Shown: positions 1 to 64,000, numbered from the stretch's first letter. The stretch: 64,000 nucleotides of DNA from an uncultured Acidobacteriota bacterium (GCA_963750475.1 CAVVQQ010000003.1:64958-128957), one strand, 5' to 3'. Notes: generated by a model not told the origin, from the letters alone. Numbers and translations are program-made.

Positions 1-565
1 CGTGGTTGCTGCGTCCCGGGTACGGAACGAGGTCACGGTCGATCAGGATGAGGGGCATGCCGGCGGCCTCGAAGAGCCGCGCGATTCGGCCGTTGACGTC
101 GTCCTTCTTGTCGTTGAGCTCGAGGGGTGCGAAAAAGACGCCAGCAACCTTCCCGGCGATCCACTGCCGGCAGGACTCCCGCGCTTGCGCTTCCATCGCC
201 ATGGGATCCGCCGGCGATCTGCCCCAGAGGAGAACGTGGCGCTGCTCCATCTGCAGCTCCGCCATGCCGCGGCAGATGGGCTCGAAGATCTCCGTGCCGC
301 CGAGATCCGGAATCAGCAGCCCGAATGACAGATCGGGTGACGTGGACGCCGACACGTAACTGCCAGAACCGACCCGCCGCTCGATCAGGCCCTTCAGCTG
401 GAGCTCTCTCAGCGCCCGGTTGACCGTGAGCCGCGACGTCGAGAACATCTTCCCGAGCTCCGACTCGCTCGGCAGGCGCTGCCCGGTCTGATAGTTGCCG
501 GAGCCGATGGCGTCCCTCAGATTGTCGTATATCTGTCTGTACTTCGGCCCGACATCTGGACTCAT
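1..565 (-). CDS. AraR-like GntR-family transcriptional regulator (winged-HTH plus LacI/PBP1-type sugar-binding domain). The C-terminus is cut by the window edge.
   Basis: This ORF is not in the supplied track because it has no stop inside the window. Reverse-strand translation from ATG at 565 reads MSPDVGPKYRQIYDNLRDAIGSGNYQTGQRLPSESELGKMFSTSRLTVNRALRELQLKGLIERRVGSGSYV, a GntR HTH. It continues ...LSFGLLIPDLGGTEIFEPICRGM...GVFFAPLE...MPLILIDRD, which looks like a periplasmic-binding-protein fold. Confidence 0.8.
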   Translation of the reverse strand, partial: MSPDVGPKYRQIYDNLRDAIGSGNYQTGQRLPSESELGKMFSTSRLTVNRALRELQLKGLIERRVGSGSYVSASTSPDLSFGLLIPDLGGTEIFEPICRGMAELQMEQRHVLLWGRSPADPMAMEAQARESCRQWIAGKVAGVFFAPLELNDKKDDVNGRIARLFEAAGMPLILIDRDLVPYPGRSNH

Positions 566-694
566 GGTCACCGGCGAATCATATCCCAAGTCATAACGCA
601 AGTGCGGATGTTGCCTGAGTCATACACTCGTCTGCACCTACGGTTGACCCAGTTGAGCTTCCGAGATATGACATCTAATCGCAGACGTCATTGC

Positions 695-723
695 TTGATC
701 AGATAGCACTTATCTGGTATATC
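695..723 (+). promoter_or_regulatory. Candidate sigma70-type promoter with an embedded inverted repeat (possible operator) in the divergent regulator/esterase intergenic region
   Basis: TTGATC (695-700), a 17-nt spacer, then TATATC (718-723). The spacer contains the inverted repeat CAGATA-gcact-TATCTG (700-716). The region is locally AT-rich compared with its surroundings. Confidence 0.35.
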
Positions 724-751
724 ACGTCAACCGAAAAGTTGAGGTTTTGTT

Positions 752-1948
752 GTGATGAGACGAACACTGGCGTATTGCGCCGTCGTGATGGCCCTTGCGG
801 CGGGGCAGGCCGCGGCCCAGCCGCCCGGCCGAGGCGGCGGGCGCGGGCGTGGCGCGGCCAGGACGCCGGTCACGGCGCTGCGCTCGCCAGAGGTGCATGC
901 CGATCGGACAGTGACCTTGCGATTCAGTGCCCCGGCGGCCGCGCAGGTCGACGTCGTTGGCGAGATCACCAGGGGCGCCGGAGCCCTGGCCATGACCAGG
1001 AGCGACGACGGCGTGTGGACGGCGACACTCGGTCCGCTGCCTCCCGAGATTTGGAGCTACAACTTCCGCGTTCAGGGTGTGAACCTTCCGGATCCGGCCA
1101 ACCCGGCGGTCAAGCCGACCCCGCCGGGCGAGGCCATGGCGAGCTTTGTCGAGGTTCCCGGCGACGGCCCCGCCTACTACGACAGCCGGCCGGTGCCGCA
1201 CGGCGACGTCCGGATGGTGCTGTACGAATCCAAGGCCATGGGCGTGACGCGCTGGCTCTGGGTCTACACCCCTCCGGGCTACGACGGCTCCGCCGCCAGG
1301 TATCCGGTGCTCTACCTGCTTCACGGAAACGGTGAGAGCCAGTCCGGCTGGGTCATGAACGGGCGCGCCAACATCATCCTCGACAACCTCATTGCCGACC
1401 GGAAAGCGGTGCCGATGGTGGTGGTGATGCCTCAGGGACACGCGCTGCAGGGAGCGGGTGTTGGTCCACTGCAGCGGATCGCGGGCGAGACGTCGATGTT
1501 CTCGGACAAATTTCCCAGGGATCTGATCGACGACGTGATGCCGCTCATCGAGCGCAGGTACCGCGTCTACAGCGACCCCGACCATCGGGCGATTGCCGGC
1601 CTGTCGATGGGTGGCGGCCAGGCGCTGACGATTGGCCTGGCCAATCCCACCCGCTTCCATTACGTCCTTGGCTTCAGCGCCGCAGTCGGCGGCCAGTTCG
1701 TCGATCCCGGGCCGGTATTGCACCAGGTGACGGCAGCGCCAGCGGCCGTCAATGGCCGGCTCAAGCTGCTCTGGATGTCTGTCGGGCGCGAGGACTTCCT
1801 GTATCAGGCGAACCGCCAGTTCGCCGATGATCTGCAGTCCGCTGGCGTCAAGGTCACCTACCGGGAGACCGCGGGCTCGCACGTCTGGAGCGTCTGGCGC
1901 GCGAACCTCAACGAGACGGCGCCGATGTTGTTCCGGGGGCGTCGGTGA
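752..1948 (+). CDS. Secreted esterase (esterase D / CE1-type 'putative esterase' fold with an N-terminal beta-sandwich domain)
   Basis: ORF 752..1948 can start at GTG 752 or ATG 755, with GAGG upstream. The signal peptide is MMRRTLAYCAVVMALAAGQAAAQ. A beta-sandwich-like N-terminus (VTLRFSAPAAAQVDVVGE...DGVWTATLGPLPPEIWSYNF) is followed by YLLHGNGESQSGW and the nucleophile elbow GLSMGGGQA (GxSxG). Confidence 0.8.
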   Translation: MMRRTLAYCAVVMALAAGQAAAQPPGRGGGRGRGAARTPVTALRSPEVHADRTVTLRFSAPAAAQVDVVGEITRGAGALAMTRSDDGVWTATLGPLPPEIWSYNFRVQGVNLPDPANPAVKPTPPGEAMASFVEVPGDGPAYYDSRPVPHGDVRMVLYESKAMGVTRWLWVYTPPGYDGSAARYPVLYLLHGNGESQSGWVMNGRANIILDNLIADRKAVPMVVVMPQGHALQGAGVGPLQRIAGETSMFSDKFPRDLIDDVMPLIERRYRVYSDPDHRAIAGLSMGGGQALTIGLANPTRFHYVLGFSAAVGGQFVDPGPVLHQVTAAPAAVNGRLKLLWMSVGREDFLYQANRQFADDLQSAGVKVTYRETAGSHVWSVWRANLNETAPMLFRGRR

Positions 1949-2087
1949 TGCCATCTGCGAGGGGAGCCGGCGGCGGCCGCCGAGCGCGCTCGCGCGGCCA
2001 GCTGAGAGCGCTGCGTCCTGTTTGACGGCGCTCTGTCGTCACGAATCCTCAGAATTGTGCGCCTGCCAACAGTGTTGTCGAACTTTG

Positions 2088-2116
2088 TTGACCGCTGGTT
2101 GGCTTTAATGTATACC
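2088..2116 (+). promoter_or_regulatory. Candidate sigma70-type promoter upstream of the TonB-dependent receptor
   Basis: TTGACC (2088-2093), a 17-nt spacer, then TATACC (2111-2116). It lies in a locally AT-richer intergenic stretch about 105 nt upstream of ATG 2221. Confidence 0.3.
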
Positions 2117-2220
2117 TAAGCGCCGCATAGATGTATTCAGATACGTCCTGTGCGACAAGAATCTGTAATGTCAAGTTAGCAGGGCAGCCCGCGCGAGGGC
2201 TGGTACGAGGAGGCCGTGTG

Positions 2221-5200
2221 ATGCTGCGTTTGTTGGCGAGGCTACGAGGGTTGGGCCGCATAGCGGGCGCGACGGTGTGCCTGGCGATGCTGGCGGGTGC
2301 CCCCGCGGCGTGGGCCCAGAGCGACCGGGGAACCATTCAGGGGATTGTCACCGACCAGAGCGGGGCCGTCGTCCCTGATGCGAAGGTGGAGATCACCCAT
2401 ATTGCGACAGGGACGGTGACCACGCTGTCGACCAATCGTCAGGGGCTCTATACGGCCCCGAACCTGTCGGTCGGCGACTACCTCGTGTTGATCACCAAGG
2501 ACGGCTTCGCCCCGGCGACCGCCAGCGGCATCGATCTCCGCACCGGCGTCCAGATTCGCGCCGACCTCGTCCTCAATCCGTCGGGCGTCACCGAAACGGT
2601 GTCGGTCGCGGCCTCTCAGCTCGATTCCTCGACCATCACCAACACGACGGCGCTCTCCGAAAAGCTGGTCAAGGAACTACCGGTCATCGTCGGCGGCAAC
2701 AAACGCGACATCACCGGCTTCCTGCAGAACCTGCCCGGCTTCACTAGCGGCACGACGTTCAACCCGCGGGCGAACGGCGCTAATGTCGGCGACACTGAGG
2801 TCTATGTCGACGGCGGCCGCGGCAGCCAGATGATCTCGCGCGGCTCGCTGGCCGAGAACGGCCCGGTCCTGGAGCAGGTCGGCGAATTCAGCGTCGTCTC
2901 CAACGGCTTCAACGCGGAGTACGGCGGCTTCGGGATCTGGTTCAGCAACGTCACCATCAAGTCGGGCGCCAACCGCTTCTCCGGCAGCGTGTTCGACCAC
3001 TACGGCACCGATCAGCTGAACGCGCGCACGTTCTTTCAGGCGGCCAAGACCAGCTACAAGCAGCACGAGGGCGGCTTCACCGCCGGCGGTCCGGTCCTGC
3101 TGCCTGGCTACGACGGCCACAACAAGACGTTCTTCTTCTCCAGTCTCGGACTCTTCTACTCGCGCGTCGGCTCGAGCGGCAACCTGATTACGGTGCCCAC
3201 CGAAGCGTTCAAGGCCGGCGACTTCAGCGGCCTCGTCGATTCCCAGGGCCGTCAGATCCCGATCTTCGACCCGGCGACGACGCGGCCCGACGGTGCCGGC
3301 GGATTCGTCCGCGACCAGTTTCCGAACAACAAGATACCGGCCAATCGCATCAGCCCCGGCGCGTCGGCCATTCTGGGCTACCTGCCGACGCCGGATCTGT
3401 CCGGCAATATCAGCAACTTCCGGGCGCGCAATTCGCCGACCTGGCCGTACTACGACATCTACACGCCCCTTGTGAAGGTCGACCACAATCTGACCTCGTC
3501 CCAGCGGCTCTCGCTGATGTATACGGCGCAGATTCGCCATCGCGAAATCTGGTCGAACGGCATGGGACCGGACCCGCAGTGGGGCAAGCCGCAGGTCAAC
3601 CCGATCGACAACACCTTCGACCAGATCGCCAACAGCTGGAAGCTGCGGTTGAACCACGACGACGTGATCACCCCGCGGCTCATCAACCACGTCACACTGT
3701 CTCTCGACCGCTACGTCAACCGCGGCCAGAACAAGACGTGGGGGCAGAGCTGGGACACGAAGCTCGGAATCGCCGGGATTCCGAACGACGACGGGTCCTT
3801 CCCGGCGATCAATTACTCGGGCGGGGTCGCCGCGCCGGCCAACCTCGGCCGGGCGTATGACGAGGACTGGAAGGACTTCGGCTGGGGCGTCACGCAGGCC
3901 CTGACCTGGTCGCTCGGCAAACACACGATGAAGTTCGGCGGTGAGCTCGGGCGCTCCGGCGTTGACCGGTTCTTCAGCGGCGGCCGGGCCGGCACCTTCA
4001 CGTTCAGCAACTTCACCACCAGCCAGCCGAACTCGGCATCGTTCGGCTCGTATGGCAACGCCTTCGCCAGCTTCCTGCTCGGCGACGTGTTCTCGACCAC
4101 CGCCGTGATCCCCGTGGACACCAGTCTTCGCCTCGACCGCTACGCCCTGTTCGCGCAGGACGAATGGCGTCCGACCTCGAAGCTGACGCTGTCCTACGGG
4201 CTGCGGTGGGACTATCAGCCGCCATATCGCGAGGTCGACAACAAGATCAGCGCCTTCCTGCCGGACATTGCCAATCCGGGTGCTGGCGGTCTGCCCGGCG
4301 CGCTGGCGTTCGCTTCGACCGACGTCGGCCGCTACGGCCCCAGCTTCCAGGACGGCTGGTACGGCGGCTTCGGGCCACGCCTCGGCCTCGGCTACTCCAT
4401 GACGCGGCGCACCATTCTGCGCGGCTCGTGGGGCCTCTACTACAACGGGACCGGCAACCAGAACTCGGTCACCCCAATCGGCTACCAGGCCAGCCCGACG
4501 TTCTCGTCGGCGAACAACTTCACCCCGGTGTTCAACTGGAACAGCGAACAGTTTCCCGCAGACGTTCCAGTACCCGCCGAATCTCGACCCGTCGTTCGCC
4601 AACGGCCAGGCGGTGAACTACACGCCCCGCGACTCCGCACGGCTGCCGCTCGTCCAGAGCTTCATGGCCGGCGTGGCGCGGGAGGTCGGCCGCGGCCTCA
4701 CCGTCGACCTGAGCTACATCGGCAGCCGGTCGTCGCACCTGGCGCTGCCGGCCAACAACTCGGAACTGAACTACGTCCCGCTGCAGTACCTGGAACTCCG
4801 CAATCTGCTGTTCCAGCCGATCAACTCCGCCGCCGCCGGGGCCGCCGGCTTCCAGGAACCGTTCCCTGGCTTTGCCGGCCAGCGCGGCGCCAACACCGTG
4901 GCGCAGTCGCTGAAGCCCTATCCGCAATACACCTCCATCACCGCCAACTCGACGCGGCTGATGGAGGGTCGGGCGCGGTACGACTCGGTGCAGGTGAAGG
5001 CCAACCAGCGCCTCACGCGCGGGCTGTCGGTGGTGTCGTTCTACACGTGGATGCGCAACCGCAGCAACACCAACTACACCTTGCCGTATCCGGGCGCGCG
5101 ACCCCTGCTCGTTGACCCCGGCACGTCTCCGCACATCTTCTCCTTCAGCTCGTCATACGAGCTGCCGTTCGGCCCCAATCGTCAGTTCCTGTCGGGAAAT

Positions 5201-5686
5201 TCCGGAGTGGTCGCGGCGATCGTCTCCGGCTGGACCGTCGCGGGGTCGCTGCGCTATCAGGCCGGCAACGCCCTGGCCATCACGTCGTCCAATAACCTCT
5301 CGCCGCTCGGCTACGGCATCAAGTACGCCGACCGTGTCGAGGGGGTCGACGTCTACAGGGACTCCCGCAAGGACTTCGATCCGGCGGTCGACCGCTACCT
5401 GAACGCGGCGGCCTTCGCCGCGCCAGCGGCGTTCGCCCTGGGCAATACCGGCGGGCCGCTGGGCTACGTGCGCGGGTTCACGCAGAAGTCCGAGGCGCTC
5501 TCGCTGATGCGGCAGTTCCGCGTCGGCACCCACCGGATCGACCTCGGCATCGACGCCCTGAATCCGTTCAACTTCGTCCGCTGGAACGATCCCAACACCA
5601 ACATCTCGTCGGGCGGCCAGTTCGGGTCGGTGACGGGCACGCAGGGTGCGCGGACCGTGCAGCTGAACCTGTCCTACGGGTTCTAG
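2221..5686 (+). pseudogene. TonB-dependent receptor with a CarboxypepD_reg-like N-terminal domain, carrying one frame change as sequenced
   Basis: The start is ATG 2221, with GGAGG at 2208-2212. The signal peptide ends ...APAAWAQ. The N-terminus GTIQGIVTDQSGAVVPDAKVEITHIATG...GDYLVLITKDGF is followed by a long beta-barrel that ends ...VQLNLSYGF. Frame 1 reads to ...FNWNSEQFP (about 4555). The continuation FPQTFQYPPNLDPSFANGQAVNYTPRD... lies in the frame of ORF 4613..5686, implying one +1 change near 4541-4556. Confidence 0.85.
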
Positions 5687-5702
5687 GGGCACGCGCCAAT
5701 CG

Positions 5703-6545
5703 ATGCGAATCACACTCGGACTTCTCGTCACAGCGGGGCTGCTGCTGCCCGCACCCGTGCGGGCGCAGCTGCTCCCCGAGTACGAACCGGTGCGCGATGC
5801 GTGCTGCCTGTCGCTGACCATCGCGAATCTCGCCGAGCAGCTGCAGGACTGGAATCAGCTCAGTCGCTACCATACCGAGAACCTGCAGCTGCGGCAGCGG
5901 CCCGCCGAGCCGGGGCGCGTCGTCTTCATCGGTGACTCGATTACCGACTACTGGCGGCTGGCCGAGGCGTTCCCCGGCCAGCCCTATGTGAACCGCGGCA
6001 TCGCGGGACAGACGACGTCGCAGATGGTCGCGCGGATGATGGCCGATGTCGTCGCCCTGAAACCGGCGGCCGTGGTGATTCTCGCGGGAACGAACGACAT
6101 CTCCCGCGCCACCGGCGCGGTGACCGCCGAGATGGTCGAGTTCAATCTGAAAGCGATGGCGCAACTGGCGGCAGCGAACGGGATCAAGGTGGTGTTGTGC
6201 TCGATTCTGCCGACCGACGACACACCGGTGTCATCGGGTGGGACGGGCGCGGGCAGCTTCGGGCCGGCCTCGCGGGGCGGCAGCCAGCCCGGCGGCCGAC
6301 CGCCGGCGCCGCGGCGAAAGAACTCGCAGATGCGGCCGCCCGGCGACATCCTGGCGCTGAACACCTGGATGCGGGACTACGCCCGCACCGCCGGCTTGAC
6401 CTACGTCGATTACTACGCCGCCGTCGTCGATGCCGACGGGATGTTCCGCGACGGGCTGTCGGGCGATGGGGTACATCCGACGGCCGCCGGCTATGCGGTC
6501 ATGGCTCCGCTCGCGGAAGCGGGGCTCAAGGCGGCCCTTCGCTAA
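5703..6545 (+). CDS. Secreted SGNH/GDSL-family hydrolase (PAF-acetylhydrolase-like)
   Basis: A signal peptide is followed by block I VVFIGDSITDYW, block III ILAGTNDI and block V GDGVHPTAAGYAVMA. A Gly/Pro/Arg-rich insertion (SSGGTGAGSFGPASRGGSQPGGRPPAPRR) sits between blocks. Confidence 0.8.
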   Translation: MRITLGLLVTAGLLLPAPVRAQLLPEYEPVRDACCLSLTIANLAEQLQDWNQLSRYHTENLQLRQRPAEPGRVVFIGDSITDYWRLAEAFPGQPYVNRGIAGQTTSQMVARMMADVVALKPAAVVILAGTNDISRATGAVTAEMVEFNLKAMAQLAAANGIKVVLCSILPTDDTPVSSGGTGAGSFGPASRGGSQPGGRPPAPRRKNSQMRPPGDILALNTWMRDYARTAGLTYVDYYAAVVDADGMFRDGLSGDGVHPTAAGYAVMAPLAEAGLKAALR

Positions 6546-6605
6546 GCGGACGCGCGGGTTCGGCGGGACGGATCTGCGCACACAGGCGCGCGAACAGGAG
6601 GCGGA

Positions 6606-7478
6606 TTGGCTCGATTGGGGTGGCTTGGACTGGCGGGACTCTGCCTCGGCACCATGGTGATCATGCCTTCGCTCCGGCCGGCGCTGGATGGAGCGCAGGC
6701 GCCGCAGGGTGGCGGCCGGGGCGGTGCCGGCGGGCTTGGGTCGGCGTATCCGCAGCGTCCCGCGGCTGACCCGGCTGCGATCGAGCGGGGCCGGGCGCAG
6801 TTCGGGGTCCAGTGCGGATTCTGTCACGGCTCGGACGCCCGCGGCGCCACGACGGGTCCCAACCTGTGGCGGTCCTCGGTCGTGTTGATGGACAAGGAGG
6901 GGGAATCGATTGGTCAGGTCCTCCGTGAGGGACGTGTCGAGAAGGGCATGCCGGCGTTCGAGCTCACGGCGACTCAGGCGTCCGACCTCGTCGCGTTCCT
7001 GCACAGTTTTCCGGTCGGTGGTCGCGACCCGGCCCGGAAGCGCCCGGAAAGCATCGTCGTCGGCGCTGCCGCAGCGGGACGCACCTACTTCGAGCAGACC
7101 TGCGCCTCCTGCCATTCGGCGGCCGGCGATCTCAAGGGCCTGGCGACGAAGTATGCCGACCCTCGCCAGTTGCAGCAGGCCTGGCTGATGCCCGGCTCGG
7201 GACGCGGCGGCCGCGGCGCCCCCAGGGTCGAGCCGCCGCCGCTGCGCGTCGTGGTCACGCTGCCGACCGGCCAGAAGGTCGAGGGCACCCTCAACCGCAT
7301 CGACGATTTCATCGTTTCCCTGACCGACGGCAATGGCTGGGCCCGGACCTTCCCGCGCCACGGCGACACGCCCAAGGTCGAGGTCCACGACCCGTTCGAG
7401 CCGCATCGCGTCCTGGTACCGAAGTACACCGACGCCGATATTCACAACCTCACGGCCTATCTGGTGACCTTGAAATAA
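6606..7478 (+). CDS. Periplasmic dihaem c-type cytochrome
   Basis: There are two CxxCH motifs (CGFCH, CASCH) and an N-terminal hydrophobic signal. AGGAGG lies just upstream, so the exact start (TTG 6606 or 6615) is uncertain. The stop overlaps the start of the next gene (TAATG at 7476-7480). Confidence 0.85.
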   Translation: MARLGWLGLAGLCLGTMVIMPSLRPALDGAQAPQGGGRGGAGGLGSAYPQRPAADPAAIERGRAQFGVQCGFCHGSDARGATTGPNLWRSSVVLMDKEGESIGQVLREGRVEKGMPAFELTATQASDLVAFLHSFPVGGRDPARKRPESIVVGAAAAGRTYFEQTCASCHSAAGDLKGLATKYADPRQLQQAWLMPGSGRGGRGAPRVEPPPLRVVVTLPTGQKVEGTLNRIDDFIVSLTDGNGWARTFPRHGDTPKVEVHDPFEPHRVLVPKYTDADIHNLTAYLVTLK

Positions 7479-9199
7479 TGCTGACGTCAACTACGGCCGG
7501 CGTGCGCGTCCTGTGGGCAGCCGGACTGATCGCCGCCGCATCTGCCGTCTCGCTTGCCGGACAGGGCCTCGACCCAAAAGCGCTCTATCAGCCGCTCCAG
7601 GAGCGCTGGGCCACCTACGCCGGGGACTACACCAGCCGCCGCTTCAGCACGCTGAAGCAGATCGACACGTCAAACGTCGGTCGGCTGGCGCTGCGGTGGA
7701 CCACCCGAATCGCCCCAGGCATGCCGGTCGGCGGCTTCGGCGGCTTCGGCGGCCCCAGTGGTCCGGCGACCGTGATCGGCGGCTACGGCACCGGTGAACT
7801 GAATCAGTCGAGCGGCCGGTCCGCGCGCATCGTCGGATCGGTGCTCGCCGTGGACGGCATCCTCTACGCCTCGACGCTCGACAACGCCTGGGCGATCGAC
7901 GCGCGTGACGGCCGGCAGCTGTGGCACTACGTCTGGAAGACGCAGGGCGGCACCCACACCGGGAACCGCGGTCTGGGGATGTGGCGGGACCGGCTCTTCA
8001 TGGCCACCCCGGACAATTTCCTCGTCGCTCTGGACGCCCGCACCGGCAAGGAGATCTGGAACAAGAAGATCGCCGAGCTGAGCCAGCAGTACTTCACGAC
8101 GACGGCGCCATTCGTGATCGACAATCACGTGCTCGTGAGCCCGGGCAACGATCTCGACGATCCGGGCTTCCTCAAGTCGTTCGATGCCGAGACCGGCGAG
8201 GTCCAGTGGACCTGGTACGCGACGCCGCAGAATCCGGGAGACCCCGGCCTCGACTCGTGGGCCAGTCTCGAGGCGGCGCGGCATGGCGGCGGGCACATGT
8301 GGATCCCTGGATCGTTCGATCCCGAGACCCGCCTCTACATCGTCGGCACCGCCAATCCGACTCCCGCCTACACGTCGCAGCTGCGCGGTGCGGGGGACAA
8401 CCTCTACACCTGCGCGCTCGTCGGGATCAACGTCGATACCGGGAAGCTGGCCTGGCACTTCTCGACCTCCCCGCACGACACGCACGACTGGGACTCGACC
8501 CAGGCGCCTGTGCTGATCGACGCGCCGATGAAGGGCCGCGATCGAAAACTGGTGCTCCAGGCGACCCGGAACGGCTATTTCTTCGTTCTCGACCGCGTCA
8601 CCGGCGAGCACCTCCTGACGACGAAGCTGTCCGAGGCGGCGAACTGGGCGAAGGGCATCGACGAAGAGGGGCGGCCGGTGCGCGATCCGGCCAAGGACTT
8701 CGACATCGGCGGCGCGCTGGTGTCACCGCAGAATGCCGGCGCCGTGAACTGGGCGCCGCCGGCCTTCAGCCCGCAGACCGGCCTGTTCTACGTCGCCCTC
8801 AACGAGAGCTACTCGATGTACTACCTCACCGAGACCGATCCGCGCGGCGCGATGGGTCTCGGCGGCAAGGAAGAACAGAACGTCACGTCGTTCGGGACGT
8901 TCCTCGCCGCGGTCGACTACAAGACCGGCAAGCCGGTGTGGAAGCACCATTTCCCCGGCTCCAGCTGGTGGGGCGGCACCTACATCGGCCACATGTACAT
9001 GACGACAGCCGGCGGGCTGCTGTTCGGCGGAGACCCCGGCGGCAACCTCGTGGCCTACGACGCCAGGACGGGCGCGCCGCTCTGGCATGTGCGCCTCGGC
9101 GAGGTATCGAACGGGCCGCAGACGTTCCTGATCGATGGCAGGCAGCACCTGCTGGTGGCGTCGGTCGACACGCTCTACTCGTTCGCGCTGCCGGAGTGA
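7478..9199 (+). CDS. PQQ-dependent dehydrogenase, methanol/ethanol (quinoprotein) family, divergent clade
   Basis: This is a 573-aa intact ORF with a signal peptide and eight-bladed propeller hallmarks: YAGDYTSRRFSTLKQIDTSNVGRLALRWT, AIDARDGRQLWHY, ALDARTGKEIWNKK, DTGKLAWHFSTSPHDTHDWD, NGYFFVLDRVTGEHL and AYDARTGAPLWHV. It is coupled to the upstream cytochrome c. Confidence 0.85.
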   Translation: MLTSTTAGVRVLWAAGLIAAASAVSLAGQGLDPKALYQPLQERWATYAGDYTSRRFSTLKQIDTSNVGRLALRWTTRIAPGMPVGGFGGFGGPSGPATVIGGYGTGELNQSSGRSARIVGSVLAVDGILYASTLDNAWAIDARDGRQLWHYVWKTQGGTHTGNRGLGMWRDRLFMATPDNFLVALDARTGKEIWNKKIAELSQQYFTTTAPFVIDNHVLVSPGNDLDDPGFLKSFDAETGEVQWTWYATPQNPGDPGLDSWASLEAARHGGGHMWIPGSFDPETRLYIVGTANPTPAYTSQLRGAGDNLYTCALVGINVDTGKLAWHFSTSPHDTHDWDSTQAPVLIDAPMKGRDRKLVLQATRNGYFFVLDRVTGEHLLTTKLSEAANWAKGIDEEGRPVRDPAKDFDIGGALVSPQNAGAVNWAPPAFSPQTGLFYVALNESYSMYYLTETDPRGAMGLGGKEEQNVTSFGTFLAAVDYKTGKPVWKHHFPGSSWWGGTYIGHMYMTTAGGLLFGGDPGGNLVAYDARTGAPLWHVRLGEVSNGPQTFLIDGRQHLLVASVDTLYSFALPE

Positions 9200-9260
9200 C
9201 CTCGGGCGCGCGCAACACGCGATTCATGCGGTGCAAGACGTTTCAACTGAGGTGCAGGAG

Positions 9261-10719
9261 ATGAAGGTTCGTCTGAAAGTTCCCGGGGCGGCCATCGCCG
9301 TGCTGGCGGTCCTGGCCGGCGGCTCCGCCACGATCGAGGGCCGGCAGGCACCGGCCCGGCCGGCGACGTCGGCGACGCCGTCGCTGAAGCCGCTCACGCG
9401 GGCGTCGGCCGGCGAGATTCAGAAGCACGTCGACCGCCAGTGGATCCACGACACGGCAACGCGCGACATGCTCGACCACTGGGTCAAGCACTCGGTCGAG
9501 ACGAACGGCTTCATCCAGGAAAACCTCGACCGCAAGTGGCAGCCGTGGGGCGAGCAGCGCGAAGCGACCGTCAACGGGCAGGGCCGACAGCTGTACAGCA
9601 TGGCCATGGGTTACGAGATGACGCAGTCGAAGGAATACCGCGATGCACTCCACCGCGGCATGTCCTTCCTGCTGACGATGCGCGATCCCAAGTTCGGCGG
9701 GTACTACGACCGGGTGTCGTCGACGGGCGAGGTGATCAACGACAACAAGACCGGCTATAGAGCTTTGCCCTCTACTCGCTGGCCCATGCCGGACGGGTGA
9801 CGGGCGACAAGCGGTACCTGGACGCCGGGATGGAGCTGTTCCGCGTAGTGCGCGACAAGATGCGCGACGGCCCGTTCATCGGCGGGGGCAGCTACGTTCG
9901 CGACTTCAGCGAGCGCGCTGCCGGCGGTCTCTTCGGAGGCGCCGCCCGGGGAACGCCAGGCGCGAGTCCCGCCGGGGCTCCCGGACGGGGTGCGGCCGCA
10001 CCCGCCGCCGGCGCACCGGCAGGCGGCGCCGCGTCGGCGTTCGCGAACCGACGTCACGGGATCAACCTGCACATGTTCGAGGCGCTGCTCGGCCTCTACG
10101 AAGCCACCAGGTCGCCCGAGGTCTGGAAGGAAATCGATGCCGAGCTGACGGCGATCGAACGGCTGTTCGACGACAAGCTGGGCTACCTGCCGGAGTCTTA
10201 CGATGAGACTGGAAGCCGGTCGGTAACCCGAGCGCCAACCCGGGCCACCTGTTCGAGTGGGCGTCGCTGCTCAGCCGCGCCGTCGAACTTGGTGCGGACA
10301 AGAAGTTCATCGCGCTCGGCAGCCGCAATCTCGACCTCGGTCTGAAGAGCTACGACATGGCGGTCGGCGGCCTCGGTCGGCGCAATGCCGCCGGCGAGCC
10401 GGTGCGGATGCTCTGGTGGCCGCAGTGCGAGGTCATCAAGGCGACCGCGACCTACGCCATCCTCCATGGCCGCTCCGAGCTGTGGCCCTACTACCACAAG
10501 ACGCTCGACCTGCTGAAGACCCACTACCTCGACACCGAGAACGGCGGCTGGTTCGCCGACTACGTCGCCGGGCAGCCGCGCGCCGAGCGTGGCGAAAGCG
10601 CGTTCTACAAGGGCTCGGTGGACGGCCCGGAGTGGGGCGCCTATCACCCGATCTCGATGCTCAGCGACGTGTGGCGGATCAGCGACCCGAAGTACACGTT
10701 GCCAAACCGCAGCCGGTAG
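9261..10719 (+). pseudogene. N-acylglucosamine 2-epimerase (AGE) superfamily protein, secreted, with two frame changes as sequenced
   Basis: The start is ATG 9261, directly after AGGAG. Three ORF fragments (9135..9800, 9797..10345, 10357..10719) join seamlessly. The first join reads ...NDNKTGY|FALYSLAHAGRVTGDKRYLDAG (shift about 9760). The second reads ...GYLPESYDET|WKPVGNPSANPGHLFEWASLLSRAVELG... (shift about 10208). The alpha/alpha-toroid-like repeats resemble AGE/cellobiose-2-epimerase family proteins. Confidence 0.75.
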
Positions 10720-10745
10720 CCCGCGGCGCCGAAAGAGAGTTTCGC

Positions 10746-11747
10746 ATGTTGAATCGACGAGAGTTCGGAAAGACCGTGCTGGGGACGCTGGCCGTGTGCG
10801 GCCTTCCGGGCGGCGTCTCCGCCGCCGCCGTCGACTCGCGCATCCGCGGCGTGCGGATGGGGCTGCAGTCGGCATGCTTCACGTTCAGCGGCATGGGGCT
10901 GGACGACATCGTGAAGACGATGGTGACGGTGGGGCTGGGGGAGATCGACGTGATGTCCGAGCACGTCGAGGCCTATCTCGGCGCACCCGGCATCCAGCTC
11001 CCGGGTACCGGCCGGCCCGGGCCCTGGGCTCGTGGCAACACGCCGCCGGCGGCGCCCGCAGGGGCGGGCGGAGTCGGCACGCCGCCGGCTGCCGGCCGGG
11101 GACGCGCCGGCGGATTCGGCCGCGGCATGGACCCGGCGGTGCGCGAATCGCTGCGCAAATGGCGGCTCGACGTGCCCCTCGACCGCTACGCCGCCGTGGC
11201 CAGGAAATTCACCGACGCCGGCCTGAAGTTCTTCTCGTACAACCTCAGCTTCAACGACAGCTTCACCGATGAGGAGATCGAGAAGGGGCTCCTGATGACG
11301 AAGGCGCTGGGGACGCGCATCATTACCGCGTCCTCGCCCGTCTCGGTGTTCCCGCGCATCAAGCCGCTCGCCGAGAAGCACGACGTCATCGTCGCCCTGC
11401 ACAACCACATGAACGGCCCCGAGGACTTCGCCGAGGTCACGGCCCTGTCGAGGAACTTCTGGATCAACCTGGATGCCGGCCACTTCTTCGCGATGGGCCA
11501 CGATCCGGTGGCGTACATCCGCGAGCATCACCAGCGGATCACGAATATCCACGTCAAGGATCGGAAGAAGGATCAGGGGCGGGAAATGCCATTCGGTGAG
11601 GGGGACACGCCGCTTCAGGAGGTCCTGCGCCTGGTCCGCGACCGGAAGTACGACTTCCCGGTCTGCATCGAGTACGTCGGGCCGGACGGCCCCGTCGCCG
11701 AACTGACCCGGTGCTTCGACTACTGCAAGGCTGCGCTGCGCTCGTGA
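10746..11747 (+). CDS. Sugar phosphate isomerase/epimerase (xylose-isomerase-like TIM barrel) with a Tat-type signal
   Basis: The start is ATG 10746. The N-terminus MLNRREFGKTVLGTLAVCGL is a twin-arginine-like motif. The C-terminal part reads ...ITASSPVS...VIVALHNHMNGPEDF...NLDAGHFFAMGHDPVAYIREHHQRITNIHVKD...CIEY, typical of AP endonuclease 2/XylA-like TIM barrels. Confidence 0.8.
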   Translation: MLNRREFGKTVLGTLAVCGLPGGVSAAAVDSRIRGVRMGLQSACFTFSGMGLDDIVKTMVTVGLGEIDVMSEHVEAYLGAPGIQLPGTGRPGPWARGNTPPAAPAGAGGVGTPPAAGRGRAGGFGRGMDPAVRESLRKWRLDVPLDRYAAVARKFTDAGLKFFSYNLSFNDSFTDEEIEKGLLMTKALGTRIITASSPVSVFPRIKPLAEKHDVIVALHNHMNGPEDFAEVTALSRNFWINLDAGHFFAMGHDPVAYIREHHQRITNIHVKDRKKDQGREMPFGEGDTPLQEVLRLVRDRKYDFPVCIEYVGPDGPVAELTRCFDYCKAALRS

Positions 11748-11788
11748 GCGCCGCCTGTCGTCGTGACGGTCTGGGGACGGGCCACGGA

Positions 11789-13111
11789 ATGCGGGTGACG
11801 GCGGCCGTCGCCGCCCTGCTGGTGGGCGTACTGGCGTCGCCGGTGAGCACGGGCCAGAGCCGCGGCGGGACGCCCGACCATTGGGTCTCGACCTGGGCGA
11901 CGTCGCTCCAACTCGCCCCTTCGACTTTCGGCGGGCGCGGTGGACGTGGCGGGCCCGGCCGTGGCGCCGCGCCTGCCCCGGGCGGTCGCGCACAGGAGCC
12001 GCCCGTACGGCGAGTGGCGCCCGAGCCGCCCAATGTCCCACTGACGATGGAGGACCAGACCGTCCGCATGATCGTGCGGACGAGCATCGGCGGGTCCAGC
12101 CTCCGAGTGTCCCTGTCGAACATGACGGGTGCACAGCCGCTCCAGATAGGCGCCGCGCACGTCGCCGCCCATCGCGGCGGTGGGGCCATCGATCCGAAGA
12201 CCGACCGGGTGCTTCTTTTCGGTGGACAGCCCACCATCGTCGTGCCCCCGGGGGCGCTGGTGGTGAGCGACCCGGTGCGACTCGATCTTGCGCCGCTCGC
12301 CGACCTGGCCGTGTCGTTGTACCTCCCGCACGACACCGGACCCCCGACCACACACAATATCGCCCTGCGCACCGGCTACATCGCCAGCGGAAACGCTGCG
12401 GCGAGCGAGACGATCAACGCGATTCAGACGGTGGCCGCCTATCTATGGCTGTCGAGCGTCGACGTGCTCGCGCCGGCGCAGGCCTTTGCGATCGTCGCGC
12501 TCGGCGACTCGATCACGGATGGCTACGCGACGACGCACGACGCGAACCGCGCCTGGCCGGCCCTGCTGGCTACCCGCCTGAGCCGCGATCGGCGCAGTCA
12601 GACGGTCGCGGTATTGAACCAGGGGATCTCCGGGAACCAGGTGCTCCGGGACGGCGCGGGATTGAGCATGCTCGCGCGCTTCGACCGCGACGTCCTGGGG
12701 CGGCCAGGCGTCCGCTGGGTGATCCTGCTCGGCGGGATCAACGACATCAACATTCGCGGGCGCACCGACGGCCCGGCGGCACTGACGGCGGAGGAACTGA
12801 TTGCCGGCTACGGCCAGATCATCGCCCGCAGCCATATGCACGGTGTCAAGGTCATCGGCGCGACCTTGACTCCGGAGGAGGGGGTACCGACCGCCTCGGA
12901 GCGCGGTGAGGCGATCCGGCAGGCCGTCAATCGCTGGATCCGCGCCCCCGGTCACTTCGACAGCGTCGTCGACTTCGACGAAGTCCTCCGGGATGCCGGG
13001 CAGCCGACCCGGCTCCGGGCCGACTTCGACCCGGGGGACCATATCCACCCCAATGATGCCGGTAACCAGGCCATGGCCGACGCCTTCGACCTGAAGCTCG
13101 CCAGGAAATGA
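11789..13111 (+). CDS. Secreted SGNH hydrolase with an N-terminal beta-sandwich domain (paralog 1)
   Basis: The start is ATG 11789, followed by a signal peptide. Diagnostic segments are HWVSTWATSLQ..., QTVRMIVRTSIGGSSLRVSLSN, block I VALGDSITDG, NQGISGNQ, GGINDI and the C-terminal DHIHPNDAGNQAMADAF. Confidence 0.8.
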   Translation: MRVTAAVAALLVGVLASPVSTGQSRGGTPDHWVSTWATSLQLAPSTFGGRGGRGGPGRGAAPAPGGRAQEPPVRRVAPEPPNVPLTMEDQTVRMIVRTSIGGSSLRVSLSNMTGAQPLQIGAAHVAAHRGGGAIDPKTDRVLLFGGQPTIVVPPGALVVSDPVRLDLAPLADLAVSLYLPHDTGPPTTHNIALRTGYIASGNAAASETINAIQTVAAYLWLSSVDVLAPAQAFAIVALGDSITDGYATTHDANRAWPALLATRLSRDRRSQTVAVLNQGISGNQVLRDGAGLSMLARFDRDVLGRPGVRWVILLGGINDINIRGRTDGPAALTAEELIAGYGQIIARSHMHGVKVIGATLTPEEGVPTASERGEAIRQAVNRWIRAPGHFDSVVDFDEVLRDAGQPTRLRADFDPGDHIHPNDAGNQAMADAFDLKLARK

Positions 13112-13367
13112 GGGCAAGGCAGACGACATTCGCTCGGCATCGCGGCCCAGGAAGATCGTGCTGAGAAAGCACCGTTCCTGCCTGGCGGCCCAAATCGGGG
13201 GGCTCTGAGAATGGTCTCTGTCAGCCAGAGCTCGAGCTGACTGATTTCAGCGAGCTGATATTTGAATCGATGTTCACAGCCTGGCGCGATCACATGTGCG
13301 CTATGGACAGGTCAACGGCGCCCGACTGGCGTCCGCGTTCAGCCGGTTGGCTGATGAGGTGGTACTG

Positions 13368-14804
13368 ATGAAGATGCTGATTGGCGGCGAGAAAGTGGAC
13401 GCCGTTTCTGGTGAGACGTTCCCGGTGAAGAACCCCGCGACGGGGGAGATCATCGACACAGTGCCGCGCGCCGGGGTGGAGGATGTGAAAAAGGCCCTCG
13501 CGGTCGCGCGCCGGGGCCGGCCGGTGATGGCGGCGTTGCCGTCCCATCGTCGCAGCGACATTCTCAAGAAAACGGCCGATCTGATCGGCGCCGAGCTCGA
13601 CCAGCTGACCCGGCTGCTGACGAGCGAGAACGGCAAGACCATCCGGCAGTGCCGCGCCGAGCTCGTCACCACGCAGCGGCTGTTCGTCGATTTCGCGGAG
13701 GAATCCAAGCGGATCCGCGGGAACTATCTTCCGATGGACGGAGTGCCGGGGCTCGAGCACATGCTCGCTTATACCGTCCGGCAGCCGATCGGGATCGTCG
13801 TCGGGATCATCCCGTTCAATTATCCAGCCGAGCTCTTCGCCCATAAAATTCCCGGGGCGCTGGCGGCCGGCGCCGCCGTCATCGTCAAGCTGCCGGAGCA
13901 GTGCCCCCTGACGGTGCTCCGCATCGGCGAGCTGATGCTGGAGGCCGGCCTGCCGCCCGAAGGGATGCAGATGCTCACGGGGTTTCCACAGGATCTCGGC
14001 GACGAGCTGATGACCAACCCGGATGTCCGGATGATCAGCTTCACCGGCAGCGCCGGCGCGGCGAAGATCATCGCCGGCAAGGCCGCGAGCGGCCTCAAGC
14101 GCCTCGCTTTCGAGCTCGGCGGGACCGACGCGATGATCGTGCTGGACGACGCCGATTTGCCGGCGGCGGCAGAGGCGGTGGTCCAGGGCCGGCTGACCAA
14201 CGGCGCGGGCCAGATTTGCTGCGCGGTGAAGCGGGTGCTGGTGCAGGAAAGCGTGCGCGACGAGTTCATCGGCCTGCTGCTCGAGCGGATCAAGGGAATC
14301 AAGATGGGTGATCCGACGCGCGAGGACACCGACCTCGGCCCGCTGATCTCGTCCGAGGCCGCGGCCAGGGCGGACGAGCAGGTCCAGCAGTCGATCAGGA
14401 TGGGGGCGCGGTGCCTGACTGGCGGCAAGCGGGGAACCGGGTCATTCTATGAGCCAACCGTCCTGGTCGATGTGACGCGGGATATGCCCGTGATGAAGGA
14501 CGAGGTCTTCGGGCCGGTGGCTCCGGTCGCGTCGTTCAAGGACATCGACTCGGCCATCGAGATGGCCAACGACTCCGCCTACGGCCTGCAATCGACCGTG
14601 TTCTCGTCGAACATCAGCAACGCGCTGAAGATTGCTCATCGGCTCGAGGTCGGCGGCGTGGTCATCAACGGTACGGGAGCGTTCCGGCCGGGCAATGTGC
14701 CGTTCGGGGGGTCGAAGCAGAGCGGCATCGGCCGCGAGAGCATCGTCGAGACGGTCAAGGAGATGACCGAGGAGAAGACGATCGTCATCAACAACGCGAT
14801 CTAG
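13368..14804 (+). CDS. NAD(P)+-dependent aldehyde dehydrogenase
   Basis: The likely start is ATG 13368 (MKMLIGGEKVDAVSGETFPVKNPATGE). Hallmarks are FTGSAGAAKII, the catalytic Glu in FELGGTDAMIV, the catalytic Cys in GAGQICCAVKR, and EVFGPV. Confidence 0.9.
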   Translation: MKMLIGGEKVDAVSGETFPVKNPATGEIIDTVPRAGVEDVKKALAVARRGRPVMAALPSHRRSDILKKTADLIGAELDQLTRLLTSENGKTIRQCRAELVTTQRLFVDFAEESKRIRGNYLPMDGVPGLEHMLAYTVRQPIGIVVGIIPFNYPAELFAHKIPGALAAGAAVIVKLPEQCPLTVLRIGELMLEAGLPPEGMQMLTGFPQDLGDELMTNPDVRMISFTGSAGAAKIIAGKAASGLKRLAFELGGTDAMIVLDDADLPAAAEAVVQGRLTNGAGQICCAVKRVLVQESVRDEFIGLLLERIKGIKMGDPTREDTDLGPLISSEAAARADEQVQQSIRMGARCLTGGKRGTGSFYEPTVLVDVTRDMPVMKDEVFGPVAPVASFKDIDSAIEMANDSAYGLQSTVFSSNISNALKIAHRLEVGGVVINGTGAFRPGNVPFGGSKQSGIGRESIVETVKEMTEEKTIVINNAI

Positions 14805-14837
14805 GCCGCGCCTTCGGCGCACCCGACAGACAGGAGA

Positions 14838-15735
14838 GTGTGTGTGGACCCGATGGCATTGATTGCCGCGTTCGGAGGGGGAGTGTTAGGGGCGGCGATG
14901 GGAGCGGTCCCGGCCTTCATCCTGACAGGGCTGCTGGCCATTGTCGGAGTCGCGGCCGCGGCGGCGGGCGGGACGGAGCTGATCCGAGATCGCGTTCGGG
15001 CCGGTGCTCGGCCCGCATGTGTCGTTCGGGGGCGGCGTGGCGGCCGCCGCATACGCCGGCTCGCGGGGTGCCCTGCCAACCGGACGCGACATTGCCTCGG
15101 CGCTCATGGGGCTCGGCAGGATGGACGTGCTTCTGGTTGGGGGGCTCTTCGGTAGCGCCGGGTATGCCATCCACTGGCTGCTGACGGTGTCCGGTGTGGC
15201 TGCCTGGACGGATGCCGTGGCTCTTGCCGTCGTGGTCTCCGCCATCATCGCCCGCCTGGCGTTCGGAAAGACCGGGGCGTTCGGGAGCGTGACCACCCCG
15301 GAAAGCCGCCGGTTCCGCCCCAACGATTCGGCCTCGTGGCTGCCGTGGCAGCAGGAGTGGTCGCACGTCGTCGTGATCGGCACCGGCGTCGGCCTGGCGG
15401 CGGCCTACCTGACGGCGAAAAGCGGCCTCGGGGAAGGCCGGAACGTGCTCGCGTTTGGCATCTCGACCTTCGTTCTGACGTTTCTGGTGATGGACAGGAA
15501 GGTGCCCGTCACGCACCACATCTCCATGCCGGCGGCGCTCGGCGTCATGCACGGCGGCGGCGTTGTAATGGGCGCGCTGTGCGGGCTGCTGGGCGCCTGC
15601 GTCGGCGAGCTCGCTTCGCGCGTCTTCCTCATCCACGGCGACACGCATATCGATCCTCCGGCGGTCGCAATCGCCATCGTTGCCACGCTCCTGCTTCTCA
15701 TGCAGGCCGCGGGCATTGTCCTTCCCGCGGTGTGA
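14838..15735 (+). pseudogene. Polytopic membrane protein of unknown function, with one frame change as sequenced
   Basis: ORFs 14838..15155 and 15004..15735 join as ...AAAAAGGTELI|AFGPVLGPHVSFGGGVAAAAYAGS (shift about 14975-14985). The sequence is highly hydrophobic with several Gly/Ala-rich helices. AGGAG lies at 14832-14836, and the start is uncertain among GTG 14838/14844 and ATG 14853. Confidence 0.5.
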
Positions 15736-15743
15736 GACCGATC

Positions 15744-17174
15744 ATGCAGGCGCTTTCGACACGCTGGAGCAGTGCCACGGCCCGGGCGGTGGCTCTCGCC
15801 CTCGGACTGGTCGTCGCCGTCGCCGCCGCCGAGCGGGCGCCCGCCGTCGGACCGGGGTCTGCGGAGGCCGGCGCGTGGGTTGCCACCTGGGGCACAGCCC
15901 TGCAGCTGGCACGACTGACCGGCGGGCCGGGTGGGCGTGGCGCCCTGCCACCCGTCGGTCCGTCAGCTGGCTCCGGGATAGCAGGCCCGCCGCCACCACC
16001 GGCCGGCGCGCCCGCGCGCCGCTTCGACGCGCCGGTCGAAATCGCGCATCTGGGTGGACAGACCGTTCGCATGATCGTCCGGAGCAGCATCGGCGGGTCG
16101 CGGGTCCGCATCCGTCTGGCGAACGCCTTCGGCGCCGCCACGGTCCGCTTCGGGGCCGCTCATATCGCCCTGCGACAAGCCGGCTCGGCGATCGCTTCCG
16201 GATCCGATCGGACGCTGCTGTTCGGCGGCCAGCCCACCGCGCTGCTTTATGCCGGACAGACTCTTGTGTCGGATCCGGTCGACCTCCAGGTGCCGGCGCT
16301 GACCGATCTCGCGGTCAGCCTCTACCTCGACGGCGATGCTGGGATGCCGACGGCTCATCGCTTCGGGCTTCGTCCCACGTACATCTCGATGCCGGGCAAC
16401 CATGCCGGCGCGGCGTCGATCGAGCCGCTCGACAGCACGACGGAGTCATACTACTGGCTGGCCGGAGTCGATGTTCTCGCCCCGGCGGGTGCGGCCACAC
16501 TGGTGACGTTCGGGGACTCAATCACCGACGGCGACCAGTCCACGCCCGACACCGGCCGGATGTGGCCGGCTGTTCTGGCCCGACGGCTGCAGTCGAATGC
16601 CTCGACGAAGCACATCGGCGTGGTCAACGCCGGCATCGCCGGCAATCGTCTCCTCGGGGACAACAACTCCGGCGTCGTGCGATTCGTCTCCCATGCGCTG
16701 GAGGTTCCGGGGGTGCGGTGGATCTCATTGCTGGAGGGCATCAACGACATTTCGGGCGCAACCCGGCGCCGCCCGACGCCGCCGGGATCGCCCGAGCCGC
16801 CGCCGTTCGGTGCCGAGGACCTCACCGCCGCCTACCGGCAGCTGATCGACCTGGCGCACCTCCATGGCGTGCAGGCGATCGGCTGCACGCTGACTCCCTT
16901 CGGCGGATCGAGCGCATTCACTGCGCGCGGTGAGGCCATCCGGCAGGAGGTCAACGCCTGGATCCGAACGAGCAAAGCATTTGACGCCGTCGTCGATTTC
17001 GATGCCGCGACCCGCGACCCGAATGATCCCCAGCGATTCCGCCTCGAGGCCGAGTCTCCGGATCTTCTGCACCCGGGCGATGGCGGCTACCGCCTGATGG
17101 CCGAGGCGTTCGACTCGGTCCTGCTCACGCGCCCTGCGCTCCGGCCCGCCGAGCCGCGCCGCAACAAGCGCTGA
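15744..17174 (+). CDS. Secreted SGNH hydrolase with an N-terminal beta-sandwich domain (paralog 2)
   Basis: The start is ATG 15744. The architecture matches 11789..13111: AWVATWGTALQ, QTVRMIVRSSIGGSRVRIRLAN, TFGDSITDGD, NAGIAGNR, EGINDI and DLLHPGDGGYRLMAEAF. Confidence 0.8.
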   Translation: MQALSTRWSSATARAVALALGLVVAVAAAERAPAVGPGSAEAGAWVATWGTALQLARLTGGPGGRGALPPVGPSAGSGIAGPPPPPAGAPARRFDAPVEIAHLGGQTVRMIVRSSIGGSRVRIRLANAFGAATVRFGAAHIALRQAGSAIASGSDRTLLFGGQPTALLYAGQTLVSDPVDLQVPALTDLAVSLYLDGDAGMPTAHRFGLRPTYISMPGNHAGAASIEPLDSTTESYYWLAGVDVLAPAGAATLVTFGDSITDGDQSTPDTGRMWPAVLARRLQSNASTKHIGVVNAGIAGNRLLGDNNSGVVRFVSHALEVPGVRWISLLEGINDISGATRRRPTPPGSPEPPPFGAEDLTAAYRQLIDLAHLHGVQAIGCTLTPFGGSSAFTARGEAIRQEVNAWIRTSKAFDAVVDFDAATRDPNDPQRFRLEAESPDLLHPGDGGYRLMAEAFDSVLLTRPALRPAEPRRNKR

Positions 17175-17198
17175 CCAGGCTGCACCGGCAGGCCCGCG

Positions 17199-17600
17199 TC
17201 ACTCCTTGTTCTTGTCGTCCCACAGCCTCGGCTCCCACAGCTCCACCTTGTTACCGTCGGGATCGAGGATCCAGGCGAACTTGCCGTTCTCGGCTGACTC
17301 GGGTCCTTTCACGGGCTCGATTCCGTTCGCCTTCAACTGCGCGAGCATGCCGTCCAGCGAATCGACGCGGTAGTTGATCATGAAACTCGCCGAGCTCGGC
17401 TGAAACCATTGCGTGTCCGGCGCCGCCACGCTCCAGACGGTCAGGCCTTCGTCGTTGGCGGTGTCGCCGGACCATCTCAGGATCGCGCCTCCCCAACCCT
17501 CGAGGTCGAGACCCAGGTTCGAGGCGTACCACTCAGACAGCTTTCTGTGATCGCCCGTCGACTTGAAGAACACGCCACCGATGCCCGTGATTTTCGCCAT
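17199..17600 (-). CDS. VOC (glyoxalase/bleomycin-resistance) family protein
   Basis: This is a 133-aa intact ORF reading MAKITGIGGVFFKSTGDHRKLSEWYASNLGL...GKFAWILDPDGNKVELWEP, a typical VOC beta-alpha-beta-beta-beta module. Confidence 0.8.
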   Translation of the reverse strand: MAKITGIGGVFFKSTGDHRKLSEWYASNLGLDLEGWGGAILRWSGDTANDEGLTVWSVAAPDTQWFQPSSASFMINYRVDSLDGMLAQLKANGIEPVKGPESAENGKFAWILDPDGNKVELWEPRLWDDKNKE

Positions 17601-17736
17601 ACCACCTCCAAGACGTCGAACCGTGTCGGCCGATGTGCGCTCGGCGCGACGGTCGCCTTCAGTGTAGCCCCCGCTGACGTTCCGCAGATCCCCGAGGCGT
17701 TCTCGATCTTCGCGGGGCAGGCGTCTCAGCCGCCGC

Positions 17737-18879
17737 CTATTGCTGCTTCATGCCTGACGCTGTCCGTGGCGGCGCGGCAGCTGCGACGTTGTACTCGATC
17801 GCGTCAAGATCGAAACGCAGGTAGGCATAATCGCCCGCCGGCGCGTGCCAGATTCCCTCGCCCCGCGACATCAGGCGGTGCGACCCGAACCCGCGATAGT
17901 CCCGCAACGGAGTCGACCAGCGCATCCTGGTGAACGACTGTCCGTCCGCCGAAGCCGCCGCGCGTCCGTCCGCGATGAAGTTGGTCAGTTCGCCGCGTTC
18001 GTTGAACGAAAGGACCGCGCGGATGGTGTGGCTCCCATTCGTAAACAGTGCGCTGACCGTGTGCGGGTCGATCTCCTGCCACTGAATGCCGCGGCCGATG
18101 AGCGCGCCCGGAGCGAATACGCACATGTCGTTGAACAACGTCACCGTCTCGGCTTCGTCCATCTCCGGCCCCTTCGCGTCGACCATCGTCACGACCGAGG
18201 CGACTTTCACCCGCATGGTCGCGGCCGGTCCGACGAACCGATGGAACGCCTGGAACGGGACGCCGAGCATCGAGGCGTCCATCAGGAAGAGACGGGATGG
18301 CTGGTCGTAGAAGTTGTACTGCTCACCGCTGAAGGACATCCACCGTGCGTCCGGGCCGCTGCGGATCTGGCCGTGAAAGCGCGCCCGGAAGTTCTGCACC
18401 CGCGGCTGTCCGACCGCGCCGTTGAGACGGATGTATCGCTGCACCGGCGCCGGCAGCGGCCCGAGATCGGCCTCGGTGAGGAGCGGCATGGCGACCGCTC
18501 GATCCAGACCGTGCGCAATCTCGCGATCGTACTCGGCACGAAAACTGAAGGGGCCTTGCGCCAGGAAGCCAAGGGCGACGCCGACGAGCGCGACGATATT
18601 CGCAATCGTCCCGTACCGGGCATCGCTCCACGACGTGACGATCAGGGCCTGCGAAACAACGACGGCAGCGGCGCCCACCACCCACCACCGCTGAGGCCAG
18701 GTGAAGAGGAAGATCGCGGCGACCAGGAAGAGCGCCGCAGCCAGAAGCCACAGGGCGCCGAGGGGCCTGGCGATCGGCTGCGTCAGCTGGGGAATCTCTG
18801 CGATGCCGAACGCCTTCGCGGTCCCCATCAGATGGATGAGCCCGTGGAGAGCGAGAAAAATCGCGAAGAGGGGTTTCAT
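17737..18879 (-). CDS. Membrane-anchored conserved hypothetical protein (resembles the DUF6544 type)
   Basis: This is a 380-aa intact ORF. It has N-terminal hydrophobic helices (HGLIHLMGTAKAFG..., WLLAAALFLVAAIFLF) followed by a soluble domain (QRYIRLNG..., FLMDASMLGVPFQAFHRF). The family assignment is from memory only. Confidence 0.55.
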   Translation of the reverse strand: MKPLFAIFLALHGLIHLMGTAKAFGIAEIPQLTQPIARPLGALWLLAAALFLVAAIFLFTWPQRWWVVGAAAVVVSQALIVTSWSDARYGTIANIVALVGVALGFLAQGPFSFRAEYDREIAHGLDRAVAMPLLTEADLGPLPAPVQRYIRLNGAVGQPRVQNFRARFHGQIRSGPDARWMSFSGEQYNFYDQPSRLFLMDASMLGVPFQAFHRFVGPAATMRVKVASVVTMVDAKGPEMDEAETVTLFNDMCVFAPGALIGRGIQWQEIDPHTVSALFTNGSHTIRAVLSFNERGELTNFIADGRAAASADGQSFTRMRWSTPLRDYRGFGSHRLMSRGEGIWHAPAGDYAYLRFDLDAIEYNVAAAAPPRTASGMKQQ

Positions 18880-19034
18880 GAATGGGCGCCTCGCCGATCA
18901 GCGACTCGCGACGACCTCGCCTGCCGGCTCCGGCCGAGTGGTTCCTTCACCCGACGGTGCACCGCGTCGAGCGTGCGAATGGGTTACCGGGAACGGTCGG
19001 CCGAGACTCGGGGCCGAGCGCGATGGCTCGCCTC

Positions 19035-20027
19035 TTACTTGCCTGGCCGGCGAACATCGATGGTGTCGCCGATCGTGATCGCCAGCATGTCTTCGGCCCC
19101 GTGAAGCGGGCCCGAATAGGTCTTCCTCGTTTCGGTGATCACCCGCTCGGCGTTGGGCGCGTGCGTGTAGACCGCCAGCCGCGGCTTGACGCGCCCGAAG
19201 ACTTCACCGGCCTGTTCGGGAGTCGTGTGCTTCGCCAGAATCGCGGCTACCATCTGCGGACGGTCCGGGAACCAGGCGCGCACGGTCTCGGCATCCAGGA
19301 CCTCGTGCACCAGAACGTCGGTGCCCTGGGCGACGCGAATGAGGTTGTCTGAAACACGCGTGTCGCCAGAGAGCACGACCGAGTGGCCGCGGTAGTCGAC
19401 CCGATAGCCGAAGGCGGGCGCGACCGGGCTGTGATCGACGAGGAAGGCGGTGACCTTGACGCCGCCGTCCTCGAAGACGACGCCTTCGGCGACCTCGTGG
19501 CTCACGACCTTGATTCCGTCGGGAGGCGCTTTTTCATCGACGTCGCGGCGCATGTGGATGTCGAACGCAAAGGCCTGTTCCAGGTGACCCATCATCTCGC
19601 TCGTGCCCTTCGGGCCCCAGACCTCGAGCGGCACCACGCGCCCGCCGCCCACCCAGCCTGTCAGGAGCAGGTCGGGAATCTGGATCACATGATCAGAGTG
19701 AAGGTGGGTCAGGAACAGCCGCCGAATGGATCCGATCGGCACGCCGATCTGAGCCAGGCGCAGCGTCGCGCCGCGCCCGCAATCGAACAGCAGCCGCTCG
19801 CCGCCGGCCTCGATGAGCGTCGATGGCCCGTACTGCTGGAGGTCGACGCGCGGGCCGACACCACTGCCAACCAGGACCACTCTGAAAAGGTCGGAGCTGT
19901 CTCGAGCCGTTGCGGCGGCCTGAGCCGGTGGCGACTGAGGCAGGGGCGCAGTGGCCGTCTGCGTGACCTGTGCGCAGACGAGCCAGACCGCCACCATCGA
20001 CAACACGAGCAGCGCACGCTTCGTCAT
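19035..20027 (-). CDS. Secreted MBL-fold metallo-hydrolase
   Basis: The likely start is ATG at 20027 (MTKRALLVLSMVAVWLVCAQ signal, with an AGGAG-like site upstream). The metal-binding motif is HLHSDH (HxHxDH), with later HSPV and HE residues. Confidence 0.8.
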   Translation of the reverse strand: MTKRALLVLSMVAVWLVCAQVTQTATAPLPQSPPAQAAATARDSSDLFRVVLVGSGVGPRVDLQQYGPSTLIEAGGERLLFDCGRGATLRLAQIGVPIGSIRRLFLTHLHSDHVIQIPDLLLTGWVGGGRVVPLEVWGPKGTSEMMGHLEQAFAFDIHMRRDVDEKAPPDGIKVVSHEVAEGVVFEDGGVKVTAFLVDHSPVAPAFGYRVDYRGHSVVLSGDTRVSDNLIRVAQGTDVLVHEVLDAETVRAWFPDRPQMVAAILAKHTTPEQAGEVFGRVKPRLAVYTHAPNAERVITETRKTYSGPLHGAEDMLAITIGDTIDVRRPGK

Positions 20028-20230
20028 CCTCTCGCTCCTGACCTGACGGCACGACCACGCGGCCGCCGGAGGCCAACTATATGCCTTCGCCGCGCACCGC
20101 CCGCGCCACTTCCCGGCGGACGCCGGCACGTTACCGCTCGCTCGTTGCAGGTGTTCGGCGTCGCCAGAGGTCTCGAGCCTCAGTCGTCCGGGTGACGCAT
20201 GCGCGCCTCGCGCCGGCCCAAAGCCGCCCG

Positions 20231-20803
20231 CTACTTGCTCCAGGGCGGGACGATGTCGTTGCTGCGGGCGTAGGCGATCGACTGGCCGAGATGCTCGTGC
20301 TGGTCGAACAGCACCATCAGGGCGGCGCCCTGCTTGGTGGTGTCCCGGCCGAAGATTTTGACGCTGGCCTTCAGATCGTCGTCCGACAGGCCGGAGAGCG
20401 CCTGCTTCAAGGCGTCGTACGACGTCCGCAGCGCTTCCTGCATCCGGGCTGGATCGGTCACCTGAGCGCCGCGCCCGCCCATGCCGCCACCGGCCGGAGC
20501 GGCGGCGCCGGTGAGCAGGCCGGCGAGCATCCTGTTTTCCGTGACGATCAGATTGAACACCTCGCCGGCCGAGCGCACGCCCTGACTGGGCCGCCAGTCG
20601 TACTTGCCGTCCATGACGCGCGCGAGCCCGGCGAACTTGTCGGACAGCGTGCCGGCATTGCTGGCCAGCGCGGCTTGAACGGTTACCGGCTTGGCCGCCG
20701 CGGGCGCAGGCGGGCCCTGTTGAGCAGACGACGGGGCCGAGAAGAGCGCCCCGGCAAGTGCCAATGCGCAGGTCAGGGCGCGGGTTCCAGTGTGATTCAT
20801 CAT
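20231..20803 (-). CDS. Secreted DinB-family protein (paralog 1)
   Basis: The start is ATG 20803, preceded by AAGGAG. A signal peptide is followed by ...DKFAGLARVMDGKYDWRPSQGVRSAGEVFNLI...LFDQHEHLGQSIAYARSNDIVPPWSK. The rest of the 560-aa track ORF is antisense to the sigma-factor gene. Confidence 0.75.
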   Translation of the reverse strand: MMNHTGTRALTCALALAGALFSAPSSAQQGPPAPAAAKPVTVQAALASNAGTLSDKFAGLARVMDGKYDWRPSQGVRSAGEVFNLIVTENRMLAGLLTGAAAPAGGGMGGRGAQVTDPARMQEALRTSYDALKQALSGLSDDDLKASVKIFGRDTTKQGAALMVLFDQHEHLGQSIAYARSNDIVPPWSK

Positions 20804-21022
20804 GATGCTTCTCCTTGACGCCCTGGGGGCTCGGCGTGTCCCGGCGAACAACGTTTCCGCACAGTCGATTACCGGCGCCTCGGGTAGCCGCGCCGGCATG
20901 TGCTCAGGCGCAGTCAGCAGTTTACAGGGGAAGGGCGAAGCCCGGCGAACCCAGACTGTCGCACCGCGGGGCAGCGCGGGCCGCGCGTTGCACGCCGCCG
21001 CGATGCGCGGCAAGATGCGGTG

Positions 21023-21868
21023 ATGAAGGAGCCCGCCGACGTCGCGGTTGGACGCCTGTTCGAAGAGCACGCGGCGCGGCTGTACCGGCTCGGCGTGCGT
21101 TTCTGCGGCAACAAAGACGAGGCGCAGGACCTCGTGCAGGACGTCTTCCTGCAGGCCTTCCGCAAGTGGAGCCAGTTCGACGGCCGGTCGTCGCCGTCGA
21201 CCTGGCTCTACACCATCGCGGCGCGGCGCTGCCAGCGGCGCCACCGCCGGCGCGCCGGCGAGCCCGCCGCGATCCTGTCGCTGTCGGCGCCGGGCGAGCC
21301 GGCCGCCGATGCGATCGAGCAGTCCACGCCCGGCCCGAGCCCCCTTGACGCCGCGGTTCGGGAGCAGCTGCAGGACCGGGTCGCGGCGGCGGTCACCGAG
21401 CTGCCGGCAACGATGCGCCTGCCGCTTGTATTGACGGAGATTGCCGGGATTCCGCTTGCCGACGTCGCCCGCGTGCTGGGGTTGAAGCTCGGCACCGTCA
21501 AGTCGCGAGTGCATCGCGCCAGGCTGGCGGTGCGGCAGCGCGTCGCGGATCATCTGCCGCTTCGCGCCCCCTCGGCGACGGAGCACGATCGCCGCTTCTG
21601 CCGCGACCTGCTGCAGGCGAAACAGGAGGCGCTGGATCGGAGGGTGCCGTTTCCGGTCAACGACGCCGACCTCTGCGAGCAGTGCAGGAGCCTGTTTGCC
21701 ACCCTCGACCTGACCCGCGACGTGTGCCAGCTGCTGGCGAGCGGGGAAGTGCCGCCCGAGGTCGCCGCGCTGGCGCCGTCCGGCCTGGTAAACACCCCCT
21801 CTCGCCGCACGCCCGGAAAAACCGCACCCCGTCGCCACCGCCAGCTGAACGTTCCGCCGGGGCGTTAG
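21023..21868 (+). CDS. ECF (sigma-70 family, group 4) sigma factor with a roughly 90-aa Cys/His-containing C-terminal extension
   Basis: The start is ATG 21023. Region 2 reads DEAQDLVQDVFLQAFRKW. Region 4 reads LPATMRLPLVLTEIAGIPLADVARVLGLKLGTVKSRVHRARLAV. The extension contains HDRRFCRDLL...CEQC...C. Confidence 0.8.
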   Translation: MKEPADVAVGRLFEEHAARLYRLGVRFCGNKDEAQDLVQDVFLQAFRKWSQFDGRSSPSTWLYTIAARRCQRRHRRRAGEPAAILSLSAPGEPAADAIEQSTPGPSPLDAAVREQLQDRVAAAVTELPATMRLPLVLTEIAGIPLADVARVLGLKLGTVKSRVHRARLAVRQRVADHLPLRAPSATEHDRRFCRDLLQAKQEALDRRVPFPVNDADLCEQCRSLFATLDLTRDVCQLLASGEVPPEVAALAPSGLVNTPSRRTPGKTAPRRHRQLNVPPGR

Positions 21869-21993
21869 CCACCTCATCAATTGCGGTTTCTGAGTTCGGA
21901 GGGAACCTTGCACCCCACCCGTGACTCTTACTGATTGAGGCCCGATGTGCGGCCTGGAGGATGCGACGTGCGCGACAAACGTGAGGGAAGATC

Positions 21994-22074
21994 ATGCTGA
22001 CGACCCTGGCTGTCCTGGCGGCGTGGTTTGCCGTCCAATGGTTTGTACTGCCGCGGCTGGGCGTGCCCACGTGA
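21994..22074 (+). CDS. Possible 26-aa hydrophobic small protein or leader peptide
   Basis: ATG 21994 is preceded by GAGGGAAG. The product would be [26 protein letters not shown] followed by a stop. Competing GC hairpins follow at 22062-22106. There is no homology support. Confidence 0.3.
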
Positions 22075-22151
22075 GCGGTCCCGAACCCGCGCGGCGCGCG
22101 GGCACGTGAACCGGAAACTGATCAGTCGGCAGAACCTGAGCGGAAGCGTCA

Positions 22152-22715
22152 ATGATGAACCTGTTGCAAGCGCCGTGGCCGTGGTACGTCGCCGGACCTC
22201 TGATTGGATTGATGGTGCCGGCGCTGCTGCTGATTGGCGGCAAGTCGTTCGGCATCTCGTCAAATCTCAGGCACGCCTGCGCGGCGATGTTCCCGAGCGG
22301 GATTCGGCTGTTCGACTACGACTGGCGTCGTGAGGGAGGCTGGAACCTGCTCTTCGCCCTGGGGATCATGATTGGGGGGCTGCTCGCCTCGACACTGCTG
22401 CTGCCCGAGGGCTACACGGTCGCGATCTCAGACGCGACCCAGCGGGACCTGCACGCGCTCGGTATTCACGACCTGTCCGGACTGATTCCGCAGGAGCTCA
22501 TGGGGTGGAGCGCGCTCACCTCGGCCCGCGGCTGGCTGACGCTTGGCCTGGGCGGCTTGCTCGTCGGCTTCGGCTCCCGGTGGGCAGGGGGCTGCACCTC
22601 GGGCCATGCCATCTCCGGCCTGGCGACGTTCCAGCTTCCTTCACTGATTGCCGTCATCGGCTTTTTCGCCGGCGGCCTGCTGGTCACACACCTGATCCTG
22701 CCGTTCCTGTTCTGA
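22152..22715 (+). CDS. YeeE/YedE-family sulfur-compound transporter component
   Basis: This is a 187-aa intact ORF. It has hydrophobic helices, the conserved Cys motif [12 protein letters not shown], and the N-terminal [11 protein letters not shown]. Confidence 0.85.
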
Positions 22716-22720
22716 CGATC

Positions 22721-23209
22721 ATGAATACCCAGTCCACACTCGCCCCGAACCTGATGCCGGTCGCGCGCGACTCCGCCGGCAGCACGGTGCGCACACAGCT
22801 CCTCTACGTCGCCGCCGGTGCTCTCCTCGGCATCGTCTTCGTGAAATCCGAGGTGCTGACGTGGTACCGGATCCAGGAGATGTTCCGCTTCCAGTCCGCC
22901 CACATGTATCTCGTCATCGCCAGCGCGATCGCGGTTGCGTCCACCGGCGTGCAGCTGATCAAGCGCGTCGGATGGCGGGACCTCGATGGCGAGCCGATCA
23001 CGACGAGCCCGAAACAGATGACGCCGCGGGGGGCGCGGTACTGGATGGGCGGCACGGTCTTCGGCCTCGGGTGGGGCCTGCTCGGCGCGTGCCCGGGGCC
23101 GATCTTCGCGCTGATCGGCGCCGGCGCGACGTCGCTGATCGTGGCGCTGGCGAGCGCGATGGCGGGCACCTGGCTCTACGGCGCGTTGGAGTCCCGTCTG
23201 CCGCAGTAA
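22721..23209 (+). CDS. YeeE/YedE-family second half-transporter (DUF6691-like)
   Basis: The start is ATG 22721, 5 nt after the upstream stop. Diagnostic segments are GALLGIVFVKSEV, FGLGWGLLGACPGP and ALIGAG. Confidence 0.8.
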   Translation: MNTQSTLAPNLMPVARDSAGSTVRTQLLYVAAGALLGIVFVKSEVLTWYRIQEMFRFQSAHMYLVIASAIAVASTGVQLIKRVGWRDLDGEPITTSPKQMTPRGARYWMGGTVFGLGWGLLGACPGPIFALIGAGATSLIVALASAMAGTWLYGALESRLPQ

Positions 23210-23281
23210 CGGCGGCTCCCCGCAGGCGCAAACAGAACCTCCGCGCGAGCGCGCGGCGAACCGACACGGAGAAGAGAAATC

Positions 23282-23695
23282 ATGGCTGACACGCATTCGG
23301 ATCCGGCATACGGCTACACCGCCCACCTGCCCAACGTGGCCTTCGAAGACGCGCGGCAGCGGGTCACGGACGCGCTGAAGCAGGAAGGGTTCGGCGTCCT
23401 CACCGAAATCGACGTGCAGGCGACACTGAAGGCCAAGCTCAATCAGGAGTTCCGCAAGTACGTCATCCTCGGCGCCTGCAACCCGCAGCTGGCCCACCGC
23501 GCGCTGGAAACGGAGCTTGGCATCGGCCTCATGCTCCCGTGCAACGTGTGCGTCTGGGAAGAGGACGGCGGCAGCGCCGTCTCGATGGTTCGCCCCCAGG
23601 TGATGTTCGACGTCGTCCAGAACGCGTCGCTGCAGGCCGTTGCCGCCGACGCCGATCAGCGCCTGCGCCGGGCGCTCGAATCCGCCGTGCGGTGA
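23282..23695 (+). CDS. DUF302 domain protein
   Basis: This is a 137-aa intact ORF reading FEDARQRVTDALKQEGFGVLTEIDVQATLKAKL...YVILGACNP...LPCNVCVWEE, a typical DUF302 sequence. Confidence 0.8.
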   Translation: MADTHSDPAYGYTAHLPNVAFEDARQRVTDALKQEGFGVLTEIDVQATLKAKLNQEFRKYVILGACNPQLAHRALETELGIGLMLPCNVCVWEEDGGSAVSMVRPQVMFDVVQNASLQAVAADADQRLRRALESAVR

Positions 23696-23701
23696 CGCGT
23701 C

Positions 23702-24209
23702 GTGAGGGACGTGACAACGCTCGACCGCTTCCGGCACGGACTTGCACGGCTGCGCACCTGGACCGCCGGGCACGAGCGACTGTGGTGGATCGCCCTGCTC
23801 CTCCTCGTCCTGTTCGTCCAGTGGCCGATGGCGAAGGGCCTGTACCTACCGGGCCGCCGACGTCGCGCCTCCGCCAAGCTCGATTGCGTGGCGCACCGAT
23901 CTGCCCGCGGCGCTTGCCGAGGCACGCCGCACCAACAAGGCGGTGCTGGTCGATTTCAGCGCAGCCTGGTGCCCCCCTTGCATCGTCATGCAGCACGACG
24001 TCTGGCCAGATGCGGCTGTCGAGCGTGAGGTGGCGAGGGTGTACGTCCCGGTGCTGATCGATGTCGACAGCGATACCGTGGTGTCCGAGCGCTACGGCGT
24101 GCGCAGCATCCCGACGATTCTGGTGCTCGACAGCGGCGGGCAGATGGTCCGCGAGGGCACCTTCCTCTCTGCGTCCGGTATGGCGAAATTTCTGAGCCAG
24201 GCCGAGTGA
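23702..24209 (+). pseudogene. Membrane-anchored thioredoxin-fold protein, with one frame change as sequenced
   Basis: The N-terminal anchor (WWIALLLLVLFVQWPMAKGLY) is in the frame of ORF 23702..24028. The thioredoxin domain (KAVLVDFSAAWCPPCIVM...YGVRSIPTILVLD) is in the frame of ORF 23742..24209. They join near 23848. Confidence 0.75.
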
Positions 24210-24258
24210 CACGCGGCCGCGCCGCGACGAGGCGAATCTCCATGCCTACCGGAGGACT

Positions 24259-25692
24259 GTGAAGAATCTCACGCTGCTGCAGGTCAACGATCTTCACGGC
24301 TATCTCGCGCCGCACGCCGAGATATTCGATTTGAACCGCGTCGAGGAGGTGCGTTCCGGCGGCGGCATCGAGCGGATCGCCGCGTTGTTCGGCGCCGTCC
24401 GGCGCGAGGCCGACGTGATCGCGCTCGACAACGGCGATACGTTCCACGGCACGATGGCGGCTGTCCAGACCCGCGGCAGCGCCCTGATGGCCCCGCTCGG
24501 CTGTCTGGGTCTCGACGCCATGACCGCCCACTGGGAGTTCGCCTACGGCCTGGACCGTCTCCGCGACATCTCGGCCGAACTGGCCTATCCGCTCCTGGCC
24601 GCCAACTGCCACGTTCAGGCCCCCGATTCGGGCGGGTTTCGTCCATTCACGCTGATCGAGCGCGGCGGGGTGAAAGTCGGCGTGGTCGGCCTGGCCGCTG
24701 TCGTGGCCGGGCATCTCCTGCCTCCCGACGCGCGCCAGGCGGTAGAGCTCACGGTTGGCGACGTCGAGCTGCGCAGGTTGATCCCGCTGCTCCGGCGCGA
24801 CCACGCGGCGGAACTCGTCGTGGTGTTGTCCCACCTCGGGTTCCCCCAGGACTGCAAGCTCGCGGCAGCCGTTCCCGGCATCGACGTCATCCTGAGCGGC
24901 CATACCCACAACCGGCTGGTTCGTCCCGCGGTCGTCGGCGATACGCTGATCATGCAGTCGGGCGCCCACGGCTCGTTCGTCGGACGGCTCGATCTGCGCG
25001 TCGCGCCTGACGGCATCGCCGACTGGAGCCACGCGCTGTTGCCGGTGGACGACGCCGTCGAACCGGATGGTGAGGCGAAGATGCTGGTTGACGAGGCGCT
25101 CCAGTCTTTCGCCGCCGCGCGCGCGAACGTGATCGGGGAGACCACCTGCACGCTTCACCGCTACTCGATGTTCGAGTCGACGATGGACAACCTGCTGCTG
25201 GATGCCACGGCGGCGGCCGCCGGAACGACCGTGGCGCTGTCGAACGGCTGGCGCTACGGCGCGCCGATTCCGCAGGGGCCGCTGACCGAATGGGATCTCT
25301 GGAACATCGTCCCGGCAAATCCCGCGGTCTCGGTGGTGACGCTGACGGGCCGCCAGCTTCGGGAGTTGTTCGAGAAGAACGTCGAGGCGACGTTCGCGTG
25401 CGATCCCTGGCAGCAGCGCGGCGGCTACCTGAAGCGCTGCCGGGGAATCGAGATGCTCCTCAAGCTCGAGAACGCCGCCGGGTACCGCGTGCAGGAGCTG
25501 ACCATAGGAGGGGAGCGTCTCGGCGACGACGATACGGTCGAAGCCGCCTTTCTTGGCGAGCAGGCGGTTCCGGCCAACGCCGGCAGCAGGCGTCGGACGC
25601 TGGGAATCGCCGCCGTCGCCGCGCTCGAGCAGTACGTTCGACAGCAGAAGACCGTCACCCCGGCCCTGCGCGGCGACATCAAGGTGGTGTGA
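24259..25692 (+). CDS. Calcineurin-like metallophosphatase / 5'-nucleotidase-family protein (no signal peptide seen)
   Basis: The start is GTG 24259. Motifs are LLQVNDLHGY, LDNGDTFHG and LSGHTHN, plus a C-terminal 5'-nucleotidase-like substrate domain. Confidence 0.8.
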   Translation: MKNLTLLQVNDLHGYLAPHAEIFDLNRVEEVRSGGGIERIAALFGAVRREADVIALDNGDTFHGTMAAVQTRGSALMAPLGCLGLDAMTAHWEFAYGLDRLRDISAELAYPLLAANCHVQAPDSGGFRPFTLIERGGVKVGVVGLAAVVAGHLLPPDARQAVELTVGDVELRRLIPLLRRDHAAELVVVLSHLGFPQDCKLAAAVPGIDVILSGHTHNRLVRPAVVGDTLIMQSGAHGSFVGRLDLRVAPDGIADWSHALLPVDDAVEPDGEAKMLVDEALQSFAAARANVIGETTCTLHRYSMFESTMDNLLLDATAAAAGTTVALSNGWRYGAPIPQGPLTEWDLWNIVPANPAVSVVTLTGRQLRELFEKNVEATFACDPWQQRGGYLKRCRGIEMLLKLENAAGYRVQELTIGGERLGDDDTVEAAFLGEQAVPANAGSRRRTLGIAAVAALEQYVRQQKTVTPALRGDIKVV

Positions 25693-25707
25693 CGGGCTGA
25701 CTCGGGC

Positions 25708-26637
25708 TCAGATCGGTCCGCGATCCCGCCGCAGCCGCACTGCCGCGAACAGGAATGCGGCGGCGACGGCCAGGCCAACCCACAGGCCCGGACCGGTGAG
25801 GTAGTCTCCGACGGAATGCGGTCCGATCATGTCCATCGTCATCCCGCCGGCGGATGCTGCGGCGCCCGGGTCCCCCATGAAGCGGTACCGCACCATCGTC
25901 GCGAAATGCGAAGTGTTGAAAGCTACTTTCTCGGCGATGCCGATCGCGAGAGGCGGGAGCGTGGCCCAGAGAAAGGGGGCGCGTTTCGCCCAGGCCGAGA
26001 CCATCAGCAGCCAGCCATAGAACGGCGCGTACCAGAGGCCGTGGTAAACGACGAGGTGGCCGAAATTGAGGAGGGACGTCGTGAAGAACGGCACGTGGGC
26101 CGACAGCAGCCCGGGGCTGATGCCGCTCCCTGCGAGCACGGCGCTGCTCGCCAGCAGCATGATCGACTGGACGGCGACGGTGACGGCGAACGCCACCAGC
26201 GGAATCACCAGGACCGGAATGCTCGCCTTGGCGAGGACGGTCGTGAGGTCGGAGACCGGCAGCGACTTCCAGAAGAGAATGCTGCGGTCGCGGCGCTCCC
26301 CGTAGAACGCGTCGAGACAGTAGACCGCCGCGACGATCAGCTCGATCGCCATGAGCATGAGGGCCGCGACCACATACGGCTGCTCGATCGCCTGGCGCGC
26401 AGCGATCGGACCGAGCGCCAGGCCGGCCCGCGTTCGGCCCGGCAGACCGATCAGCCCGACGAAAAAGCCGGCCAGGAAGAGCGCCGCGACCGCCAGCGGC
26501 GCGAGATAAATGGAACGGTTCTCCCAGAGCTCGCGCCGGATCGACCAGAGCAGGCGCCGCACAGCCGGGATCTCGACCGCCGCCGCCGCGCCTGACTGCA
26601 ACGGCGAATCCGCCATCACGTGGGCAGGAGTGTTCAT
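25708..26637 (-). CDS. ABC-2-type transporter permease-like membrane protein
   Basis: This is a 309-aa intact ORF with six or more hydrophobic segments. Its start overlaps the upstream ATPase stop (ATGA at 26634-26637). Confidence 0.6.
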   Translation of the reverse strand: MNTPAHVMADSPLQSGAAAAVEIPAVRRLLWSIRRELWENRSIYLAPLAVAALFLAGFFVGLIGLPGRTRAGLALGPIAARQAIEQPYVVAALMLMAIELIVAAVYCLDAFYGERRDRSILFWKSLPVSDLTTVLAKASIPVLVIPLVAFAVTVAVQSIMLLASSAVLAGSGISPGLLSAHVPFFTTSLLNFGHLVVYHGLWYAPFYGWLLMVSAWAKRAPFLWATLPPLAIGIAEKVAFNTSHFATMVRYRFMGDPGAAASAGGMTMDMIGPHSVGDYLTGPGLWVGLAVAAAFLFAAVRLRRDRGPI

Positions 26638-27509
26638 CGGGTCGCTCCTTGTGACCGTCCGCTGCCAGTGCTCATGACGGCGACGAACAGATCGGACAGG
26701 CTCGGCGTGCGCACATCGCCGAGCGCCGCCAGTTGCTCCGGCTCCAGCCCCTCGAACAGCAGGACGCTGCGGGCGATGCCCTGCCGCTCGTGAATCGGGT
26801 TGAGGGCCCGCGCGGCGGCGAGCCTGTCGGGGTGCACCTGCACCTCCCGATACCGCGCCTCGACGTCGGCCATGCTCCGGCTGAACACGACCCGGCCGCG
26901 GTCCATGAACATGACGTCGGTGAGAATGTGCTCGACTTCATCGACCTGGTGCGTGGCGACGACGACGGTGCGGCTTTTCTCGAAGTAGTCGGTGAGCAGC
27001 GAGTCGTAGAACTGCTTCCGATACAGGATGTCGAGCCCGAGCGTCGGCTCGTCGAGCACCAGCAGCCGCGCGTCGATCGCCATGACCAGCGCGAGGTGAA
27101 GCTGGGTCACCATTCCCTTCGACAGCTCGCTGACCTTGCGCGCCGGCTGGATGGTCGTTGTCGCCAGGAACGCGTCCGCCTTGGCACGATCGAACCGGGG
27201 GTGGACGCCGCCGAGGTAGTCGAGCGCCTGCGCCACCCGCAGCCAGCGCGGCAGCACGGCGACGTCGGCGATGAAGCACACGTCACGCATGAGGCGATCG
27301 CGCTCGGTCCAGGGGTTGCGCCCGACGACCGACAGGCGGCCCTCGTAGGGTGAGAGCCCGACGATGGCGTTCAGCGCGGTGGTCTTGCCGGCGCCGTTGG
27401 GTCCGATGAGACCGACGATGCGGCCCTCCTCGATCTGGAGGTCGATGCCGTCGAGGGCGACGGTCGAGCCGTACGCCTTGCGGAGGCCGCGGGCTTCAAT
27501 GCAGGCCAT
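26634..27509 (-). CDS. ABC transporter ATP-binding protein
   Basis: Walker A is GPNGAGKTT, the signature is LSKGM, and Walker B is LLVLDEPTLGLD. Confidence 0.9.
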   Translation of the reverse strand: MACIEARGLRKAYGSTVALDGIDLQIEEGRIVGLIGPNGAGKTTALNAIVGLSPYEGRLSVVGRNPWTERDRLMRDVCFIADVAVLPRWLRVAQALDYLGGVHPRFDRAKADAFLATTTIQPARKVSELSKGMVTQLHLALVMAIDARLLVLDEPTLGLDILYRKQFYDSLLTDYFEKSRTVVVATHQVDEVEHILTDVMFMDRGRVVFSRSMADVEARYREVQVHPDRLAAARALNPIHERQGIARSVLLFEGLEPEQLAALGDVRTPSLSDLFVAVMSTGSGRSQGATR

Positions 27510-27512
27510 GGT

Positions 27513-27965
27513 TCAACGATCCTTCCGGGAACGGGGCTCGTCGGATGCTGTCGCGTCGCCGTCCGGAACGGCCTCGGCCGGTGCAGCCGGCGCGCCGGGT
27601 GCAGGCGGCGTGCCGGGCGCGGCGCGCAGCAGGTCTTCCGCAGTCAGCCCGAGCCGTCTGATGGTCTCCGAGATCCTCGGCCACTCGTCGCCCAGAAACC
27701 GCTCCCGCTCGGTCTGCAGCAACAGCTTGCGGGCGCCGGCATTGATGAACATGCCGCGGCCGCGCCGCGTCTCGACCAGCCCATCGTCCGCCAGCTGCTG
27801 GTAGCTCTTGAGAACCGTGAGCGGATTGACCCGATATTCGGCCGCCACCGTCCGCACCGAGGGCAGCGGGTCCCCTTCCTTGAGACCGCCGTCGAGAATC
27901 ATCGCGATGACGAGATCCCGAAGCTGCCGGTAGATCGGCTGGCTGTCGTTCCACTCACGGCCCAT
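27513..27965 (-). CDS. GntR-family (YtrA-like) transcriptional regulator
   Basis: The HTH reads PIYRQLRDLVIAMILDGGLKEGDPLPSVRTVAAEYRVNPLTVLKSYQQLADDGLVETRRGRGMF. The short effector domain and position directly upstream of an ABC ATPase/permease pair give a YtrA-type arrangement. Confidence 0.85.
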   Translation of the reverse strand: MGREWNDSQPIYRQLRDLVIAMILDGGLKEGDPLPSVRTVAAEYRVNPLTVLKSYQQLADDGLVETRRGRGMFINAGARKLLLQTERERFLGDEWPRISETIRRLGLTAEDLLRAAPGTPPAPGAPAAPAEAVPDGDATASDEPRSRKDR

Positions 27966-27984
27966 CAGCGGTTCCAGACCATCG

Positions 27985-28566
27985 TCAGTTGGCCGGCGTG
28001 GCGCCGGCGTTGGTGCGCTGCAGCTCGAAGTGCGCGCGGACCGGTTTATCGCCGGGGACCATGTAGGTCCAGTCCTCGGTGTGGTGGTTCTCGTCGATGA
28101 AGGTGAAAGTGGCGTGATGCATGTGCCCGTGCGTGTTGCCGCCGGCGAGATCGAGAAACTCGAAGTCCAGGACCGTGCCGTCCGGCGACAGCGTGGCGAC
28201 CATGCGCGGCCGGTTGCCGGCGTCGCAATAATGGGTCAGGAGCAGGCGGTCCTCGTCGCGATAGAACATCGTGACCGGATGGTCGGCGCGTCCCGAGATC
28301 GACATCTCGTGAACGAACGCATTGCCGAGCGAGGTCACGCGCAGTGAGAACTGAGCGAAGTTGCCGCTGACGTTCGGGTCCACCGGGACCGTTGTCAGGC
28401 GGCCGACCCACGAACCGGCCAGCGTTTTCAACTTGTCGAAAGCCCTCTGCGCATCCGAAGGGAGGACGGCCGTGCCGGCGGCGGCCGCGTGCGTATGCGA
28501 TTGCGCATCCGCCATCGTCGAGAGCGACATCAAGAGAACGAACAGCACCGGGTGAAAGGGTTTCAT
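27985..28566 (-). CDS. Secreted conserved hypothetical protein (DUF1579-like by resemblance)
   Basis: This is a 193-aa intact ORF with signal peptide MKPFHPVLFVLLMSLSTMADA. It contains LAGSWVGR... and HYCDAGNRPRM. It is the first gene of the ytrA-like operon. Confidence 0.5.
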   Translation of the reverse strand: MKPFHPVLFVLLMSLSTMADAQSHTHAAAAGTAVLPSDAQRAFDKLKTLAGSWVGRLTTVPVDPNVSGNFAQFSLRVTSLGNAFVHEMSISGRADHPVTMFYRDEDRLLLTHYCDAGNRPRMVATLSPDGTVLDFEFLDLAGGNTHGHMHHATFTFIDENHHTEDWTYMVPGDKPVRAHFELQRTNAGATPAN

Positions 28567-28599
28567 GGTCCGCTCCTTACTCGATCGCGAAATGCGATG

Positions 28600-28619
28600 T
28601 GTTGTAGTTAACTATAACA
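28600..28619. promoter_or_regulatory. 20-bp near-perfect palindrome, a candidate operator for the adjacent YtrA-like GntR regulator
   Basis: The sequence is TGTTGTAGTTAACTATAACA. Its reverse complement, TGTTATAGTTAACTACAACA, differs at one symmetric position pair. It lies 34 nt upstream of the operon's first start codon (28566) in a conspicuously AT-rich patch. Confidence 0.45.
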
Positions 28620-28925
28620 CCATATCGCTGTCAAGTCTGGCTCGCGAACTTTTCCTACGATGGCTGTAAATTATTGAATCTATGACTATTTATTCCTTCA
28701 GTCCCTGGGACGGCCGGATCCTGGCAGCGTCCGACTCCATCCGTAAGCTCGACTCCGCGGGGGGTGAGAAGGCTTGAGCCGGTGGCGATGCCGAGCCGAT
28801 TTACCGACCGGCCGCAGGCTCGTGAAGAGGGCAAGGGCGATCGCGTCCGCCATCATCCGGTAGCCGGCGTCGCCCGCCAGCATGTGCGGTACACTTCGCC
28901 CAGCCGACCCTGAGGAGAATCAACC

Positions 28926-29462
28926 ATGTCGCTCCTGGACTCCGACCGCACGACGATACAGGCCATTCCGATACCGCTCGAGCGCGACGTCTTTCTTCGC
29001 ACGATGTTGCGGCACCTGGCGGGCACGCTCCAGGAGGTTGTCGGTCTCGAGGAAGCGGCGGGATTCGTCAGCGTCGTCGGCCAGAAAATCGGCGACGAAA
29101 TCAATGCCGCCTACACGTCAGCGCTCGCCGTTGAGCGGCTGTCGCGGGAGCAGGTCGCGGAAGTGCTCGTCGACCTCAAGCGGCGCATCCAGGGGGACTT
29201 CTTCGTCATCGAAGCAGATGACGAGAAGATCGTTCTCGGCAACCGCGCCTGCCCGTTCGCCGAGAAGGTCGTCGGCCGGCCGGCACTCTGCATGATGACG
29301 TCGAACGTGTTCGGCAGCATCGCCGCCGAGAACCTCGGCTACGCGAAAGTGGCTCTGGAGCAGACCATCGCACGAGGCGATCGCGGCTGCCGGGTCGTCG
29401 TCTATCTGAAACCGTCCGAGACGGCGCAGCAGGCGAACGGCCGGGAATACTTCAAGGGCTGA
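28926..29462 (+). CDS. Small MOD1/V4R-like (methanogen output domain 1-type) protein
   Basis: This is a 178-aa intact ORF with GGAG upstream. It contains ...[36 protein letters not shown]...[11 protein letters not shown]. It lies 15 nt upstream of a histidine kinase. The family assignment is from memory. Confidence 0.55.
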
Positions 29463-29477
29463 CGAGTCCCCCCATCA

Positions 29478-31487
29478 GTGGCACCGACGTTTGCAACGCT
29501 AGCCGACCTCCTGCCGGAACCGATGGCGCTCGTCTCGACATCCGGGATCCTTCGCGCTGTCAATCCGGCGTTTGCCGCACTCGTCGGCGCCGACAGGACC
29601 CTGCTCGGCGGCCGGTCGCTGCTCGAGGTCGGCTGGTCGGCCGATGACTGGCCGGACTACCTGAGGCGCTGCGCGAGGACACGTTCGATGCTGCTCGGCG
29701 CCGCCACCTGTCATCGCCGGGACGGCGCCGAAATTCATTGCCGGCTTGAAGGGGCGCGATACGAGGCTCCCACCGCCAACACCGATGCCGTCGTCATGGT
29801 TCGCTTCTTCCCGCGGGAGTCGTCCTCTTCCTCGCGATTCATCACCCTCACCCAGAAGATCGACGAGCTGAACGGCGAAGTCCTGCGACGCCGGCGCGCC
29901 GAAGAGGAGGCCCGCGCTCAACGTGAGCTGCTCCACGTCACCCTGTCGAGTATCGGGGATGGCGTCATCGCCACCGATCTCGCCGGCGGCGTCACCTTCA
30001 TGAACAAGGTCGCGGAACAACTGACCGGCTGGAGCGCGGCTGAAGCCGTGCGGATGCCCGTCGGCGACGTCTTCAGGATCATCAACGAGAACTCCCGCGA
30101 GCCGGTCGAAAACCCCGTCGCCAAGGTGCTCGTCTCGGGTCACACCGTCGGCCTGGCGAACCACACGCTGCTGGTGTCCCGCGACGGCAGCGAGCGCCCG
30201 ATCGACGACAGCGGTGCGCCGATCGTCGATGCCTCGGGCCGCCTCCATGGGGTGGTGCTGGCCTTTCGCGACGTCACGGAGCTGCGAGACGTGCAGCGGC
30301 AGGAGCGCGCGGCGCGAACGGCGGCGGAGGCGGCGAGCCGCGCCAAGGACGATTTCCTGGCGACGTTGTCCCACGAGTTGCGCACGCCACTGAACGCGAT
30401 TCTCGGCTGGGCCCGCATGCTGCGGCGAGGCCTTCTCGACGACTCGCGCAAACCGCACGCGCTCGACGTGATCGAACGGAATGCCGAGATGCAGGCCCGA
30501 TTGATCGAAGACCTGCTCGATGTCTCCCGCATCGTGGTCGGACAATTGCGGCTCCACGTCGAGCCGCTCAATCTGCACGGCGTCATCGAGGCGGCCATCG
30601 ACGCCATCCGCCCGGCCGCGGAGAACAAGTCGCTACAGATATCGTCGTCGGTGCGGGTGACCTCCCCTGTGTACGGCGACGCGGCGCGGCTGCAGCAGGT
30701 GCTGTGGAATCTGCTGACGAACGCCGTCAAGTTCACCCCGGCCGGCGGTACGGTCTCACTCGACGCCGCCGAAGTGGACGATACTGTCCGCATCGTCGTG
30801 GCGGATTCGGGCGAGGGCATTCCCGCCCACTTCACCCCCCGGCTGTTCGAAATGTTCACCCAGGCCGATGCGACGTTCTCGCGGTCGCAGGGCGGTTTGG
30901 GGCTGGGCCTGGCGATCGTCAGGCGTCTCGTGGAAGCGCACGGCGGCCACGTCGCGGCCGCGAGCCGCGGGCCCGATCAGGGAGCGACCTTCACCGTGAC
31001 CTTGCCAGCCGGCCGAGGAGCTCCTGCCGAAGCGCTTCCGGCACCGGTCGGCGACGCCGCCGGCTGCCGGGGCTGCCAGGTCGTGGTGGTCGAGGATGAC
31101 CCGGATTCGGCCGAGCTCACGAAGACCCTGTTGGAGGGAGCTGGCGCCAACGTGGTCGTGTGCACGCGCGCCCGGGAAGCGCTCGCCGTGGTCGAAGGCG
31201 GCGACTTCGAGGTGCTCGTGGCCGATATCGGGCTGCCGCGTGAAGACGGCGTCTGGCTCATTCAGCAGGTTCGCAGCCTGCCGCGCGAGAGTCAGCGGAC
31301 TCTCCCTGCCGTCGCCCTGACGGCCTTCGCGAGCCCTCGGGACCGGCAGAACGCATTGGCCGCGGGCTACGACGAGCACGTGCCGAAGCCTCTCGAACTC
31401 GACACGCTCCTTCGCGCCGTCGCCCGAGTGCGAAAAAGACCGTTCGCCGAGCCCATCTCGGAAACTGGTCCTGCCCCTGGTCCGTGA
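29478..31487 (+). CDS. PAS-domain hybrid sensor histidine kinase (HisKA-HATPase-REC)
   Basis: PAS-like regions include SIGDGVIATDLAGGVTFMN. The H-box is FLATLSHELRTPLNAILGW. The N and G boxes are NLLTNAVKFTP and DSGEGI...GGLGLGLAIV. The receiver reads VVVVEDDPDSA...VLVADIGLPREDG...ALTAFA...KP. Confidence 0.9.
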   Translation: MAPTFATLADLLPEPMALVSTSGILRAVNPAFAALVGADRTLLGGRSLLEVGWSADDWPDYLRRCARTRSMLLGAATCHRRDGAEIHCRLEGARYEAPTANTDAVVMVRFFPRESSSSSRFITLTQKIDELNGEVLRRRRAEEEARAQRELLHVTLSSIGDGVIATDLAGGVTFMNKVAEQLTGWSAAEAVRMPVGDVFRIINENSREPVENPVAKVLVSGHTVGLANHTLLVSRDGSERPIDDSGAPIVDASGRLHGVVLAFRDVTELRDVQRQERAARTAAEAASRAKDDFLATLSHELRTPLNAILGWARMLRRGLLDDSRKPHALDVIERNAEMQARLIEDLLDVSRIVVGQLRLHVEPLNLHGVIEAAIDAIRPAAENKSLQISSSVRVTSPVYGDAARLQQVLWNLLTNAVKFTPAGGTVSLDAAEVDDTVRIVVADSGEGIPAHFTPRLFEMFTQADATFSRSQGGLGLGLAIVRRLVEAHGGHVAAASRGPDQGATFTVTLPAGRGAPAEALPAPVGDAAGCRGCQVVVVEDDPDSAELTKTLLEGAGANVVVCTRAREALAVVEGGDFEVLVADIGLPREDGVWLIQQVRSLPRESQRTLPAVALTAFASPRDRQNALAAGYDEHVPKPLELDTLLRAVARVRKRPFAEPISETGPAPGP

Positions 31488-31490
31488 CGC

Positions 31491-32993
31491 TCAGCGCTTG
31501 ATTGGCGTGTCGTCGGCCTTCAGGTCTCCGAGCACGTACTGCATCCCGGCGAGGATGTGCTCGAGTATCGGCCGCACGGCGTAGATCCGCTCGCTGTGGC
31601 CGAGCGCCTCGTAGAACACGCGCCCCTGTCCTTCGCGGCGAATCCAGCTCAGTCCGAAGTCGTGATCGGGGCGCGGATGCTCTTCGAGCGCCCGGTCCGC
31701 GGGGCTCATCTTCGCGTAGTCGATGCTCGTCAGCACGCGGACGTTGTCCCGCGACCACGACTGGACGCCCATCGTGTAGATCTCGTCGCGGATGTCGAAG
31801 GCTCCGCTCTTGAACATCGCGGTCAGCGGGCTCGCCGGATCGTCGATCTTCACCGTGATCTTCTGCGGGTCGAGCCAGTGGAACTTGAAGTAGCCGCCGA
31901 TCATCCGGTTGAAGTCGGGCCACGTGCCTGTCTGGGTGTCCGGCCCCTGCGCGACCGCCGGCGCCGCGGCCCCAGCCGGCTGGGGAATCATCAGCGCGAA
32001 CAGCGCGAAATCAGCCTGCGTGAGCCGGCCGGTGCGGGCGGTGTCGAGCGCCTGGAACCATGCGTCGCTGATCGCGTCGAGCTCGGCGCGATCGAGCCGC
32101 TGGTCGTGGTTGCGATCGCCCTGGGTCATCATCACCGGGGCGATCGAGGCGCCGGCGGAGAACGAGCCCAGGAGGGCCGCGATACCGCCGCCCGCCGCCG
32201 GCGGCGCGCTGTCCTGGTGATACGAATCGCTGGCCGCGTGGATGCCGGCCAGTCCCTTGCCGCCGCGCACGAACTCGAGCAGCGCCTGGCGGCGCGCCGC
32301 CGTGGCGGCGGCGTCGTTCGGGTCGTCCAGGAACGCGCCGGTGGTGCTGGCCAGAAACACCGCGTCGTACTGTTTGAGATTGGCGGCGTTGATGTCGGCC
32401 GCATCGAACGAAATCGTCGTCGACCAGGCGCCGGTCTTGGCGCCGAGCGCCTCGATCGTTTTCGCCGCGAGCGGAATGGAGGAGTGCACGAAGCCGGCGG
32501 CTTTGGCCAGGACCAGGACCTTGCGCGGGTGCAGCGGACGGGCGGGAGCGCGGTCGGGCAGCGCTGCGCGCATGGCCTCGACCGTCGCCGGCTGCGGCGT
32601 CTGCGGCTGGCCGCCCCGCCCGCCCATGTTGAACGCGGCGGCGAGGCCGGAAGCCGGCATCGCGGCGGAGAGCGCGGTGGTGAGCTGTTCCTGCGTGACC
32701 GAGCCGGTCGCGGCCGCATCGGCGGCGGTGAACCACCGGCCGGCGGCGGCCTTGAGCTCGCCGCGCGAGAGGACCCCGTCCTTGTCGGCATCAGCCGCCA
32801 GGAAGACGAGCGTCGACGACAGCAGTCCGTTGAGGCTCGCGCTGCTGGCGAGCGCCGGGGGCGCGGTGCGCGCTCCGCCCGGAGCACCCGCCGGCGCCGG
32901 TGTCGCGTTCCGCTCCTGGGAGACGGCAACCGCCGCCGTGGCCGCGAACATCGCGGCAGCGCCGCCGCAGAGAAACCAGCGAGTGAGGGTCAT
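31491..32993 (-). CDS. Secreted ThuA-domain protein carrying EF-hand-like calcium-binding motifs
   Basis: The likely start is ATG 32993 (MTLTRWFLCGGAAAMFAATAAVA). The ThuA-like core includes KVLVLAKAAGFVHSSIP, YDAVFLASTTG, GKGLAGIHAASDSY and GRVFYEALGHSE. The EF-hand loops are DADKDGVLSRGEL and DRNHDQRLDRAEL. Confidence 0.75.
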   Translation of the reverse strand: MTLTRWFLCGGAAAMFAATAAVAVSQERNATPAPAGAPGGARTAPPALASSASLNGLLSSTLVFLAADADKDGVLSRGELKAAAGRWFTAADAAATGSVTQEQLTTALSAAMPASGLAAAFNMGGRGGQPQTPQPATVEAMRAALPDRAPARPLHPRKVLVLAKAAGFVHSSIPLAAKTIEALGAKTGAWSTTISFDAADINAANLKQYDAVFLASTTGAFLDDPNDAAATAARRQALLEFVRGGKGLAGIHAASDSYHQDSAPPAAGGGIAALLGSFSAGASIAPVMMTQGDRNHDQRLDRAELDAISDAWFQALDTARTGRLTQADFALFALMIPQPAGAAAPAVAQGPDTQTGTWPDFNRMIGGYFKFHWLDPQKITVKIDDPASPLTAMFKSGAFDIRDEIYTMGVQSWSRDNVRVLTSIDYAKMSPADRALEEHPRPDHDFGLSWIRREGQGRVFYEALGHSERIYAVRPILEHILAGMQYVLGDLKADDTPIKR

Positions 32994-33071
32994 GGTTCTT
33001 TTCCAGTCGGAGAAGACTTCAGACGTCCTCACCGTCGCCAGCAGCAACCGCCGCGCCGGCTTCACTGCCGC

Positions 33072-33953
33072 TCAGGACATCCGCTCGGCCTGACCGAGCC
33101 CCTGGCCGAACCCGGCGCCCGGCTCGCCGGCCATCATCCCCGGATCCGGGACCACGTCCGTGTAGTGCGCGGACGCGCACAGCCATCGATCGCCAGCGCG
33201 ATGCACGACGAACGAGGCGAGCGTCGTTCGTGGACCGGATGATCCGGCGCCCTTCGGATCGTCTCCGGACAGCGTCATCCGCGCATGGACGACGGCCACC
33301 TCGGGCGACAGCAGTCTGACTTTGGTCTCGCTGGCCGCCATGGTCGACGTCGCGCCGGCCTGCCCGAAGCGGGCGGCATGGGCGTTCCGGATCGACTCCC
33401 GGTCGTGCCAGCACAGTCCCGTGCCGTTCACGAACTCGGCATTCTCCTCGAACAGCGCCGCGAGCGTCGCGGCGTTGCGATCGTTCCACGCCTTCGCGAG
33501 CAGCGCCGGGACGTCTTCCGGCGTGGTGTGCGGGGTGGCCGGCAGGTCCTCCCACGCCCATCGGCCGTAGAACGCCACGAACTGGGCGCCGTGCTCGTGC
33601 AGGATATCGGCGGCGATGATCCGCGTCGGGCGGCGCCTGGTCAGCACCGTGATCACGAAGCGGCCGGCGCGGAGATCCTCGGCGTGATGCGTCAGGTGCT
33701 TGAATTCGTCGAGCTCGAACTTCCGGATCAGCGTCCGTTGGAACTGCGCCAGGAAGCCATGGTCGGCGCCGGTCAGGTCGAGCCGCCGGAGGTCCTCCTC
33801 CCCGTGCAGGATATCGATGTGCTCCTGCTCGAATCCCGCCCGGAGCAGCGCGTCGACCGCGGCGCGTGCCTTCTCGGCATCGCCAACGGTGCCGACGACG
33901 CGATTGGTGGTGACGAAATCCCGTCGGTCGGTGCTCGCTGCTTTCATGGCCAT
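33072..33953 (-). CDS. Two-domain protein: an N-terminal general-stress-like domain plus a C-terminal SgcJ/EcaC (SnoaL-like, NTF2 fold) domain
   Basis: This is a 293-aa intact ORF. The C-terminal half reads VPALLAKAWNDRNAATLAALFEENAEFVNGTGLCWHDRESIRNAH...VVHARMTLSG...FVVHRAGDRWLCASAHYT, typical of the SgcJ/EcaC family. Confidence 0.6.
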   Translation of the reverse strand: MAMKAASTDRRDFVTTNRVVGTVGDAEKARAAVDALLRAGFEQEHIDILHGEEDLRRLDLTGADHGFLAQFQRTLIRKFELDEFKHLTHHAEDLRAGRFVITVLTRRRPTRIIAADILHEHGAQFVAFYGRWAWEDLPATPHTTPEDVPALLAKAWNDRNAATLAALFEENAEFVNGTGLCWHDRESIRNAHAARFGQAGATSTMAASETKVRLLSPEVAVVHARMTLSGDDPKGAGSSGPRTTLASFVVHRAGDRWLCASAHYTDVVPDPGMMAGEPGAGFGQGLGQAERMS

Positions 33954-34081
33954 GCCCTGTTCAACGGTTCGCGAATTGACGGCGCCGTGGACGTCCCGAC
34001 ATGAGTGGCCGCGCGGAGACGGACGATGAGGGTCCTTTCATACGCCCAGCGCCTGCCGCTGTCAAGAACTTCGCCGTGCGC

Positions 34082-34111
34082 TTGACGGTCATGCAAGTTC
34101 GTGGTTATATC
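34082..34111 (+). promoter_or_regulatory. Candidate sigma70-type promoter upstream of the CydA-like oxidase locus
   Basis: TTGACG (34082-34087), a 17/18-nt spacer, then TTATAT/TATATC (34105-34111). This would give an untranslated leader of about 330 nt before ATG 34444. Confidence 0.3.
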
Positions 34112-34443
34112 GCGCCGCAACCCGAAGAGTCTTCGTTCGTCCCCCTGCGCCGAAAGTCTGGAGAGGCGAGGATGTGGCGTGACCGTTCCATCGCGGACTC
34201 GCGTTCCGGGCAGCTGTTCGCCAGCGCCCCGGAGCCCTCGCCATTGGGCTTCTGTCTGTCCAATCGACGTGGCTACCGGTTCGCGCCGCCTCCTGTCGCG
34301 GCGAAGCCATCCCACCGCTGCCCGTCACCAGGACCGAATCCCGGATCATCCCGACGGGCAGATCGTCGACGACGTCTCGATCACGCCTGGACTGGTGCAC
34401 GGGTCCCGGTGGCCGATCCTTCCCGCGGACAGGAACCGACGCG

Positions 34444-36337
34444 ATGAACCGCAAACCGCTGATCCTTCTTGGCGTCGCCGCCGCACTGCTCACGTTCGCC
34501 GGCACCGCGCTGACCGCCGCGCGGCCGCCGGCCGGCGACTATCTCGAGAGCGATCAAACGGCGGCCGCCGCCCCGGCGCCGGCCGCGGCCGCGCCGGCCC
34601 AGCCCGCCGCCGCCACGCCGGCCCAGCCCGCCGCCGCCACGCCGGCCGCGGACAAGCCGTATGTCGAGGCCGAGTACCCGGCGCTTCCCCGTCGTCGGCA
34701 GCCGCGTCGCCATCTGGATGGTCGCGCAGCTCCATCTGCTGTTCGCGGCGTTCGTTCTCGCGGTGCCGATCTTCGCCTTCATCGTCGAGGCGATCGGCTA
34801 CAAGACCGGCGACATGCGCTACGACCGGCTCGCCCATGAGTTCACGAAGCTGCTGTCGGTCTCCTTCTCGCTGACCGCGACCTTCGGGGCGGCGCTGACG
34901 TTCATGCTGATCATCCTGTACCCGAAGTTCACCAACTACATGATGAGCGTGTTCTCGCCGACCTTCCTGCCCTACGTCCTGCTCTTCTTCGCCGAGGCGT
35001 TCTTCCTCTACACCTACTACTACGGCTGGGGGAAGTTCCATCCGCTGGTCCATCTCGGACTCGGGCTCGGCCTCAACATCGTCGGCACCAGCATCATGCT
35101 GATCGCCAACGCCTGGCTGACCTTCATGATGTCGCCGCGCGGCGTGTCGAGCACCGGGCGCCGTCCTCTCGGTGCGGGAGGCGGTCTACAACTACACCTG
35201 GATGCCGATCAACGTGCACCGCATCATCGCCAACGTCGCCTTCGGGGGATCGATCGCGGCCGCGTACGCGGCGTTCAAGTTCCTCCAGGCGACCACCGAC
35301 GAGGAGCGCGCGCACTACGACTGGATGGGCTACATCGGCAACTTCGTCGCGATCAGCGCCTTCCTGCCGCTGCCGTTTGCCGGCTACTGGCTCGCCAAGG
35401 AGATCTACGCCTACTCGCAGACGCTCGGCCTGCACGATGATGGGCGGGGCGTTCTCGTGGCTGTTCATCATCCAGGCCGTGCTGATTGGCAATCTGTTCC
35501 TCGCCGCCAACTACTATCTCTGGCTCGGCATGGGGCGCGTCGACGGGGTCGCAGCCGCTGCAGCGCTTCATCAAGTATCTGCTCGCCGGGATCACGCTCT
35601 GCTTCATGGTCTGGGCGACGCCGCGATCGATCATCGCGACCGTGTCCGAGCTCCGGGCGATGGGCGGGTCGTCGCACCCGGTCCTCGGCTACCTCGGCGT
35701 CATGTCGGCGAAGAACACCGCCGTGAACATCCTGATCCTCACGACCTTCATGAGCTTTCTCCTCTATCGCCGGACCGGCAAGGTCGCCGCCGTGGCGTGG
35801 GCGAAGAAGGGGCACGCGGCGCAGCTCGCGATCTTCGCCGGCGTCGCCGTCTTCGTCGTCTTTCTCGGCGTCTACGGCTACTTCGTCGAGGCGACGGTCC
35901 GCATCAAGCTGTCGGTGCCGCAGGTCCTCTCGGTCCTGTTCGCGATGGTGGCGATCACCGCCATCGACCTGTTCCTGTTCCGCGGCGCGCGCAAGACCGG
36001 CGAAGTGCGCTGGGGCCGGATTCCGGCGATCTCGCAGTACGTGCTGATCTTCATCGCCGTCACCTTCACCTGGCTGATGGGGCTGATGGGCTACGTCCGC
36101 TCCGGGCTGCGCCAGCACTGGCACGTCTACGGCGTGATCCGCGACAAGTCCGCCGACGCCTTCACGCCGACGCTCGGCTTCGCGACGAAAGTCGTCTCGG
36201 TGACCGTGCTGCTGTTCTTCCTGCTGATCGCCGTCGTGTTCTGGATCGCGAGCCTGCACGACCGGCCCGACTTCGACCGGGGACAGACCGCTCGTGACGC
36301 CGCTCGTCCCTGGACCGCGGCGCAGCGAGCATCATGA
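34444..36337 (+). pseudogene. Cytochrome bd-family subunit I (CydA)-like membrane protein with about 13-14 hydrophobic helices, carrying four frame changes as sequenced
   Basis: Fragments from ORFs 34444.., 34661.., 35172.., 35377.. and 35486..36337 join into one protein. The first join reads ...KPYVEAEYPA|FPVVGSRVAIWMVAQLHLLFAAFVLAVPIF. This is followed by ...ANAWLTFMMSPRG..|GAVLSVREAVYNYTWMPINVHRIIANVAFGG. Next comes ...YAYSQTLGL|TMMGGAFSWLFIIQAVLIGNLF...LWLGMGR|..SQPLQRFIKYLLAGITL... The shifts lie at about 34685, 35155, 35433 and 35545. The helix-1 His motif (QLHLLF) resembles CydA. The stop overlaps the next start (ATGA at 36334). Confidence 0.75.
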
Positions 36338-36879
36338 GGATCCCGCACATCGTCCGCATCGCCGCGCTCGTCTTCGCGACGACCGGGTTCTATGCCTACG
36401 TCGGCCAGATGGTGCCGCAGAAGGAAGTCCAGCCTCCGCAGGAGACCGGCCATGGGCGGCGACCTGAGCCACCGCCGAGCTGGCCAAGATCGGCCGCGAG
36501 ATCATGGAGGGCAAAGGCTTCTGCCTGACCTGCCACACCATCGGCAAGACCGGCGCGCTCCGGTTTCCCGACCTCGCCGGGGTCGATGTCCGCGCCAAGA
36601 CCCGCGTCCCGGGGCTGAGCGATGTCGAGTACTTCGCCCAGTCGATGTACGAACCGACCGCCTACATCGTGCGAAGGCTTTCCCCCGGCGATGCCGCCCA
36701 TCAACAAGCCGCCGATTGGTCTGACCGACGAGGAGATCCTCTCCGTGATCGCGTACCTGCAGACGCTTGGCGGCACCGCGACCGTCACCCTGCAGACGAA
36801 ACATCACTACAACAGCGGACCCGCCGCGGGCGGGACGCCGCCGCCGGCCGCCGCGCCGCCGAAGGGGACGCAGCCATGA
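36334..36879 (+). pseudogene. Membrane-anchored monohaem c-type cytochrome, with two or more frame changes as sequenced
   Basis: The N-terminal anchor is MRIPHIVRIAALVFATTGFYAYVGQMVP. It is followed by ...TAELAKIGREIMEGKGFCLTCHTIGKTGALRFPDL...SDVEYFAQSMYEPTAYIV|EGFPPAMPPINKPPIGLTDEEILSVIAYLQTLGG. The haem motif is CLTCH, and MPP provides a distal Met. The shifts lie at about 36440-36470 and about 36672. The stop overlaps the next start (ATGA at 36876). Confidence 0.7.
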
Positions 36880-37695
36880 AGATCGCCGTCCTCGTCGCCA
36901 TCCTCGCAGTCTTCGCGCTGCTGCGGTTCCGGCGCGCGAACCTGCTGCTGTGGGCCGGCGCCTGGTGGATCGGGATCTACGTGCTGCTCCGCTTCGGCTT
37001 CACCGCGCCGATTCCCTCCTCCGTCGTCACGCTCTACATGGGCATCATTTCGATTGCCCTGCTCGCCTACGTCTCCTCCAGCGAGGTACGCCGCGACGAG
37101 GTCTCGGGTCCGCTGGTCAGGTTCATGACCGACAAGCGCTACACGGTCCTCCTCGGCGTCGCCATCGTCGCCATCCCGGCGCTCGCCGCCGCCAATGTCT
37201 ACGTCCAGATGAGCGTCCCGCTGCAGCCGCCGCTGTTCTCGCGCACGGTCCATCCCGCGTCGCCGTCCGAGATCACGGTCCACGACAAGAAGGTCGAGCT
37301 CGACGCCGGCGAGAACCCGTTCCGCCGCCTCGAGACGTCGAACCCGGCCGAGTTCCGCACCCACGTCGAGAACGGACGCCGCGTCTTCTACCGGAACTGC
37401 GTGTTCTGCCACGGCGACAATCTCTCCGGCAACGGCATGTTCGTCCACGGACTCGATCCGATCCCGACCAACTTCACCGACAAAGGGACGATCGCGATGC
37501 TGCGCGAGACCTACCTGTTCTGGCGGATTTCCAAGGGGGGACCCGGGCTGCCGGAGGAGGGCGGGCCGTGGGCTTCGGCGATGCCGGCCTGGGAGAAGTT
37601 CCTGAAGGAAGACGAGATCTGGGATGTCGTCCTCTTTCTCTACGACTATACCGGCCAGCGGCCCCGCGCGAAGGAGGAGGGGGCGAAGCCGATGA
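36876..37695 (+). CDS. Polytopic membrane-anchored monohaem c-type cytochrome (3' boundary unresolved)
   Basis: The start is ATG 36876. About four hydrophobic helices begin MKIAVLVAILAVFALL.... The soluble domain carries CVFCHGDNLSGNG...MPAWEKFLKEDEIWDVVLFLYDY. No stop exists in this frame before 38078. A TGA in the adjacent frame at 37693 overlaps a well-placed ATG 37692 (GGAGGAGGGGG upstream). I therefore place the end near 37695, assuming one more indel. Confidence 0.6.
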
Positions 37696-39414
37696 CGATC
37701 CCCTGGACGCCTGGTGGTCATGGTGGCGGCGCTCTGGGCCGCGCCGGGAGGATCGATGCGCGTGGCGGCGCAGGACGTCGGCACCGAGGCCCAGCGCGAG
37801 TCGGGCCGGAAGCTGTATCTCAAATCCTGCTCGCAGTGCCACGGCGAAAAAGGGGACGGCGAAGGATACGCCGCCCCGCATCTGCGTCCGCGGCCGCGGA
37901 ATTTCACGACCGGCAAGTTCAAGATCCGGACCACGGCAAACGGCGCGCTGCCGACGCATCAGGACCTGGTCAACATCATCAGACGGGGAATGCCGTACAC
38001 CTCGATGCCAGCCTGGCCGAGCCTTGCCGATCAGGAAGTGTCGGATCTCGCGTACTTCATCACCACTTTCTCACCTGACTTCGCCAAGCCCGAGAACGCT
38101 CCCAAGCCGGTGCCGCTTCCCGGCGCGCCGAAGGCGACGACGGAGTCTGTAGCGCTCGGAAAGAAGCTCTACGAGGAGAGCGGCTGCGTGAAGTGCCACG
38201 GCGCGCTCGGCCGCGGTGACGGGCCGTCGGCGCCGACCCTGATGGACGACTGGGGGCACCCGATCCGCGCCGCCGATCTGGCGCAGAGCTGGACCCTGCG
38301 GGGCGGATCTTCCCGCGAAGACATTTTCCGGACGATGAGCACGGGGCTGAACGGCACGCCGATGCCGTCGTTTCTCGAAGCGCTGACGCCGGAGCAGCGC
38401 TGGGCGATCACCGATTTCATCGTCTCGCTCTCGGGCGGCGACGGCCCTGGCTACGCCAATCTGGTCATCGCCAGGCACGTGAAGACGCCGATCGATCTCG
38501 GCAAAGGCGCCGCGAGCTTTGCTGACGCGCCGGTCGCACGGTTTCCGGTCGTCGGCCAGATCATGGAGCCGGGACGATCGTTCCATCCGCCGGCGACGAG
38601 CGTCGCCGTCCAGGCGGTCTACGACGCCGACTCGATCGCCCTGCTGGTGCGCTGGCACGACATGAGCGCGGAAAAGTCCGGGAAGAACGGGCCGTCGCTG
38701 CCGGTGCCGGCAGAGGAAGAGGAGGAGCCGGCGGCGGCCGCGGCGGCGGGCGAGGGGAGCAGTGCGGGCGGCTTCGGCGACGCGGAGGTCGCGGCGACGC
38801 CGGCCGGACAGGCGCCGGCGCCCGCCGCGGACCCCTTCGCCGAGGCCGTCCGCGCCAGCTGCGCCGCCATCCGAGTTCTCCGACGCTGTCGCGATCCAGG
38901 TGCCTTCGCAGGCCCTCGACCGGTGCGCGCAAGCCGTACTTCCTCTTCGGCGACGGCGAGAACCCGGTCGATCTCTGGTTCTTCGATCTGGCCGGCGCGG
39001 CGCCGCTGCAGTTCACCGGGCGGGGCAGCGGGGCCGTCGACAGCCGCCGCCGCGACCGATGTCACCGGAACCGCGAGCTACGACCAGGGGGAATGGTCGG
39101 TCATTTTCAAGCGGCCCCTGCGCGCCGGCGCGCGGCGCTCCGTTCTCGCCCGGGAGAGTTCGTGCCGATCGCCTTCTCGGTGTGGGACGGCTTCTCGCGC
39201 GAGCGCGGCAACAGGCGCGGCCTCACGACCTGGTACTCCCTCTATGTCGAGCCGGCAGTGGTGCCCTCGCCCGATCGGCCCGATGGTGAGGACGGCGGTG
39301 ATCATTCTGGTCATCGAGCTGGCGGTGATCGGCTGGGTGCGCAGGCGCTACGGATCGCGCGACCAAGGAAAGCTCGGCGCGGCGCCGAGCCACCCGGCAG
39401 CGACCGGCGCGTGA
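37692..39414 (+). pseudogene. Dihaem c-type cytochrome fused to an EB_dh (ethylbenzene-dehydrogenase gamma / DOMON-like haem-binding) domain with a C-terminal membrane anchor, carrying about seven frame changes as sequenced
   Basis: The haem motifs are CSQCH and CVKCH (ORF 37714..). The EB_dh-like segment is spread over all three frames. It reads ...SVAVQAVYDADSIALLVRWHD... / PSEFSDAVAIQVPSQAL / KPYFLFGDGENPVDLWFFDLAG..LQFTGRGSGAV / TGTASYDQGEWSVIFKRPLRAG / APFSPG / EFVPIAFSVWDGFSRERGNRRGLTTWYSLYVEPAVVPSP / IGPMVRTAVIILVIELAVIGWV. The shifts lie at about 37705, 38860, 38928, 39040, 39130, 39155 and 39260. Confidence 0.7.
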
Positions 39415-39510
39415 GCGCGCCGGGAGCGAGCGACGTGAACCGCCGCCGCCCCAGGGCGGCCGGGGCCGGCCAGGGCGGCGGGACGAAGTCCGCCGATGAA
39501 AAGAGGACCC

Positions 39511-41620
39511 ATGTACAAGAGCATCTACGTTCCCGTCGATAACTCAGACCACTCCAACCGCGCCGTCGCCTGCGCCGTCGGGCTGGGCAAGGCGTATTCG
39601 GCGAAGCTGGTCGGCTGCCATGTCTACGCCGCCAAGCTGCACGACTACCGCTTCAGGCAGATGGAGTACACGCTGCCCGAGGAGTACATCGACGAGGTCG
39701 AGCTCGAGCGGCAGCGGAAGATCCACGACAGCCTGATCACGATGGGCCTCAAGCTGATCTCCGACAGCTATCTCGACGGCATGTCGCGGCTGTGCGGAGA
39801 GTCGGGCCTCGAGTTCGAGCCGCGGATGATGGACGGGAAACATCACATCGAGATCCTCAAGGACCTCGCCGGCTCGGCGCACGATCTGGTGGTGCTCGGC
39901 GCGCTGGGAATCGGCCGCGCCCGCGACAGCGTGATCGGCTCGGTCTGCGAACGGGTCGCCCGCGAGGCCGATCGCGATGTCTGGGTCGTCAAGCACGTCC
40001 CGGAGCCGGGCGAGGCGGACCGGGACACCATCCTGGTCGGCGTCGACGGCAGCCCGCAGTCGTTCGGCGCGCTGATGACGGCCTCGATCTGGCCCGCACC
40101 TTCGGCAAGAAGGTCGAAGCGATCGCCGTCTACGATCCCTACCTGCATTACTCGGTCTTCAACGGCATCGTCGGCGTCCTCACCGAGCAGGCGGCGAAGG
40201 TCTTCCGCTTCGAGGAGCAGAACCAGCTCCACGAGGAGATCATCGACACCGGGCTGGCGCAGATCTACCAGTCGCACCTCGAAGTGGGCGAGCGGATGGC
40301 GAGCGAGGCGGGCGTCGAGATCAAGAAGACGCTTCTCGACGGCAAGCCTTTCCAGAAAATTCTCGACCACGCGCGCAAGACCAACCCGTGGCTGATCGTC
40401 GTCGGGCGGATCGGCGTGCACAGCCCGAAGGACGAGACCGGGCTGGGGAGCAACACGGAGAACATTCTCCGCGCCGCGCCCTGCGATGTCCTCCTGTCGA
40501 CGCGCCTCGAGGTGCCGCGCCTCGACGTGCGCGCCGAGGAGACGGTGCGGTGGACGCCCGAAGCCGAGGAGCGGATGACGCACGTGCCCGAGCAGGTCAA
40601 GGGGATCGCCCGCACCGGCGTCCTCCGGCTGGCGCTCGAGAAGGGGCATTCGGTGGTCACGAGCGCGGTGATTGACGAAGCGATGGATCGGTTCATGCCG
40701 AAGAGCGCTTCGGCGGCGACCAAGGCGCTGGCCGAGGCGGTCGCGCTCGAGCGGGCGAAGGCGGGCCCGGTCTCGATGTGCCGGGCCTGCGGCGTCACTG
40801 CCACGCAGAGCGGCGCCGGTGCGGTGCATCGTCTGCGGCGCCGACCGACTTCGAAGTGATCTCGCGCGAGATGATCGAGAAGATCGCCGAGGTCGAGGGC
40901 GGGCTCCAGGAGGAGACGACCTACGACGGGCGCAAGCTGCGGTGGTCGGAGGACGCCCGGAAGGGCCTGTGGACGATGAAGAACGCCTATCAGCGGCGCC
41001 GCACCAAGGCGCGCGTCGAGAAGCGCGCGCGCATGAAGAAGCTCGACGCGATCACGCTCGATTTCGCCCGCGAGGTGATCGAGGAGGAGACGGGCACGCC
41101 GCTCGACATCGTGGCTCAGGGGGCCTTGACCTCGTCGGCCGCCACATCGGCGTCGCCCGCCGGGACGCCCGCGTCGGGCTCCGCGCCGGCGCCAGCGGCC
41201 TCTGACGGCGTGAAGCTGGTGGCCCGCGACGAGCGGAAGAACCCGCTGATCTCGATCTTCGACTGGACCGACGAGGCGACGCAGCGGATCTTCCGCGTCC
41301 CGGCCGGCTTCATGCGCAGCCAGACGCAGGAGCGGATCGAGGCGCTCGCGCACGAACGCGCCGCGGCTGGCGGCACTGGCGAAGCCGGAGTGGTGATCGA
41401 TCTGGCGCTCGTCGAGGACGGGATCGAGATCGGCAAACGGATGATGGCCGAGATGATCGCGAACTACCCGTCAGCGGGCCAGGGGCACGAGAAGGCGGCG
41501 CCCGCTGCAGCGGGTCACTCCTCCTCGGCGTCGACCGCGCCCGCACAGGAAGCGCCGGCCGTGAACGGGAGCGGCTACCTCAACGAAGTGAGCGCGCTCT
41601 CGGCGCGGCGCGTCGAGTGA
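39511..41620 (+). pseudogene. Multidomain protein: tandem universal-stress (Usp) domains, a CxxC...CxxC zinc-ribbon and three PCP_red-like domains, with three frame changes as sequenced
   Basis: The start is probably ATG 39511 (MYKSIYVPVDNSDHS). Usp1 is ...LVVLGALGIGR...SVCERVAREADRDVWVV. Usp2 is ILVGVDGSPQSFGALMT|GLDLARTFGKKVEAIAVYDP...LIVVGRIGVHS...GSNTENILRAAPCDVLL. The PCP_red-like units are VRWTPEAEERMTHVPEQVKGIARTGVLRLALEKGH, LRWSEDARKGLWTMKNAYQRRRTKARVEKRARMK and FDWTDEATQRIFRVPAGFMRSQTQERIEALAHER. The zinc ribbon is MCRACG...RCIVCGA. The shifts lie at about 40080, 40815 and 40838. Confidence 0.7.
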
Positions 41621-41742
41621 CTTCATCAGCGCGTAGCAAGCGTCCGTGGAGCGAACCACGTCGGCAGGGTCAGGCTGGCGCGCCAGCGGCGCGCCGCGCC
41701 GGAGCGGAGCGGGGCGCAGGGGCCCCCGCGAGCGACGGCGAG

Positions 41743-41768
41743 GGGGGGCCGGCGGGGCGAAGCCCCCC
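41743..41768 (+). terminator. GC-rich hairpin followed by an A/T-rich tract (weak terminator candidate)
   Basis: The stem GGGGGGC pairs with GCCCCCC across a 12-nt loop (cggcggggcgaa), and the hairpin is followed by GGTAAATAAAT. It sits between the Usp/PCP_red gene and the GNAT gene. There is no canonical U-tract. Confidence 0.25.
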
Positions 41769-41777
41769 GGTAAATAA

Positions 41778-42654
41778 ATGTCCGCCTACCGGTTCTGTCG
41801 CTCGGACGACATCGGCCTGCTCGTCGATGCGCTGAATCGCTGCTGGTCGCCGTCTTTTCCCGACGAGCCGGCGATGACGCCGGCCGCGTTCAAGCGATCG
41901 ATCCGCGACCTTCAGGTCTGGTGCAGCAGCTGCATGGTCGCCTTCGCGGGCTCCGATCCGATCGGCGTCCTGATCGGCGCCAAGCGGCCGTCCGGAACCC
42001 TCGTCCACAAGATCGCCGTTCATCCGGAGCATCAGCGCCAGGGCCATGCTCGCCACATGCTCGATTCGCTCGGCGTCGAAGCTCGCGATTCTCGGCCCGC
42101 CGCGAATCAGCGCCGAAGTGCCGGAAGCCCTCGTGCCTGCCTGCGGCGGGCTGTTGCGCGCCAGCGGATTCGTCCAGGAAGCGCGCCTGACCGACTACGT
42201 ACTGCAGCATGACAATCGCGGCGATGATGAGGCCGCAGGCATTCCCGCCGGCCGGTTCGTCATCCCGGTGACCCTTGACGATCTCGCCGCCAATGGCCTC
42301 TCCGCCGAGGCTGATACCCAGGTCTGCTGGGAGCGCGCGGTCGACACCCTCATCGCGCGGAAGGAGGAGATTGCCGGGCTCGCCGTCGCCTCGGACGAGC
42401 GAATCGAGGCCTGCCTGCTGTACGTGACGCACGGGGCGGCGGCGGAGATTGTCTCGCTGCGTACCTTCATCGACGATGGCGGAGCTCGTGTGAAGCAGCT
42501 GCTCTCACGACTCGGCGCCCGGGGAATCGGCACGTTCCGCTTCCCGAAAGTGCGCCCGCCGGAAATCTCCGAGGACTGGCTCGAGACGCTCGGCTTCCGC
42601 CCCGCTGGCGGGCATCGACTTTACGCGACGACGGCGCGATCGGACCATGCGTAA
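41778..42654 (+). pseudogene. GNAT-family N-acetyltransferase (two-lobed), with one frame change as sequenced
   Basis: ORF 41778.. and ORF 42046..42654 join at ...VHKIAVHPEHQRQGHARHMLDSL|..SKLAILGPPRISAEV... (shift about 42065-42075). HQRQGHARHM fits GNAT motif A (Q/R-x-x-G-x-A/G). Confidence 0.6.
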
Positions 42655-42693
42655 GCTGGCGATTGTTCGAACGACGGCAGTCCCGGGCAGGAA

Positions 42694-43658
42694 ATGAAAA
42701 CCTACAGCGACATCGTTGGCGACGGCGGGTCCAGGGTGCTCGAGCAGGTGGCCGAGCAGCGCGCCCGCATCACGGACGGGCTCGCCGGAGTGCGCCATCT
42801 CGTTGCCGTCGGCTCCGGCAAGGGGGGCGTCGGCAAGAGCACCCTGACGCTCCATCTCGCCGGTGCCCTGCGCGCCCGGGGACTGCGCGTCGGGATCCTC
42901 GACGCCGACTTCAACGGTCCGTCGCAGGCGCGCATGGCCGGCGTCCAGGAAGGGCTGTTCGTTCCAGGCCGCGACAAGGTGGCGCTGCCGCGAACGAAGA
43001 ACGGCATCCCGGTCTTCTCGATGGGCTCGATGATCCCGGAGTCGGAGGCGCTCGAGTTCGAGAGCACGGCGCCCGGCGAGTCGCAGACCTGGCGCGCCAC
43101 CCGGGAGTTCGCGCTCCTCGGCGAAATCCTCGGGGCCTTCGAGTGGGGCGCGCTCGATCTGCTGATGTTCGATCTGCCGCCCGGGAGCCGAGCGGACCGT
43201 CCAGTACGCCGACTTTCTCGGGCCGCGGACCTCGTTCCTGCTCGTCACCATCCCCTCGGAGGTATCGCGAGGCGTGGTCGCGCGCTCGGTGGCGGCGCTG
43301 GCGAAGGGACCCAACCGGGTCCTCGGCTACGTCGAGAACATGAGCGGCTACTACTGCCGCGACTGTAACGCCGTCAAGCCGCTGTTTGCCTCGGCTGGAT
43401 CCGAGGATGCGGCAGGCGGCGCCGTCCCGCCGACCTCGCGCCAATCCCGGCTCGAGATTCCCTGCCTCGGAACCGTCCCTTTCGATCCCGAGCTGGCACG
43501 GTCACTGCGATACAGGGCTGCCGCTCGCGGACGTCCCCGACAGCCCGGTTGGCCGGGCCCTGGAGCGCGTCGCGCAGCAGCTTCTGGACAGCCTCGAATC
43601 TCCTCCGCCTCCGCTCCCGCTCCGCGCGAGCTTCGGCTCGGCAAGGAGCTCGCGATGA
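42694..43658 (+). pseudogene. Mrp/NBP35 (ApbC)-family iron-sulfur cluster carrier ATPase, with two frame changes as sequenced
   Basis: The deviant Walker A is VAVGSGKGGVGKSTLT. Further segments are ILDADFNGPS, DLLMFDLPPG|AERTVQYADFLGPRTSFLLVTIPSEVS, and the CxxC motif in ENMSGYYCRDCN. The protein continues ...GTVPFDPELAR|..CDTGLPLADVPDSPVGRALERVAQQL. The shifts lie at about 43185 and 43500. The stop overlaps the next start (ATGA at 43655). Confidence 0.85.
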
Positions 43659-44144
43659 AGTTCCTCTGTGTCCCCTGCGACAGTCCGATGAAGCTGCAGA
43701 CCGTCGAGCCCGCCCGAGGGCGGCTCGCTGTCGGTCGTCTATGCCTGTCCCGAGTGCGGCTACGAGATGGCGATGCTGACCAACGCCGTACGAGACGCAG
43801 CTCGTTCAGTCGCTCGGCGTGCGCATCGGGCCCGACATCGCCGGCGGAGCGCTGGCCGGGGCAGCGGCCGAGCCTGGCAAGTGTCCGTTCCCCGGGATGA
43901 TCTCGTCCGCGGCCCCGCAGCCCACAGGCGCCAACGGGGCGACGGAGGAAGGGCGCCCCGGGCCAGACCGACGATCCGAGCCCGGTCCGCTGGACCGACG
44001 CCGCCGAGGCCCGGCTCGCGAACATTCCCGCCTTCGTGCGGCCGATGGCGCGGACCGGCATCGAGAGGTACGCGCGCGAGAGAGGGGTCGCAGGAAGTGG
44101 ACGAGACCATCCTCGACGCGGCCCGCGACTTCTTCGGCATGTAG
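43655..44144 (+). pseudogene. Small zinc-ribbon plus PCP_red-domain protein, with four frame changes as sequenced
   Basis: The sequence reads MKFLCVPCDSPMKLQTVEP|..GGSLSVVYACPECGYEMAMLTN|..YETQLVQSLGVRIGPDIAGG...KCPFPGM...|VRWTDAAEARLANIPAFVRPMARTGIERYARERGV|.EVDETILDAARDFFGM. Successive pieces lie in frames 2, 0, 1, 2, 0 (position mod 3). All four shifts are +1, at about 43712, 43788, 43955 and 44092. Confidence 0.6.
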
Positions 44145-44207
44145 GCTGCGTTCCTGCGCGAGTCCACACGGATCTGCGCGGATTTGCACGGATTGACACC
44201 GGTCTGA

Positions 44208-45671
44208 ATGGCTGCACCGATGAACGCGACCCCGTTCGCCCGACCGTACGTCATCTCCTGGAACCTCACCTACCGCTGCAACCTTGCCTGCGAGCACTGC
44301 TATCTCGACGCCGGCGGCGCGCCACAGGTCGGCACCGAGAACTTCGCCGATCGGAGCGAGCTCGGCACCGAGGAATGCTTCAGGGTGATCGACGACATCG
44401 CCGCGTTCGCGCCCGAATGCGTGACGATCCTGACCGGCGGCGAGCCGCTCCTGCGCCGCGACATCCTCGAGATCGTCCAGCGCGCCGCGGAGCGCGGGCT
44501 CTGGGTCGTCGTCGGCACCAACGGCGTGCGCATCACGGAGAACCGTGGCGAAGCGACTGGCCGATGCCGGCGCGCGCGGCCTCTCGCTCTCTCTCGACGC
44601 GCTCGATCCCGATCGCCACGACCGGTTCAGGAACGTGCGCGGCGCCTGGCGGAACACGGTCGAGGGTGCGGAGATCCTCAACCGGACCGGGCTCCCCTTC
44701 ATCGTCCAGACGACCGCGGGCTCGCACAATCTCGGCGAGCTCGACGCCATCGCCGACTTCGCGCACGACCGCCTTGCCGCGAAGGTCTGGAACCTCTACT
44801 TCCTCGTACCGACCGGGCGCGGCCAGTTCGTCTCCGACATCACCCCGGCGCAGTACGACGACGTGCTGGCGTCGCTCTACCGGATCCAGCGGAAGTACGA
44901 CCGCCGGATGCTGGTCAACGCGAAGTGCGCACCGCACTACATCAAGACCGTACTCGAGCGCGCCCGCGGCCTGGGCGAGGGGCCGGAGGGTAGTCCCGCG
45001 GAGCGGGACCCCCGAGCGAGCGGCGGTGGCACCCGCGAGCACCGGAGGATGCCGGGCAGGCTCCCGGCCCGCCCTCGATCAGGACCTACTCCGGAGGGGC
45101 CGGTGGATGCCCGGCGGGAACGCACTACATGGGGATACGGCCGAACGGCGATGTCACCCCCTGCCCGTATCTGCCGGTCTTCGCGGGTACCCTTCGCAGC
45201 GCCAGTCTGCGGACCTGTGGACATCATCGGCGCTGTTTGCCGACATCCGCCGCCGCACCGCGCTCGGCGGCCGCTGCGGGGCGTGCGAGATGAACGGCCA
45301 CTGCGGCGGCTGCCGCGCCCGGGCGTACGGGATGACCGGCGATGTGATGGCCGAGGATCCACTCTGCACCCACATCCCCGGCACGTTCGCCGGCTCGCCG
45401 CTGCTGGCAGTCCGCGGCGCGTCCCCGGCGCCGGTCGGGCGGGACGAAGCGCCGGCCAGTGCGGGAGATCCAGTACGGTCCCGAATCGCCTCGGGCGATT
45501 GCGTGGGACGATGCCGCGGCGGCGCGCATGAAGAGGATCCCGGTGTTCGTCAGGGGCATGGTCACCACGGCCGTAGAGGAGTCCTGCCGCAAGAGCGGCC
45601 TCGACCGCGTCACCGTCGAGGAGCTCGACCGCATCCGCGCGCGGATGCCGACCCCGAAGATTTTCGGGTGA
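44208..45671 (+). pseudogene. Radical SAM / SPASM-domain enzyme (AhbD/NirJ-like tetrapyrrole-modifying type) with a C-terminal PCP_red domain, carrying five or more frame changes as sequenced
   Basis: The radical SAM cluster motif is NLTYRCNLACEHCY. Further segments are ILTGGEPLLRRDI, VVVGTNGVRITEN|.AKRLADAGARGLSLSLDALDPDRHDRFRN and ...VWNLYFLVPTGRG...NAKCAPHY. The SPASM-like part is GCPAGTHYMGIRPNGDVTPCPYLP...LWTSSALFADIRRR...GRCGACEMNGHCGGCRARAY...DPLC. The final domain is IAWDDAAAARMKRIPVFVRGMVTTAVEESCRKSGLDRVTVEELD (ORF 45459..45671). The shifts lie at about 44540, 44960-45100, 45198 and 45455. Confidence 0.8.
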
Positions 45672-45688
45672 GGCTGGATCTGAAGGGG

Positions 45689-47240
45689 ATGACTGCAATC
45701 CTGCAAAGCGCCCGAAGCGCGACAGCCCTGACGCTGATCGTGCTGGTGTGCACGGCGACAGTTGCCAGGTCGCACGGTCCGGCGGATTCCGATGCCTCGG
45801 GCGCGTCAGACAGCGCCACCGTGCCACTCGCCCCGGGCGGGGCGATCGACTCACCCGGGCCGGGCAGCGTCGTTGGCCCGTATTTCACGGTCACCGGGTG
45901 GGCGATTGAGGCTGCCGCGTCGACCGGGACAGGCGTCGACGGCGTCTATCTTTGGGCGTACCCGGCGTCCGGCGGATCAGGCATACCTCTCGGGTGGGCC
46001 GACTACGGCCGCACCCGACCCGATGTTGCCGACCAGTCCGGCCTCCGGTTCAGCAATTCGGGCTATTCGCTCGCCACCGGCATCGTCAATCCCTCGGGCT
46101 CGTACACCATCGTTGCCTACGTTCACGACACAGCGGCCGGGGGCTTCCATCAGCAGCAGGTTGTGACGGTCACGACCCAGCAGGACGCCCGGGGCGCCAT
46201 CGACCCGCCGGCGGGCGGTTTCACCGTCCCGCCGGCGTTCGCGCTGACTGGATGGGCGATCGACACCGGCGGTTTCGGGTCAGGCGTCGACGGCGTGTAC
46301 TTGTGGGCGTTCCCCTTCTCCGGCGGGGCGCCTTTTCCCGTCGACACAGCGGCCACGTATGGGCTGGCGCGGCCGGATGTGGCGTCGCAGGTACGGCAGC
46401 CGGTTCAGGAATTCGGGCTACAGCATCAACGTGGCGAGCCTGGCGCCCGGCAGGTACGTTCTCGTTCCGTTCGCCCATCCGACCGTCGGCGGTTTCGTTC
46501 AGACGCAAAGTGTCGTGGTGGAAGTGCAACTCCGTCCGCACGGGGCGATCGATTCACCCGGCCCGGACAGCGTGATCGGCCCGTGGTTCACGGTTACCGG
46601 ATGGGCGATCGAGTCCGGCGCGTCATCGGGCACGGGCGTGGACGGCGTTTACATCTGGGCGTATCCGTCCGGGGGTGGAGCCGGCATACCACTCGGGTGG
46701 GCCGACTACGGAAAGACACGACAGGATGTGGCCGGCCGGTACGGCAGCCGCTTTCTCAACTCGGGCTATTCGCTCGCCACCGGCATCGTCAATTCCTCTG
46801 GCTCGTATACCATCGTTGCGTACGTTCACGACGCACTCGCCGGAGGCTTCCATCAACAGCAGGCCGTGACGGTCAGGAAACAGCAGGATCCCCGGGGAGC
46901 GATCGATCCGCCGGCCGGCGGTTTTGCGGTCTCACCGTCTTTCACGCTTACTGGATGGGCGATCGACGCCAACAACCAACTCCCGGGTCCGGGCGTCGAC
47001 GGGGTCTATCTGTGGGCGTTTCCAGTTTCGGGCGAGCCACCTTTCGCGGTCAATTCATCCGCCGCGTATGGACTGGCCCGTTCGGACGTGGAGTCGCAGT
47101 ATGGCCCGTTCTTCAGGAATTCCGGCTACAGCGTCACTGTCTGGAACCTGCCCGCGGGCGTCTACGTCCTCGTTCCGTTCGTCCATGAGAGTCCGGGCGG
47201 CTTCTTCCGGACCCAGAGCGCCGTCGTCACGGTGCGATAG
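45689..47240 (+). pseudogene. Secreted protein made of four tandem ~115-aa beta-sandwich-like domains (A-B-A'-B'), with one frame change as sequenced
   Basis: The start is ATG 45689, followed by a signal peptide (MTAILQSARSATALTLIVLVCTATVA). The repeating pattern is GAIDxPxxGxxVxxxFTxTGWAI...GVDGVYLWAxP...YGxxRxDVxxxxGxxFxNSGYS...GxYxxVxxxH. The frame of ORF 44036.. joins ORF 46359..47240 near 46390 (...RPDVASQ|YGSRFRNSGYS). Confidence 0.7.
45838..47240 (+). repeat. Coding tandem duplication, two units of about 705 bp
   Basis: Unit 1 starts near 45838 (GGGGCGATCGACTCACCCGGGCCGGGCAGCGTC...). Unit 2 starts near 46543 (GGGGCGATCGATTCACCCGGCCCGGACAGCGTG...). By eye the units show long runs of identity, for example GGGTGGGCCGACTACGG and TCGGGCTATTCGCTCGCCACCGGCATCGTCAAT, interspersed with substitutions. 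Confidence 0.8.
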
Positions 47241-47261
47241 CGAGGAGGCGTCTGGCGCCTC

Positions 47262-47296
47262 GCCGACGCCGAGCAAGCGCTTCGGTTGGCGTCGGC
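47262..47296. terminator. Long GC hairpin between convergent genes (candidate bidirectional terminator)
   Basis: GCCGACGCC (47262-47270) pairs with GGCGTCGGC (47288-47296). The inner sequence contains the palindrome AAGCGCTT. A second short hairpin, GAGGCG-tctgg-CGCCTC, lies just upstream. There is no clear U-tract. Confidence 0.35.
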
Positions 47297-47399
47297 GGCG
47301 GAACGGCAGGGGCGGCGGGCCGCTGCGAGTGCAGCGAGCCGAGGGGGCCCGGGAACGCGCTGAGTCTTTTGAGCGATCCCCCACGAAATCAGGCCGAGA

Positions 47400-48527
47400 T
47401 CACCACCAGCGCTGGGCCCACACCAGCGAGACCGCGACCTGGCGCTCCCACTCCTCGTTGGCGAAGGACGTGTACGCCTCGTACCCGCCTCGCACCGTGA
47501 AGTTCGGCGTGACTCGATAGCCGAGGGTGGCTTCGGCGCTTGTCGCGGTGCGCCGGCCCGGAAACGGGCCGGTCAGGACGGGGGACGACGCGTGGACGGC
47601 GCGTCCGGCTGCGAACCACCGGGGTGTCAGGGTGCGGACCGCCTGCAGATTGAAGCCGCGCGCGACGGCAGGCGTTCCGGTCGTGTCGAACCGATCGATG
47701 ATCCACTCACCGGCAAGCCGGGTGTAGCCGATCGCGTATTCCCCCTCGAGGTTGACGACCGTGGCGCTCTCGTCAGGCAACGGAGTGCCGACCGACGAGC
47801 TGTTCACGCCGTACCCGTCGCTGTCGTAGGGAAGCGAGGCGGGTGCCAGAGCATTGTGCCGGTATCGCCCTCGCGCCACCCCCGCGCCGAACCTCAGGCC
47901 GGGCAGCGGCGTGACGCCGCCGCCCAGGACCAGCTGCGCCGCTGCCGGCTTCCGCGATCGGCTCAGCACGCTCCGCGTCTGTGCCGGCGTCGCGTCGGTC
48001 ACGCCGCCGCGCAGATCCCATCGTGCGCCCGAGGCGGTCACGATCGCGCCGAGCGGATACCCGCCCGACATCAGCCGCACGCCGTCGAAGTGCCCGTCGA
48101 ACGCCGGCAGCGGCGCGTAGTAGTAGAAAGGCGCGCCGATCGTCGGGTTGCGATCCGGCCGAAGTTCGAGAGTCGCCAGGCCGAGCGGCGACGAAATGAT
48201 TCCGGCGTCGAGCCGGACGGGCACCCGCGTCGACGATACGTAGCGCAGCTGGAGCTGATACATTTCGGCGCCCCAGTCGCCGCCAGGCAGCCGCCGCGCC
48301 CAGGGACGAATCACGACGTCCCAGCCGCGGCCGGCGCGGATCGTGCTCACCGCGTCGAAGATCAGAAACGGGTCGTTGTTCGCCTCGGATGTGACGCTCG
48401 CCGAAACGACCGCCTCCATGGCCACCCGGCCGGTCACATCCTGCGCGGCTGCCTCGGGCGCCGCGGCGGCCCCCAGCGTCAGGGCGCAGCCGAGCGCGAA
48501 GGCCGGGATGCGGGTCAACAGTCTCAT
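47400..48527 (-). CDS. Outer-membrane beta-barrel (porin-like) protein
   Basis: The start is ATG 48527 (MRLLTRIPAFALGCALTLGAAAAPEAAAQ signal). Alternating amphipathic strands end in aromatic residues (...QVAVSLVWAQRWW). The start overlaps the stop of the upstream HD-GYP gene (ATGA at 48524-48527). Confidence 0.65.
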   Translation of the reverse strand: MRLLTRIPAFALGCALTLGAAAAPEAAAQDVTGRVAMEAVVSASVTSEANNDPFLIFDAVSTIRAGRGWDVVIRPWARRLPGGDWGAEMYQLQLRYVSSTRVPVRLDAGIISSPLGLATLELRPDRNPTIGAPFYYYAPLPAFDGHFDGVRLMSGGYPLGAIVTASGARWDLRGGVTDATPAQTRSVLSRSRKPAAAQLVLGGGVTPLPGLRFGAGVARGRYRHNALAPASLPYDSDGYGVNSSSVGTPLPDESATVVNLEGEYAIGYTRLAGEWIIDRFDTTGTPAVARGFNLQAVRTLTPRWFAAGRAVHASSPVLTGPFPGRRTATSAEATLGYRVTPNFTVRGGYEAYTSFANEEWERQVAVSLVWAQRWW

Positions 48528-50219
48528 GCCCGGCGGACCCTCACCAGCACGGGAACGGCCGGAGAGTGCAGCGGTGTCGAGGCCGACAGGTCGATGTCCG
48601 GAAGCGCCGTCGCCAGCGCCTGCACCACCTCGGCGTCGAACTGCGTGCCGGCGCAGCGCCACAGTTCACGCAGGCCTTCCGCGCTCGGCCGCGCCGGCCG
48701 GTAGGAGCGGGCGCTGGTCATCGCGTCGAAGGCATCCGCGACATGGACGATGCGCGCAACCAGCGGGATCGAAGTGCCGCGCAGCCCGTGCGGGTAGCCG
48801 CGGCCGTCCGGCTGCTCGTGGTGCAGCTCGACGATCGGCAGGTGCGGCTCGAGGAACGGCACGCTGCGCAGGATGCGCGCCCCGACCTCGGGATGCTGCT
48901 TGATCATCTCGTACTCGGCGGCGGTCAGCGGCCCCGGCTTCATCAGCACCTGATCGCTGATGCCGATCTTGCCGATATCGTGCAGCAGCGCTCCGAGCCG
49001 CAGCACCTCGAGCTGCGGCTCGTCGAGCCGCAGCGATCGGCCGATCGCCAGCGACACGGCGCTGACGCGCTCGGAGTGGCCGGCGGTGTACGGATCGCGC
49101 GCGTCGAGCGCCAGCGCCAGCGCCCGAATCGTTCCGAGATAGGCGCTGAGCGTTTCCGCCTCGGCTGCCTTGACCGACTGGATCATGCTGTTGAAGGCCG
49201 CGGTGAGCGTGTCGACTTCCAGGCTGTCGCCGGTGGCAATCAACGGATGGTCGAAGTCCCGGGTTCGCGTCATGCCGGACAGCGATGCCGACAGCGTGTC
49301 GATCGGCCGCGCAATCGTCCGCGACAGCCAGATACTCGCCAGTCCGGCCAGCGCGAACGCCCCCAGCGCGATGACGCCCATCGTCCGCAAGGCGCTCCGC
49401 ACCGCCGGCCGCGACGAGGCGTCAATCGAATCGAGCACGTAGACCTGCGCGACCCCATGGTCGGCCAGCCGGCGGACGGCATACTGCGCCGCGTCGAGCG
49501 TCACCGTCTCCTGGTCGGCCATGGTCCTGAGCTTCGCGGGTGTGATCGCCATGCCCGGCGCCGACGGCAGCGTCGACGCGACGACGCGGTCGCCGGCGAC
49601 GATCAGCGCCCGGGCCCCCGACAGGTCCGACAGTTCGCGGGCATAGCGATCGTCGAACGCGCTGGCGAGGCGCAGCGTGCCGATCTCGGTGCCCTGCAGC
49701 ATCACCGGCACCGAGGCGATCTGGAAGACCCCCGAAGGGGTCGTGACGACGGCGTTGTGGCTGCCGGGAGGCGCGTCGGCGGCGGCGTCGAGCCAGCCGT
49801 CAGCGAGGCGCCCGGCGACCGCCAGTGGACGCCCGTACCTGATCGCGCACTTCGAGCACGTCGGGATGAATGCCGGCGGCGAGCTTGTCCAGTTCACGCG
49901 TGATGGTCTTGACGAGATCGTCCCGCGCGGCGTCGGTCGTCTGCAGCTCGGTCTGGTACGTGTCCAGCGCCGCCTTCAGCGTGGAGTTCTCCGCGAGCAT
50001 GGCGACCTGCGCCCGCAGCTCCCGGCCGCGCCGTTCTTCGAGCGCGCCGAGCAGCCGCTGGCCGGTCTCGAGCTTGTCGACCACGCCGGCCCGCACCCGG
50101 TCGCTGACGTTGAGGGTCGCGACGAGGAGGACCGCCGACAGCACGAACGCCACCGTCGCCAGCGTCGCCACCAGCGTGCGGGTGACGAAACGGGGAGGCG
50201 TGTGCGTGCCGCGCGCCAT
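48524..50219 (-). pseudogene. Membrane-bound HD-GYP-domain c-di-GMP phosphodiesterase with a periplasmic sensor and a HAMP-like linker, with one frame change as sequenced
   Basis: ORF 49800..50219 holds the N-terminal TM helix and sensor. It joins ORF 48524..49897 at ...IHPDVLEVRDQ|YGRPLAVAGRLADGW (shift about 49840). A second TM helix (VIALGAFALAGLASIWL) is followed by the HD-GYP signature GHSERV...LHDIGKIG...HHEQPDGRGYP. Confidence 0.85.
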
Positions 50220-50918
50220 CTACCGCTCCATCACCGGCAGGGAAAATTCGACCCGCGCCTCTTCCCCGGCGGCAACCGTCACGGAGCGAGTCGTCTCGCC
50301 GATCCGCTCGTGCCATGCGCTCAACCGGTAGGTGCCGGCGGGGACGGCCTCGATCGCGAAGCGCCCATCGCCGCCCGGCGTCGCGTAGAGGCGGTGGTCG
50401 AACACCATGATCGTGGCGGCCATCTCCGAGTGGATGTGGCAGTAGACTTTGATGACCCCGGCGCGCGGAAACGTCCGTTCGCGCTTGTCGCCGCTCCGGA
50501 ACCGCCCGAGGTCGAAGGTGGCGCCGCGCGACAGCGAGAACACGTTGTGGAAGTAGGGGTCGAAGTTCGGGAACTCGATGGTGGAGTCGCGGGTGATGGC
50601 GGTGACCCGCGGCACGAACGCCTCGTCGCGCTGGCTGATCGAGGCACGGGTCGCCGGAAGGTTCGTCTGGCGTGGCGCGTCCTTGACGAACACCACGACG
50701 TTCGCGATCTCGGCTGCCGCCGGCGTCGTGCGGTTGACCTGCCGCGAGGGGTAGGCCCCCGAGCGCAGCGGTGTGCCGGACAGTGCCGTCAGGTGCACGA
50801 GGCCGGTGATGCGTCCGTAGGGCTGAGCCACGCGGCCCACCGCCGGCTGCGCCACGGCGAGCGTGCAGGTGACGGCCACCAGGGCCAGCACCGGTCGAAA
50901 TGACACACGGAAAAACAT
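50220..50918 (-). CDS. Secreted cupredoxin-like (amicyanin-type ligand pattern) protein with a C-terminal beta-sandwich (paralog 1)
   Basis: The start is ATG 50918, followed by a signal peptide. The type-1-copper-like ligand pattern is FHNVF...YCHIHSEM (H...C-x2-H-x2-M). The C-terminal segment is DGRFAIEAVPAGTYRLSAWHERIGE. The stop abuts the HD-GYP start with a 0-nt gap. Confidence 0.6.
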   Translation of the reverse strand: MFFRVSFRPVLALVAVTCTLAVAQPAVGRVAQPYGRITGLVHLTALSGTPLRSGAYPSRQVNRTTPAAAEIANVVVFVKDAPRQTNLPATRASISQRDEAFVPRVTAITRDSTIEFPNFDPYFHNVFSLSRGATFDLGRFRSGDKRERTFPRAGVIKVYCHIHSEMAATIMVFDHRLYATPGGDGRFAIEAVPAGTYRLSAWHERIGETTRSVTVAAGEEARVEFSLPVMER

Positions 50919-51169
50919 AATCGTAATTACTTCCCCTGATCCAGGGGGTTCCGGCGGCCGTGGTGCCGATTGCGTGCCAGGGGGAGCCCGGCACGCGCCA
51001 CGGCCCGCACACACACGCCGCGGACATCGTTCGGGCAGTCGAGGGATCGAGGGCGGGCGGCGGGAGAATCAATACGGGTCGACGGTCGGCTGCACGGCTT
51101 GGTGATCGCCCCCGGGCCGGGTCGGCGCGGGTGAACCCCTGGACCGGGGACGGTCCCAGGGGAACGAGG

Positions 51170-51715
51170 TCACTTCGACCAGGGGGGGACGACGCCGTTC
51201 ATCCGCGCGTATGCGATGGACTGTCCCATGTGCTCGTTGTCGTGCAGCAGGATCCGCAGGAAGATGCCTTCGGCGGTGGTTTCCGTTCCGAAGAACTGCA
51301 CCGTCCTCTGCCGGTCCGCGCTTGGGTAGCCCTGGGCGACGGCGTCCAGCGACTTCCTGAGCCAGCCGATTACCTCCGGCTTGCTGGAGACGCTTTTCTC
51401 GGGATTCTTCGGCAGCGTCGACATGTCCACTGCCGGCTTGACGCCGGCCTGTTCGAGCAGCCAGAAATTCCCGAGCGCCAGGTGCATGTAGACCTCGCTG
51501 ATCGAGCGGACGCCGGGCGCGGGGCGCCAGCTGAATTTCCCGGCCGGCGTGGCCTCCGCGAGTGCCAGTAGCTGACGTGAGGTCACGGTGAATTCCGGCA
51601 GCCACCCGTGTCCGAGTTCCGGCGGCTGCGTCTGTGCGACCGCCGGGCCGGGCGCGAGCAGGAGTCCGCAGGCGAGCAGGACGACGACCGCCAGCGGGAA
51701 TGTCGGTTTCTGCAT
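51170..51715 (-). CDS. Secreted DinB-family protein (paralog 2)
   Basis: The likely start is ATG 51715 (MQKPTFPLAVVVLLACGLLLA signal). The sequence reads ...KFSWRPAPGVRSISEVYMHL...LLHDNEHMGQSIAYARMNGVVPPWSK. It shares the same C-terminal motif as 20231..20803. Confidence 0.75.
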   Translation of the reverse strand: MQKPTFPLAVVVLLACGLLLAPGPAVAQTQPPELGHGWLPEFTVTSRQLLALAEATPAGKFSWRPAPGVRSISEVYMHLALGNFWLLEQAGVKPAVDMSTLPKNPEKSVSSKPEVIGWLRKSLDAVAQGYPSADRQRTVQFFGTETTAEGIFLRILLHDNEHMGQSIAYARMNGVVPPWSK

Positions 51716-51913
51716 GGATGTGCTCTCCGTGATGGATTCTGTCGGCGTCATCCGGCCAGCGCTTCGAGCAGATCCGGCGGGGATCCGCGTCACGCTGGCG
51801 ACGCCAGACGCGCTCTATCGTCTGAAGCGGAAGACCGTCCGGCCCCTCGATCGGCAGGACGCCGCGGCGCTGCGGGAGCGCTTCGGACTCGACGGAGGAG
51901 ACTGACCGGCTGA

Positions 51914-51939
51914 CCGTCCGCGGTTGACCCGCGGGACGG
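51914..51939 (-). terminator. Strong GC hairpin just downstream of the oxidase subunit II gene (terminator candidate)
   Basis: CCGTCCGCGG (51914-51923) pairs with CCGCGGGACGG (51929-51939). This gives 10 bp with one bulge and a 5-nt loop. It lies 19 nt past the ctaC stop codon. There is no U-tract. Confidence 0.35.
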
Positions 51940-51957
51940 GAACGAAGCAGGCGCGGG

Positions 51958-52759
51958 CTATCGGAAGATGTCCGATTCTCCCTTGAGCTTCTCTTCTTCG
52001 TCCGCCATCCATTTCTGGAACTCCTCGGCGGTCTGGACGGTGACGAAGCCGCGCATCCGGTAGTGGCCGAGGCCGCAGAGCTGGGCGCAGGCGATCTCGT
52101 ACTGGAACTCGGCGTTCCCCGTCCGGGCCCGCATCTCCTCGGTCGTGACGTCGGGAACGAACCAGATGGGGATCGTCAACCCGGGGACGGCGTCCTGCTT
52201 GACGCGAAACTCCGGCACGCCGAAGCTGTGGATGACATCCTTGCTCCGCAGCCTGACGATCACCGGCTGGTTGACGGGCAGATAGAGCTGATTGAGCGTC
52301 GTGATGTCGTCCTTCGCCGGCGGGATCCGAGCGGTCGAGCCCGAGCGGGTTGGTCTGGAGGTCGATCAGGCTGATGTCCGTCCGGCCGAACGTCCCGTCC
52401 GGCCCGGCATAGTGGACGTTCCAGGCGAACTGCTCGGCGGTGACCCGAACGACCAGCGCCTCGCTCTCCGGCGGCATGCGGTCGACGCGCGCCGCCCAGA
52501 GCGGGACCGAGAACGCGAACAGGAGAATCGCTTCGATCACGGCGACGCCAATCTCCGAATAGCTCGAAGCGTGCGACTTGACGCCGGTGTAGTCCGCCAC
52601 CGGGTGGCGCGATCGGCGGAAGCGGAACAGGATGTAGGCGAGGAACGCTCCCCAGCCGACGAACAGGATCAGCATGAACACGTGCATCCAGCCGATCAGG
52701 CTGTCGATCTGCGCGCCGTGAGCCGAGGCGAGCGGCGGGAGTCCGAGCCATTCAGTCAT
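51958..52759 (-). pseudogene. ctaC: Haem-copper (aa3-type) cytochrome c oxidase subunit II with a CuA site, with one frame change as sequenced
   Basis: ORF 51815..52897 and ORF 51958..52263 join at ...LGLDRSDPAG|KDDITTLNQLYLPVNQPVIVRLRSKDVIHSFGVPEF (shift about 52320). There are two TM helices. The CuA ligands are in HSF...CAQLCGLGHYRM. The start is taken at ATG 52759 (MTEWLGLPPLASAHG), but the frame stays open upstream. Confidence 0.85.
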
Positions 52760-53043
52760 GATGTCCTCGGCGACCTCTGGAGCTTCGACCATTCGGTCGT
52801 CGAGCTCGATGTCCGCGAGGCGCTTGGCGCGCCTGCGCAGATAGAGAAAGAAGCCCGCGAACCCGCCCTGCACCGCCAGCGTGATGGCCAGCATCACCAG
52901 CGACGCCGAGCTTCGTGCCGTCGATCATCGACGTCTCTTCCGCGCCGAAGCACACCGGGCAGGCGAGAAGCGTCGAACCGCCGCCAATCGCGACGGCTGC
53001 GGCGGTGGCGGCCAGCCGGATCCAGCCCCGTGCGGCGGCTCAT
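52760..53043 (-). pseudogene. Small two-helix membrane protein with a CPVCFG motif. It is frame-disrupted and shows no stop before ctaC, so the boundary is unresolved.
   Basis: From ATG 53043 the sequence reads MSRRT|GWIRLAATAAAVAIGGGSTLLACPVCFGAEETSMIDGTKLGV|.VMLAITLAVQGGFAGFFLYLRRRAKR..., spread over three frames. It then runs in frame into the ctaC N-terminus. Its start overlaps the upstream stop (ATGA at 53040-53043). Confidence 0.4.
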
Positions 53044-53242
53044 CGCAGCGTCCTCGTCTTGCGCAGGAACCACGAGTCGTAGACGAGCAGCCCGACCGAC
53101 AGCGGCGAACGCCGCGATCGCCGCGAGCAGCGGCCCGCACCCCGTGCCCCGGCCGTAGACCGCCCAGGCACCAGACCCCGAACAGCACCGCGAGCGCCGC
53201 GGAGAGGAGGATCAGCAGCGCGTGGAACCACCTGAGGTTCAT
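53040..53242 (-). pseudogene. Small two-helix membrane protein of unknown function, with two frame changes as sequenced
   Basis: The sequence reads MNLRWFHALLILLSAALAVLFGVWCLG|..YGRGTGCGPLLAAIAAFAAVG|LLVYDSWFLRKTRTLR. The start overlaps the subunit IV stop (TGATG at 53240-53244). Confidence 0.35.
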
Positions 53243-53562
53243 CAGTGGATCCAGAAGCCGTTGTGAACGGTGACCACGGGAAGGGCCAGCAGCGCGACGA
53301 AGAAGGCGGCGGTCAGCGAGCAGGACCGCGTAGATCAGCTTCTTCTCGGAGATCAGGTGCATGAAGTAGCACGCCACCAGCGATCCCTTGACGGTCGCGA
53401 CGAGCAGCGCCACGCGTGATCGCCGACGTGCACGGGCAGATGGACGCGTGAAATCGCCACGGTGATGATCGTCAGCGCCATCAGCGCGACGAAGACGGTG
53501 ACGTAGACCCTGACGTGCCTGTCGATGTCGGCGGCGTGGTCGCGTCTGTCATGGCGTGGCAT
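53242..53562 (-). pseudogene. Cytochrome c oxidase subunit IV-like small membrane protein, with two frame changes as sequenced
   Basis: The sequence reads MPRHDRRDHAADIDRHVRVYVTVFVALMALTIITVAISRVHLP...|ALLVATVKGSLVACYFMHLISEKKLIYAVLL|LTAAFFVALLALPVVTVHNGFWIH. The motif KxxLVxxxFMHL is typical of bacterial caa3/aa3 subunit IV (CoxD/CtaF-like). Confidence 0.6.
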
Positions 53563-53567
53563 GCCGC

Positions 53568-54164
53568 CTACAGAAGGTAGAGGATCGGGAACAGGAAGAT
53601 CCAGACCAGATCCACGAAGTGCCAGAACAGGCCGGCGTGCTCGACCCGGTTGGTGAACCACTCCGGGTTGGTCTTCCACAGCTTCGCGCCGGGCCCCCAG
53701 AAATAGGCGTTCACCGCCATCCCGCCGAGGACGTGCAGCATGTGCAGGCCGGTCAGGGTGAAGTAGATGCGCCAGGAAGTTGCTGGTGCTGGGATACAGG
53801 CCGTCGTGGAACTTGTGGCTGTACTCGAAGTACTTGACGCACGAGGAAGACGAACCCGAGCAGGATCGTCGTGCCCATGTAGATCCGGAACGTGCCGAAG
53901 CGGCGCCGCACCAGCGACGCCCAGGCCATGACCATCGTGACCGACGATGAAATCAGGACGAGCGTGTTGAACGTCGCCAGCGGGACATTCAGAATCGTGT
54001 CCCCCCGCGGCCAGCTCGGCGCCCCGGTCCGGATCAGGATGTAGCTGGCGAACAGGGCGCCAAACAGCATCACCTCCGAGGCCAGGAAGAGCCAGATGCC
54101 GATCTTGCCGTTGGTCAGGCCGGTGTCGGGGCGCGACCTCGACGGTGTAGGGAATGTCCATCAT
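53568..54164 (-). pseudogene. ctaE: Cytochrome c oxidase subunit III, with three frame changes as sequenced
   Basis: The sequence reads MMDIPYTVEVAPR|.DTGLTNGKIGIWLFLASEVMLFGALFASYILIR...TILLGFVFLV|.VKYFEYSHKFHDGLYPSTSNFLA|IYFTLTGLHMLHVLGG...GLFWHFVDLVWIFLFPILYLL. The shifts lie at about 54125, 53838 and 53772. Confidence 0.85.
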
Positions 54165-54236
54165 TCACCGAGGGGCTGTGCCCCTCGGACTCCCCGGCAC
54201 GCGCCCGCGCTCGCTGACGGTTTCTGCATAAGCTCC

Positions 54237-56014
54237 TCAGGCCTCGAACTGCGGCGAGAAGTCCTTCGCCGCGCCGGGAACGCTGTACTCGTAGGGCCCG
54301 CGGTAGCGCTTCCGGCGGCGACGAGCGAAATTGCCGTGCGGCGGCGGCGACGGCGCCGCCCACTCGAGCGTGGTCGCCTGCCACGGGTTGGCGCCGACCT
54401 TCTCTCCCTTCCGGATGCTCCAGAAGAAATTGAAGATGAACGGAAGCTGGAACAGCGCCATGATCCACGCGCCCCACGACGACACGACGTTCAGGTGGCA
54501 GCACCGGCTGCGCGAACGCGTAGCTGCGCGCCGCCGTCGTACAGCCGCCGCGAGATGCCGGCCAGCCCGACGATGAACATCGGCATGAAGATGACGTTCA
54601 TGCAGACGAGCGAGCCGCAGAAATGGATCTTGCCGAGCGTCTCGTTCATCATCCGGCCGGTGGCCTTCGGGAACCAGTAGTAGATCGCCGGCGAACAGCG
54701 CGAAGATCGTCCCCGGCGCGACGACGTAGTGGAAGTGGGCGATGACGTAGTAGGTGTCGTGCAGCGTGGATGTCGGCGACGTTCAGGCCGAGCGGCAGCC
54801 CGGTCAGCCCGCCGATGCCGAACATCGGCAGGAACGCCAGCGCGAACAGCATCGGCGTGTTGAAGCGGATCGACCCGCCCCACAGCGAGATGATCAGCGC
54901 CGTCAGGATCACGACCGACGGGATCGAGATGATCATCGTCGTCGTCTGGAAGAACGCCGCCATCGCCGTGCCCATGCCGGTCATGAACATGTGGTGCGCC
55001 CAGACGATGAACGACATGAAGCCGAGGAAGACGACCGAGTAGACCATCGAGCGGTAGCCCCACAGCGGCTTGCGCGTGTTGTTGGCGATGATCTCGGCGA
55101 CGATGCCCATCGCCGGCAGGATCAGGACGTAGACCTCGGGGTGCGCGAGGAACCAGAACAGGTGCTGCCAGAGCAGCGGGTTGCCGCCGCCGGCGCGCGG
55201 TCAGGACCTGGCCGCTGACGACCAGGCCGCTCGGCAGGAAGAAGCTGGTGCCGGCGAGCCGATCCATCAGCTGCATGATCGCCGCCGCTTCGAGCGGCGG
55301 GAAGGCCAGCAGCAGCAGGAACGCGGTGACGAACTGCGCCCAGACGAAGAACGGCAACCGCATGAACGTCAGCCCCTTGGCGCGCAGCTGGACGATCGTG
55401 ACGATGAAGTTGACCGCGCCGAGCAGCGACGAGGTGATCAGGAAGACCATGCCGACGAGCCAGATCGTCTGGCCCGGCGCCGGCGATGATCGACGAGCGG
55501 CGGATACGAGGTCCAGCCGCGACTGCGCCGCGCCGCCGGGCGACGACGAAGCTGGCCAGCATCATCACGCCGCCGAGGAAGATAGAACCAGTAGCTCGCC
55601 ATGTTCAGCCGCGGGAACGCCATGTCCGGGGCGCCGATCTGGAGCGGCAGGACGAAGTTGCCGAAGCCGCCGACGGCGAGCGGCACGACGCCGAGGAACA
55701 CCATGATCGTGCCGTGCATCGCCCCGAGCTGGTTGTAGAACTCGGGCAGCATCATGCCGCCCGGCATGCGCGCCTCGCCGAGGAGCCTGCCGAGCAGCGG
55801 CAGCGGCGCACCCGGATAGGCGAGCTGCCAGCGCATCAGCATCATCAGCGAGAAGCCGAAGAGCAGGAACAGCAGCCCGGTGACGGCGTACTGGATGCCG
55901 ATGACCTTGTGGTCGGTGGAGAAGACGTAGCTGCCACCAGAAGCCCAGCGGCTCATGGGTGGCGTCGTGCGCGACGTGCGGCCTGGGTACGGCGACAGCA
56001 GCGGGGTCACTCAT
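54237..56014 (-). pseudogene. ctaD: Cytochrome c oxidase subunit I (A-family haem-copper oxidase), with about ten frame changes as sequenced
   Basis: The protein is assembled from ORFs 55565..56014, 55438..56010, 55122..55568, 54491..55450, 54649..55110 and 54237..54485. Segments are MSDPAAVAVPRPHVAHDATHEPLGFWW|.YVFSTDHKVIGIQY, then ...MHGTIMVFLGVVP and ...GWTSYPPL.... These are followed by [26 protein letters not shown] and ...FIVWAHHMF. The series ends with ...[15 protein letters not shown], ...[10 protein letters not shown] and ...[21 protein letters not shown]. All six canonical His ligand contexts are recognisable. Confidence 0.9.
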
Positions 56015-56045
56015 GCAGCTGTTCTCCCGACGTCTGGTTCGAGGG

Positions 56046-56789
56046 CTATTTCGCGGGTACGGCGAACTTCCAATCCTGGGTCTTCGTATCGTTGGCGCCG
56101 ACCGTGACCGAAGCCGTCTGCGTTCCCAGCCGTTCGTGCCAGGCCGTGATCGTGTAGGTGCCGGGGTCGAGGCCGGAGATCGTGTACTTGCCGTCGGTGC
56201 CGGTCACCGAGAAGAAGGGATGAGTGAAGACGCCGATGTAGGCGCTCATCCACGGGTGGACGTCGCACTTGACGTGGAAGATCGCCTCTTCCTTCTCGAA
56301 CGACGTCGTCACTTCCTTGACCGTCGCCGGCATCGCCCGGTTGAAGGCCCGGTTCAGCGTCGGCAGCGTATGGATGTTGTGGAGGATGCCGTCGGAGTTG
56401 AGGATCTTGTAGGGCTGGCCGACCATGATGCCCATGACGTGCGGCTTGTACTGGCAGCCATTCTGGTCGACGACGACCGGAGTCTTGGGCGCCGGCCAGG
56501 TCTTGCCGGCGGGCAGCCCCTTCGAGACCCACACCATGATGTTGCCCATCGTCTGGCCGCTGCCGAGCACCAGCATGTCGTTGGCGACCGGTCCGGTGTG
56601 CTTCTTGGCGCAGGCGGGGTCGGCGTCCATGGCCAGCGGCCTGAGCGTGGGCGCGCTGCCGGTGAAGGTGACGGTGCCGGTGATGGTGGAAGCCGCCAGG
56701 GCGACGCCCGGCGAGAAGGACGCCGCGGCCAGCCACGCCGCCAGCCACAACCTGTTCCCGGTCGCGCGCATACTCGGCCCCTTGGTCAT
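56046..56789 (-). CDS. Secreted cupredoxin-like protein (paralog 2), first gene of the oxidase cluster
   Basis: The likely start is ATG 56789, with GAGG upstream. The signal peptide is ...WLAAWLAAASFSPGVALA. The ligand pattern is LHNIH...KCDVHPWM (H...C-x2-H-x2-M). The C-terminal segment is DGKYTISGLDPGTYTITAWHERLGT. There is a 31-nt gap to the ctaD start. Confidence 0.6.
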   Translation of the reverse strand: MTKGPSMRATGNRLWLAAWLAAASFSPGVALAASTITGTVTFTGSAPTLRPLAMDADPACAKKHTGPVANDMLVLGSGQTMGNIMVWVSKGLPAGKTWPAPKTPVVVDQNGCQYKPHVMGIMVGQPYKILNSDGILHNIHTLPTLNRAFNRAMPATVKEVTTSFEKEEAIFHVKCDVHPWMSAYIGVFTHPFFSVTGTDGKYTISGLDPGTYTITAWHERLGTQTASVTVGANDTKTQDWKFAVPAK

Positions 56790-56979
56790 CGCAAACCTCG
56801 TTTCCGTCGTGACGGGTGAACGCAGCGTCGGCTCAGTCTGGAGTGGGCCGACTCTACACCGGCCCCGTCGTCCGCGCAACCCCCTTGGTCGCCGGGGCCG
56901 TCGATGGTCGCCTGTCGCATCGCGGACGCCCTCCCAATCGAGTCTTGTCGAAACCCCGCCTCGAGCCTAAGATGGCGCC

Positions 56980-58588
56980 GTGATGCACACGAGCGGTCGG
57001 ACCGGCTGGCGTGTCGCGACGGTGGCCGCGCTCCTGGCGGGCGCGGGCATGACCGCGCTGGCCTCGGACTTCCTCACCGAGGGAGTCGACAACGCGCGCA
57101 CCGGCTGGGTCCGCGACGAGAAGATCTTCACCACGGCGAACGTCGCGCAGACGACGCTGCTCTGGAAGGTGAAGCTCGACAGCACGCCGCGGGCGATGCA
57201 CAACCTGTTCGCGCCGCTCGTCGCCGAACGCGTCACCACCGCCCAGGGGCCGCGCGAGCTCGCCGTCGTCGCCGGCGTGTCGGACGACCTCTTCGGTATC
57301 GACGTCGCCACCGGCCGGCAGATCTGGCACCGCCGCTTCGACAGCACTCTCGAGAATCCGGGCGGCACCACCGACACGCTCTGCCCGGGCGGCCAGACCG
57401 CCGTGCCGACGATGGCGCAGACCTCGCCGGGCACGCTACACCATCTATGCGGTGTCGTGGGACGGCCGGCTGCGCCAGGTGAACCTCGCCGACGGCCAGG
57501 ACGCCGCGCCGCCCGAGAAATTCATCCCCGGCGGCGGCAAGCCGTACGCGCTGAACCTGCACAACGGGCGTGATCTACACCGCCACGGCGCAGGGCTGCG
57601 GCGGGCTGACGAACGCCTTCTACTCGTTCGACCTCGCGTCGCGCCGCGCCAGCGCCTTCATCCCGGCCGGCGGCGGCCTGTGGGGACGCCGCGGCGCATC
57701 GATCGATCCGGAGGGCCGGGTCTACCTCGGCACCGGCGACGCCCAGTTCGATCCCGCGACGCGGCGCCTCGGCAACGCCATCGTCGGCGTCAAGCTCGAC
57801 GCCAGCAAGCAGCTCCAGCTCGTCGATTTCTTCGGCGCGCCGAACGCCAACTGGCTGTGGCGCCGCGACCTCGACGTCAACACGACGCCGGTGGCCTTCG
57901 ACGCGCACGGCCGCAAGTTCCTCGTCGGCACCAGCAAGGAATGCCGGCTGTGGCTGCTCGATCGCGAGGCGCTCGGCGGCGAGGATCATCGGACCACGCT
58001 GCAGACGACGCCGCTGCTCTGCAACGACGCGCAGGCGTTCGACGCCAGGGGCGATCTGGGGCGCGCTCAGCGCCTGGCAGGACCAGGCCGGCACGTCAGT
58101 GGGTGCTGGCGCCGTTCTGGGGACCGGTGAGCAGGGACTTCAAGGCGCCGATCGAGCACGCGCGCCCGGCCGGCGGCGGCGTCGCCGCCTTCAAGCTGCA
58201 GCAGACGCCGGCGGCAAGCTGGCAGCTCGACGCCGGCCTGGCTGTCGCGCGACATGGACCTCGCCGAAGAGGCGATCATCGCCAACGGCGTCGTGTTCGC
58301 CTACGCCGCCGGCGAGGACGCGTCGCAGACGATGCCGGACAAGGCGTGGGACGAGCCGGGCGGCCCGGTCTACGGCGGCGGCCTCAGCTCGGGCCCGGCG
58401 CGGCGCGTGCCGACCTCGCGGCGCGGCCGCGCTCTACGCGCTCGACGCGCAGACCGGCAAGGAGCTGTGGTCGAGCGGCAGCACAGATCGAATCGTGGAA
58501 TCACTTCAGCGGGTTGACCGTCGCCAACGGCCGCGCCTACCTCGCGACGTTCGACGGCGTCCTCTACTGCTTCGGCATTGCCCGGTAA
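56980..58588 (+). pseudogene. Secreted PQQ-like / BamB-like beta-propeller repeat protein (paralog 1), with seven frame changes as sequenced
   Basis: The start is GTG 56980 or ATG 56983, followed by a signal peptide. The sequence begins [31 protein letters not shown]... and [16 protein letters not shown]...SPG|[21 protein letters not shown]...LHNG|[12 protein letters not shown]. It continues ...[13 protein letters not shown]...[15 protein letters not shown]...|[14 protein letters not shown]|[11 protein letters not shown]...|[23 protein letters not shown]...|[18 protein letters not shown]|[32 protein letters not shown]. The shifts lie at about 57432, 57566, 58045, 58093, 58225, 58420 and 58478, all +1. 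Confidence 0.7.
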
Positions 58589-58602
58589 GGGCGGAGACAC
58601 TG

Positions 58603-60447
58603 ATGCGCGCGAACTTCGCTTGACGATCGTTCGTCCTCGCGGCCGCGCTGGCGGCGAGCGCCGCCTTCGCCGCAGGTCGGCCGCGGCGGCACCGCAGTGG
58701 CTGACGGCGCTCGGGCGACGCGCAGCGCACGTCCTGGGTCCGGAGCGACGACCGCATTTCCGTGCCGAGCGATGTCGAAGCCGGGCTTCGCAGCTGCAGT
58801 GGAAGGCAAAGCTCGACAACCGTCCCGCGCGGCCCGCACGGCCCCGGCCAGGGAGTGACGGCGACCGGCGTGACGCTGTTCGTGCCGATGTCGCTCGTCA
58901 CCGGCAGCTCGAACACCGTCTTCGGCATCGACAACGACATCGGCCACATCGTCTGGCAGCGGCAGTTCCCTGGGACGCTCCCGGCGCCGGGCGCAGGCTG
59001 CCCCGGCGGTACCCTCGCCAGCGCGACCCGCATCGTCCCGCTCAACGACACCACCACCATCCGGCCGGTATCCGACGCCGGCCGCGGCGTCGTCGGCTAT
59101 CGCAGCGTGATCGGGCAGCCCGGCGAGGGGGTGCCGGTTGAAGGCCGGGCCGGCGGACCCGCTGCCGCGAGTCCCGCGCCACCGGCAAATGAGGGGCGGG
59201 GCGGCCGCGGGTCAGCGGCGGCCGCAGCCGCGCCGCCACCTCCGCCCCCCCCACCCGCGTCGGGCGGCCAGGAGGCGGACCGCATTCCCGGTTCGTCCCG
59301 GGGCGGCGAGAAGACCGAAGCCGAACGCATGGCGGACGCCTACGGGTACGGCTTCCTGTTCAAGCCTTCCGGTGTCGTCTACGTCATCGCCAGCGACGGC
59401 ACGCTCCACGTGCTCGGCCTGCCCTCGGGGAAGGACATGCAGCGGCCGGCGCCCTTCCTGCCCGCCAACGCGCGATGGTCGTCGCCAATCGCGATCGGCA
59501 CGACGCTGTATGCCGCCACGGCGGGGGGTTGCGGCGGTGCGCCGCATGGCATCTGGGCGATCGATCTCGACAGCGACACGAAACCGGTGGTGTCGTGGAA
59601 GACGGGGGGCGGACCGGTCGTCGGCGCCGTGGCATTCACACCGGACGGCACCCTGATTGCCGCAATCGGGGCGGGGACGGCCACCGGCGACGGCAAAGCC
59701 AACGCGATTGTCGCGCTCGATCCGCGGACCCTCGAGGTCAAGGACTGGTTTTCACAGCCGGCCGCGGACTTCGTCACCGGGCCGACGATTCTCAGGCACA
59801 ACGGTCAGGATATCGTCGCCGCGGCGACCAGGGATGGACGGGTGTGGCTGCTCGATGCGAAATCGCTGGGCGGGGCCGGGCACGGCACGCCGCTGCACGT
59901 GTCGAAGACGATTCTTGGAACGGGCGCGGTCGTCAGCGCCGACGCGCTCGCGGCGTGGTCCTCTGCGCCCCCAGCCGCCGCGCCAGCCCCTGGGGCACAA
60001 GCATCGCCTGGAGACTCGGCCACGTGGATCCTGCTGCCGGCCCGCGGCCGGCTGGCGAGCGGAATGCCGACGACGAACGGAGCGATTGCGACCGGCGCCG
60101 TCGTCGCGCTGAAGCTGACCGGTAACGGCAGCGGGCTGGCGCTCGAGCCGGGCTGGGTGTCCCACGACCTGGCCGCCCCGGCGACTCCCATCATCGTCAA
60201 TGGCGTGATCTTCGCGCTGGCGACGGGTGCGCCGGCGGCGGCCGGCGGCCGCGGCACCCCGGCAGTGCTTCATGCCTATGACGGCGCGACCGGGGCGGAA
60301 CTGTGGACCAGCGGCAACGCGATGGCGACGTTCGCGTCGCCAGGCAGCCTGTGGGTCGGCTACGGCCAGGTCTATGTCGGCGGCCAGGACGGAACGATCC
60401 ACGCCTTCGGCTTCAACGACGAGCGCCGCCCGACCAGCGCGCCGTGA
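58603..60447 (+). pseudogene. Secreted PQQ-like / BamB-like beta-propeller repeat protein (paralog 2) with a Pro/Ala/Gly-rich insertion. The 5' 250 nt are disrupted and the rest is intact.
   Basis: ATG 58603 has GGAG upstream. The N-terminus reads MRANFA-TGA-RSFVLAAALAASAAFAAG, with an in-frame stop at 58621. The following pieces lie in successive frames: PQWLTALG / DAQRTSWVRSDDRISVPS / MSKPGFA / LQWKAKLDN / PRGPHGPGQGVTATGVTLFVPMSLVTGSSNTVFGIDNDIGHIVWQRQF. There is then one clean frame from about 58850 to 60447, including AIDLDSDTKPVVSW, ALDPRTLEVKDWF, RDGRVWLLDAKSLGG, LHAYDGATGAELWTSG and GQDGTIHAFGF. Confidence 0.7.
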
Positions 60448-60450
60448 AGC

Positions 60451-60468
60451 CCGGCGCGGCGGCGCCGG
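60451..60468. terminator. Short GC hairpin between convergent genes
   Basis: The hairpin CCGGCGC-ggcg-GCGCCGG is followed by TTCC. It lies 4 nt after the propeller-2 stop. Confidence 0.25.
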
Positions 60469-60492
60469 TTCCGACCCCGGAGTGAGTTGCCC

Positions 60493-61848
60493 TCAGCGGT
60501 CCGGTTGACGGCCCGGAGCCGGCGGCGTGTACGGCGTGCCGCCGACGATCCCGCCGAGGATTTCGTTGACCCGCGCCGTGCAGGCGTGAGCCTGGATCGG
60601 CGTCAGGTTGTCGTGCTCGGACTCGATCATCGGCAGCGTTTCGACCGGCGCCGCGACCTGATTCAGCATCGTGTAGATCCCCGCCGGCGGCGAGATCGTG
60701 TCGATGAATCCCATTCCCGCGAACAGCGGCGCCTTGATGCGCGGCGCGAAGTTGACCGGATCGAAATAGAGCGCCGTCGCCATCACCTCGGGGTTGTCCG
60801 ACGGCCAGTTCGGGTAGCCCGCCTTGCGGCCGTGGAGATCGCCGTTGGTGTCGGCGCCGGCCGGCACGCAGACCAGCACGGCGCTGATGTTCGCGGGCCG
60901 CAGCCCGGCGAGGGCAACGCTCTGCTGGCCGCCCATGCTGCCGCCGGTGACGACGATCGTCTTGCCGTCCCAGTCGGGCCGCGTCACCAGATAGTCGAGC
61001 GCCCGCGAGTCGCGCAGGTACATATTGAGGAAGTAGGACTGTTCACGATTGGTGTTGCCGAGCGCCTGGTAAGTGCGCGGCACGCCGCCCGAGGGATCCG
61101 AGGGGAGCTTGTCGTGCGAGTCGACATTGACGACGAGCCAGCCTTCGGCGGCGCGGCGCGCCGCGGCGGCGGCATTCAGGGCGTAGACGCCGGCATACTG
61201 CAGCTGGATGAGGGCCGGGAACTTCCCCTCGCGGGCCGGCTTCGCCAGGTAGCCATGTGCTTTCGAGCCGAGCGCGTTCAGCTCGAAGATGTTCAGTTCG
61301 ACGCCGGGTACTTCGGTCGTTACCGGCGTCAGGGTCGCGTTGACCGGGATCGCAGCCTGGGCGGCGAGCTTGGCGTCCCAGAAGGCGTCGAAGTCGGCGG
61401 GTCGAGGAACCGAGACGCCAATCTTCGCCGGTGCGACAGCGGCACCGATCGCATAGAGTCCGCTGTTGCGTCCGGTGTTCCCGCCGATGAAGTGCGCCGG
61501 TTCGCCCGGCGCCGCGGCGGCCGCCAGATCGAGATTGCGGACGGCTTCCACCGCGACGTAGATCATGCCGGGCGTATCAGCGGTCACCTCGATGGTGTCG
61601 TGGCCGCTGGACAGGTTCAGCGTGCCTTCCTTGAGCACCACCGCGTTGTTGCGGCGCGCCGTCCATTTGTAGGCATACGCCGGCGGCGCCGGATCGAGCG
61701 TGACCGTCCAGCCCACCGTCTCGCCGATCTCATAGATGCCGCTCGCGTGATAGGGCGCAAAGGCGAGCCGCTGTGGCGTCGTCGCATCGCGTTGGGCGAG
61801 GGCGGACGGAGTGAATGAGAAGACCAGCGTCAGCAGCAGGTGGATCAC
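60493..61848 (-). CDS. Secreted acetylxylan esterase / cephalosporin-C deacetylase-like (CE7, AXE1-type) alpha/beta hydrolase
   Basis: The ORF is 60493..61989. The start is probably GTG 61848, which gives the signal peptide IHLLLTLVFSFTPSALAQ. An N-terminal beta-sandwich is followed by DFDAFWDAKL, ...HGYLAKPAREGKFPALIQLQYAG and the nucleophile elbow VTGGSMGGQQS. The start choice is uncertain. Confidence 0.7.
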   Translation of the reverse strand: MIHLLLTLVFSFTPSALAQRDATTPQRLAFAPYHASGIYEIGETVGWTVTLDPAPPAYAYKWTARRNNAVVLKEGTLNLSSGHDTIEVTADTPGMIYVAVEAVRNLDLAAAAAPGEPAHFIGGNTGRNSGLYAIGAAVAPAKIGVSVPRPADFDAFWDAKLAAQAAIPVNATLTPVTTEVPGVELNIFELNALGSKAHGYLAKPAREGKFPALIQLQYAGVYALNAAAAARRAAEGWLVVNVDSHDKLPSDPSGGVPRTYQALGNTNREQSYFLNMYLRDSRALDYLVTRPDWDGKTIVVTGGSMGGQQSVALAGLRPANISAVLVCVPAGADTNGDLHGRKAGYPNWPSDNPEVMATALYFDPVNFAPRIKAPLFAGMGFIDTISPPAGIYTMLNQVAAPVETLPMIESEHDNLTPIQAHACTARVNEILGGIVGGTPYTPPAPGRQPDR

Positions 61849-62054
61849 GGCGGAATTATGCCCGATCCGGACCGCTCTGGCGGTCTGGTCCGCCTCGAGA
61901 TGCACAATGCGGCCAGCGGGGTGTGGGAACATCAGCGCTCGGACGTGACGATCGCCGAAGAAGAAGAGGCCATGGAGGCAGCAGGTCATGTGGTCCGGGG
62001 CCGCTTACTCTGATGGCCGCCGAGCGACACGGTTCGTTACACGAGGATAGACCT

Positions 62055-64000
62055 ATGAGTGTGAACAGGCGCTCGATGCTCGGCGGTGTGCTGGCCGTGA
62101 GCCTCCTCGCTGGCGCGAGTGTAGCGGCCAGGCAGGCGCCGCGGAATGCGGCGGCCGCCGCGGTGCAGAATCCGGTGCCGGCGACCTCCGAATCGGTCGC
62201 CGCCGGGAAAAAGGCCTACGACCTGAACTGCGCCGGCTGCCACGGCAACATGGCGCAGGGAGCGGAGAAGGCTGGCGTCGTCATCTCGATCATCCAGGAG
62301 CAGGGAGGGAGGCAGCCGCCCGATCTCACCGACGACAAGTGGGACTTCGGCTCGAGCGACGGGGAGATCTATACCGTCATCAGGAAGGGCGTTCCACCGA
62401 CGATGATGGCCGGCTGGGAGGGACGAATCCCGGACACCGACATCTGGAACATCGTCCACTACCTTCGCGCCCTGGCGGCGCACGAGAAGGTGGCAGAGGC
62501 GCCGGCGGCGGCAGCGTCGACCGCGCCACGGCGGACGCTGGAGCTGGCCGACTACGTCCAGATGCCGATCACCGGGGACCCCGCCGGGGAGAACACCCGC
62601 GGCGAACTGGCGCGCGTGAACTTCATGCGGGACGAGCCGGGCGGCCGGCGCTTCTTCATCGCCGACCTCAACGGCCCGCTGTACATCCTGGACAAGCAGA
62701 CCAAGAGGTTCGCGATCTACCTTGATTTCAACGGCCTTGCCGGCCGCCCCGGCCTGTTCCAGAAGTTGACCTTCGAACGCAACCTCGCCACCGGCCTGAT
62801 CGACGTCGTCTTCGATCCCGACTACGCGCGGAACGGCGTCTTCTACACGATTCACATGGAGGATCCGACCACCGAAGGGTCCGCCAGTCCGAAGCCCGGC
62901 GTCGTTCCGGGCCTCGACCTGTCGGGCTACGAGACGACCACGGCGATCGTGACGCCGACACTGCCCGGGGCGGTCATCGACCGTGAGGCGGTCGTCATCG
63001 AGTGGACCGATCGCAATACCGCCGACGCGACGTTCGAGGGCACGGCGCGCGAGCTGCTGCGGCTGCAGCTGCCGTCGCCGATTCACCCGCTCGGCGATAT
63101 CACCTTCAACCCGACCGCGCGGCGTGGCGACCCCGAATGGCGCGTGATGTATGTCGGCGTCGGCGATTCCGGGACCGGCGAGCAGCGCGACATCCGGCAC
63201 CTGACCCCGCAGCGGCTCGACAACATCAGCGGGAAGATTTTGCGGATCGTTCCGGATCTCCGCGAGCATACGGCGACCAGCACGGTCAGCGAGAACGGGC
63301 GATACCGGGTTCCGAACGACAACCCCTTCGTCTCCGTCGAGGGCGCGCGCAAGGAGATCTGGGCGGTCGGGCTGCGCAATCCGCACCGGCTGGTCTGGGA
63401 CGTGGATCCCGCCGCGCCCGGCGCGCCGCGGCTGCTGGCGTTCAGCATCGGCCTGACCTCGTGGGAAACCGTCGTCATCGTCCGGAAGGGGGCGAACTAC
63501 GGCTACCCACTGCGCGAGGGACCGCAGGCGATGAGTGCCGAGGGCATGGGCCGGGTCCCGGCAGACGACACGATTCCGCTGCAGATTACCGACACAATCA
63601 CCCGCGGCACGGTGCATCCGATCTATCCGGTGATTGCCTATCCGCACACTGCGGCCGGCGGCGACGCGATCGCGGGGGGCTTCGTCTATCGCGGCAGCAG
63701 GATTCCCGCGCTGAAGGACAAGCTGGTCTTCGGCGACATTACGACCGGCCACATCTGGTACGCGGACAGGGCCGACGTGCTCCGAGCGGACGACGGGAAT
63801 CCGGAGACGCTGGCGCCGATGCACGAGCTCGACGCGGGGCTGCGCCGCCTCGTCGAGGACACTTTCCGGGCGCGCGGCGGCCAGGGGGACGCGCTGCCGG
63901 GGGCCGCGGCGGTGGCGGGGCGCGGGCGTGTCGATCTCCGGTTCGCCGAGGACAGCGCCGGCGAGCTCTACCTGCTGACCAAGAGCGACGGCATGATCCG
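62055..64000 (+). CDS. Cytochrome c domain fused to a soluble glucose/sorbosone dehydrogenase-like (SGDH, PQQ-dependent) beta-propeller. The 3' end is cut by the window.
   Basis: This ORF is not in the track because it has no stop in the window. ATG 62055 has GAGGA upstream. The translation reads MSVNRRSMLGGVLAVSLLAG...AAGKKAYDLNCAGCHGNMAQG...MMAGWEGRIPDTDIWNIVHYLRAL. It continues RFFIADLNGPLYILDK, FYTIHMED, GVGDSG, LDNISGKILRIVPD, NPFVS...EIWAVGLRNPHRLVWD, NYGYPLREG and GGFVYRGSRIPALKDKLVFGDI. Confidence 0.8.
   Translation, partial: MSVNRRSMLGGVLAVSLLAGASVAARQAPRNAAAAAVQNPVPATSESVAAGKKAYDLNCAGCHGNMAQGAEKAGVVISIIQEQGGRQPPDLTDDKWDFGSSDGEIYTVIRKGVPPTMMAGWEGRIPDTDIWNIVHYLRALAAHEKVAEAPAAAASTAPRRTLELADYVQMPITGDPAGENTRGELARVNFMRDEPGGRRFFIADLNGPLYILDKQTKRFAIYLDFNGLAGRPGLFQKLTFERNLATGLIDVVFDPDYARNGVFYTIHMEDPTTEGSASPKPGVVPGLDLSGYETTTAIVTPTLPGAVIDREAVVIEWTDRNTADATFEGTARELLRLQLPSPIHPLGDITFNPTARRGDPEWRVMYVGVGDSGTGEQRDIRHLTPQRLDNISGKILRIVPDLREHTATSTVSENGRYRVPNDNPFVSVEGARKEIWAVGLRNPHRLVWDVDPAAPGAPRLLAFSIGLTSWETVVIVRKGANYGYPLREGPQAMSAEGMGRVPADDTIPLQITDTITRGTVHPIYPVIAYPHTAAGGDAIAGGFVYRGSRIPALKDKLVFGDITTGHIWYADRADVLRADDGNPETLAPMHELDAGLRRLVEDTFRARGGQGDALPGAAAVAGRGRVDLRFAEDSAGELYLLTKSDGMI

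Follow-up and report, generated by a model that had tools for sequence, protein, structure and literature searches.

AhbD (TIGR04545) and NirJ2 combine a radical SAM core (CX3CX2C, GGEP) with a full SPASM domain carrying two auxiliary clusters. BchB/ChlB, the B subunit of DPOR, has a C-terminal domain of about 50 residues with the motif W...A...P.FVR...E..A (PCP_red, PF08369), attached there to an Fe-S enzyme with a tetrapyrrole substrate; 2l09 and 2kru are stand-alone proteins of this domain family. Carriers of the MrpORP/ApbC/NUBPL type share the P-loop GKGGVGKS, a CxxC motif and PF10609. Proteobacterial hemN, the gene of an oxygen-independent radical SAM haem-synthesis enzyme, adjoins the cbb3 oxidase (cco/fix) genes. 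The bd-like oxidoreductases OR-C and OR-N, described in a paper whose main text does not contain the term 'radical SAM' (Murali, Gennis and Hemp 2021; bioRxiv 10.1101/2021.01.16.426971), are possible counterparts of the respiratory genes analysed here, in which a CydA-like subunit aligns with Cyt_bd_oxida_I over the haem-binding N-terminal half alone and its gene is followed by those of a second membrane subunit and of cytochromes c.

The locus analysed here resembles each of these systems and differs from each. Its radical SAM enzyme has AhbD and NirJ2 as top-scoring models, but falls in a separate clade with 1-4 C-terminal PCP_red copies and with dedicated Usp-PCP_red, zinc ribbon-PCP_red and Mrp partners, and no ahbA/B/C genes were seen within 10 kb of the enzyme gene in the loci inspected. 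Unlike DPOR, it has no nitrogenase-like domains, PCP_red is fused instead to a radical SAM, Usp or zinc-ribbon part, PCP_red also occurs as another subtype (VPAGFMR), the organisms are not phototrophs, and the tetrapyrrole substrate is a predicted one. The arrangement of hemN is paralleled by a putative oxygen-independent haem-synthesis enzyme beside an oxidase cluster, whereas HemN is not a SPASM protein, uses coproporphyrinogen, lies next to an oxidase of another superfamily and has no PCP_red partners. In contrast to OR-C/OR-N, the haem c domains stand on separate proteins, one of them with an EB_dh domain.

The window, a stretch of 64,000 nucleotides (GCA_963750475.1 CAVVQQ010000003.1:64958-128957), comes from a member of the Vicinamibacteria (Acidobacteriota). 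The PCP_red locus is the downstream tail of a cytochrome bd-like/cytochrome c operon and not a free-standing unit, and this context is the best clue to the function of the PCP_red genes. The features, in operon order, are the following:

34651..35391, + strand: CydA-like subunit, corresponding to cytochrome bd subunit I over its N-terminal half, which binds haem (PF01654); first gene of the operon, frameshifted
35437..36337, + strand: second membrane subunit without Pfam match, recognised through its orthologues (length about 305 aa)
36504..37700, + strand: cytochrome c (CxxCH; PF13442 45.7 bits, PF00034 42.5 bits)
37714..39414, + strand: dihaem cytochrome c (PF00034) fused to EB_dh (haem-b-type), frameshift at about 38.7-38.9 kb
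39511..41620, + strand: Usp-Usp-PCP_red-zinc ribbon-PCP_red-PCP_red protein, broken by at least 2 frameshifts (orthologue length about 704-717 aa)
40545..40694, + strand: PCP_red copy 1 (PF08369 35.3 bits, model positions 1-44)
40937..41080, + strand: PCP_red copy 2, divergent, without the PxF(V)R motif (PF08369 17.1 bits, E=0.006)
41258..41470, + strand: PCP_red copy 3, of the 'VPAGFMRS' subtype, with insertion of a Gly/Ala-rich loop (PF08369 29.7 bits)
41778..42654, + strand: GNAT acetyltransferase with an extra C-terminal half (PF00583 23.9 bits), 1 frameshift at about 42075
42694..43658, + strand: Mrp/NBP35/ApbC-type P-loop Fe-S carrier ATPase (PF10609), 2 frameshifts
43655..44144, + strand: small zinc ribbon-PCP_red protein, about 148 aa, at least 3 frameshifts
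43985..44135, + strand: PCP_red copy 4, spread over two frames by a shift at about 44086 (PF08369 54 bits)
44208..45671, + strand: radical SAM (CNLACEHC, GGEP), full SPASM and PCP_red enzyme (PF04055, PF13186), at least 4 frameshifts
45498..45647, + strand: PCP_red copy 5 (PF08369 51.3 bits)

The respiratory half of the operon was read partly through intact orthologues. The CydA-like fragment of the window reaches 72.7 bits with PF01654 and its intact orthologue (L013:542-1489) 90.2 bits, the alignment of the latter covering only model positions 2-208 of 418, with CxxCH proteins encoded downstream. The second membrane subunit, probably a CydA'-type partner, was found at the Vicinamibacteria loci wherever the flank extends far enough upstream (in L013 its ORF overlaps the CydA-like ORF); its matches in several other lineages are not independent, because they share a reading frame with the CydA-like match. 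The match of the cytochrome c orthologue spans 36905-37681 (tblastn), and the dihaem cytochrome c scores 89.9 bits with PF00034 in 2 stretches, followed by an EB_dh match that is weak in the window and reaches 56.9 bits in the intact L013 orthologue.

The five repeats are PCP_red domains. Their W-core, [VLFI]xW[TSD]xxA, starts at 40545, 40937, 41258, 43985 and 45498, where a preliminary description of the sequence had placed them, although the longer motif written there to span all five matches only the copy at 43985. The PF08369 scan proposed in that description recognised all five copies: copies 1, 4 and 5 exceed the gathering score of 32.5 bits, and copies 2 and 3 remain below it when taken alone. 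Copy 2 scores 21.4 bits in its counterpart in the intact orthologue L002, copy 3 aligns to model positions 1-31 only because its insert comes next, and the three PCP_red stretches of the intact Usp-protein orthologue reach 63.7 bits in total. The PCP_red domain of a small-protein orthologue aligns to ChlB residues 477-529 (2ynm_D, E=3e-6), and also to 2xdq_B (459-510), 2l09 and 2kru. A six-frame translation of the whole window searched with a custom HMM gave no sixth copy, indicating that the clustering of five is not due to chance.

As first described, genes for a GNAT protein and an Mrp-type Fe-S carrier lie between the PCP_red proteins. The Mrp protein (PF10609 108.6 + 45.1 bits, gathering score 27.1) has both GKGGVGKS and CRDC; its best NCBIfam model is MrpORP (NF041136), at 154.6 bits against a cut-off of 450, and it differs from MrpORP also in having a small PCP_red gene directly 3', often overlapping, with one exception among the Mrp-bearing loci. 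The GNAT gene was seen only at Vicinamibacteria-type loci and is missing from L084-L088, so it is probably not part of the core. The two Usp domains (PF00582, 75 and 53.7 bits, gathering score 24) include a G-x2-G-x9-G-S/T motif, read as GALGIGRARDSVIGS in domain 1 and with x10 spacing in domain 2, and the protein is predicted to be of the tandem ATP-binding type. The small protein consists of the zinc ribbon, a conserved AMLTNxxETQxVxSLGV segment, a variable linker (KCPFPGMI) and PCP_red. Its CPF motif, which presumably resembles the haem-regulatory Cys-Pro motifs, is kept in 94 of 104 orthologues and is confined to Vicinamibacteria-type proteins.

The radical SAM enzyme, 89% identical after reconstruction to database proteins, was placed by model scores and by its relatives. 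The highest NCBIfam scores (P0064) were those of AhbD (TIGR04545, 300.4 bits), NirJ2 (282 bits) and TIGR04053 (263 bits), all under the equivalog cut-offs, that of AhbD being 500 bits, and related enzymes from Brocadia (P0305, 343 bits) and Nitrospirota (P0321, 301 bits) gave the same score pattern; the tetrapyrrole-type assignment made from the sequence thus stands. The PCP_red-bearing enzymes form one clade of their own, a sister of AhbD/NirJ2, and its nearest relatives without PCP_red are AhbD/NirJ2-like. Conservation is complete for the catalytic motifs: 45 sequences, down to 38% identity, show no substitution in CX3CX2C, in GGEP or at any of the seven SPASM cysteines (C18, C22, C25, G71-P74, C265, C283, C321, C324, C330, C333, C351). 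An AF2 model of an orthologue (pTM 0.84) has the SPASM radical SAM fold, with PqqE, SuiB, SkfB and anSME as top PDB matches; neither AhbD nor NirJ, for which there are no solved structures, could compete in this comparison. A peptide-modifying (RiPP) SPASM maturase, which the preliminary description had named as the finding that would overturn its reading, was rejected: the maturase models give 134 bits at most, the Pfam domains of the enzyme are Radical_SAM, SPASM and PCP_red, with no RRE among them, and inspection of the loci revealed no precursor peptide in the form of a conserved small ORF beside the enzyme gene.

The gene set recurs in distant lineages. In this architecture PCP_red is not the rare domain of the preliminary description: the radical SAM-SPASM-PCP_red order is found in more than 7000 database proteins. 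Nor is the Usp fusion unusual, since at least six distant lineages have a Usp-PCP_red protein as the standard partner encoded immediately upstream of the enzyme, its gene abutting or overlapping that of the enzyme in L084, L085, L086 and L088. The enzyme itself has 2-4 PCP_red copies in other lineages, and such gene pairs and natural fusions across phyla support the suggestion that the PCP_red proteins share a function with one enzyme. Linkage of the enzyme, Usp-PCP_red and a bd-like oxidase was also found in Nitrospirota, Nitrospinota, Scalindua and Binatia, and, in a different gene order, in taxonomically unassigned metagenome lineages; the radical SAM gene lies directly upstream of the CydA-like gene in L121, L123, L130 and L168. 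In a survey of 10 kb around the enzyme gene in 23 sequence clusters, Cyt_bd_oxida_I genes were present in seven, in two gene orders (chance proximity is roughly estimated at 1% per cluster), and four further clusters had phmmer matches to the dihaem cytochrome c/EB_dh query, the EB_dh domain having been checked, and found, in Binatia L088 only. About half of the clusters have no bd-like gene within this distance, and at loci without oxidase genes the enzyme is alone among unrelated, in some cases housekeeping, genes. In five lineages (sequence clusters) HemY is encoded within a few kb of the enzyme, in most cases as its neighbour: it is directly 3' of the enzyme in Nitrospirota L085 (TIGR00562 304 bits, cut-off 98), and homologues are adjacent or within 1 kb in L111, L152, L156, L159 and L162. 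Overall, about half of the lineages sampled have the set near cytochrome bd-like oxidase or haem-synthesis genes. In agreement with the earlier remark that no characterised pathway has this composition, no publication describing the set was found in the literature: the PCP_red gene set around a haem-synthase-like radical SAM enzyme is widespread but unstudied.

Every gene of the PCP_red set is frameshifted in the window, and the orthologues are intact in other genomes; the copies do fall in three neighbouring proteins, as described from the sequence, but none of the three has an intact ORF. Frame paths were obtained by tblastn with intact orthologues as queries: 1-3-2 for the Usp protein (92% identical to the intact L002 orthologue over these frames, probably with an extra short frame-1 stretch at the zinc ribbon), 3-1 for GNAT, 1-2-3 for Mrp, 2-3-2-3 for the small protein (one shift lying within PCP_red copy 4), 3-1-3-2-3 for the radical SAM gene and 1-2-3-1 for the CydA-like gene. 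The two respiratory operons of the window have at least 19 frame switches, and the flanking genes appear intact. The five readable junctions are single-base indels only, and the reconstructed proteins are as similar to the orthologues as these are to one another, a pattern that looks like unpolished long-read error. As they stand, the frameshifted genes are possibly non-functional in this organism.

Our preferred reading, adopted tentatively at a probability of roughly 45%, is that the operon is a respiratory one and that this locus, its accessory half, encodes an oxygen-independent iron-tetrapyrrole enzyme, most likely a coproheme decarboxylase, with an Fe-S carrier and PCP_red helpers for docking or hand-off. 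The radical SAM/SPASM enzyme, predicted to be active, would carry out the AhbD reaction, the decarboxylation of coproheme to haem b, in bacteria with the coproporphyrin-dependent pathway, keeping haem available to the adjoining cytochromes and oxidases under oxygen scarcity, with putative low-oxygen regulation. The Mrp-type ATPase would load the three [4Fe-4S] clusters of the enzyme; the PCP_red domains, presumably derived from the C-terminal part of subunit B of DPOR, may be a shared module for docking or tetrapyrrole handling that brings the tandem-Usp protein, a predicted ATP binder, and the small zinc-ribbon protein to the enzyme, and this small protein may take the haem product via its CPF motif. 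This reading is supported by the homology to AhbD and NirJ2, the invariant catalytic residues, the HemY and oxidase neighbourhoods and the conserved partnership of the PCP_red proteins. The solitary position of the enzyme at loci with no oxidase nearby is also what would be expected of a general biosynthetic function. Against coproheme, the AhbD score of 300 bits under a cut-off of 500 and the separate clade indicate that the substrate could differ. HemY is oxygen-dependent, and consequently an odd partner for an oxygen-independent enzyme, and no ferrochelatase, UroD or ChdC was seen beside the HemY-linked copies; both points also speak against this reading. AhbD homologues in coproporphyrin-pathway organisms that have no other Ahb enzymes have been proposed to be the anaerobic coproheme decarboxylase (PMC13564367), and Acidobacteria and Planctomycetes are reported to have HemQ, the marker of this pathway (PMC5095920). 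As to the helpers, no established role of PCP_red within DPOR was found in the literature, and the substrate-contacting helix of DPOR (BchB 398-420; PMC12022308) precedes the Pfam PCP_red domain (about 459-529), both of which weigh against the proposed module.

The tight packing with CydA-like genes in Vicinamibacteria, the persistence of the association through changes of gene order and its recurrence from Nitrospirota to Binatia would also fit the dedicated maturation of a cofactor, in which the enzyme turns haem b or coproheme into a modified haem solely for OR-C/OR-N oxidoreductases, the PCP_red proteins and Mrp forming a maturation or insertion complex. The separation of the clade from AhbD, the other side-chain chemistry of its relatives NirJ and AhbC (PMC7242693) and the uncharacterised state of the OR-C/OR-N enzymes (bioRxiv 10.1101/2021.01.16.426971; PMC10839748) agree with this. 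However, it seems rather unlikely: the clusters without a nearby bd-like gene and the enzymes amid housekeeping genes speak against an exclusive role, the HemY adjacency indicates the general haem pathway, and an unusual haem in these oxidoreductases is nowhere evidenced. Delivery of finished haem to the membrane oxidase by a HemW-like chaperone or insertase, made of the radical SAM and PCP_red proteins, would match the location in respiratory operons and the supposed nature of the CPF motif. That a radical SAM-like protein can act as a haem chaperone is reported for HemW (PMC13495026). The family is, however, of the SPASM type with two auxiliary clusters and not HemN/HemW-like, its catalytic motifs are all invariant, its closest characterised relatives are true enzymes and the CPF motif is limited to Vicinamibacteria-type proteins, making a chaperone improbable.

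Modification of a PCP_red partner residue (for example the CPF cysteine), with PCP_red as recognition handle, is suggested by the peptide- and protein-modifying structural neighbours and by the partner with a conserved Cys motif encoded next door. We consider it very unlikely, since the maturase scores are below half of those of AhbD and NirJ2, the fold search had no AhbD/NirJ competitor, the CPF motif is missing in other lineages that retain the partnership, and neither RRE domain nor precursor peptide was seen. The frame switches concentrated between intact-looking flanks, and a linkage to GNAT and the COX operon limited to Vicinamibacteria, could mean that the genes are neighbours by descent only, without forming a functional unit, and are decaying as pseudogenes in this genome. 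This is the least credible explanation, as pairs, fusions and neighbourhoods recur in distant lineages in varied orders, the enzyme is 75-90% identical among the Vicinamibacteria matches, and the single-base indels and the orthologue-like reconstructed proteins look like sequencing error.

Within the repeats, copy 5 is modelled by AF2 in an orthologue as three helices (pLDDT 78-90), and the 'VPAGFMRS' subtype of copy 3 also occurs in L159, L117, L167 and L029.

All five of the motif repeats that the preliminary description had read as PCP_red-like domains were recognised by the Pfam PCP_red model (PF08369, gathering score 32.5 bits), each at its motif position and with the following scores:

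40545, forward strand: PCP_red copy 1, Usp protein, 35.3 bits
40937, forward strand: PCP_red copy 2, Usp protein, 17.1 bits (E = 0.006)
41258, forward strand: PCP_red copy 3, Usp protein, 29.7 bits (partial)
43985, forward strand: PCP_red copy 4, small zinc-ribbon protein, 54 bits
45498, forward strand: PCP_red copy 5, C-terminus of the radical SAM enzyme, 51.3 bits

The intact orthologue of the Usp protein reached a PF08369 total of 63.7 bits over three stretches, and there was no sixth copy elsewhere in the 64-kb window. The GNAT and Mrp-type ATPase genes were also placed correctly between the copies (PF00583; PF10609, 108.6 bits, motifs GKGGVGKS and CRDC). Copy 3 (41258-41470) belongs to a conserved, distinct subtype, VPAGFMR[DS]xTxxRIE, which is also present in the Usp-PCP_red proteins of other lineages (loci L159, L117, L167 and L029); Pfam covers just model positions 1-31 of this copy because of a Gly/Ala-rich insert in the window sequence. 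The PCP_red part aligned with the extreme C-terminus of ChlB/BchB (2ynm_D 477-529) and with the stand-alone proteins 2l09 and 2kru. The trans-acting helix BchB 398-420 and the C-terminal helix over the substrate cavity have been described for DPOR (PMC12022308, PMC4071322); no description of the Pfam PCP_red domain itself was found in these two papers, and a physical role of the domain is something we infer.

None of the genes of the PCP_red locus has an intact reading frame in the window (G+C about 68%), and intact orthologues mapped to it as frame-hopping pieces (Usp protein, frames 1-3-2; GNAT, 3-1; Mrp, 1-2-3; small protein, 2-3-2-3; radical SAM gene, 3-1-3-2-3). The upstream bd-like genes were frameshifted too, as was the COX operon (COX2-COX4-COX3-COX1, 51.9-56.5 kb, reverse strand). 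There were at least 19 frame switches, concentrated in two respiratory operons (34600-47240, forward strand; 51900-56500, reverse strand), while the flanks (below 34 kb, 47.4-51.8 kb and above 56.5 kb) were clean, as the G+C phase of codon positions and the presence of long uninterrupted ORFs indicate. All five readable junctions were single-base indels, none of them in long homopolymer runs, the reconstructed proteins were 80-93% identical to their orthologues, and the related genomes are mostly long-read MAGs, suggesting that unpolished assembly error in conserved regions is a more likely cause than real (selective) pseudogenes. The nearest loci, with DNA identities of about 80-85% at best, are too distant for calling individual sequencing errors.

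The best database matches to the reconstructed radical SAM protein were 89% identical, and a genome scan assigned the organism to the Vicinamibacteria (Acidobacteriota). The protein's layout (Radical_SAM, SPASM, PCP_red) is common to more than 7000 database proteins. The top NCBIfam models were AhbD (300 bits), NirJ2 (282 bits) and TIGR04053 (263 bits), each under its own cut-off. The peptide maturase models gave at most 134 bits; an identity as a RiPP maturase was consequently dropped, and the assignment to the tetrapyrrole-type radical SAM enzymes stands. The protein misses the AhbD equivalog cut-off, yet as far as its sequence tells it would work like a member of the AhbD family. The CX3CX2C and GGEP motifs and seven SPASM cysteines were invariant in sequences as distant as 38% identity. 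In the AlphaFold model (mean pLDDT 80.4, pTM 0.84) the core was confident, the linker (367-389) disordered, and PCP_red (390-444) formed a confident three-helix domain. Relatives at 40-48% identity, found in a search of 1.84 billion representatives, also end in one to four PCP_red copies, and belong to anammox bacteria, Nitrospinota, Nitrospirota and Binatia. A rough neighbour-joining tree put the enzymes with PCP_red into a single clade beside AhbD/NirJ2-like proteins lacking the domain.

Four genes lie upstream in the window, encoding a CydA-like protein (PF01654), a membrane protein, a cytochrome c and a dihaem cytochrome c fused to EB_dh. In the intact Vicinamibacteria locus L013, the CydA-like and radical SAM genes are the two ends of a closely spaced run of nine reading frames, mostly abutting or overlapping, which is consistent with one operon. 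Among 80 Vicinamibacteria loci, the genes for Mrp, the small PCP_red protein and the radical SAM enzyme were kept together in all but one of those adequately flanked, and most loci kept the whole gene order, with the COX operon downstream on the opposite strand. GNAT was not seen outside Vicinamibacteria-type loci and was therefore dropped as a core member. A promoter/terminator scan gave matches no better than those in shuffles, and no tRNA genes were found.

The gene for the small PCP_red protein directly follows that for Mrp in all Mrp-bearing loci except one, and the Usp-PCP_red gene abuts or overlaps the enzyme gene in L084 (Nitrospinota), L085 (Nitrospirota), L086 and L088 (Binatia). Enzymes with two to four PCP_red copies come mostly from lineages without a separate small protein, a pattern resembling a link by gene fusion. 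Conserved in the small protein are the zinc ribbon, an AMLTNxxETQxVxSLGV segment, and a [KGR]CPFx[AG]M[IVML] motif, the last found in 94 of 104 sequences (all of Vicinamibacteria type) within an otherwise variable linker. In the window it reads:

about 43880-43905: CPF motif, window form KCPFPGMI, in the linker of the small zinc-ribbon/PCP_red protein

A PCP_red-only profile search for domain architectures reached no more than 399 candidates, mostly calls of 50-98 amino acids resembling a truncated small protein, and was thus of little use as a survey. Public "PCP reductase family protein" calls of that length (P0389-P0475) were 80-87% identical to its C-terminal half. Such calls probably take the Met of the CPF..M motif as their start or result from frameshifts in the G+C-rich linker, and the zinc-ribbon half is therefore often missed in annotations.

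Comparable neighbourhoods recur beyond the Vicinamibacteria (Nitrospirota, Nitrospinota, Scalindua, Binatia and metagenome loci). In Nitrospirota (L085) the order is CydA-like, membrane protein, cytochrome c, dihaem cytochrome c/EB_dh, Usp-PCP_red, radical SAM and HemY; in Binatia (L088), dihaem cytochrome c/EB_dh, Usp-PCP_red and radical SAM. In Nitrospinota (L084) the small PCP_red and Mrp genes diverge from those for Usp-PCP_red and the radical SAM enzyme, with a molybdopterin/FeS/CydA-like/cytochrome c cluster a few kb away, and in Scalindua (L087) a Rieske/cytochrome b/multihaem/CydA-like operon diverges from the radical SAM gene. The enzymes of 80 metagenome loci formed 23 clusters at 65% identity, and in seven of these a CydA-like gene lies no more than 10 kb from the enzyme gene; phmmer with the dihaem cytochrome c/EB_dh query gave matches in four further clusters, the EB_dh domain being checked in Binatia L088 alone. 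An alternative order occurs among the bd-linked clusters (Mrp, small PCP_red, Usp-PCP_red, radical SAM, CydA-like, cytochromes, COX1). A HemY homologue adjoins the enzyme gene or lies within 1 kb of it in 5 of the 23 clusters; beside the HemY-linked copy in L156 there were no further haem genes, but a cytosine methyltransferase, an unknown protein and a PvdO/FGE-like protein.

The AhbD homology and HemY neighbours tie the gene set to haem synthesis, and the bd-like oxidase and cytochrome c operons, together with the tandem Usp domains, tie it to low-oxygen respiration. AhbD homologues occur in coproporphyrin-pathway organisms without the other Ahb enzymes, where they may be an anaerobic coproheme decarboxylase (PMC13564367), and HemQ, a marker of that pathway, has been reported from Acidobacteria and Planctomycetes (PMC5095920). 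On these grounds our tentative reading, with a probability of about 45%, is that the radical SAM-PCP_red protein is an oxygen-independent enzyme converting coproheme to haem b with lineage-specific helpers. The core idea of the preliminary description, namely that the PCP_red proteins share a substrate or carrier role in a system with an Fe-S carrier and a radical SAM enzyme of the tetrapyrrole type, holds. We consider the main rival, a dedicated modified-haem step serving the cytochrome bd-like OR-C/OR-N oxidases, unlikely. Rather more doubtful is that the radical SAM enzyme, together with its Usp, zinc-ribbon and Mrp partners, makes or inserts a non-standard haem for OR-C/OR-N; this would be a new tetrapyrrole-modifying reaction, in which PCP_red, also used in chlorophyll biosynthesis, would be a portable domain for handing over tetrapyrroles.

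The CPF motif of the small protein resembles haem-regulatory Cys-Pro motifs, which may serve as a lead. Haem chaperoning by the gene set is quite improbable. Protein modification by the radical SAM enzyme is very improbable next to the low maturase scores; the PDB neighbours of its model were SPASM enzymes (PqqE, SuiB, SkfB and anSME), and a sequence search found no AhbD or NirJ structure in the PDB copy. Seven of the 23 clusters, Brocadia included, have neither CydA-like, dihaem cytochrome c/EB_dh nor HemY neighbours, and carried unrelated genes wherever the flanks were inspected. Mere synteny of the genes is the reading we hold least probable.

Haem proteins abound in soil Vicinamibacteria, in nitrite oxidisers (Nitrospirota, Nitrospinota) and in anammox bacteria, all of which are environmentally dominant. 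To our knowledge, little has been established about their synthesis and delivery of haem when oxygen is low, and we know of no characterisation of their cytochrome bd-like OR-C/OR-N oxidases. In these organisms the gene set is a candidate for ending the coproporphyrin pathway without oxygen; alternatively, it may provide a cofactor step dedicated to bd-like oxidases. It would give PCP_red its first non-photosynthetic context, and suggests tandem Usp, zinc-ribbon protein and Mrp as partners of the enzyme; we are aware of no studied AhbD that needs any of them. We found no published description of the radical SAM-PCP_red architecture or gene set in the literature on PF08369/PCP_red, on bd-like oxidases with radical SAM, or on anammox with AhbD, and the main text of the paper defining the OR-C/OR-N families does not mention the radical SAM neighbour.

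Further genes were observed around the respiratory region:

45680-47240, forward strand: gene directly after the radical SAM gene, frameshifted
50223-51068 and 56049-56966, reverse strand: small CarboxypepD_reg/fn3_3 proteins flanking the COX operon
48524-49897, reverse strand: intact HAMP/HD-GYP protein, flanking the respiratory region
29478-31487, forward strand: PAS/histidine kinase/receiver hybrid, flanking the respiratory region

The N-terminus of the first gene's product resembles a signal peptide, and the protein has four tandem repeats, each of about 110 amino acids (GAIDxPxxG...TVTGWAI...GVDGVYLWAYP...), with no Pfam match and no DNA-level tandem repeat (TRF); in L001 and L002, the two Vicinamibacteria loci compared, this gene was not seen behind the radical SAM gene. 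In L001, a HemY-like gene that is truncated and a gene for ferrochelatase (20041-21356) follow the COX and alternative complex III genes, about 9-10 kb past the radical SAM gene. The CarboxypepD_reg/fn3_3 proteins recur inside bd-like, Rieske/cytochrome b and COX clusters of Scalindua (L087 346-1116 and 8458-9171), Binatia (L088 1618-2424) and another Vicinamibacteria (L002 21319-21467), and may be an unrecognised periplasmic subunit of respiratory complexes. The HAMP/HD-GYP protein and the PAS/histidine kinase/receiver hybrid are possible candidate regulators of the respiratory region.
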